Assembly (NCBI GenBank): GCA_963744145.1
Contig: CAVUSO010000001.1
Coordinates: 3,712,001 to 3,776,000 of the forward strand
Source: an uncultured cyanobacterium
GTDB taxonomy: Bacteria; Cyanobacteriota; Cyanobacteriia; Cyanobacteriales; CAWUOF01
Direction of reading: 5' to 3'
Length of the DNA: 64,000 bases
Every line of letters starts with the position of its first letter. Position 1 is the first letter of the stretch. Positions 1-64,000 of this stretch are shown here, in pieces. The notes under the pieces are model-generated. The model saw only the letters and a list, made by a program, of their open reading frames with translations, ran no database searches and was not told the DNA's origin. The position numbers and the translations under genes are program-made.

Positions 1-99
1 GGTTCAAATAGAGAATAGAGATTGGTAAACATTTATCTACACCCAAATTCATAAAATGAACAGGGTAAGTCTTTGTGCATATATGCTACTAACAATGTC

Positions 100-1452
100 T
101 TACAAGACTTCGTTTTCCAAGAAAATCTGTAATTTTTGAATTAGCTCATTGATCTCAACCCTTTGTTGCTCTCCATCTGCCATCCTTCTGATCAGAGCTA
201 CATTATTTTCAAATTCTTCCTGCCCAATAATGACAACAAAAGGGATTCCTTTCTTGTTTGCATATTTCATTTGTACTGCAAGCTTTTTGTCTTCTAGATA
301 TACTTCAGTATTGATTCCAGCCTTCCGAAGAAGTCCACCTATTCTCAAATATTCTTGTTGTCTATCTTTTTCTAGAGACATTACTAGCACAGACGTTACA
401 GTAGGTTTTGATGGTTTGATTACTCCCATTTCAAACAACTTTGGCAGTAATCTTGTAAGACCAATAGAAATTCCTACACCTGGGTATTTCTTCCCAGCAA
501 AATTGCTTGCTAAGTCCTCATATCTTCCTCCGCTACATATACTACCAATCCCAGCATGACCAGTAAGGCGTGTTTCATATATTGTTCCAGTGTAGTAATC
601 CAATCCTCGTACCATAGACAAGTCAACACCATAGTAATCAGAAGGAACACCCAACATATCTATTCCTTTCAGAACTGTGGTAAGTTCATCTAACCCAGTT
701 GCAAATTCTCCTTCTATATTTAGTGAACTGAGATAGTTTATCAATTCATCACTAGATGCTTTTTTTGAGAAAAATTCTAATATTGAATCGATCGCATGAT
801 TGGTTAAATTTGCTTGACTTAACTGTTCTCTAACCTGAGAAACTCCTATTTTATCTATAGCATCTACAATCCCAATCACATTCTGTATTTCTTCTTGCTC
901 AACCCCAGAATTTACAAGAAACCCTTGGAGAATCTTCCTGTTGTTTATCCTGATGTAAAAATGCCCAATGTTGAGTTCTTTGAATATCTGATAAATGACA
1001 AACGGCATTTCTGCATCGTTGAGTAAAGATAGCTCACCCTCTCCAATGACATCAATATCACATTGATAAAACTGTCTGTAACGACCTGACTGAGCGCGTT
1101 CACCACGCCATACTGGTTGAATCTGGTAACGACGAAATGGAAATGCCAAATCATTAGAGTGTTGTGCTACATATCGGGCTAGAGGCACAGTGAGGTCAAA
1201 ATGCAAGGCTAAATCTTTTCCATCATCTCCTTCTTCAGCCCGCAGTCTTCTTAAACCGTAGACTTCCTTACTAATGTTTCCTTTCGCAGTCGATAACGTC
1301 TCTATGCGTTCAACGGCTGGAGTTTCAATTGGTACAGCACCAGACCTCTCAAATCCTTTTCGGATTATGTCAATAACTCGATTGAACGTGATTTGTTCTC
1401 CTGGCAAAAATTCGGGAAAACCAGAAATAGGTTGAACATTAAATCCAGACAT
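100..1452 (-). CDS. hisS: Histidine--tRNA ligase (probably an accessory, laterally acquired copy)
   Basis: SGFPEFLP N-terminus, FDLTVPLARY, motif 2 WRGERAQSGRYRQFYQCD, RGLDYYTG, GGRYEDL, motif 3 GISIGLTR, C-terminal anticodon-binding domain. Confidence 0.95.
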   Translation of the reverse strand: MSGFNVQPISGFPEFLPGEQITFNRVIDIIRKGFERSGAVPIETPAVERIETLSTAKGNISKEVYGLRRLRAEEGDDGKDLALHFDLTVPLARYVAQHSNDLAFPFRRYQIQPVWRGERAQSGRYRQFYQCDIDVIGEGELSLLNDAEMPFVIYQIFKELNIGHFYIRINNRKILQGFLVNSGVEQEEIQNVIGIVDAIDKIGVSQVREQLSQANLTNHAIDSILEFFSKKASSDELINYLSSLNIEGEFATGLDELTTVLKGIDMLGVPSDYYGVDLSMVRGLDYYTGTIYETRLTGHAGIGSICSGGRYEDLASNFAGKKYPGVGISIGLTRLLPKLFEMGVIKPSKPTVTSVLVMSLEKDRQQEYLRIGGLLRKAGINTEVYLEDKKLAVQMKYANKKGIPFVVIIGQEEFENNVALIRRMADGEQQRVEINELIQKLQIFLENEVL

Positions 1453-1482
1453 TTAAAACTCTCTTTTGATTAAGTTATGTAA

Positions 1483-2196
1483 TTACATTCTTGGGTCAAA
1501 GTAGTCTTCTAAACCCAATTTTTCCACCAAGAATTGGGCAGCTTCCTGACCCGTGTATATTCTGTTCATTGGCATACATACATTTCTGATACGCGGTTTT
1601 GCCCACAAGTGTGGTAGCTGGTCTGCTACACCACCAGTTCCGTATATAGCTACGACATATTTAGGTGTGTCGTTATTTTTAATTAGTGATTCATTTATTT
1701 TTTGAATGTGAGCGCATTCTGTTAGTGTGCCTGCACTCCCACCAATAACTATCATTCCATCAATCAAAGACGTCCAAGTAGCACCTTCATCGCCCCATCG
1801 TGATTCTCCAATCATAGGATGTACACAAATTGATAAATCAAGCAGCGAGGAATCGAGAGCATACTTTCTGCCCTTCCTAGGAAATACTCCAATAGTTTTG
1901 AAACCATATTCCTTTGCTTTTTTAGTCGCTAATTCTGGAATACCGCCCTCGGTTCCGCCTGTTAAAATTGCTATTCTATAGCCTCGAAAAAGTTTTAGGG
2001 CATCGGATATCAATCTGTCATGCAATGTATTTCGGAATGCGATATACTTTAACTGCAAATCATCATCATCTGGAATTCCCTGCAATTTATCATCAGCACC
2101 GCCAGAAAATCCAATAACTTTGTGAATACCCTGCTCTTTCATAAACGAGGTAACTTTCGATGCGTAGTCCTCCTTACCAATAATGTCAATCAACAT
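1483..2196 (-). CDS. SLOG superfamily (LOG/Smf-DprA-like) nucleotide-binding protein
   Basis: IGFSGG, ILTGGTEGG, TIGVFP, WGDE and IGGSAGTLTE motifs match the SLOG Rossmannoid pattern. Confidence 0.75.
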   Translation of the reverse strand: MLIDIIGKEDYASKVTSFMKEQGIHKVIGFSGGADDKLQGIPDDDDLQLKYIAFRNTLHDRLISDALKLFRGYRIAILTGGTEGGIPELATKKAKEYGFKTIGVFPRKGRKYALDSSLLDLSICVHPMIGESRWGDEGATWTSLIDGMIVIGGSAGTLTECAHIQKINESLIKNNDTPKYVVAIYGTGGVADQLPHLWAKPRIRNVCMPMNRIYTGQEAAQFLVEKLGLEDYFDPRM

Positions 2197-2410
2197 TGTG
2201 AATCCTCATATAAAAAAAACATCACAACACTGGAGCAACATAAATTCAAGAGCAGATAGATGATTTTGACATTGTGTTTTCACTGATATAAAAACCATAA
2301 ACGACTTTATTGTCTTCCTATTATTCCTTAGAAATCGAAGGTTTGTATAGTCTCAAAAGGTATTATTTTGCCGACAAATTTCTTCTGCTTTTACTTTCTA
2401 TTAATCTAGT

Positions 2411-2470
2411 TTTGTACGAAAATGTACGAGAATGTAATAAAAAGTCCAAAAATGTGATGTATAATGTGCG
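2411..2470 (+). promoter_or_regulatory. 10-bp phased direct repeats plus TATAAT -10 box upstream of the NB-ARC regulator
   Basis: TGT/AGT at 2413, 2423, 2433, 2443, 2453 (TGTACGAAAA, TGTACGAGAA, TGTAATAAAA...); TATAAT at 2460-2465. Confidence 0.5.
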
Positions 2471-2494
2471 AAATGCTCCTATATCCTAGCACCG

Positions 2495-3889
2495 ATGAAT
2501 CTTAAAGAAATGTTAAAATTTGCTGATGAGATAGTATTTGCCAAAACGGGTCAGCACCTTGACGATTTACAAGCAGCGGTACTGCGAGGTACTCTGCAAC
2601 GAGAGACATATAAGGAAATAGCTAAGGATTTTGATTGTTCAGAAAGTCGTGTTAGAGAAGTAGGATCAGAATTATGGCAGATACTTTCAGAAGAGTTAAG
2701 AGAAGAGGTCAGTAAATCAAATTTTAGATCGGCTATGGAGAGAGTGCAATTTTCCATATATTCAAATATTGCACAAGAAGAATCGGTGCAAATTATTTGT
2801 GGTGAAAGTAGACACCTAGCAGATATATCAAAGTCACATCCATATAATGAGGAAACATCTAACACAAAACAACCTCAAAATCTACATCAAGATTTAAGCG
2901 TAATGCCAGATTTGGGTGCTTTTTACGATCGCACTCCCGAACTCGAAACTCTCAAAACCTGGATTTTACAACAAAGCTGTCGCCTCATCTTACTCACAGG
3001 TGTGAGTGGTATCGGCAAAACCTCATTAGCGGTACAACTCGTTCAACAAATAAAAAATGAGTTTGAATATGTAATTTGGTGTAGTCTAGACGCATCCCCC
3101 ACCTTAACTGAATTTCAAGATCAACTGATCCAATTTTTCTCCCAATCAGAAAAGCTAGATTCATCTGCAAGTAACCAAAAAACCTTACCGCTAATTAAGT
3201 ATTTGCAAAAACATCGCTGTTTAGTAATTTTAGATGATATTCACAACCTTTTCAGTAGCGGTGAATTAGCAGGTAAATATCAACCAGGATCTGAAGAATA
3301 TCGTTCTTTTTTCAAACAGATAGAAAAATTATCTCATCAAAGTTGCTTTCTGTTAATCGGTTGGGAGCAACTGAGAGAAGTTACTCAAGTCAAAAATCAA
3401 AATATCCCTATTCAGACTTTACAGCTCACTGGTTTAGACATCACAGCGGGACAGGAAATACTAAAAGATTACGGGTTAGCAGAAATCGATGACTACTCAA
3501 TACTCATTCACCGCTACCAAGGTAATCCGTTATACTTAAAAAGTATCGCGACTCTGATTCAAGAATTGGGAGGATGCGGGACTGAGTTATTACCCGATGA
3601 TCCCATATTGTTACCAGAAGATTTGAAAGATGTTTTGCAGCAGCAGTGCGATCGCTTATCCGAATTAGAAAAACAAGTTCTCTCTTTATTAGCTCAAGAA
3701 CATGAACCAGTTAATCTGGCAAAATTACTAGAAAATGCTAGAATCCCATCGTCAGATTTACTAACCGCATTGCAATCTTTATTGCGACGTTCCTTAATCG
3801 AAAAATCAACAAATCTTTATACTCTTCCACCTGTGCTGATGCAGTATATAAAATTATTATCACCTCACATTAGTTCTCCAAATAGTTAA
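2495..3889 (+). CDS. HTH + NB-ARC (STAND) ATPase with C-terminal winged helix; putative transcriptional regulator
   Basis: N-terminal TYKEIAKDFDCSESRVR helix-turn-helix, Walker A GVSGIGKT, Walker B LVILDD, GNPL motif; no WD40/TPR sensor tail. Confidence 0.85.
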   Translation: MNLKEMLKFADEIVFAKTGQHLDDLQAAVLRGTLQRETYKEIAKDFDCSESRVREVGSELWQILSEELREEVSKSNFRSAMERVQFSIYSNIAQEESVQIICGESRHLADISKSHPYNEETSNTKQPQNLHQDLSVMPDLGAFYDRTPELETLKTWILQQSCRLILLTGVSGIGKTSLAVQLVQQIKNEFEYVIWCSLDASPTLTEFQDQLIQFFSQSEKLDSSASNQKTLPLIKYLQKHRCLVILDDIHNLFSSGELAGKYQPGSEEYRSFFKQIEKLSHQSCFLLIGWEQLREVTQVKNQNIPIQTLQLTGLDITAGQEILKDYGLAEIDDYSILIHRYQGNPLYLKSIATLIQELGGCGTELLPDDPILLPEDLKDVLQQQCDRLSELEKQVLSLLAQEHEPVNLAKLLENARIPSSDLLTALQSLLRRSLIEKSTNLYTLPPVLMQYIKLLSPHISSPNS

Positions 3890-4039
3890 GAAAATATGCT
3901 TTATTTGCTGATTGTTACAACAATATATAGGTAATTGATTATAGACAGGCGATCGCACTGTACTATCATAGAATAAAAAATATCTGATGTTTCAGAAAGA
4001 TTCAACTATCAAATATCAAAAACTCTTTAATCTCAAAAA

Positions 4040-4267
4040 ATGACCCAAATCACCACGACTGAATTACCCCAAACGCTCCAGACTCTATTGATAGAGGTCG
4101 AACGGACTAAAACTCCCCTAACCGTCATCCATGAAGGAAAACCATTAGTAATTATCTATCCTGCTACCACCACCTCACGCCCCACATTTGGTGCAATGAA
4201 AGGAAGTGGTGAAATATTAGGGGATTTAATCGCTCCTGTAGCGGAAGTCTGGGAGGTTTTAGAATGA
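4040..4267 (+). CDS. Phd/YefM-like type II antitoxin
   Basis: 75 aa, PLTVIHEGKPLVII, FGAMKGSGEILGDLI..WE tail; overlaps the PIN gene by ATGA. Confidence 0.75.
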   Translation: MTQITTTELPQTLQTLLIEVERTKTPLTVIHEGKPLVIIYPATTTSRPTFGAMKGSGEILGDLIAPVAEVWEVLE

Positions 4268-4491
4268 AACTTTTACTCGATACCCATATTTGGCTTTGGT
4301 ATTTACTCGGTGACCAACGCTTATCGCAACCATTGCAAACGGCGATTGCCGATCCTAACACTGAAATTTGGCTGAGTCCAATTAGCATTTGGGAGACACT
4401 CATCCTTGCAGAAAAAAGACGGATAGGGTTAAAATTAGCTACGGTTGATGCTAACATTGCAGGTAATTCAGCCTTACAAACACTCAGTTAG
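4264..4491 (+). pseudogene. VapC/PIN toxin with internal in-frame deletion
   Basis: MKLLLDTHIWLW...SPISIWE start and LATVD end are present, but the ORF is only 75 aa and the central DPxD-containing segment is absent. Confidence 0.7.
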
Positions 4492-4520
4492 GCAAACTTC
4501 ACCCGTTACAATATTTAATT

Positions 4521-4940
4521 ATGTCTGCTAAAGATATATTTCACAATATAGTCCGATCAGCTTTGGAGAAGGATGGATGGATAATTACCCATGATCCACT
4601 GTTTTTACAACCTAGTCAGGAAGTTAGAATGAAGGTAGATTTGGCAGCACAGAAGTTATTATCGGCACAAAAGGGGAATCAAAAAATTGCTGTAGAGGTC
4701 AAGAGTTTTATTGGTCTATCAGCAATCTCTGAATTTCATATAGCCGTTGGTCAATTTCTGAATTATCAGGTAGCCTTAGATAAATTAGACCTAGAATGGA
4801 TACTGTATTTAGCTATACCCACGGATATTTATCAAGATTTTTTTACAGATTCATTTGTGCAAGAGGTGGTTAAACGATTTCAAATTAAGTTGCTGGTTTT
4901 TCATATTCAGAAACAGGAGATAGTGCTATGGATAGATTAG
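4521..4940 (+). CDS. xisH: XisH family protein
   Basis: MSAKDIFHNIVRSALEKDGWIITHDP, IAVEVKSF, GQFLNY, LYLAIP. Confidence 0.92.
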   Translation: MSAKDIFHNIVRSALEKDGWIITHDPLFLQPSQEVRMKVDLAAQKLLSAQKGNQKIAVEVKSFIGLSAISEFHIAVGQFLNYQVALDKLDLEWILYLAIPTDIYQDFFTDSFVQEVVKRFQIKLLVFHIQKQEIVLWID

Positions 4941-5260
4941 ATTATCGCGAATTGGTAAAAAAAATTATCCAACAACACGCCAACGAGCGATCGAAGGAAG
5001 ACCCGAATCAATCTCAGATTGTTTTTGATGAGGAACGCGATCGCTATTTATTGCTATATGTTGGATGGCGAGATGAAGAACGACTACATGGATGTCCAAT
5101 TCATATCGATATTCAAGATGGAAAAATTTGGATTCAGCGAGATTTTACAGAGGAAGGAATTGCTTATCAATTGACAGAGATGGGCGTACCCAAAACCGAT
5201 ATAATTTTAGGATTTCGTTCACCTTATATTCGACAATTCACTGAATTTGCTGTAAAATAA
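4928..5260 (+). CDS. xisI: XisI family protein
   Basis: HIDIQDGKIWIQRDFTEEGIA, GVPKTDIILGF; overlaps xisH. Confidence 0.92.
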   Translation: MDRLDYRELVKKIIQQHANERSKEDPNQSQIVFDEERDRYLLLYVGWRDEERLHGCPIHIDIQDGKIWIQRDFTEEGIAYQLTEMGVPKTDIILGFRSPYIRQFTEFAVK

Positions 5261-5433
5261 TTCTGGTTGGGATAGCATCTTGTCCTGGATAATCATCAGA
5301 GCTATTTACTTGACGACCAATGCTAATTGGGACTGCCAACAGCAGTGCGATCACTCATAAATTTTCCCAGGATTTAAGCATGGTAAATCAAAATGTATGT
5401 TAAACTAGAAATTAGCCTTTTTCTTTATTTACT

Positions 5434-5775
5434 ATGACACTAAAAGAATTAGAGCCTCAACTGCTAGCACTATCTGATCATGAAAAAGCTCAAGTTGTAC
5501 AACTTCTATCTCAAGGCAAAATCACTCTCGGACGTGGGATTGAAAAAAAGCCTGGTGTTTGTGGTGGTAGTGCCTGTATTGTGGGAACTCGCAGTATCGT
5601 TTGGGGGTTGGTAGAAGCTCGTCAGATTGGATATAGCGAAGCTGATTTACTCATTAGCTATCCATCTCTATCTGCAACTGATCTGGCAAATGCTTGGGCT
5701 TATGCTGAAGCTTTTCCCCAGGAAATTGAAACAGAAATTCGGGAAAATACTCAAGAGATGTACGAGGATTCATAA
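5434..5775 (+). CDS. DUF433 family antitoxin
   Basis: PGVCGGSACIVGTR, YPSLSATDLANAWAY. Confidence 0.85.
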   Translation: MTLKELEPQLLALSDHEKAQVVQLLSQGKITLGRGIEKKPGVCGGSACIVGTRSIVWGLVEARQIGYSEADLLISYPSLSATDLANAWAYAEAFPQEIETEIRENTQEMYEDS

Positions 5776-5778
5776 TCG

Positions 5779-5898
5779 ATGGCGCGTCTCTATGCCGATA
5801 AACAATATCCTTATCCTGTGGTAGAATTACTGCAAATTTTAGGACATGATGTCTTAACTGTTCAAGAAGCAAATAACTGTATAACAACCTGTAGCTGA
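5779..5898 (+). pseudogene. Truncated DUF5615 PIN-like toxin
   Basis: Hand translation MARLYADKQYPYPVVELLQILGHDVLTVQEA then drifts to a stop after 39 aa; directly follows DUF433. Confidence 0.7.
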
Positions 5899-5927
5899 AT
5901 CTGGTAGGTTTTAGAATGAAACTTTTA
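5888..5927 (+). repeat. Degenerate copy of the antitoxin/VapC junction at 4235-4275
   Basis: CCTGTAGCTGAA-TCTGGTAGGTTTTAGAATGAAACTTTTA vs CCTGTAGCGGAAGTCTGGGAGGTTTTAGAATGAAACTTTTA. Confidence 0.8.
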
Positions 5928-5952
5928 ATAGTCTCTAACTATACAAGTATAC

Positions 5953-6306
5953 TTAAATTAGGCGATCGCATGATGTTAATACCAATATGCTTTCTGTTTC
6001 CCGATGCCAAAATTCAATTATTGTGTTAAAATGATCTCTCAATATCTGCACAATCTTGAAGGTTGGACTATTGCCAATCCGGAGATAGATAAATTTGGGC
6101 GGATGACCATAAAGCAAACTACGTTGATGAAAATCAGCATCTTTGGAAACAATCATAAAATCATTCAACTTTGCATATTCCCAAATAATTGAATCATCGG
6201 TATTTATTAGTGCCAAAGTTTTGACATGAGCCGAATCAGGATATAAATCGATGATCCGATGAATGATCCTGTCTGACAAGTTTTCGTCCAGTAGTAGTTT
6301 CACCAA
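5953..6306 (-). CDS. DUF5615 PIN-like toxin
   Basis: KLLLDENLS, DDSIIWEYAK, IVSKDADF, GHPPKFIYLRIGN. Confidence 0.88.
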   Translation of the reverse strand: MVKLLLDENLSDRIIHRIIDLYPDSAHVKTLALINTDDSIIWEYAKLNDFMIVSKDADFHQRSLLYGHPPKFIYLRIGNSPTFKIVQILRDHFNTIIEFWHRETESILVLTSCDRLI

Positions 6307-6524
6307 GATGCTACGAATAATTTTTTCTCTCGTTCAGCAGCAAAGGTAAGACAGGCTTTGATGTCTTCCGAAGTAAGTTCCGAAAAATCTTCGAGAATTT
6401 CTGCCTCAGTCATCCCACCAGCTAGATAATCTAGGATATCGTACACAGTAATTCGCATTCCTCGAATACAAGGCTTACCGCTACGTTTTCCTGGTTCAAT
6501 TGTGATAATTTCATGGTGTTTCAT
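6300..6524 (-). CDS. DUF433 family antitoxin
   Basis: PGKRSGKPCIRGMRITVYDIL, EILEDF.ELT.EDIKACL. Confidence 0.92.
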   Translation of the reverse strand: MKHHEIITIEPGKRSGKPCIRGMRITVYDILDYLAGGMTEAEILEDFSELTSEDIKACLTFAAEREKKLFVASW

Positions 6525-6555
6525 CAGTTTTTTTTTAAATCATGCTTCTTAACTA

Positions 6556-6763
6556 TTATATCCCATATTTGTCCTCAATCACGATCAACCAGTTGTAATG
6601 ATGATCTATTAGTTCAGGACTCACCAAGCGTAAAAACTTCCCGATAACGCTGACACCAGGCATCTTTTTCAGCTTTAAGCCTAGCTAAGTCTTCTGGTGA
6701 TCTCCTAAATTCAGGAAATAACCTACATCGACGGTGAGGACGATTTGATCTTGTTTGAGTCAT
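6556..6763 (-). pseudogene. Frameshifted, truncated small hypothetical gene of a type seen in cyanobacterial TA clusters
   Basis: Hand translation MTQTRSNRPHRRCRLFPEFRRSPEDLARLKAEKDAWCQRYREVF, continuing in another frame as LVSPELIDHHYNWLIVIE. Confidence 0.5.
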
Positions 6764-6906
6764 TGCTCGAATTTTTATTCAACTAGATCCAGTTATATCT
6801 GCCATATTCCCAAGCATAAGCTGATATTTCTCGCACTAAGACCAATCTGTGAGAACATGAAAAACAGAGAAAAAACATCACCAACTGGAAACCTGATGTA
6901 AACCTT

Positions 6907-8124
6907 ATGCAAACCTTACCCAATCCAACTAAAACCCGTCAACTGACTACTGATACTACCATCCATCGCCGCCAAACTCGTGCTGTACCAGTCGGGAATG
7001 TGATCATCGGTGGTGGACATCCGGTGGTAGTACAGTCGATGATTAATGAAGATACCTTAGATCTAGATGGATCTGTGGCGGCAATTCGACGTTTACATGA
7101 AATTGGTTGTGAAATTGTTCGGGTGACTGTTCCCAGTCTAGCTCACGCGATCGCCTTAGCACAAATTAAGGAAAAATTATTAGCTACTTACCAAGCAGTT
7201 CCTCTAGTCGCTGATGTCCACCACAATGGCATGAAAATTGCCCTAGAGGTAGCTAAACATGTAGATAAAGTCCGGATTAATCCGGGTTTATATGTATTTG
7301 AAAAACCAAAAGCCGATCGGGTGGAATATACTCAAGCAGAATTTGCCGAAATTGGGGAAAAAATTCGCGAAACCTTAGCACCCCTAGTCATTTCCCTCCG
7401 CGATCGCCATAAAGCCATGCGAATCGGGGTAAATCACGGTTCTCTAGCCGAAAGAATGTTATTTTCCTATGGTGACACTCCCGCCGGAATGGTAGAGTCA
7501 GCCATAGAATTCATCCAAATCTGCGAATCTCTAGACTTTTACAATCTCGTCATCTCTCTCAAAGCTGCCCGAGTACCAGTCATGCTAGCAGCTTACCGTC
7601 TAATGGTCCAGAGAATGGATGAACTGGGAATGAACTATCCTCTGCACTTAGGAGTTACCGAAGCAGGGGATGGAGAATATGGTCGGATCAAATCAACCGC
7701 AGGAATAGCGACTCTATTAGCTGATGGGATTGGTGATACCATTAGAGTGTCCCTGACAGAAGCACCAGAAAAAGAAATTCCAGTCTGTTACAGCATTCTC
7801 CAAGCTTTGGGATTGCGGAAAACCATGGTGGAGTATGTAGCTTGTCCTTCCTGTGGTCGGACGTTATTTAATTTAGAAGAAGTTCTCCATCAAGTCCGGG
7901 AAGCAACTAAGCATTTAACCGGGTTAGATATCGCAGTTATGGGTTGTATTGTTAATGGTCCAGGAGAAATGGCAGATGCTGATTATGGTTATGTAGGTAA
8001 GCAACCTGGTTACATCTCTCTGTATCGTGGGCGTGAAGAAATTAAAAAAGTTCCTGAAACTGAAGGTGTTAACGAGTTAATTAGTTTGATCAAGGCTGAT
8101 GGTAGGTGGGTAGATCCCAGTTGA
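6907..8124 (+). CDS. ispG: (E)-4-hydroxy-3-methylbut-2-enyl-diphosphate synthase
   Basis: [46 protein letters not shown]. Confidence 0.97.
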
Positions 8125-8307
8125 GCATTAGAGCTGGCTAGATCCCAAATCCTAACCCAAGCAAACTTTTGAGATTTTTCCGGACTTGGTGGCAACCGAA
8201 TGGGAGAAAGACTTAATAACATTATTTGCTGACCCATTGCTGACATGAAACTGTGCTACAGTGGGCGTAAATCGCTTTCAGTCTTTCTTCTCCGGCTCAG
8301 CAGACTT

Positions 8308-9604
8308 ATGGTCATTACAAAAAGTAAGCTCGTAATTGGGGCAACAGCAGTAATGGTGGCTGCGGTTACTCTTACAGGTACTGGGATTCATCTTTCTAAG
8401 GGATTGGCTTTATTAAAAGAAAGTCCCAAAGATTTGGTTGATGAAGTTTGGCATATTATTAACAACAATTATGTAGATGGCACCTTCAATCAAGTTGATT
8501 GGAAACAAGTACGCCAAGATTATGTAAAGGATTATCCTGATCAGCAGGATGCTTATAAAAACATCCGCGAAATGCTGAAAAAGCTTGGTGATCCCTATAC
8601 TCGGTTTATGGACCCAGAAGAGTTCAAGAATATGCAAATTGATACTTCTGGAGAATTGACTGGTGTTGGTTTGCAATTGGCCCAAGATGAAGAAACCAAA
8701 AAGCTGGTGGTAATTGCTCCGATCGAAGATACCCCCGCTTTTAAGGCCGGAATTCAAGCTAAAGATGTTATCCTCAAAATTAATGATAAAACTACCGAAG
8801 GTATGGATACTAATCAGGCAGTTAGTCTGATTCGTCTGTCCAGCCAACTCGACCGTCACCCTCACGATTGGGCGAACTACTCAGCAAAATCAAATTAAGA
8901 CCATGGATTTTACGCTGAAAAGAACTCGGATTGAAATTCATCCAGTCCATTTTGCTTATCACCCTGATCAATTAAATGGTGTCGGTTATATTCGTTTAAA
9001 TCAGTTCAGTGCTAATGCAGTCTCGGAAATGCGCAAAGCAATCCAGGATTTAGAAAAAAATAATGTAACAGGATATATTCTTGATTTGCGTTCTAATCCT
9101 GGTGGGTTGCTCTACGCTAGCGTCGAAATTGCTCAGATGTGGCTGAATGACAGTACAATTGTTTCCACAGTTTACCGTCAAGGTGAAAGAGATCGTCAGG
9201 TGGCCAATCATCAGGCTTTGACCAATAAACCCTTGGTAATTTTGGTAGATGGAGGATCGGCTAGTGCTAGTGAAATTCTCTCAGGAGCGTTACAGGATAA
9301 TAAGCGTGCAGTTTTAGTTGGAGCAAAAACTTTTGGTAAGGGTTTAGTACAGTCGGTCCGTGGTTTGTCTGATGGCTCTGGTTTAGCAGTGACGATCGCT
9401 AAATACTATACTCCTAGTGGTCGCGATATTAATCATGCCGGAATTGAGCCAAATTATAAAATTGAACTCACGGACTCTCAACGTCAAATGTTAAGGAAGG
9501 ATCACACTAAAATTGGCACACCTAATGATCCTCAATATGCCAAAGCACTAGAAGTTTTAAAGCAAGAAATTGCTACTGGAAGTCGAAGTGTGGTAAATAA
9601 ATAA
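8308..9604 (+). pseudogene. ctpC: Carboxyl-terminal processing protease (S41, CtpC-like) split by a +1 frameshift near 8836; could be an assembly error
   Basis: ORFs 8245-8898 and 8903-9604 join seamlessly (AVSLIR / PANSTVTLTIGRTT...MDFTL) if one base is removed; PDZ domain, DLRSNPGG, SASASEI, TFGKG present. Confidence 0.8.
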
Positions 9605-9781
9605 AGCTCAGGTCAAAGGCTAGGTTCTGATTCAGGCTCTCTGATAAGCATCGATCCATAACTTGGTAGCATCTATAATCCTACTCTGAAAAGAATCATA
9701 GCCTTATCCCATTGTCCTGAATCATTGCCTGGATCGAGAATACTGAATAAGTTGTTATTCCTCTCCTCTGGTTCAGTTGGT

Positions 9782-11308
9782 ATGTTAAATTGTCAGTGGA
9801 AAATCAGCCTAAATTGGTTTGGGCACAGTGTAGTAGTAACACTTTTAACCAGTAGTTTCCTTAGTTTTAATTTCGGTAACCAACCAGTACAAGCAGAACC
9901 CTCAGCTTACTGTCAACAGTCATCCACCGCGATCGCCCAAAAAAATCAACTCCGTCAAGCTGCATTAACCGGCGATCGCCAGAGTGAAAGTGCCTATCGC
10001 ACTATTCTCGCTCAACAAGCAGACGCCTTACAATTGTGTCGTCGTCAAACTTGGCCCCAAACTCAAGCCATCTGGTTACGGCTTTATCCTTGTGATATTA
10101 GACCAGGAGTCATTGATAAAATTTTTGATGACATTGTAAATCGCGGCTATAACCAAGTTTATGTTGAGTCATTTTACGATAGCCAAGTGCTGTTACCCGC
10201 CGCAGATAACCCGACTAATTGGATCTCAGTGCTCCGGATTCCAGGGGAAGAAAAAACCGATCTCTTAGCTACAGCAATTCAAAAAGGGCACGATCGCGGT
10301 CTGAAAGTTTATGCTTGGTTATATAGCTTGAATTTTGGCTACTCCTACGCTCAACGTCCCGATCGCCAAAATGTGTTAGCTCGTAATGCCCAAAATCAAA
10401 CCAGTTTGGATATATCTACCGATGTAGAATTAGATATTAAAGGTGGAGCTAATCAATCTGATAACGCCTTTGTCGATCCTTACCATCCTCAAGCTCGAGC
10501 AGACTACAATAACATGATTAATGCGATTCTGCAACGCCGACCGGATGGAGTTTTATTTGACTATATTCGTTTTCCGCGACAGGTAGGGGGAGCTTCAGTT
10601 GCCACCAATGTGAAAGATTTATGGGTTTACGGTGAAGCAGCTCAAAATACTTTATACCAAAGAGCGCTAAATCATAAAGGTTTAGAGTTGATCCGCCGCT
10701 TTTTGAAACAGGGATTTGTGACAATTGATGATATTACTAGGGTAGATAAGCTATTTCCGAAGGAAGGAGAACCACTCTGGCAAGGACGTAATCCTACTCT
10801 GACTGCTTCTTTAGCACCCGCAATCCAGCGTCAACCTCAAATTCAACTGGAACTATGGGAACTCAGTGTTGCCCATGCAATGCAAGGGGTAATCGACTTT
10901 CTCAACCAAGCAATCCAACCCGTCGAACAGCAAGGAATTCCTGCCGGAGCAGTGTTTTTTCCGGAAGGAAATCAAGTAATTAGACAAGGTTTTGACTCGC
11001 GGTTGCAACCATGGGAACGTTTTCCCAGTTCGATCGAATGGCATCCCATGGTTTATGGGATTTGCGGGGACAGCAGTTGTATAATTTCCGAGTTACAGCG
11101 GGTTTTGAATTATGCACCACCTGGCACTAATGTGATGCCAGCTTTAGCAGGAGTTTGGGGTCAATCTCTGAAAAACCGTCCCTCTCTAGAAACTCAAATG
11201 CAAGATATTCATCGCGCGGCTCCCCAAGTTAATGGAGTTAGCCATTTTGCCTATTCTTGGCAAGAACCTGATTTTGATAATGACCGTAAATTCTGTCAAG
11301 TCAAATGA
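9782..11308 (+). CDS. Glycoside hydrolase-like family 10 (DUF187-type) secreted protein
   Basis: Signal-like N-terminus, GLKVYAW, PDGVLFDYIR, GVSHFAYSW. Confidence 0.75.
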   Translation: MLNCQWKISLNWFGHSVVVTLLTSSFLSFNFGNQPVQAEPSAYCQQSSTAIAQKNQLRQAALTGDRQSESAYRTILAQQADALQLCRRQTWPQTQAIWLRLYPCDIRPGVIDKIFDDIVNRGYNQVYVESFYDSQVLLPAADNPTNWISVLRIPGEEKTDLLATAIQKGHDRGLKVYAWLYSLNFGYSYAQRPDRQNVLARNAQNQTSLDISTDVELDIKGGANQSDNAFVDPYHPQARADYNNMINAILQRRPDGVLFDYIRFPRQVGGASVATNVKDLWVYGEAAQNTLYQRALNHKGLELIRRFLKQGFVTIDDITRVDKLFPKEGEPLWQGRNPTLTASLAPAIQRQPQIQLELWELSVAHAMQGVIDFLNQAIQPVEQQGIPAGAVFFPEGNQVIRQGFDSRLQPWERFPSSIEWHPMVYGICGDSSCIISELQRVLNYAPPGTNVMPALAGVWGQSLKNRPSLETQMQDIHRAAPQVNGVSHFAYSWQEPDFDNDRKFCQVK

Positions 11309-11314
11309 TGGGTT

Positions 11315-11497
11315 TTAAGCAATACTGATCCAACCACGACGGATACTATAGAGTAGTCGAGTAATGATTTGCTGTGATTCTGAATCCATCATGGCATTAG
11401 CCGCAGTCAGTAGGATTTTAAATTCGTCTGTATTAAGAACACCACGATGGTTAGCTGTGGCAAAGATATCGGTGAGGACTTCGTTGATGGAATACAT
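11315..11497 (-). CDS. Small conserved cyanobacterial hypothetical protein
   Basis: 60 aa ATG ORF ending ITRLLYSIRRGWI, a tail typical of small cyanobacterial proteins. Confidence 0.65.
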   Translation of the reverse strand: MYSINEVLTDIFATANHRGVLNTDEFKILLTAANAMMDSESQQIITRLLYSIRRGWISIA

Positions 11498-11621
11498 CAG
11501 TCTTTAACCCTAAACTCTACATCTTAATCATCGGGGTAAAATCCTATTCCTGATATGATCAGCATCTATATAAATGTGTGATACCTCCCTGGGTTTGGCG
11601 TGATCAGCACAAGATTAGACC

Positions 11622-11637
11622 AGTGATGCCGATCACA
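11622..11637 (-). promoter_or_regulatory. CRP-like box
   Basis: Minus strand TGTGA-TCGGCA-TCACT (one mismatch to TGTGA-N6-TCACA), about 125 bp upstream of the 60-aa gene. Confidence 0.45.
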
Positions 11638-11657
11638 AAAACTAGAATTCATCACAC

Positions 11658-12059
11658 CTATATAAGCTTTACAGGCAAATTTTTATTAATTTCAATCAAG
11701 CTAATTGTACCATCTTCTATGACAGAATTTCCTAGTATCGTTTCTTCTAAAGCATGAAATTTAGATTTGGTTTCGCGAATATTTTCGTAATGTAAGACAA
11801 TATGGTATCTTTTTTTAATTGGTTTTCCTGTCTCGGAAAATTCTACAGCATCCAAATCCCGGTTTTGTTCTAGCTCAACCATCTCCCGATATGAACTTGC
11901 TAATTGTTCTAGGGTGATAGCGATCGCGTGTTCGGCAGTTTGCCCGTAACAGGTGGTGTCCGCTCTCGGTGGGTCAAGAACAGATGACATTTGACAAACG
12001 AACTGTCCTTGATCGTTAGTGTGAACATTCATCGTAATTGTACTAGTAATTGTATTCAT
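11658..12059 (-). CDS. Hypothetical protein, HicB-like N-terminal fold; tandem paralog 1
   Basis: CYGQTAEHAIAITLE resembles the HicB core; colinear with 12249-12659. Confidence 0.6.
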   Translation of the reverse strand: MNTITSTITMNVHTNDQGQFVCQMSSVLDPPRADTTCYGQTAEHAIAITLEQLASSYREMVELEQNRDLDAVEFSETGKPIKKRYHIVLHYENIRETKSKFHALEETILGNSVIEDGTISLIEINKNLPVKLI

Positions 12060-12248
12060 TTTTAGGTTAGTTTAAAAGTTAATCTGTAGCTATTTCATCA
12101 TAGCAGATCTATAAACCCAATTATGTCAATTAGGCAATCAGTTTTACTTAATGAGAAAGGGGAGTAGGTTAAATTCCTTTATCTATAGCGAGCTAGGAGC
12201 AATTTTCAATTTTGGTTAATCTTGTTTTAGTAGCGATCGCTCTTACAT

Positions 12249-12659
12249 CTATCCTCGCTCTACAGAGTTTACAGGTAAATTATTATCAATATCAATCACG
12301 TTAATGATCGCATTTTCCACCACGAGATTTTCCATAATTGTGTTTTCAAAAGCCTCAAATTTAGCTGCGGTTTCCCACACAGTTTCGTAATGTAAAACTA
12401 CATGGTATCTTTTCTTAATTGGTTCCCCTGTTTCGGAAAGTTCTACAGCATTCCAATCCGTATTTTGTTGCTCATCAATTATATTTCGATAGGTAATTGC
12501 TAGTCTTTCTAGTGCGATCGCGATCGCGTGTTCTCTCGATTGACCATAACAGATTACTTCTTCTTCTGGTAGATCAAGATCAGATGATATCTGAGCAATA
12601 AAATGTCCTTGCTCATTAGTTTGAACATTAATGGTAATTGTGCTAGTAGTTGGATTCAT
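12249..12659 (-). CDS. Hypothetical protein, HicB-like N-terminal fold; tandem paralog 2
   Basis: CYGQSREHAIAIALE; shares SETG.PIKKRYH.VLHYE with its neighbour. Confidence 0.6.
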   Translation of the reverse strand: MNPTTSTITINVQTNEQGHFIAQISSDLDLPEEEVICYGQSREHAIAIALERLAITYRNIIDEQQNTDWNAVELSETGEPIKKRYHVVLHYETVWETAAKFEAFENTIMENLVVENAIINVIDIDNNLPVNSVERG

Positions 12660-12745
12660 TAGTTTAATTCCTGCTATAATCTAATTTGGTTCTATGTGAA
12701 TGATTAACAAACCCGATTATTGATATAACCGGGTATTCTGAAGAT

Positions 12746-15304
12746 TTATTCAGCAACCACAAAATTGACTAATTTTCCGGGGACAACAATCACCTTTTTA
12801 ATTTGCTTATCCCCAATATGTCGTTGAGCAGCTTCTGATTCTCTAGCATATTGCTCCAAAATTTGTCGATCATTAGTTACTGGTACTTGAATTGCTCCAC
12901 GAGTTTTCCCATTAATTTGAATGACTAAGGTAATTTCATCGACCACTAACGCATCTGGGGCGAATTTTGGCCAATTTTGCGATAAAACTGCACCTTTATT
13001 ACCACTTAACTCCCATAATTCTGCCGCAATATGAGGTGCAAAAGGAGTTAATAACAAAATTAAAGTTTTAATTCCCTCTCCATAAATTACTGAATTTTTA
13101 CAAGCACTATCAGCTAAAGCATTACTCAGTTTCATTAACTCAGAAATTGCAGTATTAAACTGATATTCTCCTTCTAAATCTTCGGTAATTTCCTTAATTG
13201 CGATATTAATTGCACGTCGTAAATCCTTTTCAGGTTTACTTAAATCTGAATGAGAAACCAACTTATGTTGCTGATCCACAAACTCAGTTACCAATCTCCA
13301 CACCCGATTTAAAAACCGAAATTGTCCTTCCACATCAGCATCTTCCCACTCTAAATCCTTTTCTGGTGGTGCTTTAAACAAAATAAACATCCGAGCTGTA
13401 TCTGCACCATATTTAGCCAACACTTGGAGCGGATCAATTCCATTATATTTCGACTTAGACATCTTTTCATAAAAGACTTCTAAGGGTTCTCCACTTTCGG
13501 GATCTTTAGGACTATTTGGATCAACCTCATGGGAAGGAAAATATTTACCAGTAACCGGATTTTTATAGGTTAAACCTTGCACCATCCCTTGGGTGAGTAA
13601 ACGTTGAAAAGGTTCGTCAAAATTTAATAAACCGCGATCGCGCAATACTTTCGTAAAGAAGCGAGAATAAAGTAGGTGTAAAATCGCGTGTTCAATTCCT
13701 CCTACATATTGATCCACCGGCATAAAATCATTAACTTTAACTTCGTCAAAAGCTTTGTGTTCATTATTCGCGTCAGTATAGCGGAGATAATACCAGGAGG
13801 AATCAATAAAAGTATCCATAGTATCGGTTTCCCGTTTCGCAGGAGTACCACAACTTGGACAAGACACATTCACCCAGCTTTCTAGTTGTGCTAAAGGTGA
13901 AAGACCGCGACCAGTAAACTCGACATTTTCTGGTAATTTAACTGGTAATTGTTCTTCTGGAACTGCTACAGCACCACAATTCGGACAATGAATAATGGGA
14001 ATTGGTGCTCCCCAATAACGTTGTCGAGAAATGAGCCAATCCCGAAGACGATATTGAATTCTCGCTTTACCAAAACCTTGTTTTTCTGCATATTCAATGA
14101 CTGCTTGCTTCCCTTCACTTGAGGGTAGATTATTAAATTGAGCCGAATTAACCATAATTCCCGCATCAGTATAAGCTGATGTGAGACTTTGATTTGCGTC
14201 TCCTCCTGGAGGTAAGATTACCACCTGAATTGGCAAATTTTGTTGTTTAGCAAATTGAAAATCTCTGACATCATGAGCAGGAACACCCATCACTGCTCCT
14301 GTACCATATTCATAAAGAACATAATCAGCAATCCAGATCGGAATTTCTAATCCAGTGAAGGGATTAAGTGCTTTACCACCAGTAGGAATACCCTGTTTCG
14401 GTTTATCTTCAGCAGTTCGATCTAATTCGCTTTGATTAGCTACTTCTTTAATAAAGCTTTCTACAGCTAATTTTCGCTCTGGAGTAGTAACTAGAGGAGT
14501 GAGAGGATGTTCTGGTGCCAAAACCACATAGGTAACACCATATACAGTATCAGGTCTAGTCGTATAAACACCAATTTTTTCATCTAGCCCGACAATGGGA
14601 AATTCTAAATAAGCTCCGGTCGATTTACCAATCCAGTTAGCCTGCATTAGTTTGACTTTTTCCGGCCATCCTGTCAACTGCTCTAGATCATTTAGTAGTT
14701 GTTCTGCATAATTGGTAATTTTCAGAAACCACTGCTTCAGAAGTTTGCGTTCAACTTTAGCACCAGAACGCCAAGATTTGCCTTCGTTGTCTACTTGTTC
14801 GTTCGCGAGTACGGTTTGATCAACTGGGTCCCAATTAACTGTAGCTTCTTTTTGATAAGCGAGTTCTGCTTGGAAGAATTGTAGAAAAATCCACTGAGTC
14901 CATTTATAATAGTCAGGGGAACAGGTAGTTACTTCTCGGTTCCAATCAAAAGATATACCCAAATGTTGTAATTGCCCTTTCATTTGGGCAATGTTTTCAT
15001 AGGTCCACTTCGCTGGGTGGATTCCTCTCGCGATCGCTGCATTTTCTGCTGGTAGTCCAAATGCGTCCCACCCCATTGGATTGAGAACACGATACCCTTG
15101 CATCCGTTTTAATCGGGCAATTACATCTACAATAGTATAGACGCGAACGTGACCCATGTGCAGGTTGCCCGATGGATAGGGAAACATGGACAGGGTGTAA
15201 AATTTTGGCTGATTTTTATCTGTGGGAGTTTGGTTGAAACCTTGTTCTTCCCAAGTTTTTTGCCATTTTGATTCAATGGATGCAGGATTATATCTCGACT
15301 CCAC
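12746..15304 (-). CDS. leuS: Leucine--tRNA ligase
   Basis: [46 protein letters not shown]. Confidence 0.98.
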
Positions 15305-15435
15305 TGTTATGCTCCGATACTGGACTAATAATCTTTTCTGTAGGGATATTTTGGCATATTTCTGGTTAGGCTTGAGATTTAATCTGTAAACATGAAAAAT
15401 AATAATAATGATGATGATGTTTTTTAACTAAGCCG

Positions 15436-15876
15436 ATGGTAAATTTGATTAGAGTATTTGTTTATGGAACTTTGAAACCAGGAGAAATCAACTATAAACC
15501 TTATTGTGAGGGTAGGGTTGAGCAATGGCAACAAGCGATCGCTTTTGGTCAACTATACCATCTCAGCCAACGAGGTTATCCAGGTATGACTATTGGTAAT
15601 ACTCCTGTTCACGGTGTAGTGATTTCCTTTACTGATCCCAATATTTTTGAGCAGATGGATTGGCTGGAAACTTATCAACCCGATCGCCCACCAGCGGAAA
15701 ATGAATATCAACGAGAAAAAATCACAGTTTTCGACCTGAATGGACAATCCTTAGGTCAAGTTTGGGTATATCTCATGCTACCAGAACGGATTGAGGCACT
15801 TGGCGGCACTTTAATTGCCCATGGTTGGTGGGGTAGTGGTGCCCCACCAGCAAATTTTTGTTTACCACCAATTTAA
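15436..15876 (+). CDS. Gamma-glutamylcyclotransferase family protein
   Basis: VFVYGTLKPGE, GYPG, DWLE motifs. Confidence 0.88.
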   Translation: MVNLIRVFVYGTLKPGEINYKPYCEGRVEQWQQAIAFGQLYHLSQRGYPGMTIGNTPVHGVVISFTDPNIFEQMDWLETYQPDRPPAENEYQREKITVFDLNGQSLGQVWVYLMLPERIEALGGTLIAHGWWGSGAPPANFCLPPI

Positions 15877-16421
15877 TGGGCTGAGTTGACATGGACTTGA
15901 ATCTTCATCATTGGTTTGATGGGATTTGCTACTGCTGCTTTGGGAATTTCAATCACGGGACGGTTTAAAGCCACCATCAAGGGCTCTTGCACTTCCCCGA
16001 TCGCTGGTTTAGAGGTTAGGTTAGCTAATTCCAGCTTGAGCGATTGAGTTCCGGGAATTACCCCGGTAATACAACCAATAAACAAAGCCGCGATCGCCGA
16101 GCCACATCCCCATAATGTACGTCTCTGGTTAATTTTCGCAAATATTTGTTTTACTGTCACATCTACCGATTGAGCTGTGACTGGTACAGTCATGGTCTGT
16201 AAACCTTGACGTACTTCCAACAGACGAGCGTACAAATCTTGGACTACGGGATCTTCTGTCAGCCATTGTTGAACTTGTCTACGTTCTTGAGCGGTTACCT
16301 CACCATCCAGGTAAGCACTTAGCAATTCAAAGCGATCGCGTTGTAACATATCCAGCGCACCCTTATGTTGATCTTTTTTTTCCACATTTAAATCGTTGTG
16401 GTACTCATAGTCAGGAGCCAT
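15873..16421 (-). CDS. Anti-sigma factor for SigG (single transmembrane)
   Basis: RDRFELLSAYLDGEVT, one TM segment, directly downstream of the ECF sigma factor. Confidence 0.85.
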   Translation of the reverse strand: MAPDYEYHNDLNVEKKDQHKGALDMLQRDRFELLSAYLDGEVTAQERRQVQQWLTEDPVVQDLYARLLEVRQGLQTMTVPVTAQSVDVTVKQIFAKINQRRTLWGCGSAIAALFIGCITGVIPGTQSLKLELANLTSKPAIGEVQEPLMVALNRPVIEIPKAAVANPIKPMMKIQVHVNSAH

Positions 16422-16571
16422 TTTTCCACCATTACCTAATGACACTAGGGAATCACACTTTAACAAAAACACTTTTAGCTAGTCTAAATTATCGGATTAT
16501 AAATGCACTTTTTTGGTTCCAGTCAATTTTCCCAAACGATGATCACCGTACTTTTCTGATCAAACCTTATT

Positions 16572-17231
16572 TTACTCTCCATCTAAATAATTTTGCAACT
16601 GAAATTGTAATCGTTGACGCGCTCTAGCAATCCGCGACTTGACTGTACCTAAAGAAACCCCGGTAATTTCGGCGATTTCTTCATAAGCCATCCCTTCAAT
16701 TTCCCGGAGTACGATGGTCGTCCGAAAAACTTCTGGGAGGTCGGCGATCGCTTGTCGCAATTGATCATAAAATTCAGTAGTGGTCAGGTTTTCTTCATGT
16801 TCAGGCTCATTAGCAGCAATTTCCCAATCCATTTCTCCATCTTCTACTGTGCGGGGAGCATCCAGAGATAATGGATCTCGGACTCGCTTGCGTTTACGCA
16901 GTTCATCGTAGAATAGGTTAGTGGCAATTCGACTTAACCAACCTCGAAATTTTACTGGGTCATTTAAACGACCAACATTACGATACACCCGAATCCATAC
17001 TTCTTGAGCTAAGTCAGCTCGATCTTGCCAATCCGGGGCTAAATGATATAAAACCTTTTCCACATGAGACTGATAGCGACGTAACAATTCAGCAAAAGCT
17101 AATCGATCAGGACGTAGTCCTTCTTGACAGCGCAAGATGAGATCGTAATTAGCAAGTTTCTCCGCAGGAACGGCTACTTGAGCAACCGTCCCCTCAATCG
17201 TTGACCAGGTTACGGGAATAGAATGACTCAT
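16572..17231 (-). CDS. sigG: ECF RNA polymerase sigma factor SigG
   Basis: DLAQEVWIRVY, FRGWLSRIATNLFYDELRKR, YEEIAEITGVSLGTVKSRIARAR. Confidence 0.92.
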   Translation of the reverse strand: MSHSIPVTWSTIEGTVAQVAVPAEKLANYDLILRCQEGLRPDRLAFAELLRRYQSHVEKVLYHLAPDWQDRADLAQEVWIRVYRNVGRLNDPVKFRGWLSRIATNLFYDELRKRKRVRDPLSLDAPRTVEDGEMDWEIAANEPEHEENLTTTEFYDQLRQAIADLPEVFRTTIVLREIEGMAYEEIAEITGVSLGTVKSRIARARQRLQFQLQNYLDGE

Positions 17232-17269
17232 GGATGGAAGTAGCTATCGAGTGAACATTCCATCATTTA

Positions 17270-17295
17270 AGACGCTTTGTTGTCAGTAAAGTTCC
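17270..17295 (-). promoter_or_regulatory. ECF-type promoter, probable SigG autoregulation
   Basis: Minus strand GGAAC-N17-GTCT about 40 bp upstream of the sigG ATG. Confidence 0.65.
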
Positions 17296-17573
17296 CGACA
17301 TTTGGCGATCTAAAATAGATGTTAATCCTAATATTATAAATAAAAAATTTAATTTTGTCTAGCCACAGACGGTTTTCTAATTGTCCCAGTGTTCTTAACT
17401 GGTTTGATCGTTCGATTATATATCAATGATACAGGGGCTGATCTAGAACCCTGTTGCTTGAGATATCACCAACCAAGAAGCAGACCAGACCGAGTAAACG
17501 GACAGATAAGATGTCTATTCTACAAGAGTCTTTTTTGATTGTAGCACAGGCCATTAAATTCCCAAACTTCCCT

Positions 17574-17867
17574 CCCACCCCTACAGAAATCCGCAAATTG
17601 AGGATAAAATTGGTAGGGACAGGTTCACCAATCAATTCTGTTACCAATAGATCATTATTATAAACCTACCCTGGCCTAACAGATCAACCTCAGATTAAGT
17701 GCAATTTCATAGTAAATTGGTATTACTCCCCTTTCCTGTTAGGAGAGGGGTTGGGGGAGAGGTCAATCTTACTCCCCTTTCCTGTTAGGAGAGGGGTTGG
17801 GGGAGAGGTATTCCTGATTAAGGGGATTGGGGGGATCAATTCCATGCTTCATCAAAAATTGGGATAA
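17574..17867. repeat. Composite of miniature repeat elements
   Basis: 17574-17725 matches 56388-56539 (about 11 mismatches in 152 bp by eye); two 41-bp direct repeats at 17723-17763 and 17769-17809; 17818-17867 resembles the right end of the 53996-54138 element. Confidence 0.85.
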
Positions 17868-17910
17868 AATCACGGTATTATAGTCAAAATCACAACAATT
17901 TAGATTCGCT

Positions 17911-18042
17911 ATGGAACTTGGAGCTATTGTGGGAATTGGGATCGCTGTCTTTCTGGTAATTATTACCGGATTTTCGATCTATACGGCTTTTGGACCCCCT
18001 GCTAAACAATTAGCAGATCCCTTTGATGAACATGAAGACTAA
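17911..18042 (+). CDS. psbN: Photosystem II assembly protein PsbN (missing from the ORF track)
   Basis: Hand translation MELGAIVGIGIAVFLVIITGFSIYTAFGPPAKQLADPFDEHED, 43 aa. Confidence 0.95.
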   Translation: MELGAIVGIGIAVFLVIITGFSIYTAFGPPAKQLADPFDEHED

Positions 18043-18108
18043 TTAATCATGGTTTTCTCTGTGTATTGCTCGATCTTTAAGATTGCCGATCGCAATACAC
18101 CCTGCTAA

Positions 18109-18798
18109 TTAGCGACATAAAATCAAATTACCTTTATCACCCCGACGACCATGAGAAATCCATCCACGTACTGGTGCTTGGATTTGAATCCAATTATAAC
18201 CATCGACAAAAACGCTATTGGGTGGATAATTCGTTAAAGTAATTGTGTCTCCATTAGTGACACCTCCAATTTGAGGACTACTCAGACTCGGTCCAGAACG
18301 AATAACTAAACCATCTTTTACAGGTGTTTGGACTTGACGACAAAGATTCGGATTTACCGGGTAAGGATTTGCAGGATCAGGTGGTTGGTAAGGAAGTGAC
18401 TGTGGATTATTGCGATTAACTGCGATCGTAATGTGAGATTTAAACCGTCCATTGTTCCAACAACCGATTTGAATTTCCCCATAACTGCTATATTGTAAGC
18501 TATTATTCTTCCTGTACCAATAGTTATCTGCCATCTGTTTTTGAACTCTGGGGGTGTTCACTTCTCCAAAACAAACTTTTTCAAGGTTGAGAAATGCTTC
18601 CGCGTCTTGAGGGTTGAACCCGTAGTTCAAATCAGGATCTTTCTGATTCCAATGCTCCCATCCCATCCATCCTGATTCTGTATGGTTTACATTATTGGGA
18701 TTGTTTGCTTGTGCTTTGACTGATGATACGTTGGTGAATAAGGGATGACAGGTAGCAATACACAGTAAGCTCATGGAAAAAAAAGTTTTAGTTTTCAT
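18109..18798 (-). CDS. Secreted protein with C-terminal bacterial SH3 domain
   Basis: Signal peptide; GLVIRSGPSLSSPQIG...WIQI.AP.RGWIS. Confidence 0.75.
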   Translation of the reverse strand: MKTKTFFSMSLLCIATCHPLFTNVSSVKAQANNPNNVNHTESGWMGWEHWNQKDPDLNYGFNPQDAEAFLNLEKVCFGEVNTPRVQKQMADNYWYRKNNSLQYSSYGEIQIGCWNNGRFKSHITIAVNRNNPQSLPYQPPDPANPYPVNPNLCRQVQTPVKDGLVIRSGPSLSSPQIGGVTNGDTITLTNYPPNSVFVDGYNWIQIQAPVRGWISHGRRGDKGNLILCR

Positions 18799-18841
18799 GG
18801 TTGGTGCTTTTTATACTACAAAGACAAACAGAGTTTACCGA

Positions 18842-21800
18842 TTAGGTGGAAATTGCTATCGGTGATAATACGGCAAAACTGCTAATTTTCCAAGGGGCGA
18901 TCGGCCAAAATTCAGAATTAGGTAAAGTCACCGCTGTTACCGATCGCTCTAAAATATCAATGGCTTCGTCAATCACTAACCCCACTTCTCCTCCTAATTT
19001 TAATTGGGTTGCTTCTCCGACCCATTCATAACAACGTAAAACCCAACGCTGGGGATCTGTTTCTGCTTGTTTTAATGCCATTAAAATCAAATTTTCTCCC
19101 TGTAAATCTAATAATTTCCCCAGTAAAGGTAAATTTGGAGATGTTTTGGTTGGTAAATTTTCAGGTAACGCGATCGGCTGGAGGGGAAAGTTAAATTCAT
19201 ATCCTCTGTGAACTGTTTTAGCTTTTTTCCAATTACCACCATGGGGATAAATTCCATAAGCAAATTCATGTTTACCTTGATCTGCTTCCGGGTCGGGCCA
19301 AATTGGACTTCTTAACAAGGTTAATCGTAATTGATTTGGTTTAGCATCATAGCCATATTTACAATCATTTAAGATACTCACCCCATAATGCTCGTCACTA
19401 AGATCTGCCCAACGTAAAGCGGGAACTTCCCATTTTGCTTGGTCAGCAGTTGTAGTTGGTGATGTGGAACGAGCGATCGCTCCTACGGGAATCTCATAAG
19501 TAGCAATATCAGATTTTACAGTAAAATTAAACGCGGCTTTAACTAATTGATGACGCGATCGCCAATCAACGGTGGTGGCAATCTTTAAAATTGGTGAACC
19601 AGACTCTAGTATATAATCTTGACAAAATTCTGATTCTGCTAATTGTCGAATAATTCGTAATCGCCATTGAATTGGACCTGTTTCTACCCAAAAAATGTCT
19701 GTTACTCTTGGTGCTGGTAACGGATGTTGTTCATAATTAGGATCTATATTCCAAGCATCCCAATATTGACCACTATCTGCAAATACTTGTAATTGATTAC
19801 ATCCTCCCTCACCACATATTTCTCGTTCCTCTATCTGATCAAACATACTACTTATATTTCCTGTCTCCCCATCTACAATTACCCGGAGTAACTCATTTTC
19901 CAAAATCCAATCTTTGGTTGGTAATATTGACTTTTTAGCTAAGGTCTGGTAATCTAAGGGAGAAGAAATGTTATACTGCCTTATTTCTGTCCTTTTTTCA
20001 GTAAACTCCCCTTGATCTAACGAAATTCCAAGGGTTTCCGACGGTTGAGGATAAATCCAAAACACCCGATAACCGATCGACGGCACACCAATTGCTCGAA
20101 ATAATAGGGTATTTTCGTTAAATAATTGGGATAAAAGGATTGTCCCAGTAGCATCACTCACGATCCAGTGTTGAGATGGAATCGCAGGAGGTAATTGAAT
20201 AGTTACTACAGCCGATCGTTCCCAGTTGAGAGGATTAAAGACAACAATGGGGATAGCAGCAAGAGTGGGAGGAGATGGGAGAGTAACTAAATTAGCGATC
20301 GCGAGTAAACTCTGATTTAAGATCTGTAAGCCAATTTGTTTAACAATGAACCAATCCTGATCCGCATCCCGATAAACTTGGGGAATTGCTGAACCAGGGA
20401 GGATATCGTGAAACTGATTAAACAGCATTTTTTGCCAAGCAGTCTCTAATTCCTGATGGGGATAGGAGTCACCTGTGAGCAAAGTTACTAAAGAAGCAAA
20501 TAACTCAGCTTGATATAGTAATCCCTCACTATAACGATTCCAGCGTTTTTGTTCAGCGTGAGTAGTATAACAACCGCGATGAAATTCCAAATATAGTTCA
20601 CTATCCCACACCGGAACATCTTGCGGATCGCGATCGCAAGTCAAAGTAGTTTTAATTTTTTGTAAATAAGCAGCAGCCGTACTATAACTAACCTGGGGAA
20701 AAAATGGGGAATGTTGCCAAACTCTAGCCACTTCTAACATATCCCGCGACGGACCGCCACCACAATCACCAACTCCTGGTAACCAAAGTGCAGATAATAA
20801 ATTAGTTTGCTGTTCCCACTCACAAGCATAATTAGCCATTTTCACCGGATCGGTATCAGTACCAATTAAAGCCGACATCAAACTAAAAATCTGACTCCCA
20901 TCAGGCGATCGCCACCAAAAAGCACCATGAGGAAATTTATTAGTATCATTCCAACATAATTTTTGAGTGACAAAATATTCAATTCCACCTTGACTAAGTA
21001 ACTGAGGTAACTGCCAACAAAATCCAAAACTATCTGGTAACCAAGCTACAGTCATTAACTGACCAAATTTGGCTTGAATATAACGTTGTCCATAGAGAAT
21101 TTGCCGACAGATTGATTCACCATCAATTAAATTCAAATCTGGTTCTACCCACATTCCTCCGACTAATTCCCACCGACCATTAGTAACACTTTCTTTAATT
21201 GCGGCAAATAAATCAGGACGATTGGCTTCAATCCAGGCATAAAGTGCAGGAGTAGTATGACAAAATATTAGATCAGAAAAATCTTGTTGAAGTTGTAAAA
21301 CCGATGTAAAAGTTCGTTGAGCAGCTGACCAAGTTTCACTGACTGGCCATAACCAAGCTAAATCTAAATGAGCATGACCTAAGAGAAAAATTTCCCGTTG
21401 TTTGAGGGGGAATTCTTGAACTAATTCTAGTAACTTTTGACGCAATAAAACTAGCGATCGCTCAAATAACACGCGATCGGGTAAAGCCGTCCAATCAATC
21501 TGAGTAATTGCGACCGCTAATAAATCTAGTTTTGCTGGTGCCAAAGTCGTAAAATATGTTTGCAAAACTGCTAACTCATCCGCGACTAAACTGGGAGCAG
21601 GAGTCAGAAAATCTCCATCATCACGACTAAATAAACAGAGCGATCGGGTTAATGCTCCCCGATCATGGGAGGGACTGACTAAGCGAATTCCCACCAGAAA
21701 CTCATCTGTGATCGTCACTGATTCACTCAGCAACAATCGGATCGAAGCATCAAATAGATCTCCCCGATGTACTAACTTACCATTCACAAAAATTTGAGCA

Positions 21801-22111
21801 TCTTCTGCCCACCAAGTCAAGATTAAACGTAAACTTAATCCTGCTGGGGAATAACCTTGTAAATCCTGGGGAACAACTAATTTCTGAAATAACCATAATT
21901 CTTGACAACCGGACTGCCATGTGATATGACCTTGATCATTAAGCGTAGCGATCGGCAAAATTTGCCAAGGTTCTGACGTAAGAGTCCAGGTAATCGGTAA
22001 GTCTTCGGAGCAATAAAACCAGTGAGCCAAAACATCAACTTGACTTAACCTGTGTAATTGCTCAATCGTTTCACCAATTTGGATACTTAGGTCGGAAATC
22101 GAGGTACTCAT
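18842..22111 (-). CDS. Alpha-mannosidase (GH38)
   Basis: GHAHLDLAWLWP, GGMWVEPD, WLPDSFG, ELYLEFHRG, NQFHDILPGS. Confidence 0.95.
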   Translation of the reverse strand: MSTSISDLSIQIGETIEQLHRLSQVDVLAHWFYCSEDLPITWTLTSEPWQILPIATLNDQGHITWQSGCQELWLFQKLVVPQDLQGYSPAGLSLRLILTWWAEDAQIFVNGKLVHRGDLFDASIRLLLSESVTITDEFLVGIRLVSPSHDRGALTRSLCLFSRDDGDFLTPAPSLVADELAVLQTYFTTLAPAKLDLLAVAITQIDWTALPDRVLFERSLVLLRQKLLELVQEFPLKQREIFLLGHAHLDLAWLWPVSETWSAAQRTFTSVLQLQQDFSDLIFCHTTPALYAWIEANRPDLFAAIKESVTNGRWELVGGMWVEPDLNLIDGESICRQILYGQRYIQAKFGQLMTVAWLPDSFGFCWQLPQLLSQGGIEYFVTQKLCWNDTNKFPHGAFWWRSPDGSQIFSLMSALIGTDTDPVKMANYACEWEQQTNLLSALWLPGVGDCGGGPSRDMLEVARVWQHSPFFPQVSYSTAAAYLQKIKTTLTCDRDPQDVPVWDSELYLEFHRGCYTTHAEQKRWNRYSEGLLYQAELFASLVTLLTGDSYPHQELETAWQKMLFNQFHDILPGSAIPQVYRDADQDWFIVKQIGLQILNQSLLAIANLVTLPSPPTLAAIPIVVFNPLNWERSAVVTIQLPPAIPSQHWIVSDATGTILLSQLFNENTLLFRAIGVPSIGYRVFWIYPQPSETLGISLDQGEFTEKRTEIRQYNISSPLDYQTLAKKSILPTKDWILENELLRVIVDGETGNISSMFDQIEEREICGEGGCNQLQVFADSGQYWDAWNIDPNYEQHPLPAPRVTDIFWVETGPIQWRLRIIRQLAESEFCQDYILESGSPILKIATTVDWRSRHQLVKAAFNFTVKSDIATYEIPVGAIARSTSPTTTADQAKWEVPALRWADLSDEHYGVSILNDCKYGYDAKPNQLRLTLLRSPIWPDPEADQGKHEFAYGIYPHGGNWKKAKTVHRGYEFNFPLQPIALPENLPTKTSPNLPLLGKLLDLQGENLILMALKQAETDPQRWVLRCYEWVGEATQLKLGGEVGLVIDEAIDILERSVTAVTLPNSEFWPIAPWKISSFAVLSPIAIST

Positions 22112-22164
22112 ATTTCAGTAACAGAAAGTTTTAGAATTATTTGATCTATACCATTAACCCGATC

Positions 22165-23187
22165 ATGTCTTCTCTACCTGGTTCCTATCAAAGCAAACTA
22201 TTTAATTTTCTATCACAGCAATCCCGAAAATTAGCTGAAAAAGTTCAACTTGCTACCCGACAATTAAAAGTCGCTGTGGTTTGGGGAGTACAGTTGCTAA
22301 TTTACCCCATTTATGCCTTATTTCAAACTAGTCGTCTAGTGAGAAAACAGATCCAGTCCTCATCAGTCCCAGAATCATCCCCATCTCCTGACCAAACTGC
22401 TGATCAACCGCTCCTCAGTCCAGCAGAATTAACCAAACCCATCTCATTACCAGCAGAAATCTTCCAAGAAACCATGTCTTGGGAACAAAATAGTCAAATC
22501 GCAAAATTATTAAATCTGTTTGGAGAATCAAGTTTAACCATCACCGACCAATCAGCATTAGTTAAGAGTGCATATCATAATTTGTCAATTTCGTCAACAA
22601 CTAGAACATTATCAACATCTCACTCTAATGAATCAGAAGAATTTTTAGAAATGAAAAACCAAGCTTTAATTAAAGCAGCGATCGACTATTTTTTTAGCGA
22701 TCGCAATCAACCCTTAATCAATAGTAGTCAGTCAATTAATAATCCAGTCGATGAAGATCCTTGGTTAACCGAGACAGATTTATTTGGAGAATCAGTAACA
22801 GCAGAGAAGGAAGAAACCAAAAGTGATGGAAAATTACCCAATTCTCTGATCATTACCAACTATCTAACTGGGACAAATAATCCCCCTCCAATAGCAGCTT
22901 TACCTCAATTCATTCAACCGGAAATAATTGCTCAACCACAGAGCAGACAAAATCAGTCAAATTCCCAGCATGAACAAGCAAATCAGAAGATATCCCAAAC
23001 AACCAACAACCAAATCATTACCCAAACACCAAAATTAGATTCGATCGAAACTCCAGCAACTCCCATCGGTTATGAGAAACATCTGCTTGAACAAATCCTA
23101 GAATGGCTAGATCAGGGGATATTATTTTTAGAAAAACTCTCTTTAAAACTTTGGCAATGGATTAAAACTAATTGGATTAAGAAATAA
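22165..23187 (+). CDS. Conserved cyanobacterial hypothetical protein
   Basis: Long ORF with YQSKLFNFL, LIKAAIDYFF, DPWLTETDLFG and GYEKHLLEQILEWLD blocks. Confidence 0.7.
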   Translation: MSSLPGSYQSKLFNFLSQQSRKLAEKVQLATRQLKVAVVWGVQLLIYPIYALFQTSRLVRKQIQSSSVPESSPSPDQTADQPLLSPAELTKPISLPAEIFQETMSWEQNSQIAKLLNLFGESSLTITDQSALVKSAYHNLSISSTTRTLSTSHSNESEEFLEMKNQALIKAAIDYFFSDRNQPLINSSQSINNPVDEDPWLTETDLFGESVTAEKEETKSDGKLPNSLIITNYLTGTNNPPPIAALPQFIQPEIIAQPQSRQNQSNSQHEQANQKISQTTNNQIITQTPKLDSIETPATPIGYEKHLLEQILEWLDQGILFLEKLSLKLWQWIKTNWIKK

Positions 23188-23254
23188 AAGAATATCTGAT
23201 TAATTTCGCGATCGCCAATTGAAAAGAAGCAAAAGACGATCGTTTAAAATCAGG

Positions 23255-23494
23255 TTAATGCTTTTTACGTTTCTTAGGTTGAGAAGATTGATTATTCTGA
23301 TTTTGAGATTTAGAATTGAGGGAGGAATCATTTTGAGCTTTTTGTTTTCGTTCTTTTTGCATTTGCAATTTGACTAGACTAGATCTATCTAATTGTTTAG
23401 CAGTGGAAGCTGCATGAGCAGGAAAAACCGTCAATGTCATGGTCAGGCTGAAAATCATTAAGATCATTAATAAAAAAGCAATTGTAGATTTCAT
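23255..23494 (-). CDS. Small secreted basic hypothetical protein
   Basis: Signal peptide ending AHA, Lys/Gln-rich tail, GGAG RBS upstream. Confidence 0.6.
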   Translation of the reverse strand: MKSTIAFLLMILMIFSLTMTLTVFPAHAASTAKQLDRSSLVKLQMQKERKQKAQNDSSLNSKSQNQNNQSSQPKKRKKH

Positions 23495-23951
23495 TTGTTC
23501 TCCTTTTTCCTATTTTCATTAGATTGATCAGATTTTGAGAGAAATTATTGATTTTTTTTGAACTGGACGATCGCTGTTCTATTATTTTGATCACAAGACC
23601 AAAACCTAGTCCTTGATATTTTTACTTATGGGTCATTTCCTCAGATCATAGTCTATTAACAGAGTAGCTTGATTAGGTTCAACCAACCACCTCGAACCAG
23701 AAAATTTTGATCAGCTTAAAGATATCTTCGCTTCACCATAATTACCTGTTTATTTTTGAACAGTGGGACTTTTAGTTATGGATAACGAGAAGACAAACAA
23801 GAAATCAAGCTGGTGGTCAATTTTCACCAGGTCCTAAGTATTGCTAGAAAATAATCAGCAAAAACGAGCAACATTATCGGTATGATAAAAAAGTTAATTT
23901 GTCTTCATCGTCAAATACCCAAATTCTCATATTTCGGGAGAGATCCATACC

Positions 23952-24068
23952 ATGCTTACCCTCAAGATAGTTGTAAATATCGTGGTCGCTTTCTTTGTCC
24001 TCATATTCATATTTGGATTTTTAAACAACGACCCAGCACGGAACCCAAAACGTCAAGACTTAGAATAA
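23952..24068 (+). CDS. psbI: Photosystem II protein PsbI (missing from the ORF track)
   Basis: Hand translation [38 protein letters not shown], 38 aa; upstream of DUF3769 as usual. Confidence 0.95.
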
Positions 24069-24173
24069 TCCCATATACTTATCCTTCAGGTTATGCTCAG
24101 AGCGATTGGTCCTGCGTCCTGTAACCTAATGTCAGGTCGTTTTGGTTTTCTATTAAAACCTTTTTGCTGAAAT

Positions 24174-26753
24174 ATGCCATATCTGGTCCCATCGTCTGAA
24201 CCGTCTGCTCTAGTCCAGACCGTATTACCTGAGGATGCAACCCATTCAATTATACCAGGGGCGATCGCGGCACCGCAGGTGTCGTCGAAGCCCTTATCTT
24301 TCATTCCAGGATCTGTCACTAAAACAACTGGGAAAAAATCTGCGGCAATCTTAGGGTCGCCGATCGAATTACAATATTCAACTTCACCACCAGAAGACTC
24401 AGCTCTAGGTAAGTCAGAAGTAAATAGCACAGCTCCACTTCCACCCTTACCAATCTTCAAAAATTCAGAATCAACTCCCTCTTTAGAGGAAAAAGTCCCA
24501 GATCCAGTGTTCAAACCAGCTAATAACTGGAAATTAGCACCGATTTGGTCAGAAAAAACTCCAGAAGTAGACAATAAAACCGAACCATTATTGGTAACAG
24601 GGTCGGAGCGTGTAGTATATCAGATCAAATTTCCGAATTTGCCCCCAGCACCATCTCAGTTAAGTGAAAATATTACCCCATCTGCAACCACCAATAAAGT
24701 TACTCAACCCACCAACACCCAAATTCCTGTACCTGTACTCGTAAGTCCAGAAGGTACAATAGAAATAACCGCAGATCATCAAACTTTTGACTCATTCCAT
24801 CAAGTTGTGACAGCTGAAGGAAAAGTTTTAATGCGCTTTCAAGGGGGAGTGATCGATGCGGACCGCTTACAGATAAATTTAGTGAGCCGTCAAGCGATCG
24901 CCGAAGGAAACGTCTCTTTAGCGCGTGGGGATCAACTCCTGCAAGGAGAGAGAGTAGAATTTAACTTTGTTCAAGGTGGTGGTGTCGTTGAGAAAGCTAG
25001 GGGAGAACTGTTTATTCCTTCGAGTGGGGGAGATTTTTCGCCCTATATTTTACCGACAGATGTCAATGCTAATGTATTTTCTAGTCGTCCTTTAAGCGAT
25101 CGCATCCGGGAAAATGAACCGCTCCAGGGAGTCAATAGTCCTGGTGGAATTCAAATTGGTGGTGGTAGTGAAGCTCGTCCGATGCGTCTACCGGGTCAAG
25201 TCACAGAAGTGAGACGTTTACGGTATGAAGCGGAAAAAGTGGAATTTACACCAAGATTTTCGATTGGTAGAAACGTGCGGATTACGAATGACCCTTTTTC
25301 ACCCCCAGAAGTAGAAGCACAAGCAGATGTAGCGACATTCAAACGTTTGACACCATTTCAAGACGAGGTTAGTGCTAAAAATGCCCGTTTAGTATTCGAT
25401 CAAGGGTTTTCCTTACCTTTATTATTAAGTAGAACTGTGATCGATCGACGCGGAAGGAGTGGTACGGGTTATCTATTTGGTTATGACGGTTCTGAGCGAG
25501 GTGGGTTATATTTCCAAAAAACCTTTGAGATATTTTCGGTTCCCCTCAATAATCCAACAACTACCCCAGTAACAACTCAACGATTAACTCAACCAACAAC
25601 CGCAGCAACAACTCAATCACCCACTCAACCAACAACCGCAGCAACAACTCAACCACCCACTCAAACCACAACTCAACTACTGACTCAACCACCGACTCAA
25701 AATATTACTCTTTCCCTCACACCGCAATTTTTGCTACAAAAAGCACTGTCAAGTAATTTTAATCTTTTTGACACTGGCAATTACGGTCTCAAAGGTAATT
25801 TAGACATTAACTTAGGTGATAATAACCGCATCGGTGGGATCGCCATTTTCTCAAATTTGGGCAATCAGTCTCTGCAAAATACTCTACGAGCTAATATACA
25901 TTGGCGTCATTTACTATCATCGGGCTATATAATTGCTGCTGAATACTCCTTTCGCGATCGGGTCTATAATGGCTCTTTAGGATATCGAACGATTCAAAGC
26001 AGCATCGGTGCTTATGTCACCTCACCGATTATTCCTTTGTGGAAAACCGGGGTTAACCTTAGTTTTCAGGGATCAATTCAAGGAATCAATTCGGAAACAG
26101 ATCGTCCAGCTTTGCTGTTACAACAACCTCCTGCTGTCAACAATCGTGTCAGTTTGAGTCGTTTTCAAGCAAGTGTAGCGCTTTCCCGTGGATTTACACT
26201 GTGGAAAGGAAAAAAATTACCAGCTACTCCTACCCAAGGACTGCGATATACAGCTAATCCAGTTTTACCCTATATCACTTTAGTAACTGGACTAACCGGG
26301 ATTACCAGTGATTATAGTGATGGAGAAAAGCAAAATGCAGTGCTAGGAACAGTGGGGATTGTTGGTCAATTTGGTCACTTTTCGCGCAAATATTTAGACT
26401 CTACCGGATTTAGCGCTATTTATTCCCAATACTTTACCCAAGGTCAATCTCCCTTTTTGTTTGATCGGATTGCTGATGTTCGAGTTCTCTCTGTAGGAAT
26501 CACCCAGCAAATTTATGGTCCATTTCGGTTCGGATATCAAACAGCCATCAACTTAGATACCAATAAACAAATTAATAGTGATTACATCATCGAATATAGT
26601 CGCAGAACCTACGGAATTATCTTGCGCTATAACCCCAATCAGCAAATTGGCTCTTTAAACCTACGGATCAGTGATTTTAACTGGACAGGGGGTACTGATC
26701 CCTTTGATCAGAATTTTCGCTCAATAGAAGGTGGTGTCATCCGTTCTCAATAA
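24174..26753 (+). CDS. DUF3769 domain protein (LptD/OstA-like outer-membrane protein)
   Basis: MPYLVP start, OstA-like ITADHQ...AEGKV, RITNDPFSPPE, C-terminal YSRRTYGIILRYNP...RISDFNW. Confidence 0.88.
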   Translation: MPYLVPSSEPSALVQTVLPEDATHSIIPGAIAAPQVSSKPLSFIPGSVTKTTGKKSAAILGSPIELQYSTSPPEDSALGKSEVNSTAPLPPLPIFKNSESTPSLEEKVPDPVFKPANNWKLAPIWSEKTPEVDNKTEPLLVTGSERVVYQIKFPNLPPAPSQLSENITPSATTNKVTQPTNTQIPVPVLVSPEGTIEITADHQTFDSFHQVVTAEGKVLMRFQGGVIDADRLQINLVSRQAIAEGNVSLARGDQLLQGERVEFNFVQGGGVVEKARGELFIPSSGGDFSPYILPTDVNANVFSSRPLSDRIRENEPLQGVNSPGGIQIGGGSEARPMRLPGQVTEVRRLRYEAEKVEFTPRFSIGRNVRITNDPFSPPEVEAQADVATFKRLTPFQDEVSAKNARLVFDQGFSLPLLLSRTVIDRRGRSGTGYLFGYDGSERGGLYFQKTFEIFSVPLNNPTTTPVTTQRLTQPTTAATTQSPTQPTTAATTQPPTQTTTQLLTQPPTQNITLSLTPQFLLQKALSSNFNLFDTGNYGLKGNLDINLGDNNRIGGIAIFSNLGNQSLQNTLRANIHWRHLLSSGYIIAAEYSFRDRVYNGSLGYRTIQSSIGAYVTSPIIPLWKTGVNLSFQGSIQGINSETDRPALLLQQPPAVNNRVSLSRFQASVALSRGFTLWKGKKLPATPTQGLRYTANPVLPYITLVTGLTGITSDYSDGEKQNAVLGTVGIVGQFGHFSRKYLDSTGFSAIYSQYFTQGQSPFLFDRIADVRVLSVGITQQIYGPFRFGYQTAINLDTNKQINSDYIIEYSRRTYGIILRYNPNQQIGSLNLRISDFNWTGGTDPFDQNFRSIEGGVIRSQ

Positions 26754-26868
26754 TTAAAGATTTAAAATCTAAAATCGTTTACCCTGGGATTGTTGTAATT
26801 ATGTGATCGTCAGTTTGTCATCAAACTGGCTAATTTTATCTGCTTGATGACGCTTTTACCTATGACCC

Positions 26869-27678
26869 ATGACCGAATTGGCAAAGGGATCGACCGAACT
26901 GGCAAAAGATGATGCAGCGAATAGCGCAGCAAATTTACTCATCCACTACAGTTTTGACCTAAGTGGTCTTTCTGCTGATCTATTGATCTCCGGGTGGTTG
27001 AGACAACATCAGGCTAATTGGGTACGTCTAGCCGTAATTGAGGCACTATATCAAGGACGTTATAAAGCTGTCTCTGTTGAACAAATATTGGCTTTTTGGC
27101 ACCGACGGGGACAACCTTTATATCATTTCAATCATGAATTTGAGCGTTTGGTCAGCAGTAAACTTCCTCAAAATCTAGTTGCTAAACCAGAACTTACTCC
27201 AGAGGTTTCGAGTTTATCTAATTCAGTCCCGATCGCTCCGCTTGATTTAGCCCAAATATCCCCCCTGGTAAATAATCCTAGTCTTGCAGTTCCAGAAATT
27301 AGATCTGTGATCGAAACTTCATTAGAGTCCCATCGTGATGTGACTGAGTTGATTTCCCAGATCTCTGCACCTGAACAAGTTTCGGATCAAATTATTCCCA
27401 GCGCATCTCAACCAACTGCACCATTAACCGAGATGGAACTTCCCTTACCCTCTGTTGAACCAACACCTGTCATGAAAATCCCATCTCGATCGATCCCTCA
27501 ACTAAACCAAGAACCTGTACCACCATTGTCGGAAACTGGGGAAGTGCGCGATCGCAAATCTATCCCTCAGTTTACTCCTACTGCCAATACTTCTCCCTTT
27601 TATGACAAACTCAAATCTGTCGCGGACCATAATCAAGTTGATGGGATTGACCAAAAAACTCCTAAGCATGAAACTTAA
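26869..27678 (+). CDS. Conserved cyanobacterial hypothetical protein
   Basis: WVRLAVIEALYQGRYKAVSVEQIL..W.RRGQP..HFNHEFERL block. Confidence 0.75.
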   Translation: MTELAKGSTELAKDDAANSAANLLIHYSFDLSGLSADLLISGWLRQHQANWVRLAVIEALYQGRYKAVSVEQILAFWHRRGQPLYHFNHEFERLVSSKLPQNLVAKPELTPEVSSLSNSVPIAPLDLAQISPLVNNPSLAVPEIRSVIETSLESHRDVTELISQISAPEQVSDQIIPSASQPTAPLTEMELPLPSVEPTPVMKIPSRSIPQLNQEPVPPLSETGEVRDRKSIPQFTPTANTSPFYDKLKSVADHNQVDGIDQKTPKHET

Positions 27679-28185
27679 TTATTTTTTGACACCCATGCGA
27701 ATTTCTGAGTAAAAAGAAGCAATGCTAAAACCATTTTGATCTTTGATCACGCTAGTCCGTTGGCGTAAATTGGGACTAGCAAACCACAGACATTCTTCAG
27801 TATACATACTGTCTGTTTCGGTAATTAAGGTGAGAACTTGATCATGACTCAAACTATAACGACTGATCTCACCAGTTTTTTGTAACATTTTTCCTTGGTT
27901 GGCTTGTTCTTGATCGGGAATTGTCACTAGAATAGTGGCACCAGTTTGTTTTTTTTCGGACTGACCTAAAGTCCCATCCCACTTGACACGCCAACCACCA
28001 GATGATAAAGCTGGATCAATTTGATATTGTTGGCAAAGTTGAGTTACATCCGGATCGTTGTGGTCGAGAAATTCTATCTGTAGCTCTGATTTACCTGCTT
28101 CCATTTGCTGGGAATTGAGATCGTGACTGGTGCGTTGTGACAACCATTTACCAGCATTCTGTTTGAAAAATTCAACTATGTCCAT
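27679..28185 (-). CDS. CpcS/CpcU-family phycobiliprotein lyase
   Basis: MDIVEFF...AGKWLSQRTSH, EECLWFASPNLRQRTS, ASFYSEIR. Confidence 0.88.
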   Translation of the reverse strand: MDIVEFFKQNAGKWLSQRTSHDLNSQQMEAGKSELQIEFLDHNDPDVTQLCQQYQIDPALSSGGWRVKWDGTLGQSEKKQTGATILVTIPDQEQANQGKMLQKTGEISRYSLSHDQVLTLITETDSMYTEECLWFASPNLRQRTSVIKDQNGFSIASFYSEIRMGVKK

Positions 28186-28268
28186 TAATTGGGAAATTCC
28201 GGGTCACTGTTTTTTTGCATAATTATAATACTAATCTGAAGTTGGCAAATCAATCTTTGTGATTAATC

Positions 28269-29210
28269 ATGGCTCATGTTTTGGGGATTGATGGAGGAGG
28301 AACAAAAACTATTTGTGTCCTGATGGATCAATTCGGTACAGTTCTAAGTCGTGGGGAAGGTGGACCAGGTAATTATCAGTCTGTTGGTGTGGAAGTGGTT
28401 TCTACCTCGATTCAGATCGCGATCGCTACTTGTCTGGAAAATTATCCTCATGTCCCCATTACGGGAGTCTGTTTAGGATTAGCAGGTGTAGGTCGTTCAG
28501 AAGATGTGCAAGTGATTGAGAAATTGTGGCAATCTTTACCTAGCACCATAGCTGGAAATTGGTACTTAGGCGCAGATTCCGTCAGGATTTGTAGTGATAG
28601 TGCGATCGCATTGGTAGGTGGATTGGGTCATGGAGCAGGAATAGTCGCGATCGCTGGTACTGGTTCTCAAGTATTTGGACGTAATCCTCTGGGAAAAACT
28701 AAGCGTACTGGTGGTTGGGGTTATCTTTTAGGGGATGAAGGGAGTGCTTATTATATTGCTATCCGTGGTTTACAAGCGGTTTTGAGATCTGATGATGGAC
28801 GTTTATCACCAACCCAGTTAAGCCAATGTTTACAGCAGAAATTAGGTTTAAATACTTTAGCAGATTTAATCCCCTTAGTTTATCGTAGTGGTTGGGGTGT
28901 CAAGGAAATTGCTGCTTTAGCACCGTTCGTTGATCAAGTTGCAGCTCAGGGTGATCCGGTCGCGATCGAGATTATTAATAGTGCAGTCGCTGAGTTAGTT
29001 TTAGCTGTTAAAGTTGTCATCACTGATTTATTTGAGCGATCGGAGACTTTGACCATTGTCACGAGTGGTAGGGTGTGGTATAGTTTAGCTAATTTGCGCG
29101 ATCGCTTTATTACTTCCATCAGAGCGATCGCACCTTTAGCCCAGGTAATTTGGCCCATAAACGAACCAGCTTATGGTGCTGGTTTAATTGCATTGCAAAA
29201 GATTTTTTAA
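28269..29210 (+). CDS. BadF/BadG/BcrA/BcrD-type sugar kinase (N-acetylglucosamine/N-acetylmuramate kinase-like)
   Basis: LGIDGGGTKT, IAGTGS, GGWGYLLGDEGS. Confidence 0.88.
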   Translation: MAHVLGIDGGGTKTICVLMDQFGTVLSRGEGGPGNYQSVGVEVVSTSIQIAIATCLENYPHVPITGVCLGLAGVGRSEDVQVIEKLWQSLPSTIAGNWYLGADSVRICSDSAIALVGGLGHGAGIVAIAGTGSQVFGRNPLGKTKRTGGWGYLLGDEGSAYYIAIRGLQAVLRSDDGRLSPTQLSQCLQQKLGLNTLADLIPLVYRSGWGVKEIAALAPFVDQVAAQGDPVAIEIINSAVAELVLAVKVVITDLFERSETLTIVTSGRVWYSLANLRDRFITSIRAIAPLAQVIWPINEPAYGAGLIALQKIF

Positions 29211-29221
29211 AAATTTTGGCT

Positions 29222-29890
29222 CTACAATTCAGACAGGCGTTTTAGTGATAAGGTGGCGCTGGTAGCCACTTGAGGATTTGGATCTTTTTCCAGGTATTTT
29301 AAAGCAGAAATGCTCTTGGGACTAAGCAGATTTCCTAAAGACTCAGCTAAACGTTGTCTGACTAACCAATCATCCGATTGAGCAAATCGCAAAATCTGAT
29401 CAACGGATTCTACCGCTTTAATTTCTCCTAAAGCAGCGATCGCTGCTTGTTGAATAACTGTTTCCTGGCTATCTAAAGCTACAATTAAGACCTCATAAGC
29501 ACGAGCATCTTTGAGATTACCTAACGCGACTGCGGCACTAAAGCGAACTAACCAGTGAGAATCTTCATAAAAAGCTCTGGTTAAAGGCTCAAGGGAACGG
29601 GGATCTTCCAAATATCCTAACGCACCTGCGGCACCTGCGCGAATGCCATAATCAGGATCTGTGGTTAGTAGTTGGACTAGAATGGGATAGCATTCTACGG
29701 TGGGTTTTAACCCCAGCGCAAATACTGCCATTGAACGTACTTGCAGATTATCATCATCCAAAACTTTTTTAATTAAGGGGACAGCCGCTGCTGCGGGGAC
29801 ATCTCGTAAGGACGCAAGTCCTAACAGCCGATCGCGGGAATTTTTACTATCTAGTTGGGCCGAAATTTGCTCTAGGGTCAAAGAATTCAT
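29222..29890 (-). CDS. HEAT-repeat protein, NblB-like
   Basis: PBS-lyase HEAT repeats: VRSMAVFALG, WLVRFSAAVALG, DWLVRQRLAESLG. Confidence 0.8.
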   Translation of the reverse strand: MNSLTLEQISAQLDSKNSRDRLLGLASLRDVPAAAAVPLIKKVLDDDNLQVRSMAVFALGLKPTVECYPILVQLLTTDPDYGIRAGAAGALGYLEDPRSLEPLTRAFYEDSHWLVRFSAAVALGNLKDARAYEVLIVALDSQETVIQQAAIAALGEIKAVESVDQILRFAQSDDWLVRQRLAESLGNLLSPKSISALKYLEKDPNPQVATSATLSLKRLSEL

Positions 29891-29951
29891 GGGATTAAAT
29901 TAGTTGTTACAAAAATTTACATTTCCATTTCCCATTATAGTTAGAACTGAC

Positions 29952-30040
29952 GGCGTTGCTTAATCAGGGTATGAAAATCCTGTAGGGGCGGGCCATGCGT
30001 CCCTACAAATTATTTATTCAGACCGTAAATCAGCAACGCC
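29952..30040. mobile_element. 89-bp MITE with internal GTAG-type REP hairpin and 8-bp target-site duplication
   Basis: TIRs GGCGTTGCT / AGCAACGCC; GAACTGAC at 29944-29951 and 30041-30048. Confidence 0.85.
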
Positions 30041-30108
30041 GAACTGACATATTGACAGGGTGATATTTTAATTGATAGAATATAAATAAGTATGGTTTAG
30101 ATCACCAT

Positions 30109-30295
30109 AGGGTGAAGCATTCGGGCAATAATTGAGCGATAAAACTTTACCCAGAGTGTTCCCTGAGTGTAGTCGAAGGGCGTAGTCGAAAGGGGCGTAG
30201 TCGAAGGGGGGTAATATTATCCCCGAATGCTTCACCCTTCTTCTGCGCCGAGATCCTTTGCTGGATTAGGGGGCGTATTATTTTTGCGCCTCTAC
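30109..30295. repeat. Nested REP-like elements
   Basis: Perfect 17-bp inverted repeat 30109-30125/30222-30238 enclosing three GTAGTCGAA units; a further TAGGGGGCG..CGCCTCTAC hairpin at 30267-30295. Confidence 0.75.
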
Positions 30296-30394
30296 TTTTC
30301 GTTGGTTGCAGATTTAAATTTATCCAACAAATAAATCATCAACCTAGACCTCTATCTGGTAGTCCAATTGAACATATAGAAGATAACAAAAACT

Positions 30395-32011
30395 ATGTCA
30401 TGCTTAAACCTTACCAATCCTACTACGCCCGAGAGCATGATTCCCAACGCCCAGGGGGGAATGAATATCATAGGTATTGCAGGTGACAACCAACTCAATA
30501 TCAACACTACTAACAACCTGGTTTTACTGCAAGCAGGAAATGACTCACTTGAAGATTTTAAGGGCTTTAACACTGTAATTGCCGGATCAGGTAATGATCT
30601 GATCTCAGCATGTGGGGGCAATGATGTCCTCTATGGCAACCAGGGTGATGATACTTTATACAGCGACCCAGGCAATTCTACTCTCTATGGCGGTCAAGGT
30701 AACGACTATTTATATGCCAATGGTGGTACTAACCTGCTATCAGGCGATCAAGGAAACGATACGCTCATAGGTAGCGAATATAAAGATACGCTCATAGGTG
30801 GACAAGGTAACGACTATTTAATTGCTAGCACGGGCGAGCAGCTCCGCTATGGTAAGCTCTTATATGGTAACCAGGGTAATGATACTCTGATCGGTGGTCC
30901 AGGTAATGATACTCTCTATGGCGGTCAAGGCAACGATTATTTAATTGCTGGAGTTGGTAATAACTTCCTATCAGGCGATCAAGGGAACGATACGATCGTT
31001 GGTGGTCCAGGGAACAGTACGCTGGTGGGGGGTCAAGGTGACGATTATTTAATTGGTGGCAAAGGTAATGACCTCCTCTATGGCAATCAGGGTAATGATA
31101 CTTTACTAGCTGGCCGAGGTAATGATACCCTTTATGGCGGTCAAGGCAACGATTGTTTAATTGGTGGAATTGGTAATAACTTCCTATCAGGCGATCAAGG
31201 GAACGATACTCTCATCGGCGGTCCGGGTAACGCTACACTGATGGGGGGTCAAGGTGACGACTATTTAGTTGCTGGCAATGGCAATCAGTGCCTCTACGGT
31301 AACCAAGGTAATGATGTGCTCTATGGCGGCCCAGGAAACGATACGCTCTATGGTGGTCAAGGCAATGATTATTTAATTGCTGGTAGTGGTAATAACTTCC
31401 TATCGGGCGATCAAGGTGACGATACCCTCGTCGGTGGCAAGGGCAACACGACCCTGTTGGGAGGGCAAGGTAACGACTATTTAGTTGCTGGTAATGGCAA
31501 TCAGTACCTCGACGGCGGTCTGGGTAATGATACGCTCTATGGCGGCCCAGGGAACGATACTCTCATGGGTGGTCAAGGCAACAATTATTTAATTGCTGGT
31601 GCTGGTAATGACTTCCTATCAGGCGATCAAGGTAACAATACTCTCGTGGGTGGTCAAGGTAAGGATACTTTTAGCTTTGTCTGGTCAACTAGTGGGGCAG
31701 TGCCGATCGCTGGCACCACTAATGGGAGTCCGTTTGGATCAGACGTAATCCTCAATTTTAATTCACAGCAAGATCAAATTTTGCTAGACCATCGAATTTT
31801 CACAGCAATAACTAGCACACAAGCTGGAGTATTTGCTGAAGTTAACAATTTTAATTCTTCGGTGGTAGGTACTACCAATCCTCAACTTATTTACGATTCT
31901 AGCAGCGGGTTGCTATATTACACCCCTACTAGTGCCAAAAATGATGCCTTACCCATTATCCAACTTAGTCCAGGGCTGACTTTGAATAGTACGAACTTCG
32001 AGCTTTTCTAA
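30395..32011 (+). CDS. RTX (hemolysin-type calcium-binding) repeat protein, probable type I-secreted surface protein
   Basis: About 40 GGxGND-type nonapeptides; C-terminal DVILNFN..QDQILL and LIYD..SGLLYY; ends FELF; no Sec signal. Confidence 0.92.
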   Translation: MSCLNLTNPTTPESMIPNAQGGMNIIGIAGDNQLNINTTNNLVLLQAGNDSLEDFKGFNTVIAGSGNDLISACGGNDVLYGNQGDDTLYSDPGNSTLYGGQGNDYLYANGGTNLLSGDQGNDTLIGSEYKDTLIGGQGNDYLIASTGEQLRYGKLLYGNQGNDTLIGGPGNDTLYGGQGNDYLIAGVGNNFLSGDQGNDTIVGGPGNSTLVGGQGDDYLIGGKGNDLLYGNQGNDTLLAGRGNDTLYGGQGNDCLIGGIGNNFLSGDQGNDTLIGGPGNATLMGGQGDDYLVAGNGNQCLYGNQGNDVLYGGPGNDTLYGGQGNDYLIAGSGNNFLSGDQGDDTLVGGKGNTTLLGGQGNDYLVAGNGNQYLDGGLGNDTLYGGPGNDTLMGGQGNNYLIAGAGNDFLSGDQGNNTLVGGQGKDTFSFVWSTSGAVPIAGTTNGSPFGSDVILNFNSQQDQILLDHRIFTAITSTQAGVFAEVNNFNSSVVGTTNPQLIYDSSSGLLYYTPTSAKNDALPIIQLSPGLTLNSTNFELF

Positions 32012-32041
32012 AGTCTGTTTTAGATCAAGGTGAATAAAATT

Positions 32042-32075
32042 GAGACCCCTGGTGTTTAACTACATAGGGGGTCTT
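32042..32075 (+). terminator. Hairpin after the RTX gene
   Basis: GAGACCCCT...AGGGGGTCTT stem 30 bp past the stop codon. Confidence 0.45.
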
Positions 32076-32104
32076 AAAGTAGTGACCTGTAATGTTTGGT
32101 GAGG

Positions 32105-34600
32105 ATGAAAGAGAAAGAAAGTACAGAATTGGCGAAAAGATATTTAGCTGAAGGAAATTTGAACGCAGCACTCGCTGTGATCCAAGGAGTGATCAAACTA
32201 AACCCGAATTTGGCTGATAATTATCAAATCATTGGAGAAATTCACAAGCAACTAGGGAATTTAACAGCAGCAATATTAGCTTATTCTCAAGCTTTAGAAA
32301 TTCAGCCAGATGCGATCGAAGCTCATGTTTACCTTGGTCAATTGTACAGTCAGCAAGGATTGTTAGAGAAAGCTGTCTTTCACTACCAACAAGCTTTGAA
32401 CCAAAAACCGGAATGGTCAGAGTTGCATTACAACTTAGGTAATGTTTTCTATCGTTTGGGAGATTTACCCAGTGCATTAAACAATTACCAACAAGCGATC
32501 GGATATAACCCAAGTTATGTTGATGCTTACTACAATATGGGAGTTATTTTTGATGAATCAGGTCAGCTAGAACTAGCGATTCATAGTTATCAAACAGCGA
32601 TCGGGTTACAACCAGATTACGCTCTAGCCTATAGTAATATGGGAGCAGCTTTAGTTAAATTAGGTAATTTTGCAGAAGCCATTAAAATCTATCAAAAAGC
32701 ACTTCAGATTCAACCTAATTGGGCAACTTTACATAATAATCTTGGTCAAGTATTTATAGCACAAGAAAAAGTAGATCAAGCTACTGCTTCCTATCTTCGC
32801 GCTATTCAGTTACAACCTGATTTTGGGTTAGCTCATTATAACTTGGGTAAAGTCTTACAATACCAAGATTTACACGCTGCTGCTTTTACCTGTTTCGAGC
32901 GAGTAATTGAACTTGATTCTCATCATATTGCGGCTTATAGTGACTGTGGATTTTCTTTAATCGCGCAGTCAAAAATTACGGAGGCAATCAATTATTTTCA
33001 GAAAGCTATTGGTTTACAAAATAATTTTGTTGAGAGTTTTTGCAATTGGGTTAACCAGCAATTACCACAGGATGATTTAGATAGAGCGAGAACTGCTTGT
33101 GTTCATTTTCTCAAAGCTTTACAGGGAGAAATAGCTGGGGATCAGGTTGACGATTATTTGGCGCAAATTCACCTTTATTTAGGAAATGTATTATTAGGTT
33201 ATGGTAGGTATAAAGATGCCAAATATTATTATCAATATGTGTTGAAAATTCAACCAAATAATTCGGATGCTTATGAGAAATTTGGCAGTTGCATTTATCA
33301 ACAGCAGCAATTGAAAAATATCGAAAATGTTAAAGGTGTTTATGCTTCGGTTTTAGATTGGATTGGGGCTGTTAATTTAAGCGATCGCGATTATCTACAG
33401 GTGAATTTAGAACCAGGTTTAGAAGCAAGTGATATCAGTCGGCACACTGTGCAATCTCCCACTTCTAAACAACCCTGTGAAGGACTAAATTGTAGACCTT
33501 GTTTACAGAGAATCTTGAATTGGTTTGCACCTATTAATATGGGCAAAAGAATTTATAGGTTTAACTCTAAAAAATCTATTTATGTGCAACCACAAACTAC
33601 TTTTGTAGCGGTAATTCCAGCCGGACGTACTTGGATTGCACCCTATCAAAATTCTGCCCAGGTTTGCAATGCGATCGCCACTATTACTCCCGATCATTAT
33701 TTATTAGCAGATTTGTCTCGCGACTATCCAGGGAATCTACCGGGATGTTATGGATATAACCCGCTCCAACATAAAATTTTTACCACTTTAGAATTACCAC
33801 CTTTACAACAAATTGATGGCACAGTAGCAGTATTTTCTGGGCTATCAGGAAACGTTTATTTTCACTGGATGGTAGATATTTTACCCCGGATTGAAATTAT
33901 GCGAAAAGCGGGGTTAAATTTTGATAAAATTGATTGGTTTTTGATTAACAGTTGTCAAGAAAAATTTCAGCGAGAGACATTGAGGATTTTGGGAATTCCA
34001 GCAGAAAAAATTTTAGCAAGCGATCATTATCCTCACCTGCAAGCTAAACAATTAATTGTGCCATCATTTCCAGGATATTTAGGTTGGTTATCTAATTGGG
34101 CACTACATTTTTTGAGACGGGAATTTCTACCAGAGTCATTTTTAGAAAAATTAAACTATCCAGAGCGAATTTATATCAGTCGGGGAAAAGCTAGATATCG
34201 GAGAGTTTTGAATGAAGAAGATGTAATGCTAGTATTAAGGAAATTTGGTTTTGTTTCAATTTTATTAGAATCAATGTCTTTTGAGGAACAAGTTACTTTA
34301 TTTGCTCGGGCTAAGATCATAGTTGCACCCCATGGGAGCGGGCTAACAAATATGATATTTTGCTCTCCGGGTACACAGATAATTGAACTATTTTCTCCTC
34401 ACTATATTAGACATTATTTCTGGCTGATTAGTCAGCAACTTCAACTAGAACATTACTACTTGATGGGAGATAAATTTGAGGGAGATTATCTGAGAAACTT
34501 AATGTATCAAAGTCCGCTGACTGAAGATATTATGGTAAATATTGATGCTTTGTCAAAAATGATGCAAATATCAGTCGGAGCATCTAGCGAAAAAACATGA
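32105..34600 (+). CDS. TPR-repeat + glycosyltransferase family 61 (DUF563) protein
   Basis: About 10 TPRs, then YFHWMVDILPR, RIYISR...RRVLNE, IVAPHGSGLTN. Confidence 0.9.
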   Translation: MKEKESTELAKRYLAEGNLNAALAVIQGVIKLNPNLADNYQIIGEIHKQLGNLTAAILAYSQALEIQPDAIEAHVYLGQLYSQQGLLEKAVFHYQQALNQKPEWSELHYNLGNVFYRLGDLPSALNNYQQAIGYNPSYVDAYYNMGVIFDESGQLELAIHSYQTAIGLQPDYALAYSNMGAALVKLGNFAEAIKIYQKALQIQPNWATLHNNLGQVFIAQEKVDQATASYLRAIQLQPDFGLAHYNLGKVLQYQDLHAAAFTCFERVIELDSHHIAAYSDCGFSLIAQSKITEAINYFQKAIGLQNNFVESFCNWVNQQLPQDDLDRARTACVHFLKALQGEIAGDQVDDYLAQIHLYLGNVLLGYGRYKDAKYYYQYVLKIQPNNSDAYEKFGSCIYQQQQLKNIENVKGVYASVLDWIGAVNLSDRDYLQVNLEPGLEASDISRHTVQSPTSKQPCEGLNCRPCLQRILNWFAPINMGKRIYRFNSKKSIYVQPQTTFVAVIPAGRTWIAPYQNSAQVCNAIATITPDHYLLADLSRDYPGNLPGCYGYNPLQHKIFTTLELPPLQQIDGTVAVFSGLSGNVYFHWMVDILPRIEIMRKAGLNFDKIDWFLINSCQEKFQRETLRILGIPAEKILASDHYPHLQAKQLIVPSFPGYLGWLSNWALHFLRREFLPESFLEKLNYPERIYISRGKARYRRVLNEEDVMLVLRKFGFVSILLESMSFEEQVTLFARAKIIVAPHGSGLTNMIFCSPGTQIIELFSPHYIRHYFWLISQQLQLEHYYLMGDKFEGDYLRNLMYQSPLTEDIMVNIDALSKMMQISVGASSEKT

Positions 34601-34707
34601 TTCAGTCGATGACAATAGTTTTTCCTGTCCCGCGAAGATTACTACTTGACAGTAACTCAGTTTGAGTGCTATTTTTGAAGAAATTAATAGATAACCGCCT
34701 AGTATAC

Positions 34708-36375
34708 ATGAAAGAAAAGATCGAAACAACAGCGGCTCAATTAAACCAGCAAGCAGAAAATTGTTTAGTTCAAGGAAAATTAGCAGAGGCGATCGATTGT
34801 TGTCAACAAGCCTTAAAAATAGAACCAAATTTTGTGCTAGCTTATAAAAATTTAGGAAATGCCTTACAAGCGATCGGCAATTTAGAGTCAGCGCAGGAAT
34901 GCTATGAAAAAGCTCTCTTAATTGACCCAAATTTTGCTGAAGTCTATGCTAATATTGGCAGTATATATGCCCAGCAGCACCAGTGGCAGCAAGCAATATT
35001 ATTTTATCAAAAAGCGTTAACATTAAAACCTAGATTTGCGGGATTTTATCGGAATTTAGCCAAAGCATGGCAGCAGTTAGGTAAGGAGGAAGAAGCGGTT
35101 AGCTGTTGGTATGAAGCTCTAAGGTTAGAACCTACCAAAGTAGCAGCAGAAGAACATTTAAACTTGGGTCATACTTTGTTAAAATATGGTCAAGTTACTC
35201 AAGGGATAGAGTGCTATCAGCGGAGTGTACAAATGAAACCTGAATTAGCAAGTATAGTTAATCAAAAGATGCCAAATATACTGCAACAACAGGACAAATT
35301 AGCCCAGCCAAATAGGGGGATAAAAATAGGGATAAATCCAGGAGATTTGGAAAATTATCAAGTTCTGGCTCAAGCTTATTCTCAGCGAGGAAATTGGGAG
35401 AAGGTGATTTTATCCTGTCAGCAGTTTCTCCAATTAAAACCTGATGCTCAGATGTATAAGCTATTGGGAAATGCTTGGCAAGCTACTGGAAAGATTGAAG
35501 AATCTATAACAGCTTATCAGGAAGCGATCAGGTTGCAGCCAAATTTGGCTGAAGCTCACGCTAATTTAGGAAGTTTGTATGCTCAAATACACCAGTGGCA
35601 ACCAGCGTTAGTAAATTATCAAAATGCCATTAAAATTAACCCAAATGTTGCTGAATTTCATCGCAATTTAGCTAAGATTTGGGAGATGGTAAAGGAGCCA
35701 TTAAAGGCTGTAGAATGTTGGCATCAGGCATTAAGTTTAGAGCCAGAATTGGCAACAGTTGAAGAACATTTCACACTAGGAAATCGTTTAGTTAGTTTTG
35801 GCAAACTCGCGGAGGCTGAAAAATGTTATCAGCGAGTCGTAGAATCTGATCCAAAAAATCTGCCAGCTTGGTATAATTTGGGTGAAATATGGCAGAATAA
35901 TAAGTGGTGGTCAAAAGCAATTTTTGCCTATAAAAAGGTCTTAGAAATCGATCCAGAAAATCTAGATGCGCTGTTAATACTTGGATTAATTTTGGGAGAA
36001 TTAGAACAATGGAATGAATCAATTTCTTGCTATCGACGTATTCTTGATCTAAATCCCTCTTGGGCAAGAGCTTATCATTCTTGGGGCTATACTCTTAGTA
36101 AAAAAGGTAATTTTTATGAAGCTGTCAACTATTATCAAAAAGCGATTGAATTAAATCCCCAAAATGCCTGGTTTTATCATAATTTAGGTGATGCACTCAG
36201 ATCCCTGTGGCGTAATGATGAAGCTATATTAGCATATCAGCGTGCGATTGAGTTAAACCCAAACTATTCTTGGTCGCACAGAAATTTAGGAGATATCTTA
36301 GCAGCTCAAGGTAAAACCGCTCTAGCTACTGCTTGTTATCGTCGTGCGATTAAACTAAAACCTAGAATCTCCTAA
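34708..36375 (+). CDS. TPR-only protein
   Basis: Continuous 34-aa TPR pattern with no catalytic domain seen. Confidence 0.88.
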   Translation: MKEKIETTAAQLNQQAENCLVQGKLAEAIDCCQQALKIEPNFVLAYKNLGNALQAIGNLESAQECYEKALLIDPNFAEVYANIGSIYAQQHQWQQAILFYQKALTLKPRFAGFYRNLAKAWQQLGKEEEAVSCWYEALRLEPTKVAAEEHLNLGHTLLKYGQVTQGIECYQRSVQMKPELASIVNQKMPNILQQQDKLAQPNRGIKIGINPGDLENYQVLAQAYSQRGNWEKVILSCQQFLQLKPDAQMYKLLGNAWQATGKIEESITAYQEAIRLQPNLAEAHANLGSLYAQIHQWQPALVNYQNAIKINPNVAEFHRNLAKIWEMVKEPLKAVECWHQALSLEPELATVEEHFTLGNRLVSFGKLAEAEKCYQRVVESDPKNLPAWYNLGEIWQNNKWWSKAIFAYKKVLEIDPENLDALLILGLILGELEQWNESISCYRRILDLNPSWARAYHSWGYTLSKKGNFYEAVNYYQKAIELNPQNAWFYHNLGDALRSLWRNDEAILAYQRAIELNPNYSWSHRNLGDILAAQGKTALATACYRRAIKLKPRIS

Positions 36376-36407
36376 TTTTTGAGACCTAAACACAATGCTG
36401 CAAAAAT

Positions 36408-38627
36408 TCAGAAAATCCTTGGTTGAAGTTGCAACGCACGACGGTAATATAGACTTGCTTCTTCAATCTGACCTTGTTCTGCTAGAAGATCTCCTAAGTG
36501 TTTGTGTGACCAAGAGTAGTCGGGATTAAGTTCAATCGCAAGTCGGTAAGCAGCGATCGCCTCATCCCATTTCTGCTCTTGCTCTAAAGCTTTTCCTAAC
36601 TCCAAGTAGATTTCAAAGTTATCTGGGTGAAATTGAAGAGCAGTTTGGTAAGCAGCGATCGCCTCACCATAGCGATTTTGTTGAACTAACGCCTTACCTA
36701 GCTGCCAATGAATTTGAGCATCATCGGGCTTAAATTCTAGTGCTTGATCGTCAATTTGGATATCATCAGAATTGGATTTTATCGATATTTTAGTGGTTTT
36801 TTTAGCAGACTGATTTTGCCTGGAGCTGATCAGTTTTGTAATTCCGTTCCATCCCGCCAGTAAAAGTGGGTTAAATTCAAGGAGTCTGTTCCTTATATTT
36901 GGGAAGAAAACAACAATATGGAATACCAGTAAAGGGATAAATAATGCTTCGCGAACAGACAAAAGAACTAGCAATGCTAAGGGTAACCAGGCTTCATAGA
37001 AATCGTGGGCTGGGATATATTTTTGCACAGCAGGAGCAGGATCGAAGCTAGGTGAAGAGGTGAGGTTAATATTAACACCTCTTAAAACAACATAAATGAT
37101 AAAAAATCCATTCAACAAGGGAGCAAATTGAGAGATGACAAATACTAGGAGACTCAACATCACAATTTCGCCGGGAAAGATGACGAAAGATAGCCACGAT
37201 CGCGCTGACTCTACACCAATCTTCGTTACGAGTGTATTTACACCAGCAACTAAATCATTTTCCCAATCCCATATTTGATGTAAAACAATACCTCTAATTC
37301 CAACTAAAAACGCCCATAGGGTAGCGACTATGGCTAAAGAAACGCTTTCTGACTGAGAAAAATTTCCTAATTGGGAAAATACGGTAGCAACAAATAAGGT
37401 GGGTACTGCATGGACAGCAGCAGCATCTGCAATCACTCCCCAGAGTCCCCGTTCCTTCAATCTGATGGGAGGAGCAGAATAAACAGTCAGCAACGTATAG
37501 ATCCCAGCTAGTAAGAGTGCACAACGGATACTAAAGTCAATAAAAAGCCAGGGAACTAGCCCTGCAAATGCCAAACTTGTACAAACTAAAATCCGCTCTA
37601 AAACTGAAAGAGAAGCCATTTGATTTGGCTTGCTTGCTCTTTTGTCTATTTCAATATCAAAAATGTCATTAGTAACATGACCATAGGCAGCAACGAAAAA
37701 CATGGAGATCAAGAGAGCCAATAGTGTTACTATTGCTGTTTGGGGTGGAGTAGCTTGTAGCAGGATTGTGGCATAGGCAATAGCTAACAGTGGAGGAATC
37801 TTGTATAACCACCAGTTAGCTCCGCGAACCAGCTGGAAAAAAGAGGAAAACAATCCGACTGATTTAACTTCATCTATTGTTTTTGTTTCCAGGGGATGTT
37901 TCTGTTTTTTAGAACGAGCCACGATCGCCTTTCTTTTCCCTCCTTGATTCAAGGAGGGATATTCAAGGATCTCTACTTGCTCAAAGTGTTTTTTAAAGAG
38001 GTTGACCATATATTCTACTTGTGGTCCTAGCAAATTTAGATGCTGTTTTCCAGACTTTTCATCTTTCCAACTCCAAATTATGCCTTCAAGCTGAAGAAAT
38101 CCACTATATCCATCAATATATTTGGTGGTGTACGGAAATTTTACTTCCCCCTCATATATCATGAGAGGATCACAGAGTGGCAAAAAGCAAATACCTCTTG
38201 TAGATGTCCAATTCGCAAAATTTTCAATGACGATTTCTAACTCTGATAATGAATCTACATAACAATAAGCCCACCACATACAGGATACTAAATCCCATTT
38301 TCCTTCCCAATGTAGACGCTGATCTCTATAATCACCTTGAACAAATACAGCATTTGGATTTGCTTGCTTGGCAACATTAAGCATAGCCGGCGAAATGTCT
38401 AGTCCTGTTCGTTCTATATGGGGTAATAGGCTCAAAAAATATCCAGTCCCACAGGCAACATCTAACCACTTCGCACCTGCACCGATCTCATCTAGAAGTT
38501 TACCAATAGTTTCCTGTTCAAAATCAGAATTTTTCCTAAATTCAAATTCCGGATCGAGAAGGAATCTATGGTTATACTCTTGGGCATAATTTTCGTCATA
38601 AATTTGCAGAACATCCTTTTTGTCCAT
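36408..38627 (-). CDS. Class I SAM methyltransferase + UbiA-family prenyltransferase + TPR fusion
   Basis: WLDVACGTG / GLDISPAML; NDIFDIEIDK, YSAPPIRLKER, HQIWDWENDL with multiple TM helices; three C-terminal TPRs. Confidence 0.85.
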   Translation of the reverse strand: MDKKDVLQIYDENYAQEYNHRFLLDPEFEFRKNSDFEQETIGKLLDEIGAGAKWLDVACGTGYFLSLLPHIERTGLDISPAMLNVAKQANPNAVFVQGDYRDQRLHWEGKWDLVSCMWWAYCYVDSLSELEIVIENFANWTSTRGICFLPLCDPLMIYEGEVKFPYTTKYIDGYSGFLQLEGIIWSWKDEKSGKQHLNLLGPQVEYMVNLFKKHFEQVEILEYPSLNQGGKRKAIVARSKKQKHPLETKTIDEVKSVGLFSSFFQLVRGANWWLYKIPPLLAIAYATILLQATPPQTAIVTLLALLISMFFVAAYGHVTNDIFDIEIDKRASKPNQMASLSVLERILVCTSLAFAGLVPWLFIDFSIRCALLLAGIYTLLTVYSAPPIRLKERGLWGVIADAAAVHAVPTLFVATVFSQLGNFSQSESVSLAIVATLWAFLVGIRGIVLHQIWDWENDLVAGVNTLVTKIGVESARSWLSFVIFPGEIVMLSLLVFVISQFAPLLNGFFIIYVVLRGVNINLTSSPSFDPAPAVQKYIPAHDFYEAWLPLALLVLLSVREALFIPLLVFHIVVFFPNIRNRLLEFNPLLLAGWNGITKLISSRQNQSAKKTTKISIKSNSDDIQIDDQALEFKPDDAQIHWQLGKALVQQNRYGEAIAAYQTALQFHPDNFEIYLELGKALEQEQKWDEAIAAYRLAIELNPDYSWSHKHLGDLLAEQGQIEEASLYYRRALQLQPRIF

Positions 38628-38825
38628 AGGTTTCTCCCAAATAGCAGTATTTTATCAAAAATTTACCATTTGGCGATCGCTTATGGACTCTAAACCTTAA
38701 TCAGAAGTTGAGATTGTAAATCAGTTGCGATCGGGTATGAGCTTGTGGTATAGGTAGGGCAATATACTCCAAAACTCTCACTAAAACTAGGGGCCATCAA
38801 ATTATAGTTTCCACTTAATCATAAT

Positions 38826-40055
38826 ATGAAAGACCAAGAAGAAAAATTAATTGCTCACTATCAAAAAGCTTTAATTATTAAATATGACAATCCTCAGATC
38901 CACGACCAACTAGCAAAGATCTATCACTGGCAATTAAAATATGAGCGAGCATCCTATCATTATCTAAAATCTCTCAGATTTGCTCCCAATAACTTGAAGA
39001 ATTACTTTAATTTAAAGGTTGCTCTACTAGGATTAACTTGGGCTAAGGAGAAAATTGATTTTGATTTACTAGAGGAAGGGATTATCCTGATCCGTCAGAT
39101 CATTAAGAACAATCCAAATTTTTATGTTGCTTATGTTGTCTTAGGTATTTTATTAAATTTACAAGGTAAAAATAAAGAAGCAATTGATTCCTACCAACTA
39201 TCTAGCTATCAAAAAATCCTGCTATCCCATCCTCAAATAGTTGAAAAGCATTGGGATATCCAACACAAACTTCAACCAAGTTTTATGATTCCCGGATTTT
39301 TCAAGTGCGGGACAACCTCTCTTTATTCCTATCTAAGCACTCATCCTCAAGTTATTCCTGCGGTTGATAAAGAACTTTGGTTTTTCTGTAATTTTTTCGA
39401 GCAAGATATCGATTACTATCTCGCTCATTTTCCGGCAATCTCTAATGACCTAGGTTATATTACTGGAGAAGCAACTCCTATATATATTAATTTTCCTAGG
39501 ATCGGTAAAAATATATTTTCTCTGTTTCCCAAAATGAAGTTTATAGTTCTCTTAAGAAACCCAATTGATCGAGCTATTTCTTCCTATTATCATCAATATC
39601 CGAGAAAATATGAATGTAAGCTAACACAGAGTAGCATAACCAAAACTCTAGAAAAAGCTCCTAATTTAATTAATAAATGGTTCAATAATTCCTTACTATT
39701 TCAGCCAACATTATTCCTAAAAAATCACCCAGAATACTTTATGAACGATGTCCTATTACCTCATTTGCTATTTAGTTTATATATCTATTATCTCAAACAA
39801 TGGATAAATATTTTTCCAAGAGAGCAGATTTTAATTCTGAAAAGTGAGAATCTGTTCAATAATCCGTCAGCGACGATGAAACAAGTTTACAGTTTTCTGA
39901 ACTTATCAGATTACCATATACCTGAATATCACAATTATAATCCTAACTCCTATCCTCCAATTTCTGACAACATACGCAGTCAGTTATTAGAATTTTTCCG
40001 TCTTTATAACCAGCAACTTGAAGAATATTTGGATATGCAATTTAACTGGAGATAA
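38826..40055 (+). CDS. TPR + sulfotransferase domain protein
   Basis: PAPS-binding KCGTTSLY, KELWFF, GEATP.Y, LRNPIDRAISSY. Confidence 0.9.
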   Translation: MKDQEEKLIAHYQKALIIKYDNPQIHDQLAKIYHWQLKYERASYHYLKSLRFAPNNLKNYFNLKVALLGLTWAKEKIDFDLLEEGIILIRQIIKNNPNFYVAYVVLGILLNLQGKNKEAIDSYQLSSYQKILLSHPQIVEKHWDIQHKLQPSFMIPGFFKCGTTSLYSYLSTHPQVIPAVDKELWFFCNFFEQDIDYYLAHFPAISNDLGYITGEATPIYINFPRIGKNIFSLFPKMKFIVLLRNPIDRAISSYYHQYPRKYECKLTQSSITKTLEKAPNLINKWFNNSLLFQPTLFLKNHPEYFMNDVLLPHLLFSLYIYYLKQWINIFPREQILILKSENLFNNPSATMKQVYSFLNLSDYHIPEYHNYNPNSYPPISDNIRSQLLEFFRLYNQQLEEYLDMQFNWR

Positions 40056-40156
40056 TTGGATTGGTAATAACTTGAACATTTACCCATCACCTGATTATAA
40101 AAACTGTCCGGACTATGGTAAAATATCATCTATGACCTATAACACCAGAAAATCTT

Positions 40157-40405
40157 ATGAAAAAGCTCGGAAAAAATAGTCAAATTTCCTTAACAAACAA
40201 CCAGATCCTCTCTCCCCAATCTCAAAGTTGGATACTAACAGCACAACAACTTCAAGATGAACTTACACAGACTCAAGCCGAGTTGAGAAAGTCTAAAGAG
40301 CAACTGCAACAAAAAACAGCCGAATTGGACAAACTTAAAGCTCAACAACGTTACACAAGACTAACTGAGATCATTCGGGAGCGATTATTTAGCACCTCAA
40401 AATAA
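40157..40405 (+). CDS. Small coiled-coil protein resembling the C-terminal tail of the GT4-GT2 gene
   Basis: QSQSWILTAQQLQDEL vs QSQAWIQTALETQDEL near 44900. Confidence 0.55.
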   Translation: MKKLGKNSQISLTNNQILSPQSQSWILTAQQLQDELTQTQAELRKSKEQLQQKTAELDKLKAQQRYTRLTEIIRERLFSTSK

Positions 40406-40467
40406 GAATCACAAATCTAATAAATTGCCTCAATTTTCTTATTCAAATCAGCGAAATTATCCACCAT

Positions 40468-42708
40468 ATGAATCAACTAGCATTACTCAACGAAATCTCT
40501 AAAAATAATTTTACAGCGCCCTTTATTGCCGATTTTCTGAAAAAATTACCTCAATCAAATGAGTCATTAGGAATTCTGGTTACTTCTGAATATGAAGGGA
40601 TTTCTAAAAACGGTGGAATTGGCACTTACTACGCGACCTTGAGCCAAAAATTAGCAGCAGCAGGTGCATATATTATATTAATTCTCTGTCAAACTCAAGC
40701 AAAATTTCACGGAGAATCGAATATTCCCCATATCCGTCACATATTTTCTACTAACGAAACCGAGGAAGTTTTAAAACTACAGCCACTTCATCGAGCAATT
40801 TTATCCCAGTTTAAATCGGACTGGATAGAATCAGAAAGCTATAAAATTCTCTTTTTGATCCAAGCGATCGCCGCTCATTTTACTAAGTCTATAATTTATA
40901 TAGAATTTCCCGATTTATCTGGACTGGGATATTGCACAATTCAAGCAAAACGTTCAGGTTTGTTAGGAAAAAATTGTCTCACAGCCGTAACAATACACAG
41001 TGGTCAAGAGTGGTTAAATGAAGCAAATGAGAAATATATTATTGAGAACGGACAATGGTTTAGAAATGTTTATAATTATGAACAGTATTCTTTTGAGAAT
41101 GCCGACTTAGCATTTTTCCCATCTGCTTTTATAGAAACAAAAGTCAAAAGTTATGGCTGGAAAACTTCCCATGCACTTCATTTACCCTACTGTGTTCCAA
41201 TTCTCCCTCTCCTCGACAAAAATCGATCCATCTTAACCAAACTTTCCCTAAACCTCAAGCGAGAACAGATCCCAATAGTCTTTTTTGGTCGGTTAGAAGA
41301 AAGAAAAGGACTCCTGACTTTTATTACCGCTATTGGGCAACTAGAAAAGAAAATTAGCCAGTCAATTCACCTGATATTTTTAGGTAAAATTGTGCCACTT
41401 CATAATACCAAAAATCAGCCGCAGAATAGTCAGGAATATATTCAGCAAGAATTGGGAAACAAATTTTCTTACACAATATTATCAGACTTGTTTAGCCAAG
41501 AAGCCACTACTCTAGTCCAGGAACTAGCACCAGCGATTGTTTGTCTGACCAGTTATCAAGACAACTTTCCCAATAGTGCGTTGGAAATGGGACAGTTACC
41601 CGTGAGTTTAGTAGTTGCAAATACGGGGGGATTTCGGGAAACCTTAAAGATGATTGAGCGATCGCAAGGTGTGAGATGGTTTGAACCTGGAAACTCCCAA
41701 TCTCTAGCAGAGGAAATTGCCAACGCGATTGGGAATTATCCTGAAAACCCACCTCTCCCTCAATTGGCGTTTTTAGAACAACTTAATCAATGCTTATTAA
41801 ATCAGCGGCTAGACTATATAAAACTAGCATTTTTTCAAACATCTTCCAGTCACAGTTTTTTATTAGGAATGACATCTTACCAAGAGCAAGTTTTTCTCCA
41901 TGATTATGGCCAAAATGAGTATTCTGGTCAAGGTGAAATCATCGATTTAGGTTGTTGGCTGGGTTCGGCTACAATTTCGATCGCCAAAGGATTAGAAAAA
42001 AATCTGCAAGTAACTGCCAAGAACAAACGGATTCATGCCTATGATCTATTCATTTGGGAACCATCTTATATGGATAGGTGTGTCAAAGGGACTACTCTAG
42101 AAGGCAAATACAAACAAGGAGATAGTTTTTTGGATGAGTTTTTGCACAGAAGTCATCCCTGGAGTCAATTGATTGAAGTTTACCCAGGAGATGTGTTAAA
42201 AATTGGCTGGTCAAAACGCCCAATCGAATACTTATTTATTGATGCTATGAAAACTTGGGAACTAACAAAAAGTATTTTCCTAAATTTTTATCCCCATCTA
42301 ATTCCCATGACTTCCCTAATCCACTATAATGATTTTGCCCATTTTTACACAGCCTGGATTCATCTATTGATTTACAAACTGAGACCCTACTTCAAACACC
42401 ATTGTAATCTCGACCAAGCCGCTGTATTTCAATATGTCAATCCCGTCCCATTTGACACATTACAAATCTACCATGACACTTCTTTTAAGATATTTTCCCA
42501 TGCAGATATTGAGCAAGCTTTTGAATACTCATCAGCCATCGTCACCGAGACATTTCGTCCTAATATTGCGGCTGCAAAAGTAATGGCTTTTTTTCATTGG
42601 GGAGATTTAATACAAGCTAAACAAGAACTAAGTAAAGCCATGGATAATTTTGGTAATATTGACCAAATTAATAACGTAGCAAAAATATTATCTGGGATAT
42701 TTGATTGA
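40468..42708 (+). CDS. GT4 glycosyltransferase + SAM methyltransferase-like domain
   Basis: KNGGIGTY, FFGRLEERKG, DNFPNSALE; C-terminal IIDLGCWLGS, YLFIDA. Confidence 0.85.
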   Translation: MNQLALLNEISKNNFTAPFIADFLKKLPQSNESLGILVTSEYEGISKNGGIGTYYATLSQKLAAAGAYIILILCQTQAKFHGESNIPHIRHIFSTNETEEVLKLQPLHRAILSQFKSDWIESESYKILFLIQAIAAHFTKSIIYIEFPDLSGLGYCTIQAKRSGLLGKNCLTAVTIHSGQEWLNEANEKYIIENGQWFRNVYNYEQYSFENADLAFFPSAFIETKVKSYGWKTSHALHLPYCVPILPLLDKNRSILTKLSLNLKREQIPIVFFGRLEERKGLLTFITAIGQLEKKISQSIHLIFLGKIVPLHNTKNQPQNSQEYIQQELGNKFSYTILSDLFSQEATTLVQELAPAIVCLTSYQDNFPNSALEMGQLPVSLVVANTGGFRETLKMIERSQGVRWFEPGNSQSLAEEIANAIGNYPENPPLPQLAFLEQLNQCLLNQRLDYIKLAFFQTSSSHSFLLGMTSYQEQVFLHDYGQNEYSGQGEIIDLGCWLGSATISIAKGLEKNLQVTAKNKRIHAYDLFIWEPSYMDRCVKGTTLEGKYKQGDSFLDEFLHRSHPWSQLIEVYPGDVLKIGWSKRPIEYLFIDAMKTWELTKSIFLNFYPHLIPMTSLIHYNDFAHFYTAWIHLLIYKLRPYFKHHCNLDQAAVFQYVNPVPFDTLQIYHDTSFKIFSHADIEQAFEYSSAIVTETFRPNIAAAKVMAFFHWGDLIQAKQELSKAMDNFGNIDQINNVAKILSGIFD

Positions 42709-42715
42709 TATTTTT

Positions 42716-45022
42716 ATGAAAATGCCAGCCGAAAATTTAATCTCCTATATTCTCTCTCCTGAGAATTCAGAATTGCGTTTTCTTCCCGATTTTTTAGAGG
42801 GTTTTGATCTCACTCATCAAAAAGTCGCCGTCCTTGCCAGTAACGAATTTGAGGGATTTTCTAAAAACGGTGGTATCGGCACTTATTATACCACATTGAG
42901 CCAAAAATTAGCAGCAGCAGGTTGGTATGTTATCCTCTTACTTTGTCAGAACCAGGATAACTTTCAAGGGAAAGCACAACTACCAAATCTCCATCACATT
43001 TTTTCTACTAGCGAAGTTGAAAAAGTCCTCAATCTTCAACCCATCCACCAAGCAATTTTATCAAAATGCCAAGCCGACTGGCTGATGAAATGGTTTGATT
43101 ATGAAAATTTCTGCTATTTGTTCTTTACTCAAGCCATTGTTGCTACTTTTCCTGAAGCAGTTATTTATCTTGAATTTCCGACAATTTGGGGTTATGGTTA
43201 TCGCACAATTCAAGCCAAAAAATCAGGTATTTTAGGTAATAGTTGTCTGATTGGTGTTACCGATCACGGTGGGTTTGAATGGTTGCGGGAAGTCAATAGT
43301 AAATATATAATAGATAACCCTAAATGGTTTTGGCGGGCTTATCACTACGAACAATATTCTTATGATCATGCTGATTTAGCCTACTTTCCTTCTTACTTTT
43401 TGAAATCAAAAGTAGAAAGCTATGGCTGGAAAACTTCTCATGCTATTCATCTACCTTCTTTTATCCCTTCCTTAGATTTGCCAACAGCAGAAAAAAAACC
43501 AGCAATCAGAATGTCAGTTCCGATTGATGCCAAATTAATCCCACTGGTATTTTTTGGTCGGTTACAGGAGAGAAAAGGACTCTGTACATTTGTAGAAGCC
43601 CTCGAGCAGCTTAACCCCGACATAGCTGAGAAAATTTACATTCTTTTTCTGGGTAGAATTATTCAATTAGAGTCAACTCAGTTGCAAGGTTTGGATAGTC
43701 AGCAATATATTGATAGCAGTTTGTCAGGTAAATTTTCTTACCAGATTTTGTCGGATTTATCCAGCCGAGAAGCCATCGATTTAGTCAGTCAACTCTCGGC
43801 TCCAATTGTCTGTCTTTGCAGCTTACAAGAAAACTTTCCCTATACGGCTTTAGAGATGGGACAGTTAGCCGTGAGTTTAGTAGTTTCTAATACGGGAGGA
43901 TTTCAAGAAACCTTAAATTTAATTGCCAGAACCGATGGGGTACACTGGTTTGAGCCAGAAGACAAATACTCTCTGGTTGATGCTATCAAGGAAGCGATCT
44001 TAGCTTATCCTGAAACGCCAGTCGTTCCTGAGCGCAATTGCTTAGAACAAGTGAATCAAAAATTACTTAACCAAAGGCTTGAATATATGAGTAAAGCATT
44101 TATCCAATCCGCACCAAAAGACACCCAAAATCCCTTGATCACGATTGGTGTGACTTGTTTTATCGATCCGAAAAAATTTTTACATTGCCTCGAAAGTCTA
44201 GCCGTTCAAACTTATCAAAATTTAGAAGTTATTATTCTGTCTGAAACATCCGCTAGTGAATCTATCCAAGCAGCGATCGCTCTGGCGAAGGAGCAATTTC
44301 CGATCTATCAGTTTATCGAACTCAATCTTACTAAAAGTTTAGGAGCGGCTTATAATCAGTTAGTAGCAATGGCAAAGGGAAAATATTTTTTGCAATTTAC
44401 CTCCGATCACATCGCCCTACCTGTGATGGTGGAAAAATTAGTGACAGCAGCTTGTGCATCTGATCCTGTAGCGGTGGTATGTCCAGACATGAAATTAGAC
44501 CAAGACTTGACAGTAATCAACTTGACTGATGGTTCTTTACTCCAGATCTTGGAATTTAATCAAACCCAGGATTTGTGCGCTCTATTTGCCCTGGATTGGT
44601 TGCGAGAGTTTCCCTATTGTGAGGTCAGAGATTTACTAGCTTTAAATTGGCAGATTTTAGCCGCTGCGATCGCCACTGGTCAAGAGATTGCCTACTATCC
44701 CTATCCCCTGTATCTCTCCGACCCCTATTCAGCTTTCGCGATTAACCCGACAAAATTCCCCAAAGAGCGGTATTATTTGCGTCAATACTTATCTCAAATC
44801 GAGGCTGCTCGATGGACTCAACGCCAACTTAATCTTCTCCTCACTTGTGTGGAGCAACTTTGGCAATCGGAGCAAGATAAAAAGCGCTACCAAGCTTTAG
44901 CATCTCAATCCCAAGCTTGGATACAAACAGCACTAGAAACCCAAGACGAACTTGACTTACTCCAAGTGGAACTGCAACAGACACAAGCAGTATTAAAATC
45001 TATTGAAAAGAGTCAGGTTTGA
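42716..45022 (+). CDS. GT4 + degenerate GT2 glycosyltransferase with coiled-coil tail
   Basis: Paralogous GT4 (KNGGIGTY, FFGRLQERKG, ENFPYTALE); PLITIGVT..CLESLAVQTYQNLEVII. Confidence 0.85.
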   Translation: MKMPAENLISYILSPENSELRFLPDFLEGFDLTHQKVAVLASNEFEGFSKNGGIGTYYTTLSQKLAAAGWYVILLLCQNQDNFQGKAQLPNLHHIFSTSEVEKVLNLQPIHQAILSKCQADWLMKWFDYENFCYLFFTQAIVATFPEAVIYLEFPTIWGYGYRTIQAKKSGILGNSCLIGVTDHGGFEWLREVNSKYIIDNPKWFWRAYHYEQYSYDHADLAYFPSYFLKSKVESYGWKTSHAIHLPSFIPSLDLPTAEKKPAIRMSVPIDAKLIPLVFFGRLQERKGLCTFVEALEQLNPDIAEKIYILFLGRIIQLESTQLQGLDSQQYIDSSLSGKFSYQILSDLSSREAIDLVSQLSAPIVCLCSLQENFPYTALEMGQLAVSLVVSNTGGFQETLNLIARTDGVHWFEPEDKYSLVDAIKEAILAYPETPVVPERNCLEQVNQKLLNQRLEYMSKAFIQSAPKDTQNPLITIGVTCFIDPKKFLHCLESLAVQTYQNLEVIILSETSASESIQAAIALAKEQFPIYQFIELNLTKSLGAAYNQLVAMAKGKYFLQFTSDHIALPVMVEKLVTAACASDPVAVVCPDMKLDQDLTVINLTDGSLLQILEFNQTQDLCALFALDWLREFPYCEVRDLLALNWQILAAAIATGQEIAYYPYPLYLSDPYSAFAINPTKFPKERYYLRQYLSQIEAARWTQRQLNLLLTCVEQLWQSEQDKKRYQALASQSQAWIQTALETQDELDLLQVELQQTQAVLKSIEKSQV

Positions 45023-45072
45023 CATACCCTACTAAACTTATAATTAAGCTACGTCTCGTTAAGAAATAACCT

Positions 45073-45678
45073 ATGACCTACACCCCATCCAAACTACTTA
45101 GTTTCAGCGAGTTTATCGCCCAATACGGGGATAATACAAAGTATGAACTCATGGACGGAGAACTCAGAGAGATGGAACCTACTGGTCCTCATGAAGCGGT
45201 GGCAGGGAGTATTGCTGGTAGAATTTATGTGGAAATTTTTCGTACTAATTGCAATTGGTTGGTGCCAAAAACTTGTTTGATCAAGCCCATATACGCTGAA
45301 GCTACAGCACTACGTCCTGACGTAATTGTTTTAGATCAAACCGAACTTGGTAATGAAACTCTTTGGCAAAAAGAACCAGTGATTTGTAAAGGTAATACCA
45401 TTAAGCTTGTGGCTGAAGTGGTCAGCACTAATTGGCAAGATGATTATGCCAGAAAAGTGGAAGAATACGCTTTTTTGAATATCCCAGAATATTGGATTGT
45501 GGACTTTCGGGGCTTGGGTGGTTGGCAATTTATCGGCAATCCCAAGCAACCTACTTTCACCATCTGTCAGTTAGTTAATGGGGTGTACCAACAGCAACAA
45601 TATCGCTTGGGAGAACCGATTTCTTCTTTCCTGTTTCCAAATTTACAATTGCGACTCGACGATATTATGCCAACCTGA
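45073..45678 (+). CDS. Uma2 family endonuclease
   Basis: YELMDG, RPDVIV, LVAEVVS, IPEYWIVD. Confidence 0.9.
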   Translation: MTYTPSKLLSFSEFIAQYGDNTKYELMDGELREMEPTGPHEAVAGSIAGRIYVEIFRTNCNWLVPKTCLIKPIYAEATALRPDVIVLDQTELGNETLWQKEPVICKGNTIKLVAEVVSTNWQDDYARKVEEYAFLNIPEYWIVDFRGLGGWQFIGNPKQPTFTICQLVNGVYQQQQYRLGEPISSFLFPNLQLRLDDIMPT

Positions 45679-45784
45679 AACTCATCCACAATTAAATTAG
45701 CAGTCTAGACTTGCAAATATTACTGTAAAGTCAGAATACGTACTATAGTATTGGTTAAGTTTATTTGAGTCTTAGGTTAAATTT

Positions 45785-47269
45785 ATGCGTCGATTCTGCC
45801 TGGGGTTAATTTGTTTGCTCCTTTTATGTAGTTGTACCTTACTTGCCCCTCCTTTCTCTTTGAATAAAACCCTAACCATTGCAACTGACCCAGTTTTTCC
45901 TCCCTTTGAGTTTGAGTCATCAGATGGAAAAGTTCAGGGATTCGATCTTGACTTGATCCAAGCGATCGCGAGGGAAGCTAATTTTCAATTTAAGATTGCA
46001 AATTTACCATTTGAGGGGCTAATTCCAGCTTTACAAGCAGGAAAAATTGATCTTGCCATTAGTAATATAGCGATTACTTCTGAACGACAAAAAACTGTTG
46101 ATTTTTCCCAGCCTTATTTTCCCTCTAGATTAGCTATGGCTGTGGCTAGTAATAATAACAGTATTACTAATATAGACGATCTCAAAAATCAAAAAGTTGC
46201 TGTGGCACTTGGCACAGTAGGTGCGGTTTTTGCTAAACAGATACCTGGGGCGATTATTACTACATTTGATTCATTTTATCTGACTATCCAAGCACTACTT
46301 AATGGTAATGTAGCCGCGACAATCCATGATGATCCTGTACTTCGTTATGCGATCAAACGTGCGAATATCCAAGAGATAAAAGTAATTGATAAACCACTAA
46401 ATAAAGGCTATTATTATGGAATTGCCACTCCCAAAAATTCAATCTATTTAGCGAAAATTAATCAAGCTCTGAATGAAATTATTGAAAATGGCATTTATAC
46501 TGAGCTCTATCATAAATGGTTTGATGGTGAACCGCCAAAACTACCGATTGACGCGATCGCTAAGTCCAGCAATTTAACTCCAGAAATTTCGCCTCTTCAA
46601 ATTATTCTCCCTGCTTTACCACTCCTATTTCAAGGAGTTTTAGTCACGCTTTTCCTCACCATTAGTTCCATTATTATCGGTACAATTAGTGGTTCGCTGA
46701 TTGGAATACTTCGTCTATCCCCGTATGGGTTTTTAAGTTTTATTGCCCGGAGCTACATAGATTTTTTTCGGGGGACACCTTTATTAGTCCAAATTTTTAT
46801 GATTTACTTTGGCTTACCTGCATTAGCCCAAAGTTTTGATTTACCAATTACTTTAGCAAGATTACCATCAGCAATTATGGCACTTAGTCTGAATTGCGCT
46901 GCTTATATTGCCGAAATTGTCCGGGGTGGGATTCAATCAATCGATCGAGGACAAACCGAAGCAGCAAAATCTTTAGGTTTAAATCCAGTCCAGACTGTAT
47001 ATCATATCATCTTTCCTCAAGCATTTCGACGAATGCTCCCACCTTTAGGAAATCAATTTATTACAGTCCTAAAAGATACTAGCTTAGTTGCAGTGATTGG
47101 ATTTGAGGAATTATTTCGACATGGACAATTGATTGTTGCTGATAACTATCGCTCTTTTGAAATTTATACAACGGTAGCCTTAATTTATTTATGCTTGACG
47201 ATTGTAGCTTCCCAAGTATTTAGCTTTTGGGAAAAATTGATGAACCCGATTAAAAAATTAGATCAATAA
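45785..47269 (+). CDS. Polar amino-acid ABC transporter, fused substrate-binding + permease
   Basis: PPFEF, GFDLDL, FRGTPLLVQ, AYIAEIVRGGIQSIDRGQTEAA. Confidence 0.92.
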   Translation: MRRFCLGLICLLLLCSCTLLAPPFSLNKTLTIATDPVFPPFEFESSDGKVQGFDLDLIQAIAREANFQFKIANLPFEGLIPALQAGKIDLAISNIAITSERQKTVDFSQPYFPSRLAMAVASNNNSITNIDDLKNQKVAVALGTVGAVFAKQIPGAIITTFDSFYLTIQALLNGNVAATIHDDPVLRYAIKRANIQEIKVIDKPLNKGYYYGIATPKNSIYLAKINQALNEIIENGIYTELYHKWFDGEPPKLPIDAIAKSSNLTPEISPLQIILPALPLLFQGVLVTLFLTISSIIIGTISGSLIGILRLSPYGFLSFIARSYIDFFRGTPLLVQIFMIYFGLPALAQSFDLPITLARLPSAIMALSLNCAAYIAEIVRGGIQSIDRGQTEAAKSLGLNPVQTVYHIIFPQAFRRMLPPLGNQFITVLKDTSLVAVIGFEELFRHGQLIVADNYRSFEIYTTVALIYLCLTIVASQVFSFWEKLMNPIKKLDQ

Positions 47270-47356
47270 AGGTAGGAACATTTTTCCAGGATTATTTAGC
47301 AAAAAAACTCGCTAAGATGAGCTAAAATAATTAAACCTAAAAGAGACCAGGTAGCT

Positions 47357-48466
47357 ATGAAAGTAAAAGCAGCAGTTGCCCATAGTGCTAAACAACCCTT
47401 AACCATAGAAATGGTAGATTTAGCAGGACCAAAAGCAGGTGAAGTTTTAGTAGAAATTAAAGCGACAGGAGTATGTCATACCGATGCTTATACTCTGTCT
47501 GGAGCTGATCCAGAAGGACTATTTCCAGTAATTTTAGGACATGAAGGTGCAGGAATAGTAGTAGAAGTTGGAGCAGAAGTAAAAACTCTGCAAGTCGGAG
47601 ACCATGTAATTCCTCTATATATACCAGAGTGTCGTCAATGTAAATTCTGTCTTTCTGGTAAAACCAATTTATGTCAAGCAATTCGCGAAACCCAAGGAAG
47701 GGGAGTAATGCCCGATGGCACTAGCCGTTTTAGTTTAAATGGCAAAATGCTATATCATTATATGGGAACTTCTACTTTCGCTAATTATACAGTAGTGCCA
47801 GAAATTGCCTTAGCCAAGATTGCCAAAGCAGCACCTTTTGAAAAAGTTTGTCTAATTGGGTGTGGTGTAACTACAGGAATTGGTGCTGTTATTAATACAG
47901 CCAAAGTCCAAGCTGGGGATAATGTGGTAGTATTTGGTTTAGGTGGAGTGGGTTTAAATGTAATTCAAGGTGCCCGATTAGTTGGTGCTAATATGATTAT
48001 TGGGGTAGATATTAACTTAGAAAAAAAAGCGATCGCCGAGAAATTTGGGATGACACATTTCGTTAATCCCCAGGAAATCCAAGGTGATCTAGTTCCCTAT
48101 TTAGTAAACCTAACCGATGGTGGTGCAGATTTTGCTTTTGAATCAATTGGTAATGTCAAAGTCATGCGTCAAGCTTTAGAGTGTTGTCATAAAGGTTGGG
48201 GAACTTGTATCATAATTGGTGTAGCAGGTGCTGGGGAAGAGATTGCTACTCGTCCCTTCCAATTAGTAACTGGACGTACTTGGAAAGGAAGTGCTTTTGG
48301 AGGTGCAAAAGGAAGGAGAGATGTGCCGAAAATTGTTGATTGGTATCTCAATGGTAAGATTATCCTAGACGAGCTAGTTAGTGAAATTATCCCGATTGAT
48401 GAGATTAACCAAGCTTTCGATTTAATGGGTAGAGGTAAGACCATCCGTAGTGTAATTACATTTTGA
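47357..48466 (+). CDS. frmA: S-(hydroxymethyl)glutathione dehydrogenase / class III alcohol dehydrogenase
   Basis: [41 protein letters not shown]. Confidence 0.95.
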
Positions 48467-48523
48467 GTTAGCTTACCATTGATATATACTAACTTATATA
48501 TTCCTTATTTACTATTAGCAAAG

Positions 48524-48868
48524 ATGAAAATTTTGTTGAAATTGTCCTTGCTTACAAGTCTCCTGCTGGTTTCCGAAAATGCTTTCAGCCAACCAGAATT
48601 TCTACCGAACGATCCCAAACGTCCAGTTGATAAAATTAGTCACGATCTCAATATAGAGTCGCGACAGTTCGTCCAATGTTTTGAAAATGTTCACCCAGCA
48701 GAACCAGGTACAAGACCAACATCTGAGCGGGTACATAGTAACAAGATGGTGTTACTAAGCTGTCTACAAAAAGCAAACCCGGATATCACGAACAATAAGT
48801 TGGATGAGGTGATGGACAGATACCGACCAGGAGGTCATGAAGCACAAGAACCGATAGACCATCTGTAG
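48524..48868 (+). CDS. Small secreted hypothetical protein
   Basis: Signal peptide MKILLKLSLL...AFS; two Cys. Confidence 0.65.
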   Translation: MKILLKLSLLTSLLLVSENAFSQPEFLPNDPKRPVDKISHDLNIESRQFVQCFENVHPAEPGTRPTSERVHSNKMVLLSCLQKANPDITNNKLDEVMDRYRPGGHEAQEPIDHL

Positions 48869-49236
48869 TCATAATTACAAGAATTGGTGTAATTTGCTCA
48901 GGTAGATAGCCTGATCGCTAAACAAGAGAATCAATTTCTTAAGAATTTCTGTTATTTTCAGGACAAAAAGTCACCAAGTGCAACTTTTCGGCTTTTTAGC
49001 AAGGTTTTCGCCTCATTAATGGGACATTGTCCATCTTGACGAGAAGGTAAAGTTAAGCAAAACTAACTCTATGCTGATATTACACTTCAGCATAAAATAA
49101 GTTTTGTTACGTTTTATATCACAATAAATTTATTGGCCAGCATCTAAGCCAGTCGATAAAGAACTTTCGACCTCGTGATCAGGGACATTGACCTGATCGC
49201 TATCTAGTTAGGATTAGCCAACTTTCAAAGAAAAGC

Positions 49237-49446
49237 ATGGAAACCCTAGAGTTTGTGATTTATCCAGATGGCAGAGTACAGGAAAAAGTAACTGGTATTT
49301 CCGGTGCTTCCTGTGCTGAAGTGACAGCTGCAATTGAAGCCCAGCTTGGTCAAGTGCTGAGTCAGGAAATAACATCCGAATTTTTTGCCGCAGAAATTAA
49401 CCCCTCTGTGGCTACAGTTACCCAAGCAACTTGGAGCGAGTGGTAA
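49237..49446 (+). CDS. DUF2997 domain protein
   Basis: METLEFVIYPDGRVQEKVTG..GASC. Confidence 0.9.
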   Translation: METLEFVIYPDGRVQEKVTGISGASCAEVTAAIEAQLGQVLSQEITSEFFAAEINPSVATVTQATWSEW

Positions 49447-49486
49447 ATTTTGTCCATTTAGTGTAAACAGTTCTCCAAAGGTCACT

Positions 49487-49873
49487 ATGTCTCATTTCAG
49501 CAACATCAAAACCCAAATTCGTAACTTGTCTTCCTTAGAAGCTGCTTTGACAGATTTAGGAATTAACTGGAAATCTGGTCCTCACCCAGTCCGGGGTTAT
49601 CGCGGTCAAACTCAAACCGCAGAAGTAGTCATTGAACAAGAAAATGGCTATGATATCGGCTTTAGTTGGAATGGTCAAGAATACGAATTCGTTTCTGATT
49701 TACAATACTGGCAGCAAAATGGCTCGGTAGACCGCTTTCTGAATCGGATCACCCAAAGCTATGCCTATCATACAGTGGTCAATGAAACCACTAAACAAGG
49801 ATTCCAAGTTGCTGAACAACAAAAAAATGAAGATGGTTCTATTCGTTTAGTTCTACAACGTTGGAGCGCATAA
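49487..49873 (+). CDS. DUF1257 (Ycf35-like) protein
   Basis: MSHFSNIKTQIR, DIGFSWNG, DLQYWQQ; start corrected to the ATG at 49487. Confidence 0.9.
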   Translation: MSHFSNIKTQIRNLSSLEAALTDLGINWKSGPHPVRGYRGQTQTAEVVIEQENGYDIGFSWNGQEYEFVSDLQYWQQNGSVDRFLNRITQSYAYHTVVNETTKQGFQVAEQQKNEDGSIRLVLQRWSA

Positions 49874-50337
49874 TGTCTGATGTTCCTGGATCTGTAACTA
49901 ATCAGGAGCAGAATCCAGAGCGATCGCCCAAGCAACCCACGGGTTTAGAACCTGAACTCGGAGGGATCTGGAGAAATTCCCCTGATCGTTCTGGGTTGGA
50001 ACCGGAATTAGGTGGTGCGTTCCGTCAAAAGGGTGTCTATGTGGATGAACTAACTTGCATTGGTTGTAAGCATTGTTCCCACGTAGCCCGTAATACTTTT
50101 TACATTGAACCAGACTATGGTCGTTCGCGGGTGGTTCGTCAAGATGGCGATCGGGAAGATCTAATTCAAGAAGCGATCGACACTTGTCCAGTGGATTGTA
50201 TTCATTGGGTAGATTACACTGAACTTAAACATCTTGAACAAGAGCGTAAACACCAAGTAATTCCTGTAGTCGGTTTTCCGATTAGCGCAGAAATGGCTCA
50301 CCGTCGGATTCAGAAAGCAAAATATCAGCACCAGTAA
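49873..50337 (+). CDS. Ferredoxin (4Fe-4S/3Fe-4S type)
   Basis: CIGCKHC and CPVDCIHW; TAATG coupling to the upstream gene. Confidence 0.9.
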   Translation: MSDVPGSVTNQEQNPERSPKQPTGLEPELGGIWRNSPDRSGLEPELGGAFRQKGVYVDELTCIGCKHCSHVARNTFYIEPDYGRSRVVRQDGDREDLIQEAIDTCPVDCIHWVDYTELKHLEQERKHQVIPVVGFPISAEMAHRRIQKAKYQHQ

Positions 50338-50365
50338 TGGGAGTAAATTATTTTCTTTCTTGGAA

Positions 50366-50394
50366 AAAAAGGGCTGGATTGAACAGCCCTTTTT
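50366..50394. terminator. Bidirectional rho-independent terminator
   Basis: AAAAAGGGCTG-gattgaa-CAGCCCTTTTT between convergent genes. Confidence 0.8.
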
Positions 50395-50400
50395 AATTAG

Positions 50401-51084
50401 TTAGTTTGATAAAATCGAAAGTAGCCATAATTGGAGCTGAACATCCCAACCGGAAAGAATCGCGATCGCTGTTAATGATACCATGACCCCTCCAATGCGT
50501 TGTAACATCACTGTATGGGAGCGAAGATTAAGAATTTGTTGGCTAAAAAAACGACTTCCATAAGCGATCGCTAACATTGGTAATGCAGCTCCAATCCCAT
50601 AAATGATCAAGAGGATAAATGCGGAGATCATTGCTTGATTAGATGCAGCTAAAACGAGAATACTAGCTAAAATTGGTCCAGCACAAGGAGTCCAAACTAA
50701 ACCTAATTGAGTACCTAAGCAGAATTCACCCATTAGTCCGATCGGAATAATTTTTTCTAGTCGATGATCGATTTGAATATAACTAAAGAGACGATAGCTC
50801 AATTTCGGAAAAATTGACAGTATTCCCAGACACAACAGTAAGACGATCGCAAATTTATGTAAGCTACTCGACAATCCAATAAACCAACTAGCTGTTATTC
50901 CTAATAGACTACCTGTGACTGCAAAACCTGTAATTAATCCACTCACTAAAGCGATCGGTCCCCAGGGATGAGAATTGAGGGAACGACCAATGATAATGGG
51001 TAAAATTGGTAAAATACAAGGGGAAAAAACTGTCAAAATTCCGGCTAATAGGGCTAACCAAACTGATATATTAGAAATGTTCAT
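50401..51084 (-). CDS. CcdA/DsbD-family transmembrane thiol-disulfide transporter
   Basis: SPCILPILP and WTPCAGPIL motifs. Confidence 0.9.
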   Translation of the reverse strand: MNISNISVWLALLAGILTVFSPCILPILPIIIGRSLNSHPWGPIALVSGLITGFAVTGSLLGITASWFIGLSSSLHKFAIVLLLCLGILSIFPKLSYRLFSYIQIDHRLEKIIPIGLMGEFCLGTQLGLVWTPCAGPILASILVLAASNQAMISAFILLIIYGIGAALPMLAIAYGSRFFSQQILNLRSHTVMLQRIGGVMVSLTAIAILSGWDVQLQLWLLSILSN

Positions 51085-51085
51085 C

Positions 51086-51709
51086 TTAACCTAAAAATTT
51101 GCGAATCATCTGTTCAGTTTCTGCATAAGCGTGTTCCCCAATATGATCGTAACGTAAAATCCCTTGACGATCGGCCAAAAATAGATGGGGCCAATACTGA
51201 TTATTGTAAGCATTCCAGGTTTTATATCCATTATCAACAGGAACGGGATAAGTAATTTGATGTTGCGCTAAAGCATTTTTGATATTATTCAAATCTCGTT
51301 CATAACCAAATTCTGGTGTATGTACACCAATTACCTTAAGTCCGTGAGGTGCATAGTCACGATACCAACGGGTAATATAAGGGAGGGTATGTTGACAATT
51401 GATACAAGCAAAAGTCCAAAATTGTAATAAAACCACATTACCTTTAAGACTCGCGATCGTCAAAGGATCAGAATTGAGCCAATCGGTAATTCCTACCAAT
51501 TCCGGTAATTTTTCTCCAGCAGCATCAGGAGGAGGAGCTGGTGAATTATCTGATTTAGCGATCGGAGTAGTTCCAGAAGAAGTAGGAGCATTAACTATTG
51601 ATTTATTTGAGTCTTTCTGGTGAGAGTTAATTCCGATCGCTGTAGCACCAGCAATTCCTAAACCGAAATAAATCATTAGTTTTCTTCTCGTCCATAAAGA
51701 TGTATTCAT
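51086..51709 (-). CDS. DipZ-type thioredoxin-like protein with Tat-like signal
   Basis: TRRKLM N-terminus, FWTFACINC, GVHTPEF, NQYWP. Confidence 0.88.
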   Translation of the reverse strand: MNTSLWTRRKLMIYFGLGIAGATAIGINSHQKDSNKSIVNAPTSSGTTPIAKSDNSPAPPPDAAGEKLPELVGITDWLNSDPLTIASLKGNVVLLQFWTFACINCQHTLPYITRWYRDYAPHGLKVIGVHTPEFGYERDLNNIKNALAQHQITYPVPVDNGYKTWNAYNNQYWPHLFLADRQGILRYDHIGEHAYAETEQMIRKFLG

Positions 51710-51736
51710 GAGTTGATTCTCCCTTAATAAAAAAAG

Positions 51737-53179
51737 TTAAATTTGTCGAGGTAAAGTAATACTAAATACACTACCTACACCAAGCTGAGATGATACCATC
51801 ACATTACCTCCCATTGCTTCAACTAAAGTTTTGACGATCGCTAATCCTAAACCATAACCTCCCTGAGAACGAGAACGAGCTTCATCAACCCGGTAAAATC
51901 GCTCGAAAATCCGGGATTGATCTTGTAACGGAATTCCGATCCCGCGATCGCATACTTGAATTTTTGCTTTGGTATGATTTTGGTCTAATTTCAGGATAAT
52001 TGACTGATCAGATTCTGAATATTTAATAGCATTATCCATCAGATTAATCAATACTTGTTTTAAGCGATCGCGATCGGCAATTGCGACAATTTTATTGTTG
52101 GCTTCTATGATTATTGTTCGGTTACTAAATCTTTCTGCCATTCCGCCTAATTCCATCAGCAAATCATTCAGAATTATTGGTTCACTATAGAAATGAATAT
52201 AGCCACTATCAGCTCGTGCTAATTCCAATAAATCTTGAAGTAGACGAATAGTTCGCTCTGCTTCTGATGCGGCAGTTTCTAAAGCTTCTATTTGATAGTT
52301 ATTCAAATTATTGCTACGGCGCAATAGACTTTGTAAATAACCAGAAACTACGGTTAATGGTGTGCGGAGCTCATGGGAAACATTACTAACAAATTGACGT
52401 TGATTTTCCCAAGAATCAGACAGTCGCGATAACATCATATTAAAAGTTTGGGCTAATTCTTTAACCTCCTTTGGTGCATGACTTAATTGTAATTTCGCTT
52501 CCCTTAATTCTTCAGCGGAGATAGTTCCAGCAAGGTGACTCATATCCTGTAAAGGTTGGAGAGATTTTTGAATTCTTAAAGTAATTGCTCCCATCATCAC
52601 TACGATCACTAAAATACAAACAATAGTTAAACCTTCAAGAGCTGCAATTAACTGATGCTGTTCATCAGTAACATCTTGAGACATATAAACTTTGCCTAGC
52701 AATTTACCTTTGATAATTAGGGAACTTTGACATAAAATTAGATAGTGATTACTAACTTGATATACTTGGGGACTGATCGGCATTTCAGCAAGGGACATTA
52801 ATTCGGCTGTAGCAATACTTGAATTATTAAAATCGAGAGATTCAGCTAATAATTTGCCATTGAGATCCTTTACCCATATTAATAAACCAGGAACAGAAAC
52901 ATTATTAATAGTTTTTTGTAACCCAGTTTCTAGAGATAACATTTCACTATAAAGTTCAACATCATGAGGAAAACGATTAGCAATATATTCGACACTTTGA
53001 GTATGAGTGACAATCAGAATTTGTTGCATTTTCCAGCTTGTCCAGATTGCTACACTTCCTAAGCTGAGGATAGATAAAGCTACTACCTCGATCGTGAGAC
53101 GGAACTGAAGAGAAGATAAATCTAGATATCTAGTTTGAAATTGATGGATTCTTTGCCAAAGTCTACTAATTAGTTCCAT
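51737..53179 (-). CDS. HAMP-domain sensor histidine kinase
   Basis: Two TMs, HAMP, SHELRTPL, NLMDNAIKY, GLGLAI. Confidence 0.93.
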   Translation of the reverse strand: MELISRLWQRIHQFQTRYLDLSSLQFRLTIEVVALSILSLGSVAIWTSWKMQQILIVTHTQSVEYIANRFPHDVELYSEMLSLETGLQKTINNVSVPGLLIWVKDLNGKLLAESLDFNNSSIATAELMSLAEMPISPQVYQVSNHYLILCQSSLIIKGKLLGKVYMSQDVTDEQHQLIAALEGLTIVCILVIVVMMGAITLRIQKSLQPLQDMSHLAGTISAEELREAKLQLSHAPKEVKELAQTFNMMLSRLSDSWENQRQFVSNVSHELRTPLTVVSGYLQSLLRRSNNLNNYQIEALETAASEAERTIRLLQDLLELARADSGYIHFYSEPIILNDLLMELGGMAERFSNRTIIIEANNKIVAIADRDRLKQVLINLMDNAIKYSESDQSIILKLDQNHTKAKIQVCDRGIGIPLQDQSRIFERFYRVDEARSRSQGGYGLGLAIVKTLVEAMGGNVMVSSQLGVGSVFSITLPRQI

Positions 53180-53230
53180 TGGTAATATATAGTCTGAATT
53201 TAGCTGAAAAATCAACTAAATTCAGCTTGA

Positions 53231-53962
53231 TTAAGGTTGTTGAGGAATAGATGGTGCTTGGATAGTGCAAGGGAGTTGATCACATTTTTGTTCAGAAAGT
53301 TTGTCAAGATAAGGTTCTTGCCAACTTAAAGGTATTTCTAATAGGGACTTTGCGCCGGTCATTCCCACTCCGAAAAATATTAGTAGTGCCAGGGAATTAA
53401 GAATAATATGAACATTGCGCCATCGGTTGGTTTTATCTTGGTATATTTCTGGTAAAATTGCTAAGGAAAAAATCATAAGTAATGCGACAATAATACCATA
53501 GTAATAGTGGGAAAAATACCATTCTTCGGTGTTACGATAAACCCCATCTTGACAACCTAGTCCAATTAAAGATATTCCTGCTAAACTAGCAAATATCCAA
53601 CGCCACAAACGTTTTTTTGCTCGATAGAGAAGAACAAAACATGCGATCGCTACTATAAATGTTAGCTCAATGAATAGCACTTGAAATAATTTTTTTTCCC
53701 AAAGATGTTGAGCAAAAACATTACTAAAGATATCATTGGCTAAAGCTACTAAGACAATCCCAACTACAGAGCTGGTTAACCAACGACCAATCTGTACATG
53801 TTCAGGTCCAGCAGGAGGGATTTTACTTTTACCTTCAGTTAGGGTTTGTAAACGACGTTCACGAACTTGTAAAGCACGATTAGCTACAATCCCAATTAGC
53901 GGAAAAACCACACTAACTGCAATTACCGGATGGATGAGTAAAATAATATCTTTAAGTTCCAT
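53231..53962 (-). CDS. DUF4079 family membrane protein
   Basis: LIHPVIAV, GPEHVQIGRW, SHYYYG, WRNVHIILN. Confidence 0.75.
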   Translation of the reverse strand: MELKDIILLIHPVIAVSVVFPLIGIVANRALQVRERRLQTLTEGKSKIPPAGPEHVQIGRWLTSSVVGIVLVALANDIFSNVFAQHLWEKKLFQVLFIELTFIVAIACFVLLYRAKKRLWRWIFASLAGISLIGLGCQDGVYRNTEEWYFSHYYYGIIVALLMIFSLAILPEIYQDKTNRWRNVHIILNSLALLIFFGVGMTGAKSLLEIPLSWQEPYLDKLSEQKCDQLPCTIQAPSIPQQP

Positions 53963-53995
53963 AAAAAACCTCGTTCAAAAAATCTGTTGGGTGTT

Positions 53996-54138
53996 TAATA
54001 CCAATTTAATGTAAAGTTGCACAGCTCTCGATCCCCCTCGCATCCCCCTTAAAAAGGGGGACTTTCAATTCTTACTCCCCCTTTTTAAGGGGGTTGGGGG
54101 GATCGGATTATATGCAACTTCATCAAAAATTGGTATAA
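53996..54138. mobile_element. 143-bp MITE with internal CCCCCTT-AAGGGGG hairpins and 6-bp target-site duplication
   Basis: Ends TAATACCAATTT / AAATTGGTATAA; GGTGTT at 53990-53995 and 54139-54144. Confidence 0.8.
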
Positions 54139-54190
54139 GGTGTTAAGTTGGAGGAGATTCCTGCTCCCTGACACCTAATCACTATTAAAA

Positions 54191-54568
54191 CTATTTCACT
54201 TCCGATGGGTCAAATTGGTCGATTCTTCCTTTTTTAACAGCAACAACAACATCGTAAGTTGTACAATAAGAAAAGGTAACATTATTTTCTTTGTTATATA
54301 GATTGACTACATGCCCAGCACCCCCAGGTTGAATACCAATCGGCTCTAAGTCTCCAAAAAAGAAACGACGTAGTTGATCTCCACCACCAAACACACCTTT
54401 ATTTTTGGTAATTAGATCAATTTTTTGTTGATCAGTTAAACCTGTAGCATCTTTCATTTCGTGAGCAGATGCTTGGACAAGTTGAGGATTAATTAATTTG
54501 AAAGGAGCATCCCAAACTGTCACTAAACCAGTTAAAGCGATCGCGGCTAATACAGAGCTGAGTTTCAT
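54191..54568 (-). CDS. Secreted hypothetical protein
   Basis: Signal peptide; first gene of the leftward operon. Confidence 0.7.
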   Translation of the reverse strand: MKLSSVLAAIALTGLVTVWDAPFKLINPQLVQASAHEMKDATGLTDQQKIDLITKNKGVFGGGDQLRRFFFGDLEPIGIQPGGAGHVVNLYNKENNVTFSYCTTYDVVVAVKKGRIDQFDPSEVK

Positions 54569-54638
54569 ATTCTAGGTCCTGTGTAATAGGGAGGAAGTTT
54601 TTTCCTGTGCTTGACTATCCCTATAATTTCACCCAGAC

Positions 54639-54730
54639 TTGAACCTGATCTGAAATCAACCTAGAAATTACCTAAGTTTAGCCTGGTAAAAATATCAGGT
54701 TTAACTCAGCGTTTTCTCAGATAAGATCAG
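54639..54730. promoter_or_regulatory. 11-bp phased repeats, probable OmpR/PhoB-family operator
   Basis: TTGA/CTGA/CTAG/CTAA/CTGG at 54639, 54650, 54661, 54672, 54683; TCAG at 54695, 54706, 54717. Confidence 0.55.
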
Positions 54731-54770
54731 AGCGGGTATATATTTGTCCTAGATTTTCTGGACTATCCGC

Positions 54771-55448
54771 ATGACAGCACATATTCTTTTGATTGAGGAT
54801 GAAGTAAAATTGGCCCGATTTGTCGAGCTAGAATTACTCAGTGAAGGTTATCGATTGAGTATCGCTCATGATGGGATCGCTGGGTTGACTTTAGCACGAG
54901 AGTTATCCCCCGAATTAGTGATTTTGGACTGGATGTTACCTGGGTTATCTGGGGTAGAAGTATGTCGTCGTCTCCGAGCTACTGGTGATAAAGTCCCCAT
55001 AATTCTATTAACAGCAAAAGATGAAGTAAGCGATCGCGTGACTGGATTAGATGCTGGAGCTGATGATTATGTGGTCAAACCCTTCAGTATCGAAGAACTT
55101 TTAGCGAGAATTCGCGCTCATCTCCGTCGTACCCAAGAACCCAATTTAGATCTATTATCTTTTGCTGACTTAACCCTGAATCGTCGAACTCGGGAAGTTT
55201 TTCGAGGTGAACGGGCGATCGAGTTAACCGCAAAAGAATTTGAATTACTCGATTATTTAATGACCAATTCCCGACAAGTATTGACAAAAAACCAAATTTT
55301 AGAGCGGGTTTGGGGTTATGATTTTATGGGAGATACAAATAGCGTCGAAGTATATATTCGTTACTTGCGCCTAAAATTAGAAGAAAATCACGAAAAACGC
55401 TTAATTCATACGATGCGAGGTGTGGGTTATGTGATCAAAGAGCAATAA
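54771..55448 (+). CDS. OmpR-family response regulator
   Basis: ILLIEDE, LDWMLPG, GADDYVVKPF, VEVYIRYLRLK, RGVGY. Confidence 0.95.
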   Translation: MTAHILLIEDEVKLARFVELELLSEGYRLSIAHDGIAGLTLARELSPELVILDWMLPGLSGVEVCRRLRATGDKVPIILLTAKDEVSDRVTGLDAGADDYVVKPFSIEELLARIRAHLRRTQEPNLDLLSFADLTLNRRTREVFRGERAIELTAKEFELLDYLMTNSRQVLTKNQILERVWGYDFMGDTNSVEVYIRYLRLKLEENHEKRLIHTMRGVGYVIKEQ

Positions 55449-55503
55449 TAATTTTTCAGGAAGGTTACAAAATTGGTAGTGCCAAAGATGTAGTGAAAAA
55501 TTT

Positions 55504-56249
55504 TTAAACAGATAAAGACATATTATAGTGATGAATGAAATACCAGATCGGTGCGATCTGGTTTTCCAGTTTTTTTGAAAAAGAAAGACTTTCTCTAACT
55601 AATCGAGAAATTCTTTGACGCATCGTGTTATTAAAACGTTCAATATGATTAGTTTTTCCCGTTTCTTTACCAACAGGTTTATGACGTTTTTGGGGACAAA
55701 TTTTCCCATAAGCTGCCCAAAAATCAGGATAACAAACAGCACATTGACGATAAACTGGTGGCAAAGATTGCCACAATTTTTTTGCGCCTTCTTCACTCCG
55801 ATCACCAATATGAACACCAACAATTTCGCGAGGGTCTTTATCTAATGCCAACCAAATCCACTGTTTATTATTTTTATTTTGAACAAATGACCAAGCTTCA
55901 TCACATTCAATCGTTAATTTCCCCCTTTTTTTTCCGGAAGTACGGGCGTATTGCAATACGCATCTACACCTGTTGAGGAATTTTTGCATATTTGTCATTA
56001 ACGTATTTTTGTAACCAAGTTTCTGACACCCCAACAGCACGAGCAATTCCAGAAGAGCGGAATTTTTTCTAGCAAAAGTCGATCAATTAATTCTTTAATT
56101 TCAGTAGAAATTACCTTCTTAGTGGGATTTTCAATAAACTGTCTTTTACAGTTTTGGCACTGGTATTTCTGCTTTTTATTATGAATTCTACCATTTTTGA
56201 CCACATGGCTAGAACCACAATTAGGACAACTAGGTTTTTCGTTTGACAT
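55504..56249 (-). pseudogene. IS1 transposase InsA/InsB, disrupted
   Basis: CPNCGS..KNG..YQCQNC; extra base near 56052 breaks the InsA HTH; palindrome at 55940-55967 brings a TAG; ECDEAWSFV, TNHIERFNNT.RQR. Confidence 0.85.
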
Positions 56250-56290
56250 CCTGTAATAAACCGAGAAAATTAATTAGATTATTTTCAGAT

Positions 56291-56539
56291 TATACCAATT
56301 CACCATGAAGATACATTGATGTATATTGATCTGTGGGTGAGGGTGGGTTTTGATGATTAGTAGGTAAATGTCAAACATCTCGGTGAACCCACCCCTACAG
56401 AAATCCGCAAATTGAGGATAAAACTGGTAGGGGCAGGTTCACCAGTCAATTTTGCCACCAACAGATCACCATTATAAACCTGCCCTGGCCTAACAGATCA
56501 ACCTCAGATTAAGTGCAATTTCATAGTTAATTGGTATTA
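56291..56539. mobile_element. MITE (ATACCAATT...AATTGGTAT ends) nested inside IS1
   Basis: Same terminal sequences as the 53996 element; internal REP hairpins; right 152 bp repeated at 17574-17725. Confidence 0.8.
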
Positions 56540-56685
56540 GCAGATTTTTCTCCAAATTAGGATGAGGAAATTCTATCTACTTAATCTAAATTAATAATAA
56601 TTATTAATAGGAAGATTCATAATTAAGTAATAACAAGTAAATTTGAACAGGAAAATTTGCTCATCACTACATCTTTGGCACTACC

Positions 56686-56971
56686 GGCTTCTGGCAGTTC
56701 ATCAGACAAGACCATCAAACTGTGGAATCTCGAGACGGGAAAGGAAATCCGCACCCTCACTGGGCATACTAACGATGTCGTGAGCGTGAGGTTTAGCCCC
56801 GATGACCAGACTTTGGCTTCTGGCAGTTCAGACAATACCATCAAACTGTGGACTTGGGATTTTGATAAACTAATGGCATCAGGTTGCAAGTGGATCAGTT
56901 ATTATCTTATAACAAATCCTAAAGCGACAGAAGAAGATAAACAGATGTGTTCTGATTACCTGAAGCAATAA
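56686..56971 (+). pseudogene. C-terminal remnant of a WD40-repeat protein cut by IS1
   Basis: ASGSS.DKTIKLWN, LTGH...V.FSPD.QTLASGS.DNTIKLW, then the GC.WI..YL..NP tail; starts exactly at the IS end. Confidence 0.88.
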
Positions 56972-57003
56972 ATTCCTTTTAAAATCAGGTTATGTATCTT
57001 TAA

Positions 57004-57339
57004 ATGAATCCTAACAACCATGATAAACTCAATTATACAATAGATCGGTATGAACAAATATTATTTAAGGGATACACAGAGCTAGAAATAGAAGAAATTA
57101 AAAGCCTCATGGTAAAATGGGATCAAGCTACCTATCCCACTTTAGCCAATAGTATTGTTGATCATGCTGATAGACACGGATTTGCTGATAATTATTTAAA
57201 ATATTTAAGAAAAGCAGATAATTTTAGCAAAAAAGGGGCACGAAAGAAACTCTTACCTGATGGAGCATCTCGATGGAATAAAGGCACTGAATTTATCATA
57301 GAAAGAAATGGAAAGATAATATCTTACGGAGAAAACTAA
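57004..57339 (+). CDS. Hypothetical protein, candidate BECR-like RNase toxin
   Basis: WDQATY..LANSIVDHADRHG, YLRKADNF and terminal GKIISY resemble HxxKHG polymorphic-toxin tips. Confidence 0.5.
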   Translation: MNPNNHDKLNYTIDRYEQILFKGYTELEIEEIKSLMVKWDQATYPTLANSIVDHADRHGFADNYLKYLRKADNFSKKGARKKLLPDGASRWNKGTEFIIERNGKIISYGEN

Positions 57340-57344
57340 AAAGT

Positions 57345-57752
57345 ATGAAGGAATTAGAACTAACCAATAAATCGGAACAAGTGAAAACCGCCAAAGAATA
57401 TATCGAGCAAGTTTTACAACAATTGCTAACTGATTTTCAAGCAACTAAAATAGAAAGAGATGAACTAGCATTATGGGAAGAATCACAAGAGTTTACAATA
57501 CTAGGTGTGATCGAAATTTTCACCACCGATATTCGCGGATACACCTATCAAGTCATCGCTAGTAATAATTTAGACAATAACCAAAAAATTTTAGATAATT
57601 TAGACGGATTAAAAATATTTGATATCCCCTATTTTGCTCAGTGGTACTTTTCTTCTGAATTGAATTATCCACAAATAAAACGCTATGTGGGAACATTGAA
57701 TTATTTGCGCTTATTAATGATCGAATATCTAGCGCGAATGCTGAATTTTTAG
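57345..57752 (+). CDS. Acidic helical hypothetical protein, candidate immunity/antitoxin
   Basis: 135 aa, starts 5 bp after the previous gene. Confidence 0.5.
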   Translation: MKELELTNKSEQVKTAKEYIEQVLQQLLTDFQATKIERDELALWEESQEFTILGVIEIFTTDIRGYTYQVIASNNLDNNQKILDNLDGLKIFDIPYFAQWYFSSELNYPQIKRYVGTLNYLRLLMIEYLARMLNF

Positions 57753-57917
57753 CTTATGATGCGATTACCATATAACCTGTTGTAGGGTATCAATAAAATC
57801 CGTTGTAATGGGTAGAAATTAGCTTCGGGCGATCGCTGTGGATATTACTGCGATCGCGCTCAACCAAATATACCCCAATGTGTTGAAATTATTTGCTGGC
57901 GATCGCCATATCATTAC

Positions 57918-58118
57918 CTAGGAAATTTCTAATTCTACTTTTTTTAAATCAGCAAAAGTAACTCTACTTTTAACTTTTAAAATTTCAATACCTACAACCT
58001 GATTTTGGTCATTAAAATCTAAGATAATCCCAGGCTTTACTTCTTCAGAGTCAACAATTTTTGAGTCATAGAGCCGTAGATAAAGAGCATCTGATTGTTC
58101 ATCAAAATGTATTTTCAT
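57918..58118 (-). CDS. DUF2283 domain protein (orphan antitoxin-like)
   Basis: MKIHFDEQSDALYLRL, GIILDFND.NQVVGIEIL. Confidence 0.88.
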   Translation of the reverse strand: MKIHFDEQSDALYLRLYDSKIVDSEEVKPGIILDFNDQNQVVGIEILKVKSRVTFADLKKVELEIS

Positions 58119-58277
58119 AGTCAGGATAACTCGAAAAGATTTATGCATGCGATCGCATTATAGCTTAATAGGAGTAATCTTGGCAAGTATATTGCTATAC
58201 TAGAAGCATCGAAACATCCTATCGTTGTATCTGTCGCACTCCTATCGTCAGTTTCAACTTATTCCCTATACCCTTTT

Positions 58278-58619
58278 ATGGTAACAATTGAAATCAGACA
58301 ACTCGATATTCCCGCTGGACAACAATTATTGTTGCACGATATTAGCTGGCAAAAATTTGAAGCCATTCTTGAAGAATTTGGCGATCGCCGCTCTACCAGA
58401 TTAGCATATTTTCAAGGAACACTGGAGATGGCAATGCCATTACCAGAACATGAGGTTGATCAAGAACTCATTGGTGATATGGTGAAAATTTTGCTAGAGG
58501 AACTAGAAATTGATTGTGAATGTTTTGGTTCAACTACCTTTAAGGAAAAAACCAAAAAAATTGGAGTAGAAGCAGATCAATGTTTTTATATATTCCGGCG
58601 ATCGCTAGTGCTAAAATAA
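58278..58619 (+). pseudogene. Truncated Uma2 family endonuclease
   Basis: ISWQKFEAIL, RLAY.QGTLE, GSTTF, EADQCFYI, then loss of similarity next to the HIP1 site at 58598. Confidence 0.8.
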
Positions 58620-58635
58620 GAAAAAAGAGATAATT

Positions 58636-58979
58636 ATGTCTGAACAGAATTTAATTGATCAGCATCCCCTCAAGGAAGCGATCGCAGATATATTGCGCGA
58701 GATTGAACAAACACCAGAAGAATATTGGCCAAATTTACTTCAGATGATAACACTATTTCGAGAAACTGTGACCATGAAAACTCGATTATCGAATGATCCA
58801 GGGAAAACAGTGGAGCAGAAAATATCAATAGATGAAAGAATCCAAAAAACCAAGGAGCAATTGAATTACTGCGATCGTGGGAAGAGGAGGGAGATGAACA
58901 GGAGCAAACCGAAACTTGGGAATACCTACGTCAAGCACTCGATGAAGACCGTCTTTCTAATCGTCCCTTTTTCCCATGA
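58636..58979 (+). pseudogene. Antitoxin-like gene frameshifted in an A run
   Basis: Adding one A to the run at 58844-58849 gives KNQGAIELLRSWEEEGDEQEQTETWEYLRQALDEDRLSNRPFFP-stop. Confidence 0.6.
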
Positions 58980-58991
58980 CTAATTGTAACT

Positions 58992-60212
58992 ATGCTACCC
59001 ACAGATTTGCTCATGCACCGTCAAAATGGAGAAGCGATCGCACCTAAACGTCTCCAGCTCGATCGTCAAAATTTAGCTTTAGCTCATGATATCATCACTT
59101 GTTTTCAAAATAGTATCGGTGCTACCCAAGCAGAACTAGATCGTCAACTCCTTGAACTTGAAGGAGAAAGTACCGATTATCGGGTCAAACGGGGATTTGC
59201 ACATTTACTCAAAAGTGAATCTTTCAGTACATTTGAAGTCATCAGTCCCCTTGAACCCCAAATATTACGTCAGCGAGTTTTTACTGAAGCTGCTCCCCAT
59301 ATACCCAGTGTTCAATCAACCCAGAATACCCTTAATCAACTAGCAATCCAATTAAGTGAAGAATTAAATCGAGAAGTTCTCCCCATCGAAATCAAAGCTG
59401 GATTATATGCTGATCTCACCGAAAATAAAATCCTCACCCAATTTGAAGCACCTCCAACTGAAGCATTAATCCATCGCTATAATTTATCACAAGTACAAGG
59501 AATATTCTATCGAGCTAGTCAAATTAAAATCAATGCACATCGGAATGTTCCTGGTCAATATAAACTATTATTTCGTTATTTAAAACTATTTCAACTTATG
59601 GCATATATAGAAGGAGATGCTGATTGTGGATTTACTATTACGATTGATGGACCAACCAGTTTATTTAAACCTAGCACTCGTTATGGTTTAGCTATAGCTA
59701 AATTACTACCTGCATTATTGCACGTTACCAAATGGAGTCTCCACGCAACTTTACAACAACGGGACACCTATAGTGGGAATTGGAAAACTGGTCGTTTTAG
59801 TATTGACTCTGAATGTGGATTAGTTAGTCATTATCCACCGGGAAAACCCTATGATAGTATGTTAGAAGCATCATTTGCCGATCGCTGGGAAACTTTAAAA
59901 ACCGCATGGATCTTAGAACGAGAAGTTGATTTAATTCCCATCCCAGGAAGTGTCATGATTCCCGATTTTCGACTGGTACATCCTAATGGACGTATTTTTC
60001 TGTTAGAAATAGTCGGGTATTGGCGACCCGAGTATTTGCAGAAAAAATTTGCTCAAGTTAGAAAAGCTGAATGTGACAATTTAATTTTAGCAATTTCTGA
60101 AAGACTCAACCTAGAAAAAGCTGGAATCAACCTGAAAGACATTCCCGCTAAATTAATTTGGTTTAAGGATAAACTCTTACCGAAAGATGTCTTAGCAGCA
60201 ATAGAAAATTAA
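58992..60212 (+). CDS. DUF790 family protein (predicted PD-(D/E)xK nuclease)
   Basis: IDGPTSLF..STRYG, YDSMLE, MIPDF, LEIVGYWRPEYL.KK. Confidence 0.9.
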   Translation: MLPTDLLMHRQNGEAIAPKRLQLDRQNLALAHDIITCFQNSIGATQAELDRQLLELEGESTDYRVKRGFAHLLKSESFSTFEVISPLEPQILRQRVFTEAAPHIPSVQSTQNTLNQLAIQLSEELNREVLPIEIKAGLYADLTENKILTQFEAPPTEALIHRYNLSQVQGIFYRASQIKINAHRNVPGQYKLLFRYLKLFQLMAYIEGDADCGFTITIDGPTSLFKPSTRYGLAIAKLLPALLHVTKWSLHATLQQRDTYSGNWKTGRFSIDSECGLVSHYPPGKPYDSMLEASFADRWETLKTAWILEREVDLIPIPGSVMIPDFRLVHPNGRIFLLEIVGYWRPEYLQKKFAQVRKAECDNLILAISERLNLEKAGINLKDIPAKLIWFKDKLLPKDVLAAIEN

Positions 60213-60332
60213 TTTAAAAAAGTGATCTCAACTAGAGCTAGATCGTCTAAGATTACTAGGTTCTAAATATGACTACCAAAAATGAGCAAATAGACGCAAA
60301 TATTCAACAACTTTTTAAACATTATCTTAGAT

Positions 60333-63300
60333 TTACGCTCTTAATAAAAGTGCAGCTAAATAAATTTTGATACTGCTAGGTTTCGTTGTTTCATGCAGAA
60401 TTAGATTTAAGTTATTTGTATCTTGCACTAATTCAATCACAAATTTTTCATCATCTAAATTTGACTTATCTCCGTCAGTATAATCTTTTAAAAGTTTCTG
60501 GACTAGTTTGCTTTCTTTCCAAGAATTGAGTTTTTTAATCGTCCCCTTAACTATCCCTCGATCTAAACCATCTGGAAATACAGACATATTGACCCGACGT
60601 TGGATTTTGCTAATTCGTTCCGAGGTAATGTTAATATTTTCTAATGTTTCTGGTTGGGCTAATTCTGCACTACGTTGTTGTTTTAATTTCACCAGTTCTT
60701 GGTAAATTGATTGCAATTCTGTTAGTAAATATTTGATGGAAAATATATTGCTAGTAACTGGAGTTTTGAAACTGGTCGCGATCGCAATTCCATAACCATC
60801 TTTTTCTCCTGTTTGGTTATTCCAATATAGGGTTTGCTGTTGGTTGGTAATTGGTTCACCATTAGGACCGAAATATTTTACAGTTAATGCTACTAATCCA
60901 GTTGGTTCCTGGGGTTCTCCGGTCCGACGACCCACGGTGATGGGGTTTGCTTGGTAGTTTTCACCTAATTTTTTTACCAATTCGCTTAGTTCTTCACTAT
61001 GTAAAATCTCATTTTGAGTATAAAGATCACGATGGGTTTCTTGTTTTTGATAAGCGTCTTCTTGTAAATTACCTTGTTCTATTTTTCTAGCTTTGACTAA
61101 GCTTTGGATAAAATCTACATACCCTGGTAAAATTTCCTCATCGAATAGAGTATCACCATAGATAGAAGCACCTAAATTATTAATGCTAGCAATAGTCGGA
61201 ATCTTGGCTTTTAGGTTAATATCTGTTTTAGTATCCTGGGGAACTAATGCTCCGACTAATTTTTTATGCAAATTTGCTAGTCGAGATGCTTGTCTTAATA
61301 GTTGACTTTCGCTGTTAGCATAATAAATATAAATATGTTCAGTTTGATGCTGTTTAGGTCGGTCAATTCGTCCAATTCTTTGCTCTAAAGTCATGGGATT
61401 CCAAGGTAAGTCAATATTAATTAAGTAGTCTGCATCCTGGAGATTTTGTCCGACTGATAAGGTTTCTGAACCAATTAAGACGTTAATTTCTGCTTCGGGT
61501 TTGGGACGTTCTGTCGGATTTTTACAACTAGCACTGGGTGCAAATAGTCTAAAGATGTTTTGACGATTTGCAGTTGTAGGATTGCTTTTAGGTGGTAGAA
61601 TCTGACCAGGATTGACTTTTTCTGGTTGATCTGCATTGTTGGGATAATAGAGTTTTGTTGATCCGATTAGCATCCCCATTCCTTTAGCTGCGATCGCACG
61701 ATCACGAGTCATATAACGATAATAATCTATGACTGTATCGCTGAATGTGGAAATGAGTAGTACCTTATGACCAAGATTAACTAATTCGCGGACTTTTTTA
61801 GTTACCTGTTGTCTTTTGTGGTCAATGATAAACTCTTCCCTCAGCAGAATTTGAATTTCTTTTAGTTGTTGTAAGTCACTTTCACAATCAGCTAACATTC
61901 GATCGTAAATTTCTTGAGCTTGGTGAGGATTATTCTGTAAAGCATTGGTAGTTATTTCGATCGAACGTTTGAGCTGTTGACGTTTTTGTTGGTTGTCTGC
62001 TTCGTTTTCTTCTTCCTCTTCTTCTTCATAGTCTTCATCCCAGCTTTCCCGATCGTCATCATCTAAGAATTTTTCTGAGGGATCTTTTTGATCTGATTCA
62101 AATTTGTAATGGATGAGTAAAAATTCTTTGAGTCCATCAGCGTCAGGAGAAACTAATTCTAAACGGGATTGCATTTGTTGAATCCGATATCCGAAATTTT
62201 TAATAGTTCGACTGAGAGCATACATACTAGATTCAGCTCTTTGGAGGAAAAAACGACGTTGGTTAGCTAGTAAACTGCGTTGTTCTACATTACTGGTTAA
62301 ATAACGAATAGGATCAGCAAAGGGAATATAAAGATTAGTTTCAAATTGGGTGAAAATTTGGTCTAATGCTTCCTCCGTACTGGGTTCAAATTGGACTGGT
62401 AACCATTCTGCAATTCGTTTAGCATATAGGTTTAAATCTGGGGTTGCTTCTCGGAGCATTTGTCTGGTTCGTTGGAGAAATAGTTCTTTGTAGGTACGAC
62501 GAAATAGTTCTGTATTATCGGTAAAGTTTTCTACCCCAATTTCTCGATTTTGAAACCATTGGGTTACTTCTGGGGGAAATTTTAACTGGTTAAACCCTTG
62601 GGGACGACTTAAGAATGGAGTGAGAATGTTATAAATATCTTCTCGACGGTTATTCCAAGGAGTAGCAGTTAACAGAAGAAAATAACGCTGTCGCTTAGAT
62701 TCGCGATCGCTTGTTTGGATCTGTAAGCAAGTCTTATGGATGCGGTTTTGATAGTTGCGAATACCTTCATGAGCTTCATCAATAATTACTAAATCTGGTC
62801 CACCATAACGATTGAAGTCTGCTAAAAAGTTACTTCCTTTACGACTCATGAGGTTTTTATTATATAGTTCATAGTCTTTGGGTTGAAATCCTAATTCAGC
62901 TAATTCTCTTTCCCAGTTGGAGTGCAGTTTTTTAGCAGCAATAATTGCTATTTTGGTTTGACCATTTTGTTGACGATATAATCTTGCAACAGTAGCAGCT
63001 AAACGAGTTTTTCCTAAACCTACAGCATCAGCACAAACCGCGACACCAAAATCCTCCATCACTCTGAGACAATGTTGCGCTCCAGATTTTTGATGTTCAA
63101 ATAAGACGCTTTGATTTAATAGTTCATCCAGTAAATTACTACGTTCTACTCGGAACTGTTGGGGACGTTGTTGTGCTAACCAGTAAAGAAAATCATTCGG
63201 TGTACCATTATTACCAGCTAAAATCATTTCTACTGCTGATTTAAAACCTTCAATTTCTGCAAAATCAGGAATTTCTTCCGACTGGGTAACTATGGGTGGT

Positions 63301-64000
63301 TTTTGGATGGAGGTATGATAAACTCCACTAGGGGTTTTAGTTTTTAACTCACCGAGGGGAATCGGTGGATGATGGGGATGTACTGCAATTTGACCAATAA
63401 TCTGTTCGGGTTTTTGACTATCAATTGTGACTGTCACCAGTTCATTATCAATAACTTCTATAGTTTCTACTTGATCTAGGTTTTGACCAGTTATTTTGAT
63501 CGTAGTAGTTTCCCCTGGTGGGAATTCATCCGGTGTAATAGAATCAAATACTGGTGCTTTTAATTGACTGCGACGTTCTTTTTCTGTTAATACCTGTTGT
63601 AAAAATTCTTGACTAAGTTCAAAGGTTAAATTGTGATCTTGCCATTCTGTATCAAATTGATTAATAGTATCTAAGATTGATTCTTTATCTAAATCATCCC
63701 AGGAATAAAGGAAAGTGACACTTTCAGCATTGCGGGAATGAGCTGCACGGGTGAAGTTATCAGAACCATCATGTTGGATATGATTTTCTAGTTTGTCGCT
63801 GAGAATACCAGTTTTTTTATGATAGATGGCTTTTCCTGTATCCATCTTAATGAGTTTAAGTTCTAAGAATTCCAGTCTGACTAATTCTGCTAGGATTTCT
63901 GTACTGTTAAACTCTCCATCTTTTAAACCTTGGAGAAATTCTTTTAAGCTCCGTTGAATAAATTGGGCGCGATAATGAGGATCATATAATTTTTCTAATT
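60333..64000 (-). CDS. PLD-nuclease + Ig-like + SNF2-related helicase; 5' end lies beyond the window
   Basis: Frame is open to 64000 (LEKLYDPHYRAQF...); YHKKTGILSD and GSDNFT; ADAVGLGKT, DEAH, LTATP, PWNP..EQRIGRIDR. Confidence 0.88.
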   Translation of the reverse strand, partial: LEKLYDPHYRAQFIQRSLKEFLQGLKDGEFNSTEILAELVRLEFLELKLIKMDTGKAIYHKKTGILSDKLENHIQHDGSDNFTRAAHSRNAESVTFLYSWDDLDKESILDTINQFDTEWQDHNLTFELSQEFLQQVLTEKERRSQLKAPVFDSITPDEFPPGETTTIKITGQNLDQVETIEVIDNELVTVTIDSQKPEQIIGQIAVHPHHPPIPLGELKTKTPSGVYHTSIQKPPIVTQSEEIPDFAEIEGFKSAVEMILAGNNGTPNDFLYWLAQQRPQQFRVERSNLLDELLNQSVLFEHQKSGAQHCLRVMEDFGVAVCADAVGLGKTRLAATVARLYRQQNGQTKIAIIAAKKLHSNWERELAELGFQPKDYELYNKNLMSRKGSNFLADFNRYGGPDLVIIDEAHEGIRNYQNRIHKTCLQIQTSDRESKRQRYFLLLTATPWNNRREDIYNILTPFLSRPQGFNQLKFPPEVTQWFQNREIGVENFTDNTELFRRTYKELFLQRTRQMLREATPDLNLYAKRIAEWLPVQFEPSTEEALDQIFTQFETNLYIPFADPIRYLTSNVEQRSLLANQRRFFLQRAESSMYALSRTIKNFGYRIQQMQSRLELVSPDADGLKEFLLIHYKFESDQKDPSEKFLDDDDRESWDEDYEEEEEEENEADNQQKRQQLKRSIEITTNALQNNPHQAQEIYDRMLADCESDLQQLKEIQILLREEFIIDHKRQQVTKKVRELVNLGHKVLLISTFSDTVIDYYRYMTRDRAIAAKGMGMLIGSTKLYYPNNADQPEKVNPGQILPPKSNPTTANRQNIFRLFAPSASCKNPTERPKPEAEINVLIGSETLSVGQNLQDADYLINIDLPWNPMTLEQRIGRIDRPKQHQTEHIYIYYANSESQLLRQASRLANLHKKLVGALVPQDTKTDINLKAKIPTIASINNLGASIYGDTLFDEEILPGYVDFIQSLVKARKIEQGNLQEDAYQKQETHRDLYTQNEILHSEELSELVKKLGENYQANPITVGRRTGEPQEPTGLVALTVKYFGPNGEPITNQQQTLYWNNQTGEKDGYGIAIATSFKTPVTSNIFSIKYLLTELQSIYQELVKLKQQRSAELAQPETLENINITSERISKIQRRVNMSVFPDGLDRGIVKGTIKKLNSWKESKLVQKLLKDYTDGDKSNLDDEKFVIELVQDTNNLNLILHETTKPSSIKIYLAALLLRA

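Follow-up and report, generated by a model that had tools for sequence, protein, structure and literature searches.

The question raised by this locus is whether a gene for a SLOG-family protein, found directly ahead of a full-length histidyl-tRNA synthetase (HisRS) gene in an uncultured cyanobacterium, is there by accident or as part of a functional unit, and what such a unit would do. The window (the whole stretch of DNA that was analyzed, 64 kb in length) had been interpreted earlier from its letters alone. This sequence-only reading proposed an acquired module that could make or process a histidyl compound or act during phage or toxin stress. The gene content and arrangement that it described match the gene calls and profile matches in the window, which are as follows.

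Gene content of the window

1-32, minus strand: start of an open reading frame (ORF) downstream of HisRS (MFTNLYSLFE...), 10 codons visible, running off the window
100-1452, minus strand: HisRS gene, 450 amino acids; TIGR00442 392 bits (cut-off 286.75), PF13393, anticodon-binding domain PF03129
1453-1482, minus strand: spacer of 30 nt, from SLOG stop to HisRS start
1483-2196, minus strand: SLOG cluster-4 gene, 237 amino acids; PF18306 33.5 bits (cut-off 26.3)
2197-2494, no strand: divergent intergenic region between the SLOG and HTH+NB-ARC genes
2495-3889, plus strand: HTH+NB-ARC gene, 464 amino acids, divergent from SLOG; PF00931 54.1 bits (cut-off 23.5)
4040-4491: Phd/PIN, toxin-antitoxin-like cluster (profile matches)
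4521-5260: XisH/XisI, toxin-antitoxin-like cluster (profile matches)
5434-5775: DUF433, toxin-antitoxin-like cluster (profile match)
5953-6524: DUF5615/DUF433, toxin-antitoxin-like cluster (profile matches)

As had been read, the SLOG gene lies 30 nt upstream of HisRS on the same (minus) strand, and a toxin-antitoxin-like cluster adjoins the module (4040-6524). Ahead of the HisRS ATG the spacer at 1453-1482 is rich in purines, and no terminator-like site lies within it. The ORF that begins at position 32 was also found; it is possibly the next operon gene, and in relatives the place after HisRS is taken by a methyltransferase, either the EgtD-type histidine enzyme or one of class I.

The lack of HIP1 sites (GCGATCGC) had been noted as a further peculiarity of the module. 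There are 66 sites in the 64 kb, a mean density of about one per 970 bases, and none lies before 3648. This absence is weak evidence, because at such a density the Poisson probability of a HIP1-free stretch is ~0.08 for 2400 bases and ~0.02 for 3647 bases, and because similar gaps occur elsewhere in the window (a longer one of 3945 bases at 29436-33381 and three more of 2.6-2.9 kb); the proposed depletion is not significant. The G+C content of the module (0.35-0.41) is slightly under that of neighboring core genes (0.42-0.45). That the pairing goes beyond chance follows from comparative data, not from the window itself.

Conservation of the SLOG-HisRS pair

A genome collection was scanned with the SLOG query, giving 16 loci (L001-L016) with a close SLOG relative, defined by tblastn E values of 1e-46 to 2e-148. 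Note that the source genome is outside these 16 loci. HisRS was located directly downstream on the same strand in all 16 genomes, which cover cyanobacteria, Patescibacteria, Pseudomonadota, Desulfobulbaceae and Nocardia (at least five phyla), and was next to SLOG in 0 of 5 loci having distant SLOG matches only. Five SLOG-HisRS fusions were recovered (P0150, P0241, P0248, P0260 and P0263), with SLOG N-terminal in all, together with four GNAT-SLOG fusions (P0043, P0053, P0069 and P0244). Among the best 120 matches listed for each protein, 27 exact contig-length matches are shared, and the SLOG and HisRS accession numbers are consecutive in Phorm 46, Laspinema and Microcoleus A2-C5. Distance matrices of the two proteins were compared for 44 pairs, and the Pearson correlation (r = 0.885) was reached by 0 of 2000 permutations; co-divergence of adjacent genes is expected already from common descent.

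The SLOG-HisRS pairing is real, strongly conserved and not due to chance, and the co-occurrence across genomes is seen both as gene pairs and as fusion proteins. The default assumption that two unrelated genes are neighbors by accident in this genome, with which the window by itself is compatible, is already contradicted by adjacency in 16 of 16 loci over at least five phyla, by the five fusions and by the co-divergence of both proteins, and we regard it as having a negligible probability.

Properties of the two proteins

The HisRS is a full-length class II synthetase of the eukaryote/cyanobacterial-like type that keeps its anticodon-binding domain. The best PDB match of its AF2 model (pLDDT 90.3) is 3net, the HisRS of Nostoc sp. 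PCC 7120 (TM 0.90/0.93). Identity to this enzyme is 43%, versus 52-60% to SLOG-linked copies from other phyla, and all relatives listed (at least 120, many from other phyla) outscore it. Judged by these comparisons, the HisRS belongs to a SLOG-linked lineage and is not an orthologue of the usual cyanobacterial enzyme. Motif 2 (WRGER..GRYRQF), RGLDYYTG and GGRY are invariant across 43 aligned sequences. Divergent branches (L014, P0241 and P0263) have a remodeled motif-2 loop and HisA motif, and L014 carries a second, more canonical HisRS directly downstream, which suggests that in these cases the SLOG-linked copy is something other than a plain charging enzyme.

The window HisRS forms a 90% identity cluster with 10 other sequences. 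Relatives at least 90% identical to it occur in other cyanobacteria, whereas the window's IspG has none, and the distribution of SLOG-linked HisRS within cyanobacteria is patchy. Mobile-element genes are found beside the pair in four loci: IS66 (L003), integrase/AlpA (L008), transposase (L014) and recombinase (L015). These are signs of lateral spread, and they agree with the proposal that the module was acquired.

The SLOG protein was modeled (AF2 pLDDT 94) as a Rossmannoid LOG/TRPM-SLOG fold with an added N-terminal beta-alpha-beta unit. Foldseek matches of the model are TM1055 (1rcu), TRPM MHR1/2, YgdH, Moco carrier protein and LOG, and they include AMP- and ADPR-binding SLOG/LOG structures. 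An alignment of 36 sequences has 25 invariant columns, including SGG, GGT..G.P, WGDE, G..GT..E..H..K and GG.A.

Neighboring genes and regulation

In the 16 loci, the 4.5 kb flanking the pair on each side were surveyed for neighbors. All four cyanobacterial-type loci (L001-L004) contain PF10017, an EgtD-type histidine N-alpha-methyltransferase, for which the L004 protein scores 394 bits with TIGR03438 (cut-off 290.9). The PF10017/TIGR03438 gene comes immediately after HisRS in L002, L003 and L004 and one gene later in L001. A GNAT acetyltransferase is present in 8 of the 16 loci; these proteins fit ordinary acetyl-CoA-type models and not Fem/MprF aminoacyl-tRNA transferases. Other matches are far under curated cut-offs, namely methyltransferases with the OvoA C-terminal domain as best match (46-62 bits, cut-off 170) and a DAP-epimerase-fold protein in three Patescibacteria loci with histidine racemase as best match (56 bits, cut-off 400). 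With an Atlas score of 0.95, a GCS2-like ligase was found in three Patescibacteria loci; loci of this group also contain a GATase_4 protein, presumably of the EgtC family. Neighbors in Nocardia include HisG (L010), a nucleoside hydrolase and a HAD hydrolase. Peptidases of families S66 (L011), M15 (L010 and L015) and S9 (L004) and a ThiF-family gene (L009) were also located. These families fit the earlier idea that the module makes or processes a histidyl compound.

The genes that surround the SLOG-HisRS core are highly variable. No histidine-modifying gene was recognized within 4.5 kb in L005, L007, L014 and L016, and the two-gene core may therefore work independently of such enzymes. In several Patescibacteria loci the pair lies amid housekeeping genes (dnaK, dnaJ, grpE, another aminoacyl-tRNA synthetase (aaRS), tRNA-His), and such neighbors were noted for L009, L011 and L012. 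The only tRNA genes in the 16 loci are three tRNA-His(GTG) genes with G at -1 and C73, in three Patescibacteria loci.

The divergent HTH+NB-ARC protein consists of a sigma-70 region-4-like HTH (Sigma70_r4-like match of 22.3 bits, slightly below the 24.1 cut-off), an NB-ARC STAND ATPase and a C-terminal winged helix (TrmB-like, residues 388-440). The profile search returned no repeat or sensor domain, as expected for the sensor-less STAND regulator that had been described. In both cyanobacterial relatives having upstream sequence, a divergent gene encodes this N-terminal HTH domain: a full-length homologue in L004 (38-39% identity) and, in L001, an HTH-only protein of 167 amino acids (42% identical over 86 amino acids) from which the STAND part is missing. 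The HTH domain of the proposed regulator therefore recurs without conservation of the STAND part; a STAND gene is lacking in 13 of the 16 loci and was not found outside cyanobacteria. In L005 an HTH + P-loop AAA_16 protein lies upstream of the pair. The HTH+NB-ARC protein is a candidate regulator of the pathway; its control of the operon, like the inducibility that the sequence-only reading assigned to the module, is hypothetical. Within the divergent intergenic region, a 12-nt direct repeat (GTACGAAAATGT-like) occurs three times at 2414-2455, with spacings of 10 and 20 nt, and makes up a candidate operator; the repeats of the relatives differ. A single weak promoter-like site (2349-2320) points at the SLOG gene, and an upstream ORF of 11 codons lies at 2206-2241 (minus strand).

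Comparison with known systems

Literature searches found no named system with this pairing, as the sequence-only reading had stated; an earlier mention in Burroughs et al. 2015, where the SLOG family was defined, is possible. Partial precedents exist. As outlined in a review of aaRS paralogues, HisZ is a HisRS paralogue that lacks the anticodon-binding domain and adenylation activity and serves as the regulatory subunit of ATP phosphoribosyltransferase (PMC9437257). The present pair would resemble HisZ-HisG, in which a HisRS-family protein has been recruited to histidine and nucleotide (ATP/PRPP) metabolism in complex with a nucleotide-handling partner, and HisG is encoded in the Nocardia locus L010. 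The window HisRS, however, is partnered with SLOG rather than HisG, passes the hisS model (392 bits, cut-off 287), fails that for HisZ (167 bits, cut-off 272) and keeps the anticodon-binding domain.

In a second scheme, one amino acid is activated by an aaRS or paralogue for use in a product made off the ribosome, and its amino group is subsequently acetylated by a GNAT (PMC2922099, PMC9437257). MshC/MshD (mycothiol), VlmL, the aa:carrier-protein ligases and SbzA would share with the present locus a dedicated aaRS-type activation outside the ribosome, in the case of MshC/MshD with a GNAT. The available portions of the same papers describe no HisRS example among dedicated paralogues. MshC/MshD-type systems differ from the locus in having no SLOG-fold counterpart, whereas here the synthetase is full length with its anticodon-binding domain; the L004 GNAT matches MshD weakly (24 bits, cut-off 163).

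The phosphoribohydrolases LOG and PpnN (YgdH) and TIGR00725 (TM1055) share the SLOG fold (Foldseek TM by target 0.61-0.79) and the GG.(A/G)GT..E motif at the equivalent position. The window protein differs from LOG and PpnN in its extra N-terminal unit and the invariant WGDE, which we take to occupy the position of the arginine-bearing motif of LOG, and it scores far below the TIGR00725 cut-off (26 versus 106.9 bits). Because of these differences, hydrolase chemistry of SLOG is not established. Thoeris ThsA and TRPM2 MHR1/2 belong to the same superfamily, and their domains bind ADP-ribose-type ligands, but here the partner is a synthetase, and no SIR2, TIR, channel, ThsB or PADLOC match was obtained.

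The ThrRS enzymes T1 and T2 of Anabaena provide an example of a second, possibly conditional synthetase of the same specificity in a cyanobacterium (PMC4893482, PMC4787780). These duplicates are unlinked to SLOG or amino-acid-modifying genes, whereas the window HisRS groups with copies from other phyla. Components of the ergothioneine pathway are represented by the EgtD-type enzyme of cyanobacterial relatives (above the equivalog cut-off) and, in Patescibacteria loci, by the GCS2-like ligase (EgtA family) and the GATase_4 protein (presumably EgtC). The known pathway, however, has no step for SLOG or HisRS, and no EgtB- or OvoA-type sulfoxide synthase was recognized within 4.5 kb on either side in any of the 16 loci.

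Proposed pathway and alternatives

We tentatively propose, with a probability of roughly 0.4, that the window contains one end of a cassette that has spread laterally and whose invariant core is the SLOG cluster-4 protein and its own HisRS, and in which this dedicated HisRS passes activated histidine to the SLOG enzyme so that an N-alpha-modified histidyl conjugate is built or processed. HisRS would be a working synthetase that converts L-histidine to histidyl-AMP and charges tRNA-His, because its catalytic motifs and anticodon-binding domain are intact and tRNA-His genes lie beside Patescibacteria pairs. SLOG would act in physical partnership with it, accepting His-AMP or the His-A76 end of tRNA-His before either passing on the histidyl group or processing the nucleotide moiety. 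Such coupling is suggested by strict adjacency, by five fusions of one domain order and by the fold, which is that of proteins binding AMP, ADP-ribose or ribose-5-phosphate. Judging from the neighboring gene families, variable shell enzymes could then modify the histidine moiety to give an N-alpha-capped conjugate. For cyanobacteria the candidates are the EgtD-type N-alpha-methyltransferase together with a GNAT; in other groups they are GNAT, OvoA-C-like methyltransferase, histidine-racemase-like, GCS2-like amide ligase and peptidase proteins. In cyanobacteria the operon may be under the control of the divergent HTH(-NB-ARC) protein, a role proposed because of its conserved position alone, and the remainder of this organism's operon would be just left of the window.

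The same genes could instead form an immunity or self-resistance cassette, in which HisRS is a drug-insensitive replacement target. SLOG, GNAT, methyltransferases and peptidases would then each disarm an inhibitor that resembles histidyl-adenylate or is a histidine analogue, by removing its base, by acetylating or methylating it at N-alpha, or by cleaving an amide. Comparable cases are the immunity that MccE/MccF give against microcin C and the additional aaRS genes of antibiotic clusters. HisRS is indeed a divergent copy with close cyanobacterial relatives that IspG lacks, the cassette appears in unrelated phyla and adjoins mobile-element genes, GNATs (half of the loci), peptidases and a ThiF-family gene are close by, and every shell enzyme acts on the amino group or imidazole of histidine. 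We nevertheless consider this explanation unlikely: five independent fusions and strict adjacency suggest coupled catalysis over two separate protective activities, Patescibacteria pairs lie with tRNA-His amid housekeeping genes, and the peptidases are confined to single loci. We also know of no natural HisRS-targeting compound. The part of the aaRS paralogue review available names no resistant HisRS copy (PMC9437257).

A translation-linked pair is doubtful as well. HisRS would then charge tRNA-His, either as the ordinary enzyme or as an alternative one induced by stress (in cyanobacteria a second, conditionally expressed one, like the duplicated ThrRS of Anabaena). SLOG would be its accessory factor, for example regulating it in response to nucleotides, proofreading or deacylating alongside it, or helping specifically with tRNA-His. 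The intact HisRS, the canonical tRNA-His genes beside three Patescibacteria pairs and the housekeeping neighbors in L009, L011 and L012 would be accounted for, and duplicate synthetases are rarely retained in small Patescibacteria genomes. SLOG domains are described as nucleotide sensors in TRPM2 and ThsA, and stress-specific aaRS duplicates are reported for cyanobacteria (PMC4893482, PMC4787780). Left unexplained are the recurrent histidine-modifying neighbors, the GNAT-SLOG fusions and the patchy spread within cyanobacteria, and the remodeled copies (L014, P0241 and P0263), with the second HisRS in L014, also argue against this explanation.

The suggested link to phage or toxin stress is not supported. 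It would require an anti-phage or conflict system in which infection is detected by the STAND NTPase and in which SLOG and HisRS serve as the effector or generate a signal, for instance through depletion of nucleotides or production of an aminoacyl-nucleotide or an alarmone of the Ap4A type. The divergent NB-ARC gene here and in L004, the HTH + AAA_16 gene in L005 and the adjoining toxin-antitoxin-like genes would fit, and SLOG domains occur in Thoeris ThsA (PMC7272460). The PADLOC matches of the NB-ARC protein are weak, however (E about 3e-4), SLOG has none and HisRS a single insignificant one, no copies of the cassette were found in phage and plasmid records, and the neighbors are metabolic enzymes. 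Moreover, 13 of 16 loci have no STAND gene, in L001 it is reduced to an HTH protein, and the STAND protein lacks sensor repeats and includes an HTH, like transcription regulators of the MalT/AfsR kind. Such a function is very unlikely.

Of the sequence-only reading, the HIP1 depletion and the phage or toxin link are thus not upheld, whereas the conserved pairing, the non-orthologous HisRS, the signs of lateral spread and the histidine-related neighbors are. A SLOG-HisRS unit that recurs beside histidine-modifying enzymes in many unrelated bacteria points to an undescribed histidine-handling pathway.

Gene layout

The SLOG cluster-4 gene and the histidyl-tRNA synthetase (HisRS) gene lie on the same strand at the left end of the window, separated by a 30-nt spacer in which the terminator scan found no terminator-like site. 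The sequence-only reading had described a SLOG gene and a full-length HisRS gene co-oriented about 30 bp apart, a possible further ORF running left from position 32 and an adjacent toxin-antitoxin cluster, and all of these were recovered.

Features at the left end of the window (coordinates, strand, description, basis)
1-32, minus: ORF beginning at position 32 that exits the window after 10 codons (sequence)
100-1452, minus: histidyl-tRNA synthetase, 450 aa (TIGR00442, 392.2 bits, cut-off 286.75; PF13393; PF03129)
1483-2196, minus: SLOG cluster-4 protein, 237 aa (PF18306, 33.5 bits, cut-off 26.3)
2495-3889, plus (divergent): HTH-NB-ARC protein, 464 aa (PF00931, 54.1 bits, cut-off 23.5)
4040-6524: run of toxin-antitoxin-like pairs (profile matches)
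6907-8124, plus: ispG, the first core gene beyond the toxin-antitoxin-like run
8245-8898, plus: CtpA-like protease, PDZ part (separate ORF)
8903-9604, plus: CtpA-like protease, S41 peptidase part (separate ORF)

To the right of the toxin-antitoxin-like pairs the core genes follow in the order ispG, split ctpA, leuS. The CtpA-like C-terminal processing protease is broken into two ORFs (8245-9604, plus strand), which suggests a frameshift, a stop or a sequencing error. Within the Phd/PIN pair, the PIN toxin ORF (4264-4491, plus strand, 75 aa) covers positions 2-69 of the 120-position PIN profile and is probably truncated. HIP1 sites had been reported as missing from the left end, and none does occur before position 3648; the gap is unremarkable, given 66 sites in the window and another, internal gap of 3945 bases. 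HIP1 depletion was therefore dropped as a mark of foreign origin because it is not significant. The G+C content of the left-end genes is only slightly low.

Identity and predicted activity of the HisRS

The HisRS model is folded throughout (pLDDT 90), and its best structural match is PDB 3net, titled as the HisRS of Nostoc sp. PCC 7120 (TM 0.90/0.93, 43% identity). The human and Elizabethkingia enzymes are closest after 3net, and the E. coli/Thermus type is far behind. Against the window HisRS the Nostoc protein scores 399 bits, and the best 120 relatives listed all score at least 493 bits; the majority of these come from Patescibacteria, Pseudomonadota or metagenome contigs, at 51-64% identity. 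Judged by identity and bit score, the window and Nostoc enzymes belong to one broad “eukaryote-like” type, yet are not orthologues, because they share 43% identity and all 120 relatives listed, many from other phyla, score higher. Grouping with vertically inherited cyanobacterial HisRS, which the sequence-only reading had named as counting against its proposal, is not what these scores show. No second HisRS was found inside the 64-kb window.

The synthetase looks active and tRNA-linked from its sequence and gene context. In 43 aligned sequences the class II residues R116, G117, R119, R124, F128, Q130, R282, G283, L284, Y286 and Y287 are invariant, as are G308, G309 and R310, and motif 2, RGLDYYTG and GGRY are unchanged. 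These residues belong to class II motifs 2 and 3 and to the HisRS-specific RGLDYYTG motif. The C-terminal anticodon-binding domain PF03129 is present at residues 355-442 (E 5.7e-18). HisZ (TIGR00443) was rejected as an identity, since its model gives 167 bits against a cut-off of 271.65 and the window protein keeps its anticodon-binding domain. The 16 loci that carry a close SLOG relative (L001 to L016) contain just three tRNA genes, and all are tRNA-His(GTG) with G at -1 and C73; they lie in the Patescibacteria loci L011, L012 and L015, 0.2-2.9 kb from the SLOG gene.

In the divergent members L014, P0241 and P0263 the motif-2 loop and the HisA motif are remodelled; L014 and P0241 retain the arginines of WR...R..QF and differ in the intervening loop and the HisA motif. 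L014 (Bradyrhizobium mercantei) also has a second, more canonical HisRS (12034-13599, plus strand; TIGR00442, 343 bits) directly downstream of the SLOG-linked copy.

Conservation and spread of the pair

One genome per prokaryotic species was scanned with the SLOG alignment, yielding 21 loci. HisRS lies directly downstream on the same strand in 16/16 loci with a close SLOG relative, and in 0/5 of those with distant SLOG matches only. Seven of the 16 are from Patescibacteria; the cyanobacteria are all filamentous (Spirulina sp. CCNP1310, Oscillatoria sp. HE19RPO and an Oscillatoriales MAG), the Pseudomonadota are Pseudohongiella, another MAG and Bradyrhizobium mercantei, and the remaining loci are from a Desulfobulbaceae MAG, a Nocardia strain and L002, a 3697-base contig binned as “Candidatus Saccharibacteria”. 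The SLOG, HisRS, EgtD-type methyltransferase and GNAT genes of L002 follow the cyanobacterial order and match the cyanobacterial copies at 84-86% identity, so that mis-binning of a cyanobacterial contig is probable.

Contig sizes and accession numbers lend the linkage independent support. Twenty-seven of the best 120 SLOG relatives and 27 of the best 120 HisRS relatives are on contigs of exactly equal size; because one contig per cluster was compared, and the linked Spirulina and Microcoleus clusters were themselves unmatched, a non-match does not mean that a SLOG neighbour is lacking. Consecutive accession numbers for SLOG and HisRS were found in Phorm 46, Laspinema olomoucense and Microcoleus sp. 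A2-C5. Five proteins are SLOG-HisRS fusions (P0150, P0241, P0248, P0260 and P0263), always with SLOG first, matching the operon order, so that in some organisms the two-component enzyme proposed below would be a single chain; four more are GNAT-SLOG fusions (P0043, P0053, P0069 and P0244). Over 44 pairs, the distances among SLOG proteins track those among HisRS proteins (r = 0.885; 0 of 2000 permutations as high). Shared descent alone also gives such a correlation, so r shows that the two proteins travel together and nothing further. Searching with the SLOG profile recovers 308 representative clusters at E≤1e-3, and 80 when the limit is E≤1e-30.

The HisRS lineage is patchy in cyanobacteria, being found in a dozen scattered filamentous strains among the matches listed. 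The window HisRS shares its 90% cluster with ten other sequences, one of them from another cyanobacterium. IspG from the same window is alone in its cluster, with no 90%-identity relative in the protein collection, so the source organism has no close sequenced relative there. That HisRS has 90% relatives while IspG has none fits lateral spread, with the reservation that what a cluster contains also reflects sampling. Several loci have mobile-element genes beside the pair: IS66 in L003, an integrase and AlpA in L008, a transposase in L014 and a recombinase in L015. A FastTree HisRS tree was built from 130 rows after excluding L011 (masked) and removing 6 duplicates or shorter fragments. In this tree, which has no canonical cyanobacterial HisRS as root, SLOG-linked copies are scattered throughout, and there is therefore no separate “unlinked” clade, except possibly a Rickettsiales branch.

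The SLOG protein

The SLOG model (pLDDT 94) has the Rossmannoid SLOG fold. Among known structures it most resembles TM1055 (TIGR00725 family), the MHR1/2 region of TRPM that binds ADP-ribose, YgdH, a Moco carrier protein and LOG enzymes, and Foldseek gave a probability of 1.00 for 1rcu, TRPM MHR1/2, 9us2, 2iz5 and 5its. Nearly all of the best 120 relatives listed carry the PF18306 label. Twenty-five columns are invariant in 36 sequences, including GGT..G.P, WGDE and G..GT..E..H..K; the LOG-type GT..E glutamate (E160) is among the invariant residues, and WGDE presumably occupies the position of the arginine-bearing motif of LOG. The LOG models NF058542 and TIGR00730 were not among the matches at E≤0.01, and TIGR00725 reached 26 bits against a cut-off of 106.9. 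Because of the fold matches, the invariant motifs and the retained glutamate, the protein is predicted to bind a nucleotide or ribose-phosphate, and this is likely. A complex prediction for HisRS and SLOG scored 0.27 (mark, 0.32) and was counted neither for nor against contact.

In the Kaiserbacteria locus (L009), a second, shorter SLOG of 184 aa (12305-12859, plus strand) lies just after HisRS. It matches PF18306 at 99 bits and TIGR00725 at 96 bits, slightly below the cut-off, and a ThiF-family gene lies 3 kb beyond it.

The divergent gene and the upstream region

The divergent HTH-NB-ARC protein begins with a sigma-70-region-4-like helix-turn-helix (slightly below the Pfam cut-off) and ends at 464 aa in a winged-helix-like segment. 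Its description as a sensor-less STAND protein holds: NB-ARC (PF00931) is above threshold, and no C-terminal repeat or sensor family (TPR, WD40, LRR) was found at E≤0.01. The divergent gene could be compared in L001 and L004, the upstream sequence of L002 and L003 being too short. L004 has a divergent HTH-NB-ARC homologue at 38-39% identity, versus 82-84% for the enzymes; L001 has only a 167-aa HTH protein at this position. The conserved feature is therefore a divergent HTH domain and not the STAND module. Of the proposed co-occurrence of SLOG, hisS and NB-ARC, the SLOG-hisS part thus stood in all 16 loci, and the NB-ARC part did not, L001 having no full-length homologue.

Three 12-nt direct repeats at 2414-2455, spaced by one and two turns, lie in the intergenic region; the relatives' intergenic regions have other repeats, not these. 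Control of the operon by the putative regulator, the divergent HTH protein, is plausible. The idea that an RNA leader, T-box or histidine attenuator precedes the operon was considered and rejected: Rfam had no match in 1-4500 and matched nothing but tRNAs in 8 related loci, and inspection by eye of the small upstream ORFs found no histidine run. Promoter and terminator scans gave matches at or below shuffled expectation. An 11-codon ORF (MLLQCCDVFFI; 2206-2241, minus strand) stops 10 nt ahead of the SLOG start. By eye, a stretch of ~110 nt ahead of SLOG is well conserved among L001-L004 and includes a 20-codon ORF that also begins MLL.

Neighbouring genes

Annotated by profile, the genes around the pair suggest histidine chemistry. 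In 4/4 cyanobacterial-type loci, HisRS is followed by an L-histidine N-alpha-methyltransferase of the EgtD type (TIGR03438; 394 bits in L004, cut-off 291) and a GNAT; L001 has an additional class-I methyltransferase, and L004 has an S9 peptidase as well as a GNAT fused to a methyltransferase. In 8/16 loci a GNAT is encoded no more than 4.5 kb away. The best match of methyltransferases in L004, L008 and L010 is the OvoA C-terminal imidazole methyltransferase, and that of a DAP-epimerase-fold protein in L012, L013 and L015 is histidine racemase, both below cut-off. Other neighbours are a GCS2-like carboxylate-amine ligase (L006, L012, L016), M15 dipeptidases (L010, L015), an S66 peptidase (L011 only) and, in the Nocardia locus (L010) only, HisG, a nucleoside hydrolase and a HAD hydrolase. 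No recognisable histidine-modifying gene was found nearby in L005, L007, L014 or L016.

In the two Pseudomonadota loci L008 (6615-9569, minus strand) and L014 (6491-9628, minus strand), a protein of ~1000 aa is encoded divergently upstream of SLOG. The two are 31% identical over 920 residues and have neither a family match nor a P-loop.

Interpretation

We favour, at a probability of about 0.4, a reading in which HisRS would supply activated histidine to the SLOG protein and the amino group or ring of the histidine in the resulting product would be capped or tailored. It is the simplest account that takes in the adjacency, the fusions and the intact motifs together with the link to tRNA-His, the nucleotide-binding fold and the shell of variable histidine-modifying neighbours. 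A more specific form is somewhat more doubtful: SLOG cluster-4 and HisRS may form an undescribed two-component enzyme through which activated histidine (His-AMP or His-tRNA-His) ends up in a histidyl metabolite that is N-alpha-capped or linked to a ribose or nucleotide. Such an enzyme would be shared by lineages from Patescibacteria to cyanobacteria, each with its own histidine-modifying enzymes. Histidine-tailoring genes adjoin the pair in the relatives' loci.

Two alternatives are unlikely, and about equally so. The genes might be a cassette that confers immunity to an inhibitor resembling histidyl-adenylate or a histidine analogue. They might instead be linked to translation, with SLOG regulating or proofreading this lineage of HisRS. 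A defence system is very improbable: PADLOC has no family matching SLOG, one insignificant match for HisRS and only weak matches for the NB-ARC protein (E at least 3e-4), and no SLOG relative was found in plasmid or phage records. Thoeris and other catalogued defence systems were rejected, with no model match for SLOG or HisRS and no TIR or SIR2 genes nearby.

Relation to described systems and significance

SLOG families were reportedly defined by Burroughs et al. in 2015. For Cys, Ser, Ile, Lys and Glu, synthetase paralogues are known that channel the amino acid into non-ribosomal chemistry. A synthetase copy dedicated to specialised metabolism, as this HisRS may be, is of a known kind, and the SLOG partner is unprecedented. 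The sequence-only reading knew of no named system with this pairing, and our literature search likewise found no description of it or of a functional second HisRS, although an earlier passing mention is possible. Searches on HisRS with EgtD and an acetyltransferase, HisRS paralogue gene clusters, PF18306/LDcluster4 and synthetases beside LOG-like genes returned nothing relevant. The HisRS table row of a 2022 review of synthetase duplications names only HisZ, which is non-catalytic (PMC9437257), and “histidyl” and “HisRS” are absent from the main text of a survey, published in 2010, on how synthetase-like proteins take part in non-ribosomal synthesis (PMC2922099).

SLOG-HisRS copies reach cyanobacteria, Patescibacteria, Pseudomonadota, Desulfobulbaceae and Nocardia, and the SLOG profile extends to 308 representative clusters. 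A strictly conserved and repeatedly fused SLOG-HisRS unit would give the PF18306 SLOG family its first functional anchor, and would point to a metabolite derived from histidine or to a control layer acting on tRNA-His charging, either of them as yet undescribed. If the more specific reading, the two-component enzyme, is true, it would constitute a new class of synthetase-dependent small-molecule pathway and the first role assigned to the SLOG cluster-4 family.

Follow-up and report, generated by a model that had tools for sequence, protein, structure and literature searches.

Two starts of bacterial surface glycans are established, namely initiation by a phosphoglycosyltransferase of the WecA/WbaP type and the lyso-phosphatidylglycerol/Kdo linker of group 2 capsules. 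Proteins of the UbiA superfamily are known from the synthesis of quinones, chlorophyll, heme, archaeal lipids and the phosphoribose-lipid donors of arabinan and pentofuranose side chains, and a prenyltransferase with a methyltransferase is the classical pair of prenylquinone pathways. The solved members of the TylM1/DesVI methyltransferases act on amino sugars. A different membrane-bound methyltransferase, WbdD, is anchored by an amphipathic helix, and its coiled coil serves as a ruler. WbdD is described as a membrane-associated methyltransferase-kinase setting O9a chain length (PMC3482155) and the synthesis of polyprenyl-phosphate pentose donors as the only established glycan role of the UbiA superfamily (PMC11127046). 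Here, we describe a gene that joins a TylM1-like methyltransferase to a UbiA-fold membrane domain. It occupies positions 36408..38627 on the minus strand of a 64,000-nt window, the whole stretch of cyanobacterial DNA that was analyzed, and encodes a protein of 739 amino acids plus stop (P0001).

The translated ORF contains no internal stop, and its ATG start is backed by orthologs that align from residue 1 (alignment A1). A methyltransferase (MT) domain (residues 1–245) is followed by a UbiA fold (259–584) and three TPRs (623–739). The preliminary description of this DNA had reported such a triple fusion, and the single intact ORF, in which Pfam finds all three domains, bears this out. The architecture, which the preliminary description did not recognize, is recurrent in public data: MT and UbiA stand in one chain in 32 protein clusters (P0002–P0033) from other cyanobacteria and independent assemblies, their TPRs being taken from precomputed Pfam lists. 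Among these orthologs are P0006 of Calothrix sp. PCC 7507 and P0016 of Tolypothrix sp. PCC 7910. Public records label these proteins merely “tetratricopeptide repeat protein” or “UbiA family prenyltransferase”, and a search of the ESM Atlas matched only generic clusters of the latter name. A full-text literature search, with subscription journals and supplements outside its scope, found no paper on the MT-UbiA-TPR architecture, on its UbiA clade or on a studied member of that clade, none joining UbiA with sulfotransferase and polysaccharide terms, and none combining hormogonium polysaccharide with prenyltransferase.

For the junction near 37880, which was to be verified in reads, a 629-nt short-read contig from the public run X1 covers positions 37637–38265 with 0 differences; this run may stem from the same sample as the genome assembly, and the contig is not an independent proof. 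The genome harbors no second gene of the same UbiA clade that could be a candidate for mis-joining. Based on the junction-spanning contig, the lack of such a second gene and the 32 independent clusters, an assembly artefact was ruled out. A scan of positions 36200–39000 for promoters and terminators gave counts not above those in shuffled sequences.

The N-terminal domain (37893..38627, minus strand) is a class I SAM methyltransferase domain similar to TylM1, DesVI and CalS10. The Pfam families Methyltransf_25, Methyltransf_11 and Methyltransf_31 match within residues 50–153 with 38.8, 35.1 and 33.3 bits (cut-offs 27, 21.2 and 27). In a profile search against the PDB, DesVI was found with an E-value of 1.3e-18 and TylM1 with ∼1e-17, and the whole TylM1/DesVI/CalS10 group spans 1e-18 to 1e-15. 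The AF2 model of the domain folded alone has a pLDDT of 91.4, and Foldseek places CalS10 and TylM1 on top of its matches (E ∼2e-13, TM ∼0.6). The domain shows the class I fold, the SAM motif and family-level similarity to the TylM1/DesVI sugar N,N-dimethyltransferases, and its sequence indicates that it is a member of this family. An aromatic helix at the N-terminus and the SAM-binding core are common to it and these nucleotide-amino-sugar N-methyltransferases, whereas the alignment stops near residue 150 and the C-terminal, substrate half diverges. The active-site residues S120 and H123 of TylM1 correspond to Ala120 and Tyr123, and neither this pair nor the dTDP-sugar-binding half of TylM1 was found in the domain. 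Because of the two replacements, substrates other than amino sugars are conceivable for the domain. Another difference is its connection to a membrane enzyme. In the full-length AF2 model the MT domain reaches a pLDDT of only ∼50, and the placement of MT and UbiA domain relative to each other can therefore not be read from that model.

The membrane domain (36876..37853, minus strand) comprises ten predicted transmembrane (TM) helices modeled by AF2 with a pLDDT above 90, that is, the nine-TM UbiA fold plus one extra helix. Pfam UbiA (PF01040) matches residues 282–515 with 63.6 bits (cut-off 34.2), and VIA-align superimposes the domain on ApUbiA (Z 20.6, 261 residues), AfUbiA (Z 20.5) and DGGGPS (Z 18.5). 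The first Asp-rich motif reads N320-D321-I-F-D324-I-E-I-D328 (37644..37670, minus strand), the second D454-W-E-N-D458 (37254..37268, minus strand). Across an alignment of 102 sequences, D324 and D328 are invariant, and N320 and D321 as well as D454, D458, K333, R389, K391 and R445 are conserved in at least 90%. The Mg2+/diphosphate-binding Asp motifs of the UbiA-fold domain are intact, and together with the conserved basic residues and the matching fold they speak for a catalytically competent domain. The first motif is followed by G-K-x-N instead of the usual R-P.

The preliminary description saw no relation of the protein to the synthesis of quinones or chlorophyll, and the genome agrees: CtaB, 4-HB prenyltransferase, ChlG and MenA are encoded elsewhere and all score above their own NCBIfam cut-offs, whereas the UbiA domain reaches none of the curated subfamily cut-offs. 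It scores 44.9 and 24.4 with the ChlG models NF005742 and TIGR02056 (cut-offs 313 and 436; the genome's own ChlG scores 591), 36.7 and 30.6 with the DGGGPS models NF009522 and NF009521 (353 and 296), and 29.7, 21.7, 18.9 and 14.6 with those for HPT, EboC, MenA and CtaB (226, 250, 346 and 210). A housekeeping UbiA subfamily was ruled out on these grounds. By clade profile, the nearest characterized relatives are ChlG (1.5e-8) and DGGGPS (3e-8), followed by AfUbiA (2.5e-6), while DPPRS reaches only 8e-3. In ChlG and DGGGPS, it is an oxygen nucleophile that attacks, not an aromatic carbon.

The loops of the UbiA domain contain 17 Lys and Arg residues on the inner side and 0 on the outer side. In proteins from Aliidongia (L015, L025), an MT of the same family is attached to the C-terminal end of UbiA, and therefore both ends of this domain should face the SAM-containing cytoplasm. 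With ten TM helices and soluble domains that need cytoplasmic cosubstrates, MT, UbiA active side and TPRs are all predicted to be cytoplasmic.

A basic linker, modeled as one long helix (residues 585–622; 36762..36875, minus strand), leads to the C-terminal TPR domain (residues 623–739; 36411..36761, minus strand). Pfam recognizes three TPR stretches within residues 637–736 (TPR_11 92.5 bits, TPR_1 71.2 bits, above the cut-offs), and VIA-align matches the tail to the TPRs of OGT (Z 19.8, 32% identity). TPRs are protein-binding modules, here most like those of OGT, and both an RTX repeat protein (Pfam), encoded two genes away, and a TPR-GT61 protein lie nearby. The tail could bind a protein, such as the RTX protein, for prenylation and methylation in the manner of eukaryotic CaaX processing. 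We regard such a lipidation of proteins or peptides as extremely improbable: TPRs are found only in cyanobacterial forms whereas the MT+UbiA core of other phyla is free of them, the RTX gene is no conserved neighbor and belongs to no multi-locus cluster, and we know of no UbiA-family protein prenyltransferase.

Sliding-window identity and a quick IQ-TREE tree place a crossover zone in TM1 (residues ∼270–290; 37758..37820, minus strand), which is also bridged by the X1 contig. Upstream of it the protein resembles the MT-type orthologs, downstream the PhyH-type UbiA-TPR proteins; its closest relatives carry PhyH in place of the MT. These comparisons indicate that the gene is a mosaic, in which an MT-type N-terminus was joined within TM1 to the UbiA-TPR body of the PhyH-type subclade. 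The preliminary description had not picked up this two-subclade nature.

The UbiA clade comprises 338 representative clusters at E ≤1e-30 and shows an unusual tendency to form fusions. Extensions of at least 120 amino acids occur in 79 of the 150 best representatives, and the domains within them include GT4, GT2, CBM, PhyH and MT. UbiA is fused to GT4 in 13, to GT2 in 2 and to CBM_4_9 in 6 of the 34 long representatives scanned, and fusions to PhyH, FAD-monooxygenase and thioesterase domains also occur. We compared 79 related loci from Cyanobacteriota, Bradyrhizobium, Bryobacteraceae, Thiobacillaceae, Bacteroidota and others. In 11 of them, MT and UbiA share one chain (9 MT-UbiA, 2 UbiA-MT); in 14, they are separated by less than 300 bp, and in 7, they lie within 7 kb of each other. 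The pair therefore represents a functional unit conserved across phyla.

The neighboring genes were annotated by Pfam. A divergently oriented gene encodes a TPR-sulfotransferase (38826..40055, plus strand) with homologous neighbors in 11 related loci (cluster 3). It is followed by genes for a large GT4 glycosyltransferase of 746 amino acids (40468..42708, plus strand; cluster 5, in 9 related loci) and a two-domain GT4+GT2 glycosyltransferase of 773 amino acids (42701..45022, plus strand; also cluster 5). On the other side, a TPR-only protein of 569 amino acids (34666..36375, plus strand) is encoded convergently, next to a TPR+GT61 glycosyltransferase of 834 amino acids (32096..34600, plus strand). 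The glycan setting put forward in the preliminary description is not confined to this window, as it recurs as conserved synteny and in the gene fusions. In four syntenic loci (L001, L003, L006 and L008), the genes for MT-UbiA-TPR, TPR-sulfotransferase, Wzt with its carbohydrate-binding C-terminal domain (Wzt_C), Wzm, GT2-GT4 and GT4-GT2 follow in this order, with an APS kinase before the last one in L001 and L008. Wzm/Wzt and APS kinase are absent from the window's own locus. The nearest Wzm/Wzt genes, including Wzt_C, lie ∼46 kb away in a second locus of the same genome, and this ATPase is only 43% identical to the Wzt of the orthologous loci. Minimal modules of GT2/GT4, UbiA and MT are present in L022 and L015, while L033 contains UbiA and MT without a glycosyltransferase. 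No initiating transferase of the WecA/WbaP type was found in the annotated loci, which is weak evidence because such genes often lie outside glycan loci. Overall, gene order and fusions link the UbiA+MT pair to GT4/GT2 enzymes, sulfotransferases and, in cyanobacterial orthologs, Wzm/Wzt export.

A UbiA fold in a glycan locus could also act as a PPPRS/DPPRS-like synthase, which would combine PRPP or another sugar 1-diphosphate with polyprenyl phosphate to a lipid-linked donor for extracytoplasmic glycosylation. This would be the sole glycan role established for the superfamily (PMC11127046), and M. tuberculosis DPPRS (8j8j) is a weak match of the clade profile (E 8e-3), though only at positions 9–127, the N-terminal third; the single sequence gave no match at E ≤1. 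We consider this role very unlikely, as the UbiA domain is closer to ChlG and DGGGPS, the list of 15 NCBIfam families at E ≤10 includes no phosphoribosyltransferase, and the fused and adjoining glycosyltransferases are of the cytoplasmic GT4/GT2 types. Moreover, a GT-C enzyme or small flippase is absent from the window and from L001, L003, L006, L008 and L010, with a GT87 only in L011.

The export genes of the orthologous loci, Wzt with Wzt_C plus Wzm, allow a comparison with WbdD. A WbdD-like terminator or length regulator would use its MT to cap the non-reducing end of a glycan exported by an ABC transporter for recognition by the Wzt C-terminal domain, its UbiA part mainly as an anchor, and coil and TPRs as a ruler or to recruit the polymerase. 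A Q-rich, coiled-coil-like insert of 100–200 amino acids between UbiA and TPRs of the orthologs, at the position of the linker, and the large multi-domain GT4/GT2 enzymes alongside would suit such a regulator. Nevertheless, we think it improbable. The UbiA domain shows almost no variation in its Asp motifs and basic residues, which is unexpected for a mere anchor, and the MT lies 13 residues from TM1, directly at the membrane and not at the far end of a coil. P0001 itself has no coil, PhyH replaces the MT in the closest relatives, and the MT+UbiA pair is kept in L022, L015 and L033 without ABC transporter, coil or TPRs. Finally, no WbdD chain is among the 47 PDB matches of the MT profile at E ≤0.001.

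The reading we favor, to which we give a little less than an even chance, has the enzyme facing the cytoplasm, where it would form or alter a lipid-linked intermediate on the way to a sulfated glycan or glycolipid. Within an accessory locus for this product, the protein would be the only biosynthetic enzyme integral to the membrane. Its UbiA domain would ionize an isoprenoid diphosphate and join the isoprenoid to an oxygen nucleophile, as in ChlG and DGGGPS, yielding a new or altered lipid-linked acceptor on which the neighboring soluble GT4/GT2 enzymes could build. The fused MT may methylate the same lipid-linked head group or its first residue, and the PhyH dioxygenase at its position in the closest relatives would hydroxylate instead. 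More speculatively, the TPR tail might hold the TPR-bearing soluble partners, sulfotransferase and GT61, at the membrane.

Against this reading stand the missing Wzm/Wzt and APS kinase at the window's own locus and loci with only UbiA and MT (L033). Other loci, with P450, PhyH or an NRPS-like adenylation-carrier-thioesterase set, fit small-molecule tailoring equally well. In such a pathway, meroterpenoid-like or amino-acid-derived, UbiA would prenylate a scaffold, MT, PhyH and P450 would decorate it, and glycosyltransferases plus sulfotransferase would turn it into a sulfated glycoside. A P450 is a recurrent neighbor in 12 loci, an NRPS-type adenylation domain and a carrier-FAAL-thioesterase protein are encoded directly upstream in L003, and the PhyH, FAD-monooxygenase and thioesterase fusions as well as the prenyltransferase-methyltransferase pairing known from prenylquinones are in line with this. 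However, Wzm/Wzt with Wzt_C, APS kinase and multi-domain glycosyltransferases of 750 amino acids are polymer machinery, carbohydrate is also suggested by the CBM_4_9 giants and the GT4 fusions, prenylation by the nearest UbiA relatives takes place on oxygen instead of aromatic carbon, and the annotated loci showed no gene for the synthesis of an aromatic acceptor. Small-molecule tailoring therefore seems unlikely to us.

A bolder extension of the favored reading can be formulated, which we offer as speculation with a fairly low probability. The UbiA clade may represent a third, undescribed start or anchor of bacterial surface glycans, in which the UbiA-type enzyme links an isoprenoid by an ether or ester bond to a small head group that is tailored and extended by the fused MT, PhyH or GT domains. 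The resulting glycolipid or polysaccharide would be methylated, sulfated and anchored by an isoprenoid, and in cyanobacteria Wzm/Wzt would export it. A lipid anchor or primer of this new kind would revise the view of cyanobacterial sulfated glycans and of some proteobacterial and acidobacterial envelope glycolipids; otherwise, the gene would still exemplify a clean MT-for-PhyH domain swap by recombination inside a conserved TM helix. A large UbiA clade is consistently linked to cytoplasmic glycosyltransferases, sulfotransferases and ABC-type glycan export, and its fusions act as Rosetta stones that name the partners (TylM1-like MT, PhyH, GT4, GT2) and make the pathway directly testable.

The synechan route is of the Wzx/Wzy type, unlike the Wzm/Wzt of the orthologous loci described here. 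Synechan (xss) of Synechocystis is likewise a cyanobacterial sulfated glycan with dedicated sulfotransferases (PMC8205485). The three-component PPPRS/DPPRS systems described by Kelly et al. 2024 (PMC11127046), with Rv3806c (PDB 8j8j) as an example, also have a UbiA-fold enzyme with a cytoplasmic active site, encoded within loci for surface glycans and in some cases joined to a soluble domain, but here the partners are GT4/GT2, sulfotransferase and MT instead of GT-C and flippase. WbdD of E. coli O9a is similar in being a membrane-associated MT for an ABC-transporter-type glycan, with the coiled-coil-like spacer and the Wzt_C loci matched by the orthologs of our ORF. In contrast to WbdD, P0001 has neither kinase domain (Pfam) nor coil, its MT belongs to another, TylM1-like family, and its anchor is, by sequence, a conserved UbiA fold of catalytic type. 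With the O-prenylating branch of chlorophyll synthase ChlG and archaeal DGGGPS and AfUbiA, the UbiA domain shares the motifs NDxxDxxxD, YSxPPxRLK and DxxxD and the fold (Z 18–21), but it is set apart by its tenth TM helix, its fusions to soluble enzymes, scores far below the cut-offs and its setting in a glycan locus.

The gene lies on the minus strand at window positions 36408..38627 and forms a single ORF of 739 aa that begins with ATG and contains zero internal stops on translation. Pfam assigns class I methyltransferase (MT) models to residues 50-153, UbiA (PF01040; 63.6 bits versus a cut-off of 34.2) to residues 282-515 and three TPRs to residues 637-736. The UbiA domain carries both Asp-rich motifs, N320-D321-x-x-D324-x-x-x-D328 and D454-x-x-x-D458. 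ORF call, translation and Pfam therefore bear out the continuous triple fusion of the preliminary description. The architecture itself, which had not been recognised there, proved to be recurrent: a search of 5.8 billion proteins gave 236 matches, and among the best 120 listed at least 32 clusters (P0002-P0033) share the identical three-part architecture at 43-56% identity and 81-100% query coverage. Custom HMMs detected full MT and UbiA domains in 32 of these 32 clusters. The proteins originate from Nostoc, Calothrix PCC 7507, Tolypothrix PCC 7910, Microcoleus, Stenomitos, Leptolyngbyaceae and Nodosilinea, and are annotated merely as "tetratricopeptide repeat protein".

The genome (7.70 Mb, four contigs) encodes five UbiA-family proteins, of which the fusion protein is the sole member of its UbiA clade, so a paralog with which it could have been mis-joined is absent. 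Across the junction near 37880, where a comparison with reads had been proposed, a 629-nt contig from the public sequencing run X1 spans 37637-38265 with 0 differences from the window; this is supporting rather than independent evidence, because X1 may be the source sample of the genome. Based on the 32 clusters with the same fusion, the lack of a mis-joinable paralog and the X1 contig without differences, we rejected an assembly artefact.

The other four UbiA-family genes pass their NCBIfam cut-offs as heme O synthase (433 bits versus 246), 4-hydroxybenzoate polyprenyltransferase (307 versus 275), ChlG (591 versus 436) and cyanobacterial MenA (417 versus 225). The UbiA domain of the fusion protein reaches zero NCBIfam cut-offs: its top scores, PRK12884 (48.8 versus 269) and ChlG (44.9 versus 313), fall far short of the thresholds, as do the next ones, DGGGPS, HPT and EboC. 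A housekeeping UbiA identity was therefore rejected, in agreement with the earlier statement that the protein is unrelated to quinone or chlorophyll synthesis.

In a quick maximum-likelihood tree of 89 UbiA domains, the fusion protein groups with clusters P0039 and P0037 (SH-aLRT 100), within a subclade of 20 rows of which 19 lack an MT. The remaining MT-bearing proteins fall into a separate 59-row subclade (MT in 50 of 59; SH-aLRT 99). Sliding 30-residue identity windows against the MT-type orthologs P0002, P0016, P0004 and P0022 independently gave the same mosaic pattern. Over residues 1-285, most windows share 16-26 of 30 positions with these orthologs (10-16 in windows 151-195), a part for which no comparison with P0039 and P0037 is possible as both lack the MT domain. 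Residues 286-600 show 4-21 of 30 identical positions versus the MT-type orthologs and 18-28 versus P0039/P0037. On sequence grounds, the gene is a mosaic of the two subclades, with the crossover in the conserved TM1 segment (window ∼37758-37820). Its nearest relatives have the order PhyH (9-198), UbiA, a region of ∼300 aa with weak SQHop_cyclase_C-like repeats below cut-off, and TPR; the fusion protein therefore has an MT in place of their PhyH dioxygenase, and it lacks the middle region. Both subclades occupy the same locus type, containing a TPR-sulfotransferase and a large GT4 (L037, L039, L045 and L061). The gene is sporadic: among 40 relatives searched (one from its own family and 39 from its order), a single one had a clade member, which has no MT.

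Searched exhaustively with HMMER, the UbiA domain matched 1956 representative clusters at E<=1e-3, of which 338 reached E<=1e-30. The best 150 representatives comprise 71 stand-alone proteins, 58 with a C-terminal and 10 with an N-terminal extension of at least 120 aa, and 11 extended at both ends. Thirty-four long representatives, picked by length, were scanned with Pfam. Partners were GT4 (13), a giant CBM_4_9-containing tail in proteins of 1019-2994 aa (six), PhyH (five, one also with MT), GT2 (two), and TPR alone, an MT of a different kind and an FAD monooxygenase (one each); five had no domain besides UbiA. In the giants (P0152, P0153, P0169, P0181, P0184 and P0245), UbiA is N-terminal and the carbohydrate-binding modules lie further on, an arrangement that would require either one more TM or a tail outside the cytoplasm. 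No paper on the MT-UbiA-TPR architecture or its UbiA clade was found in full-text literature searches, and we classify the protein within a UbiA-superfamily branch that is uncharacterised, prone to fusion and associated with glycans.

A scan of prokaryotes with one genome per species gave 79 loci. As a peptide pattern of one or the other domain served to retrieve them, the following counts describe association and not unbiased frequency. MT-UbiA is fused in nine (cyanobacteria) and UbiA-MT in two; the genes are <300 bp apart in 14 (including Bradyrhizobium, Bryobacteraceae, Thiobacillaceae, Bacteroidota, Flavobacterium and Calothrix brevissima) and within 7 kb in seven. MT occurs without UbiA in 20 loci and UbiA without MT in 10, while 17 have neither by ORF/BLAST criteria, mostly distant MT matches from Thermoplasmata. 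In at least two MT-only loci (L028, L030), UbiA was probably missed by ORF calling, because tblastn matches extend into the UbiA part. These data establish the TylM1-family MT and the UbiA-fold domain as a conserved pair.

Clustering of every ORF in the loci, combined with Pfam scans, revealed recurrent neighbors: a TPR-sulfotransferase (11 loci and the window), a second type of sulfotransferase (five non-cyanobacterial loci), a large GT4 or GT4-GT2 (nine loci and the window), the Wzt ATPase (11 loci; Wzt_C in all four cyanobacterial copies scanned), Wzm (six), a P450 (12) and an AMP-binding enzyme (eight). L001, L003, L006 and L008 share the order MT-UbiA-TPR, TPR-sulfotransferase, Wzt, Wzm, GT2-GT4, GT4-GT2, with an APS kinase between the last two in L001 and L008. 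Directly upstream of MT-UbiA-TPR, L003 (Leptolyngbyaceae) additionally encodes a stand-alone NRPS-type adenylation enzyme (4288-5892) and a carrier-FAAL-thioesterase protein (5911-7809), a hint that the product may carry aminoacyl or acyl groups. Non-cyanobacterial modules are small: GT2, GT4, UbiA, MT (L022); GT4, UbiA-MT (L015); MT, UbiA-nucleotide-sugar transferase, sulfotransferase (L013); or UbiA and MT alone (L033). Among the scanned loci, we found no GT-C enzyme apart from one GT87 (L011) and no WecA/WbaP-type initiating transferase. The MT-UbiA pair is thus consistently tied to cytoplasmic glycosyltransferases and sulfotransferases, and to Wzm/Wzt export in cyanobacteria. Next to such exporters a WbdD-like terminator could be considered, a role that we regard as unlikely.

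In the window, a TPR protein (34666-36375), the TPR-sulfotransferase (38826-40055), GT4 (40468-42708), GT4-GT2 (42701-45022) and a Uma2 gene (45073-45678) lie on the strand opposite the fusion gene. No Wzm/Wzt is encoded within the 64 kb, and a second glycan locus ∼46 kb downstream of the gene, outside the window (L085, G000:C1:3795001-3814000), may supply the missing export step. It contains Wzm, Wzt with Wzt_C, MT, sulfotransferase, coiled-coil GT2, double GT2, sulfotransferase, GT4, a second MT, TPR-GT41 and Uma2. A Uma2-family gene (putative restriction endonuclease-like) ends both loci (L085:14481-15074 in the second). Between them lies an IS1-type DDE transposase fragment of 180 aa (55504-56046, minus strand), which would fit a rearrangement there. 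On the plus strand, an RTX protein with 15 calcium-binding repeat stretches by Pfam (30395-32011) sits directly upstream of a TPR-GT61 (32096-34600); by analogy they could be substrate and enzyme, since TPR plus GT61 recalls protein O-glycosyltransferases. Also on this strand, a XisH ORF (4521-4940) adjoins an ORF of XisI size (4928-5260), and such a pair also adjoins the ortholog in L001. Neighboring plus-strand ORFs in different frames (8245-8898 and 8903-9604) encode the PDZ and Peptidase_S41 parts of a C-terminal processing protease which suggests that a ctpA-like gene is split or carries a frameshift, or that the sequence contains an error.

The AF2 model has ten predicted membrane helices at residues 269-584, and with this number the inner loops of the UbiA domain carry 17 Lys+Arg and the outer loops 0. 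In two Aliidongia proteins (L015, L025), the UbiA domain is followed C-terminally by an MT from the same family as that of the fusion protein. As SAM is cytoplasmic, both termini of the clade's membrane domain face the cytoplasm, and therefore MT, UbiA active site and TPRs share one side of the membrane. The UbiA-fold domain is catalytically intact and faces the cytoplasm. We favor, with confidence slightly short of even, a joint reading in which it would transfer an isoprenoid in an O-directed reaction and thereby create or modify the lipid-linked acceptor of a glycan or glycolipid, the MT (PhyH in relatives) would tailor this intermediate, and the TPRs would dock soluble partners bearing TPRs. 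A protein lipidation enzyme, placing the prenyl group on a polypeptide instead, appears very improbable.

The MT itself is a clear relative of the TylM1 family. A profile of 34 sequences best matched DesVI (1.3e-18), TylM1 (∼1e-17) and CalS10 (1e-14), all nucleotide-amino-sugar N-methyltransferases. Modelled alone (pLDDT 91.4), the domain retrieved CalS10 and TylM1 first in Foldseek (E ∼2e-13, TM ∼0.6). The match spans the N-terminal aromatic helix and the SAM core; because it ends at about residue 150 and TylM1 S120 and H123 are replaced by Ala and Tyr, the TylM1 substrate is not transferable. That the protein prenylates and tailors a small molecule is a doubtful option, which we rank level with the terminator.

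For the UbiA domain, the single sequence matched only ChlG (2e-7) and DGGGPS (6e-6) among solved structures, and a 66-sequence clade profile matched ChlG (1.5e-8), DGGGPS (3e-8) and AfUbiA (2.5e-6). The same profile gave a marginal match to M. tuberculosis DPPRS (8e-3). A PPPRS-like synthase of a lipid-pentose donor, the only role in glycan synthesis established for the superfamily (PMC11127046), seems less probable still than the small-molecule enzyme. The AF2 model of the UbiA part (pLDDT >90) resembles ApUbiA (Z 20.6 over 261 residues), AfUbiA (Z 20.5) and DGGGPS (Z 18.5), and its alignment with the nine-TM reference structures stops at about residue 557-565.
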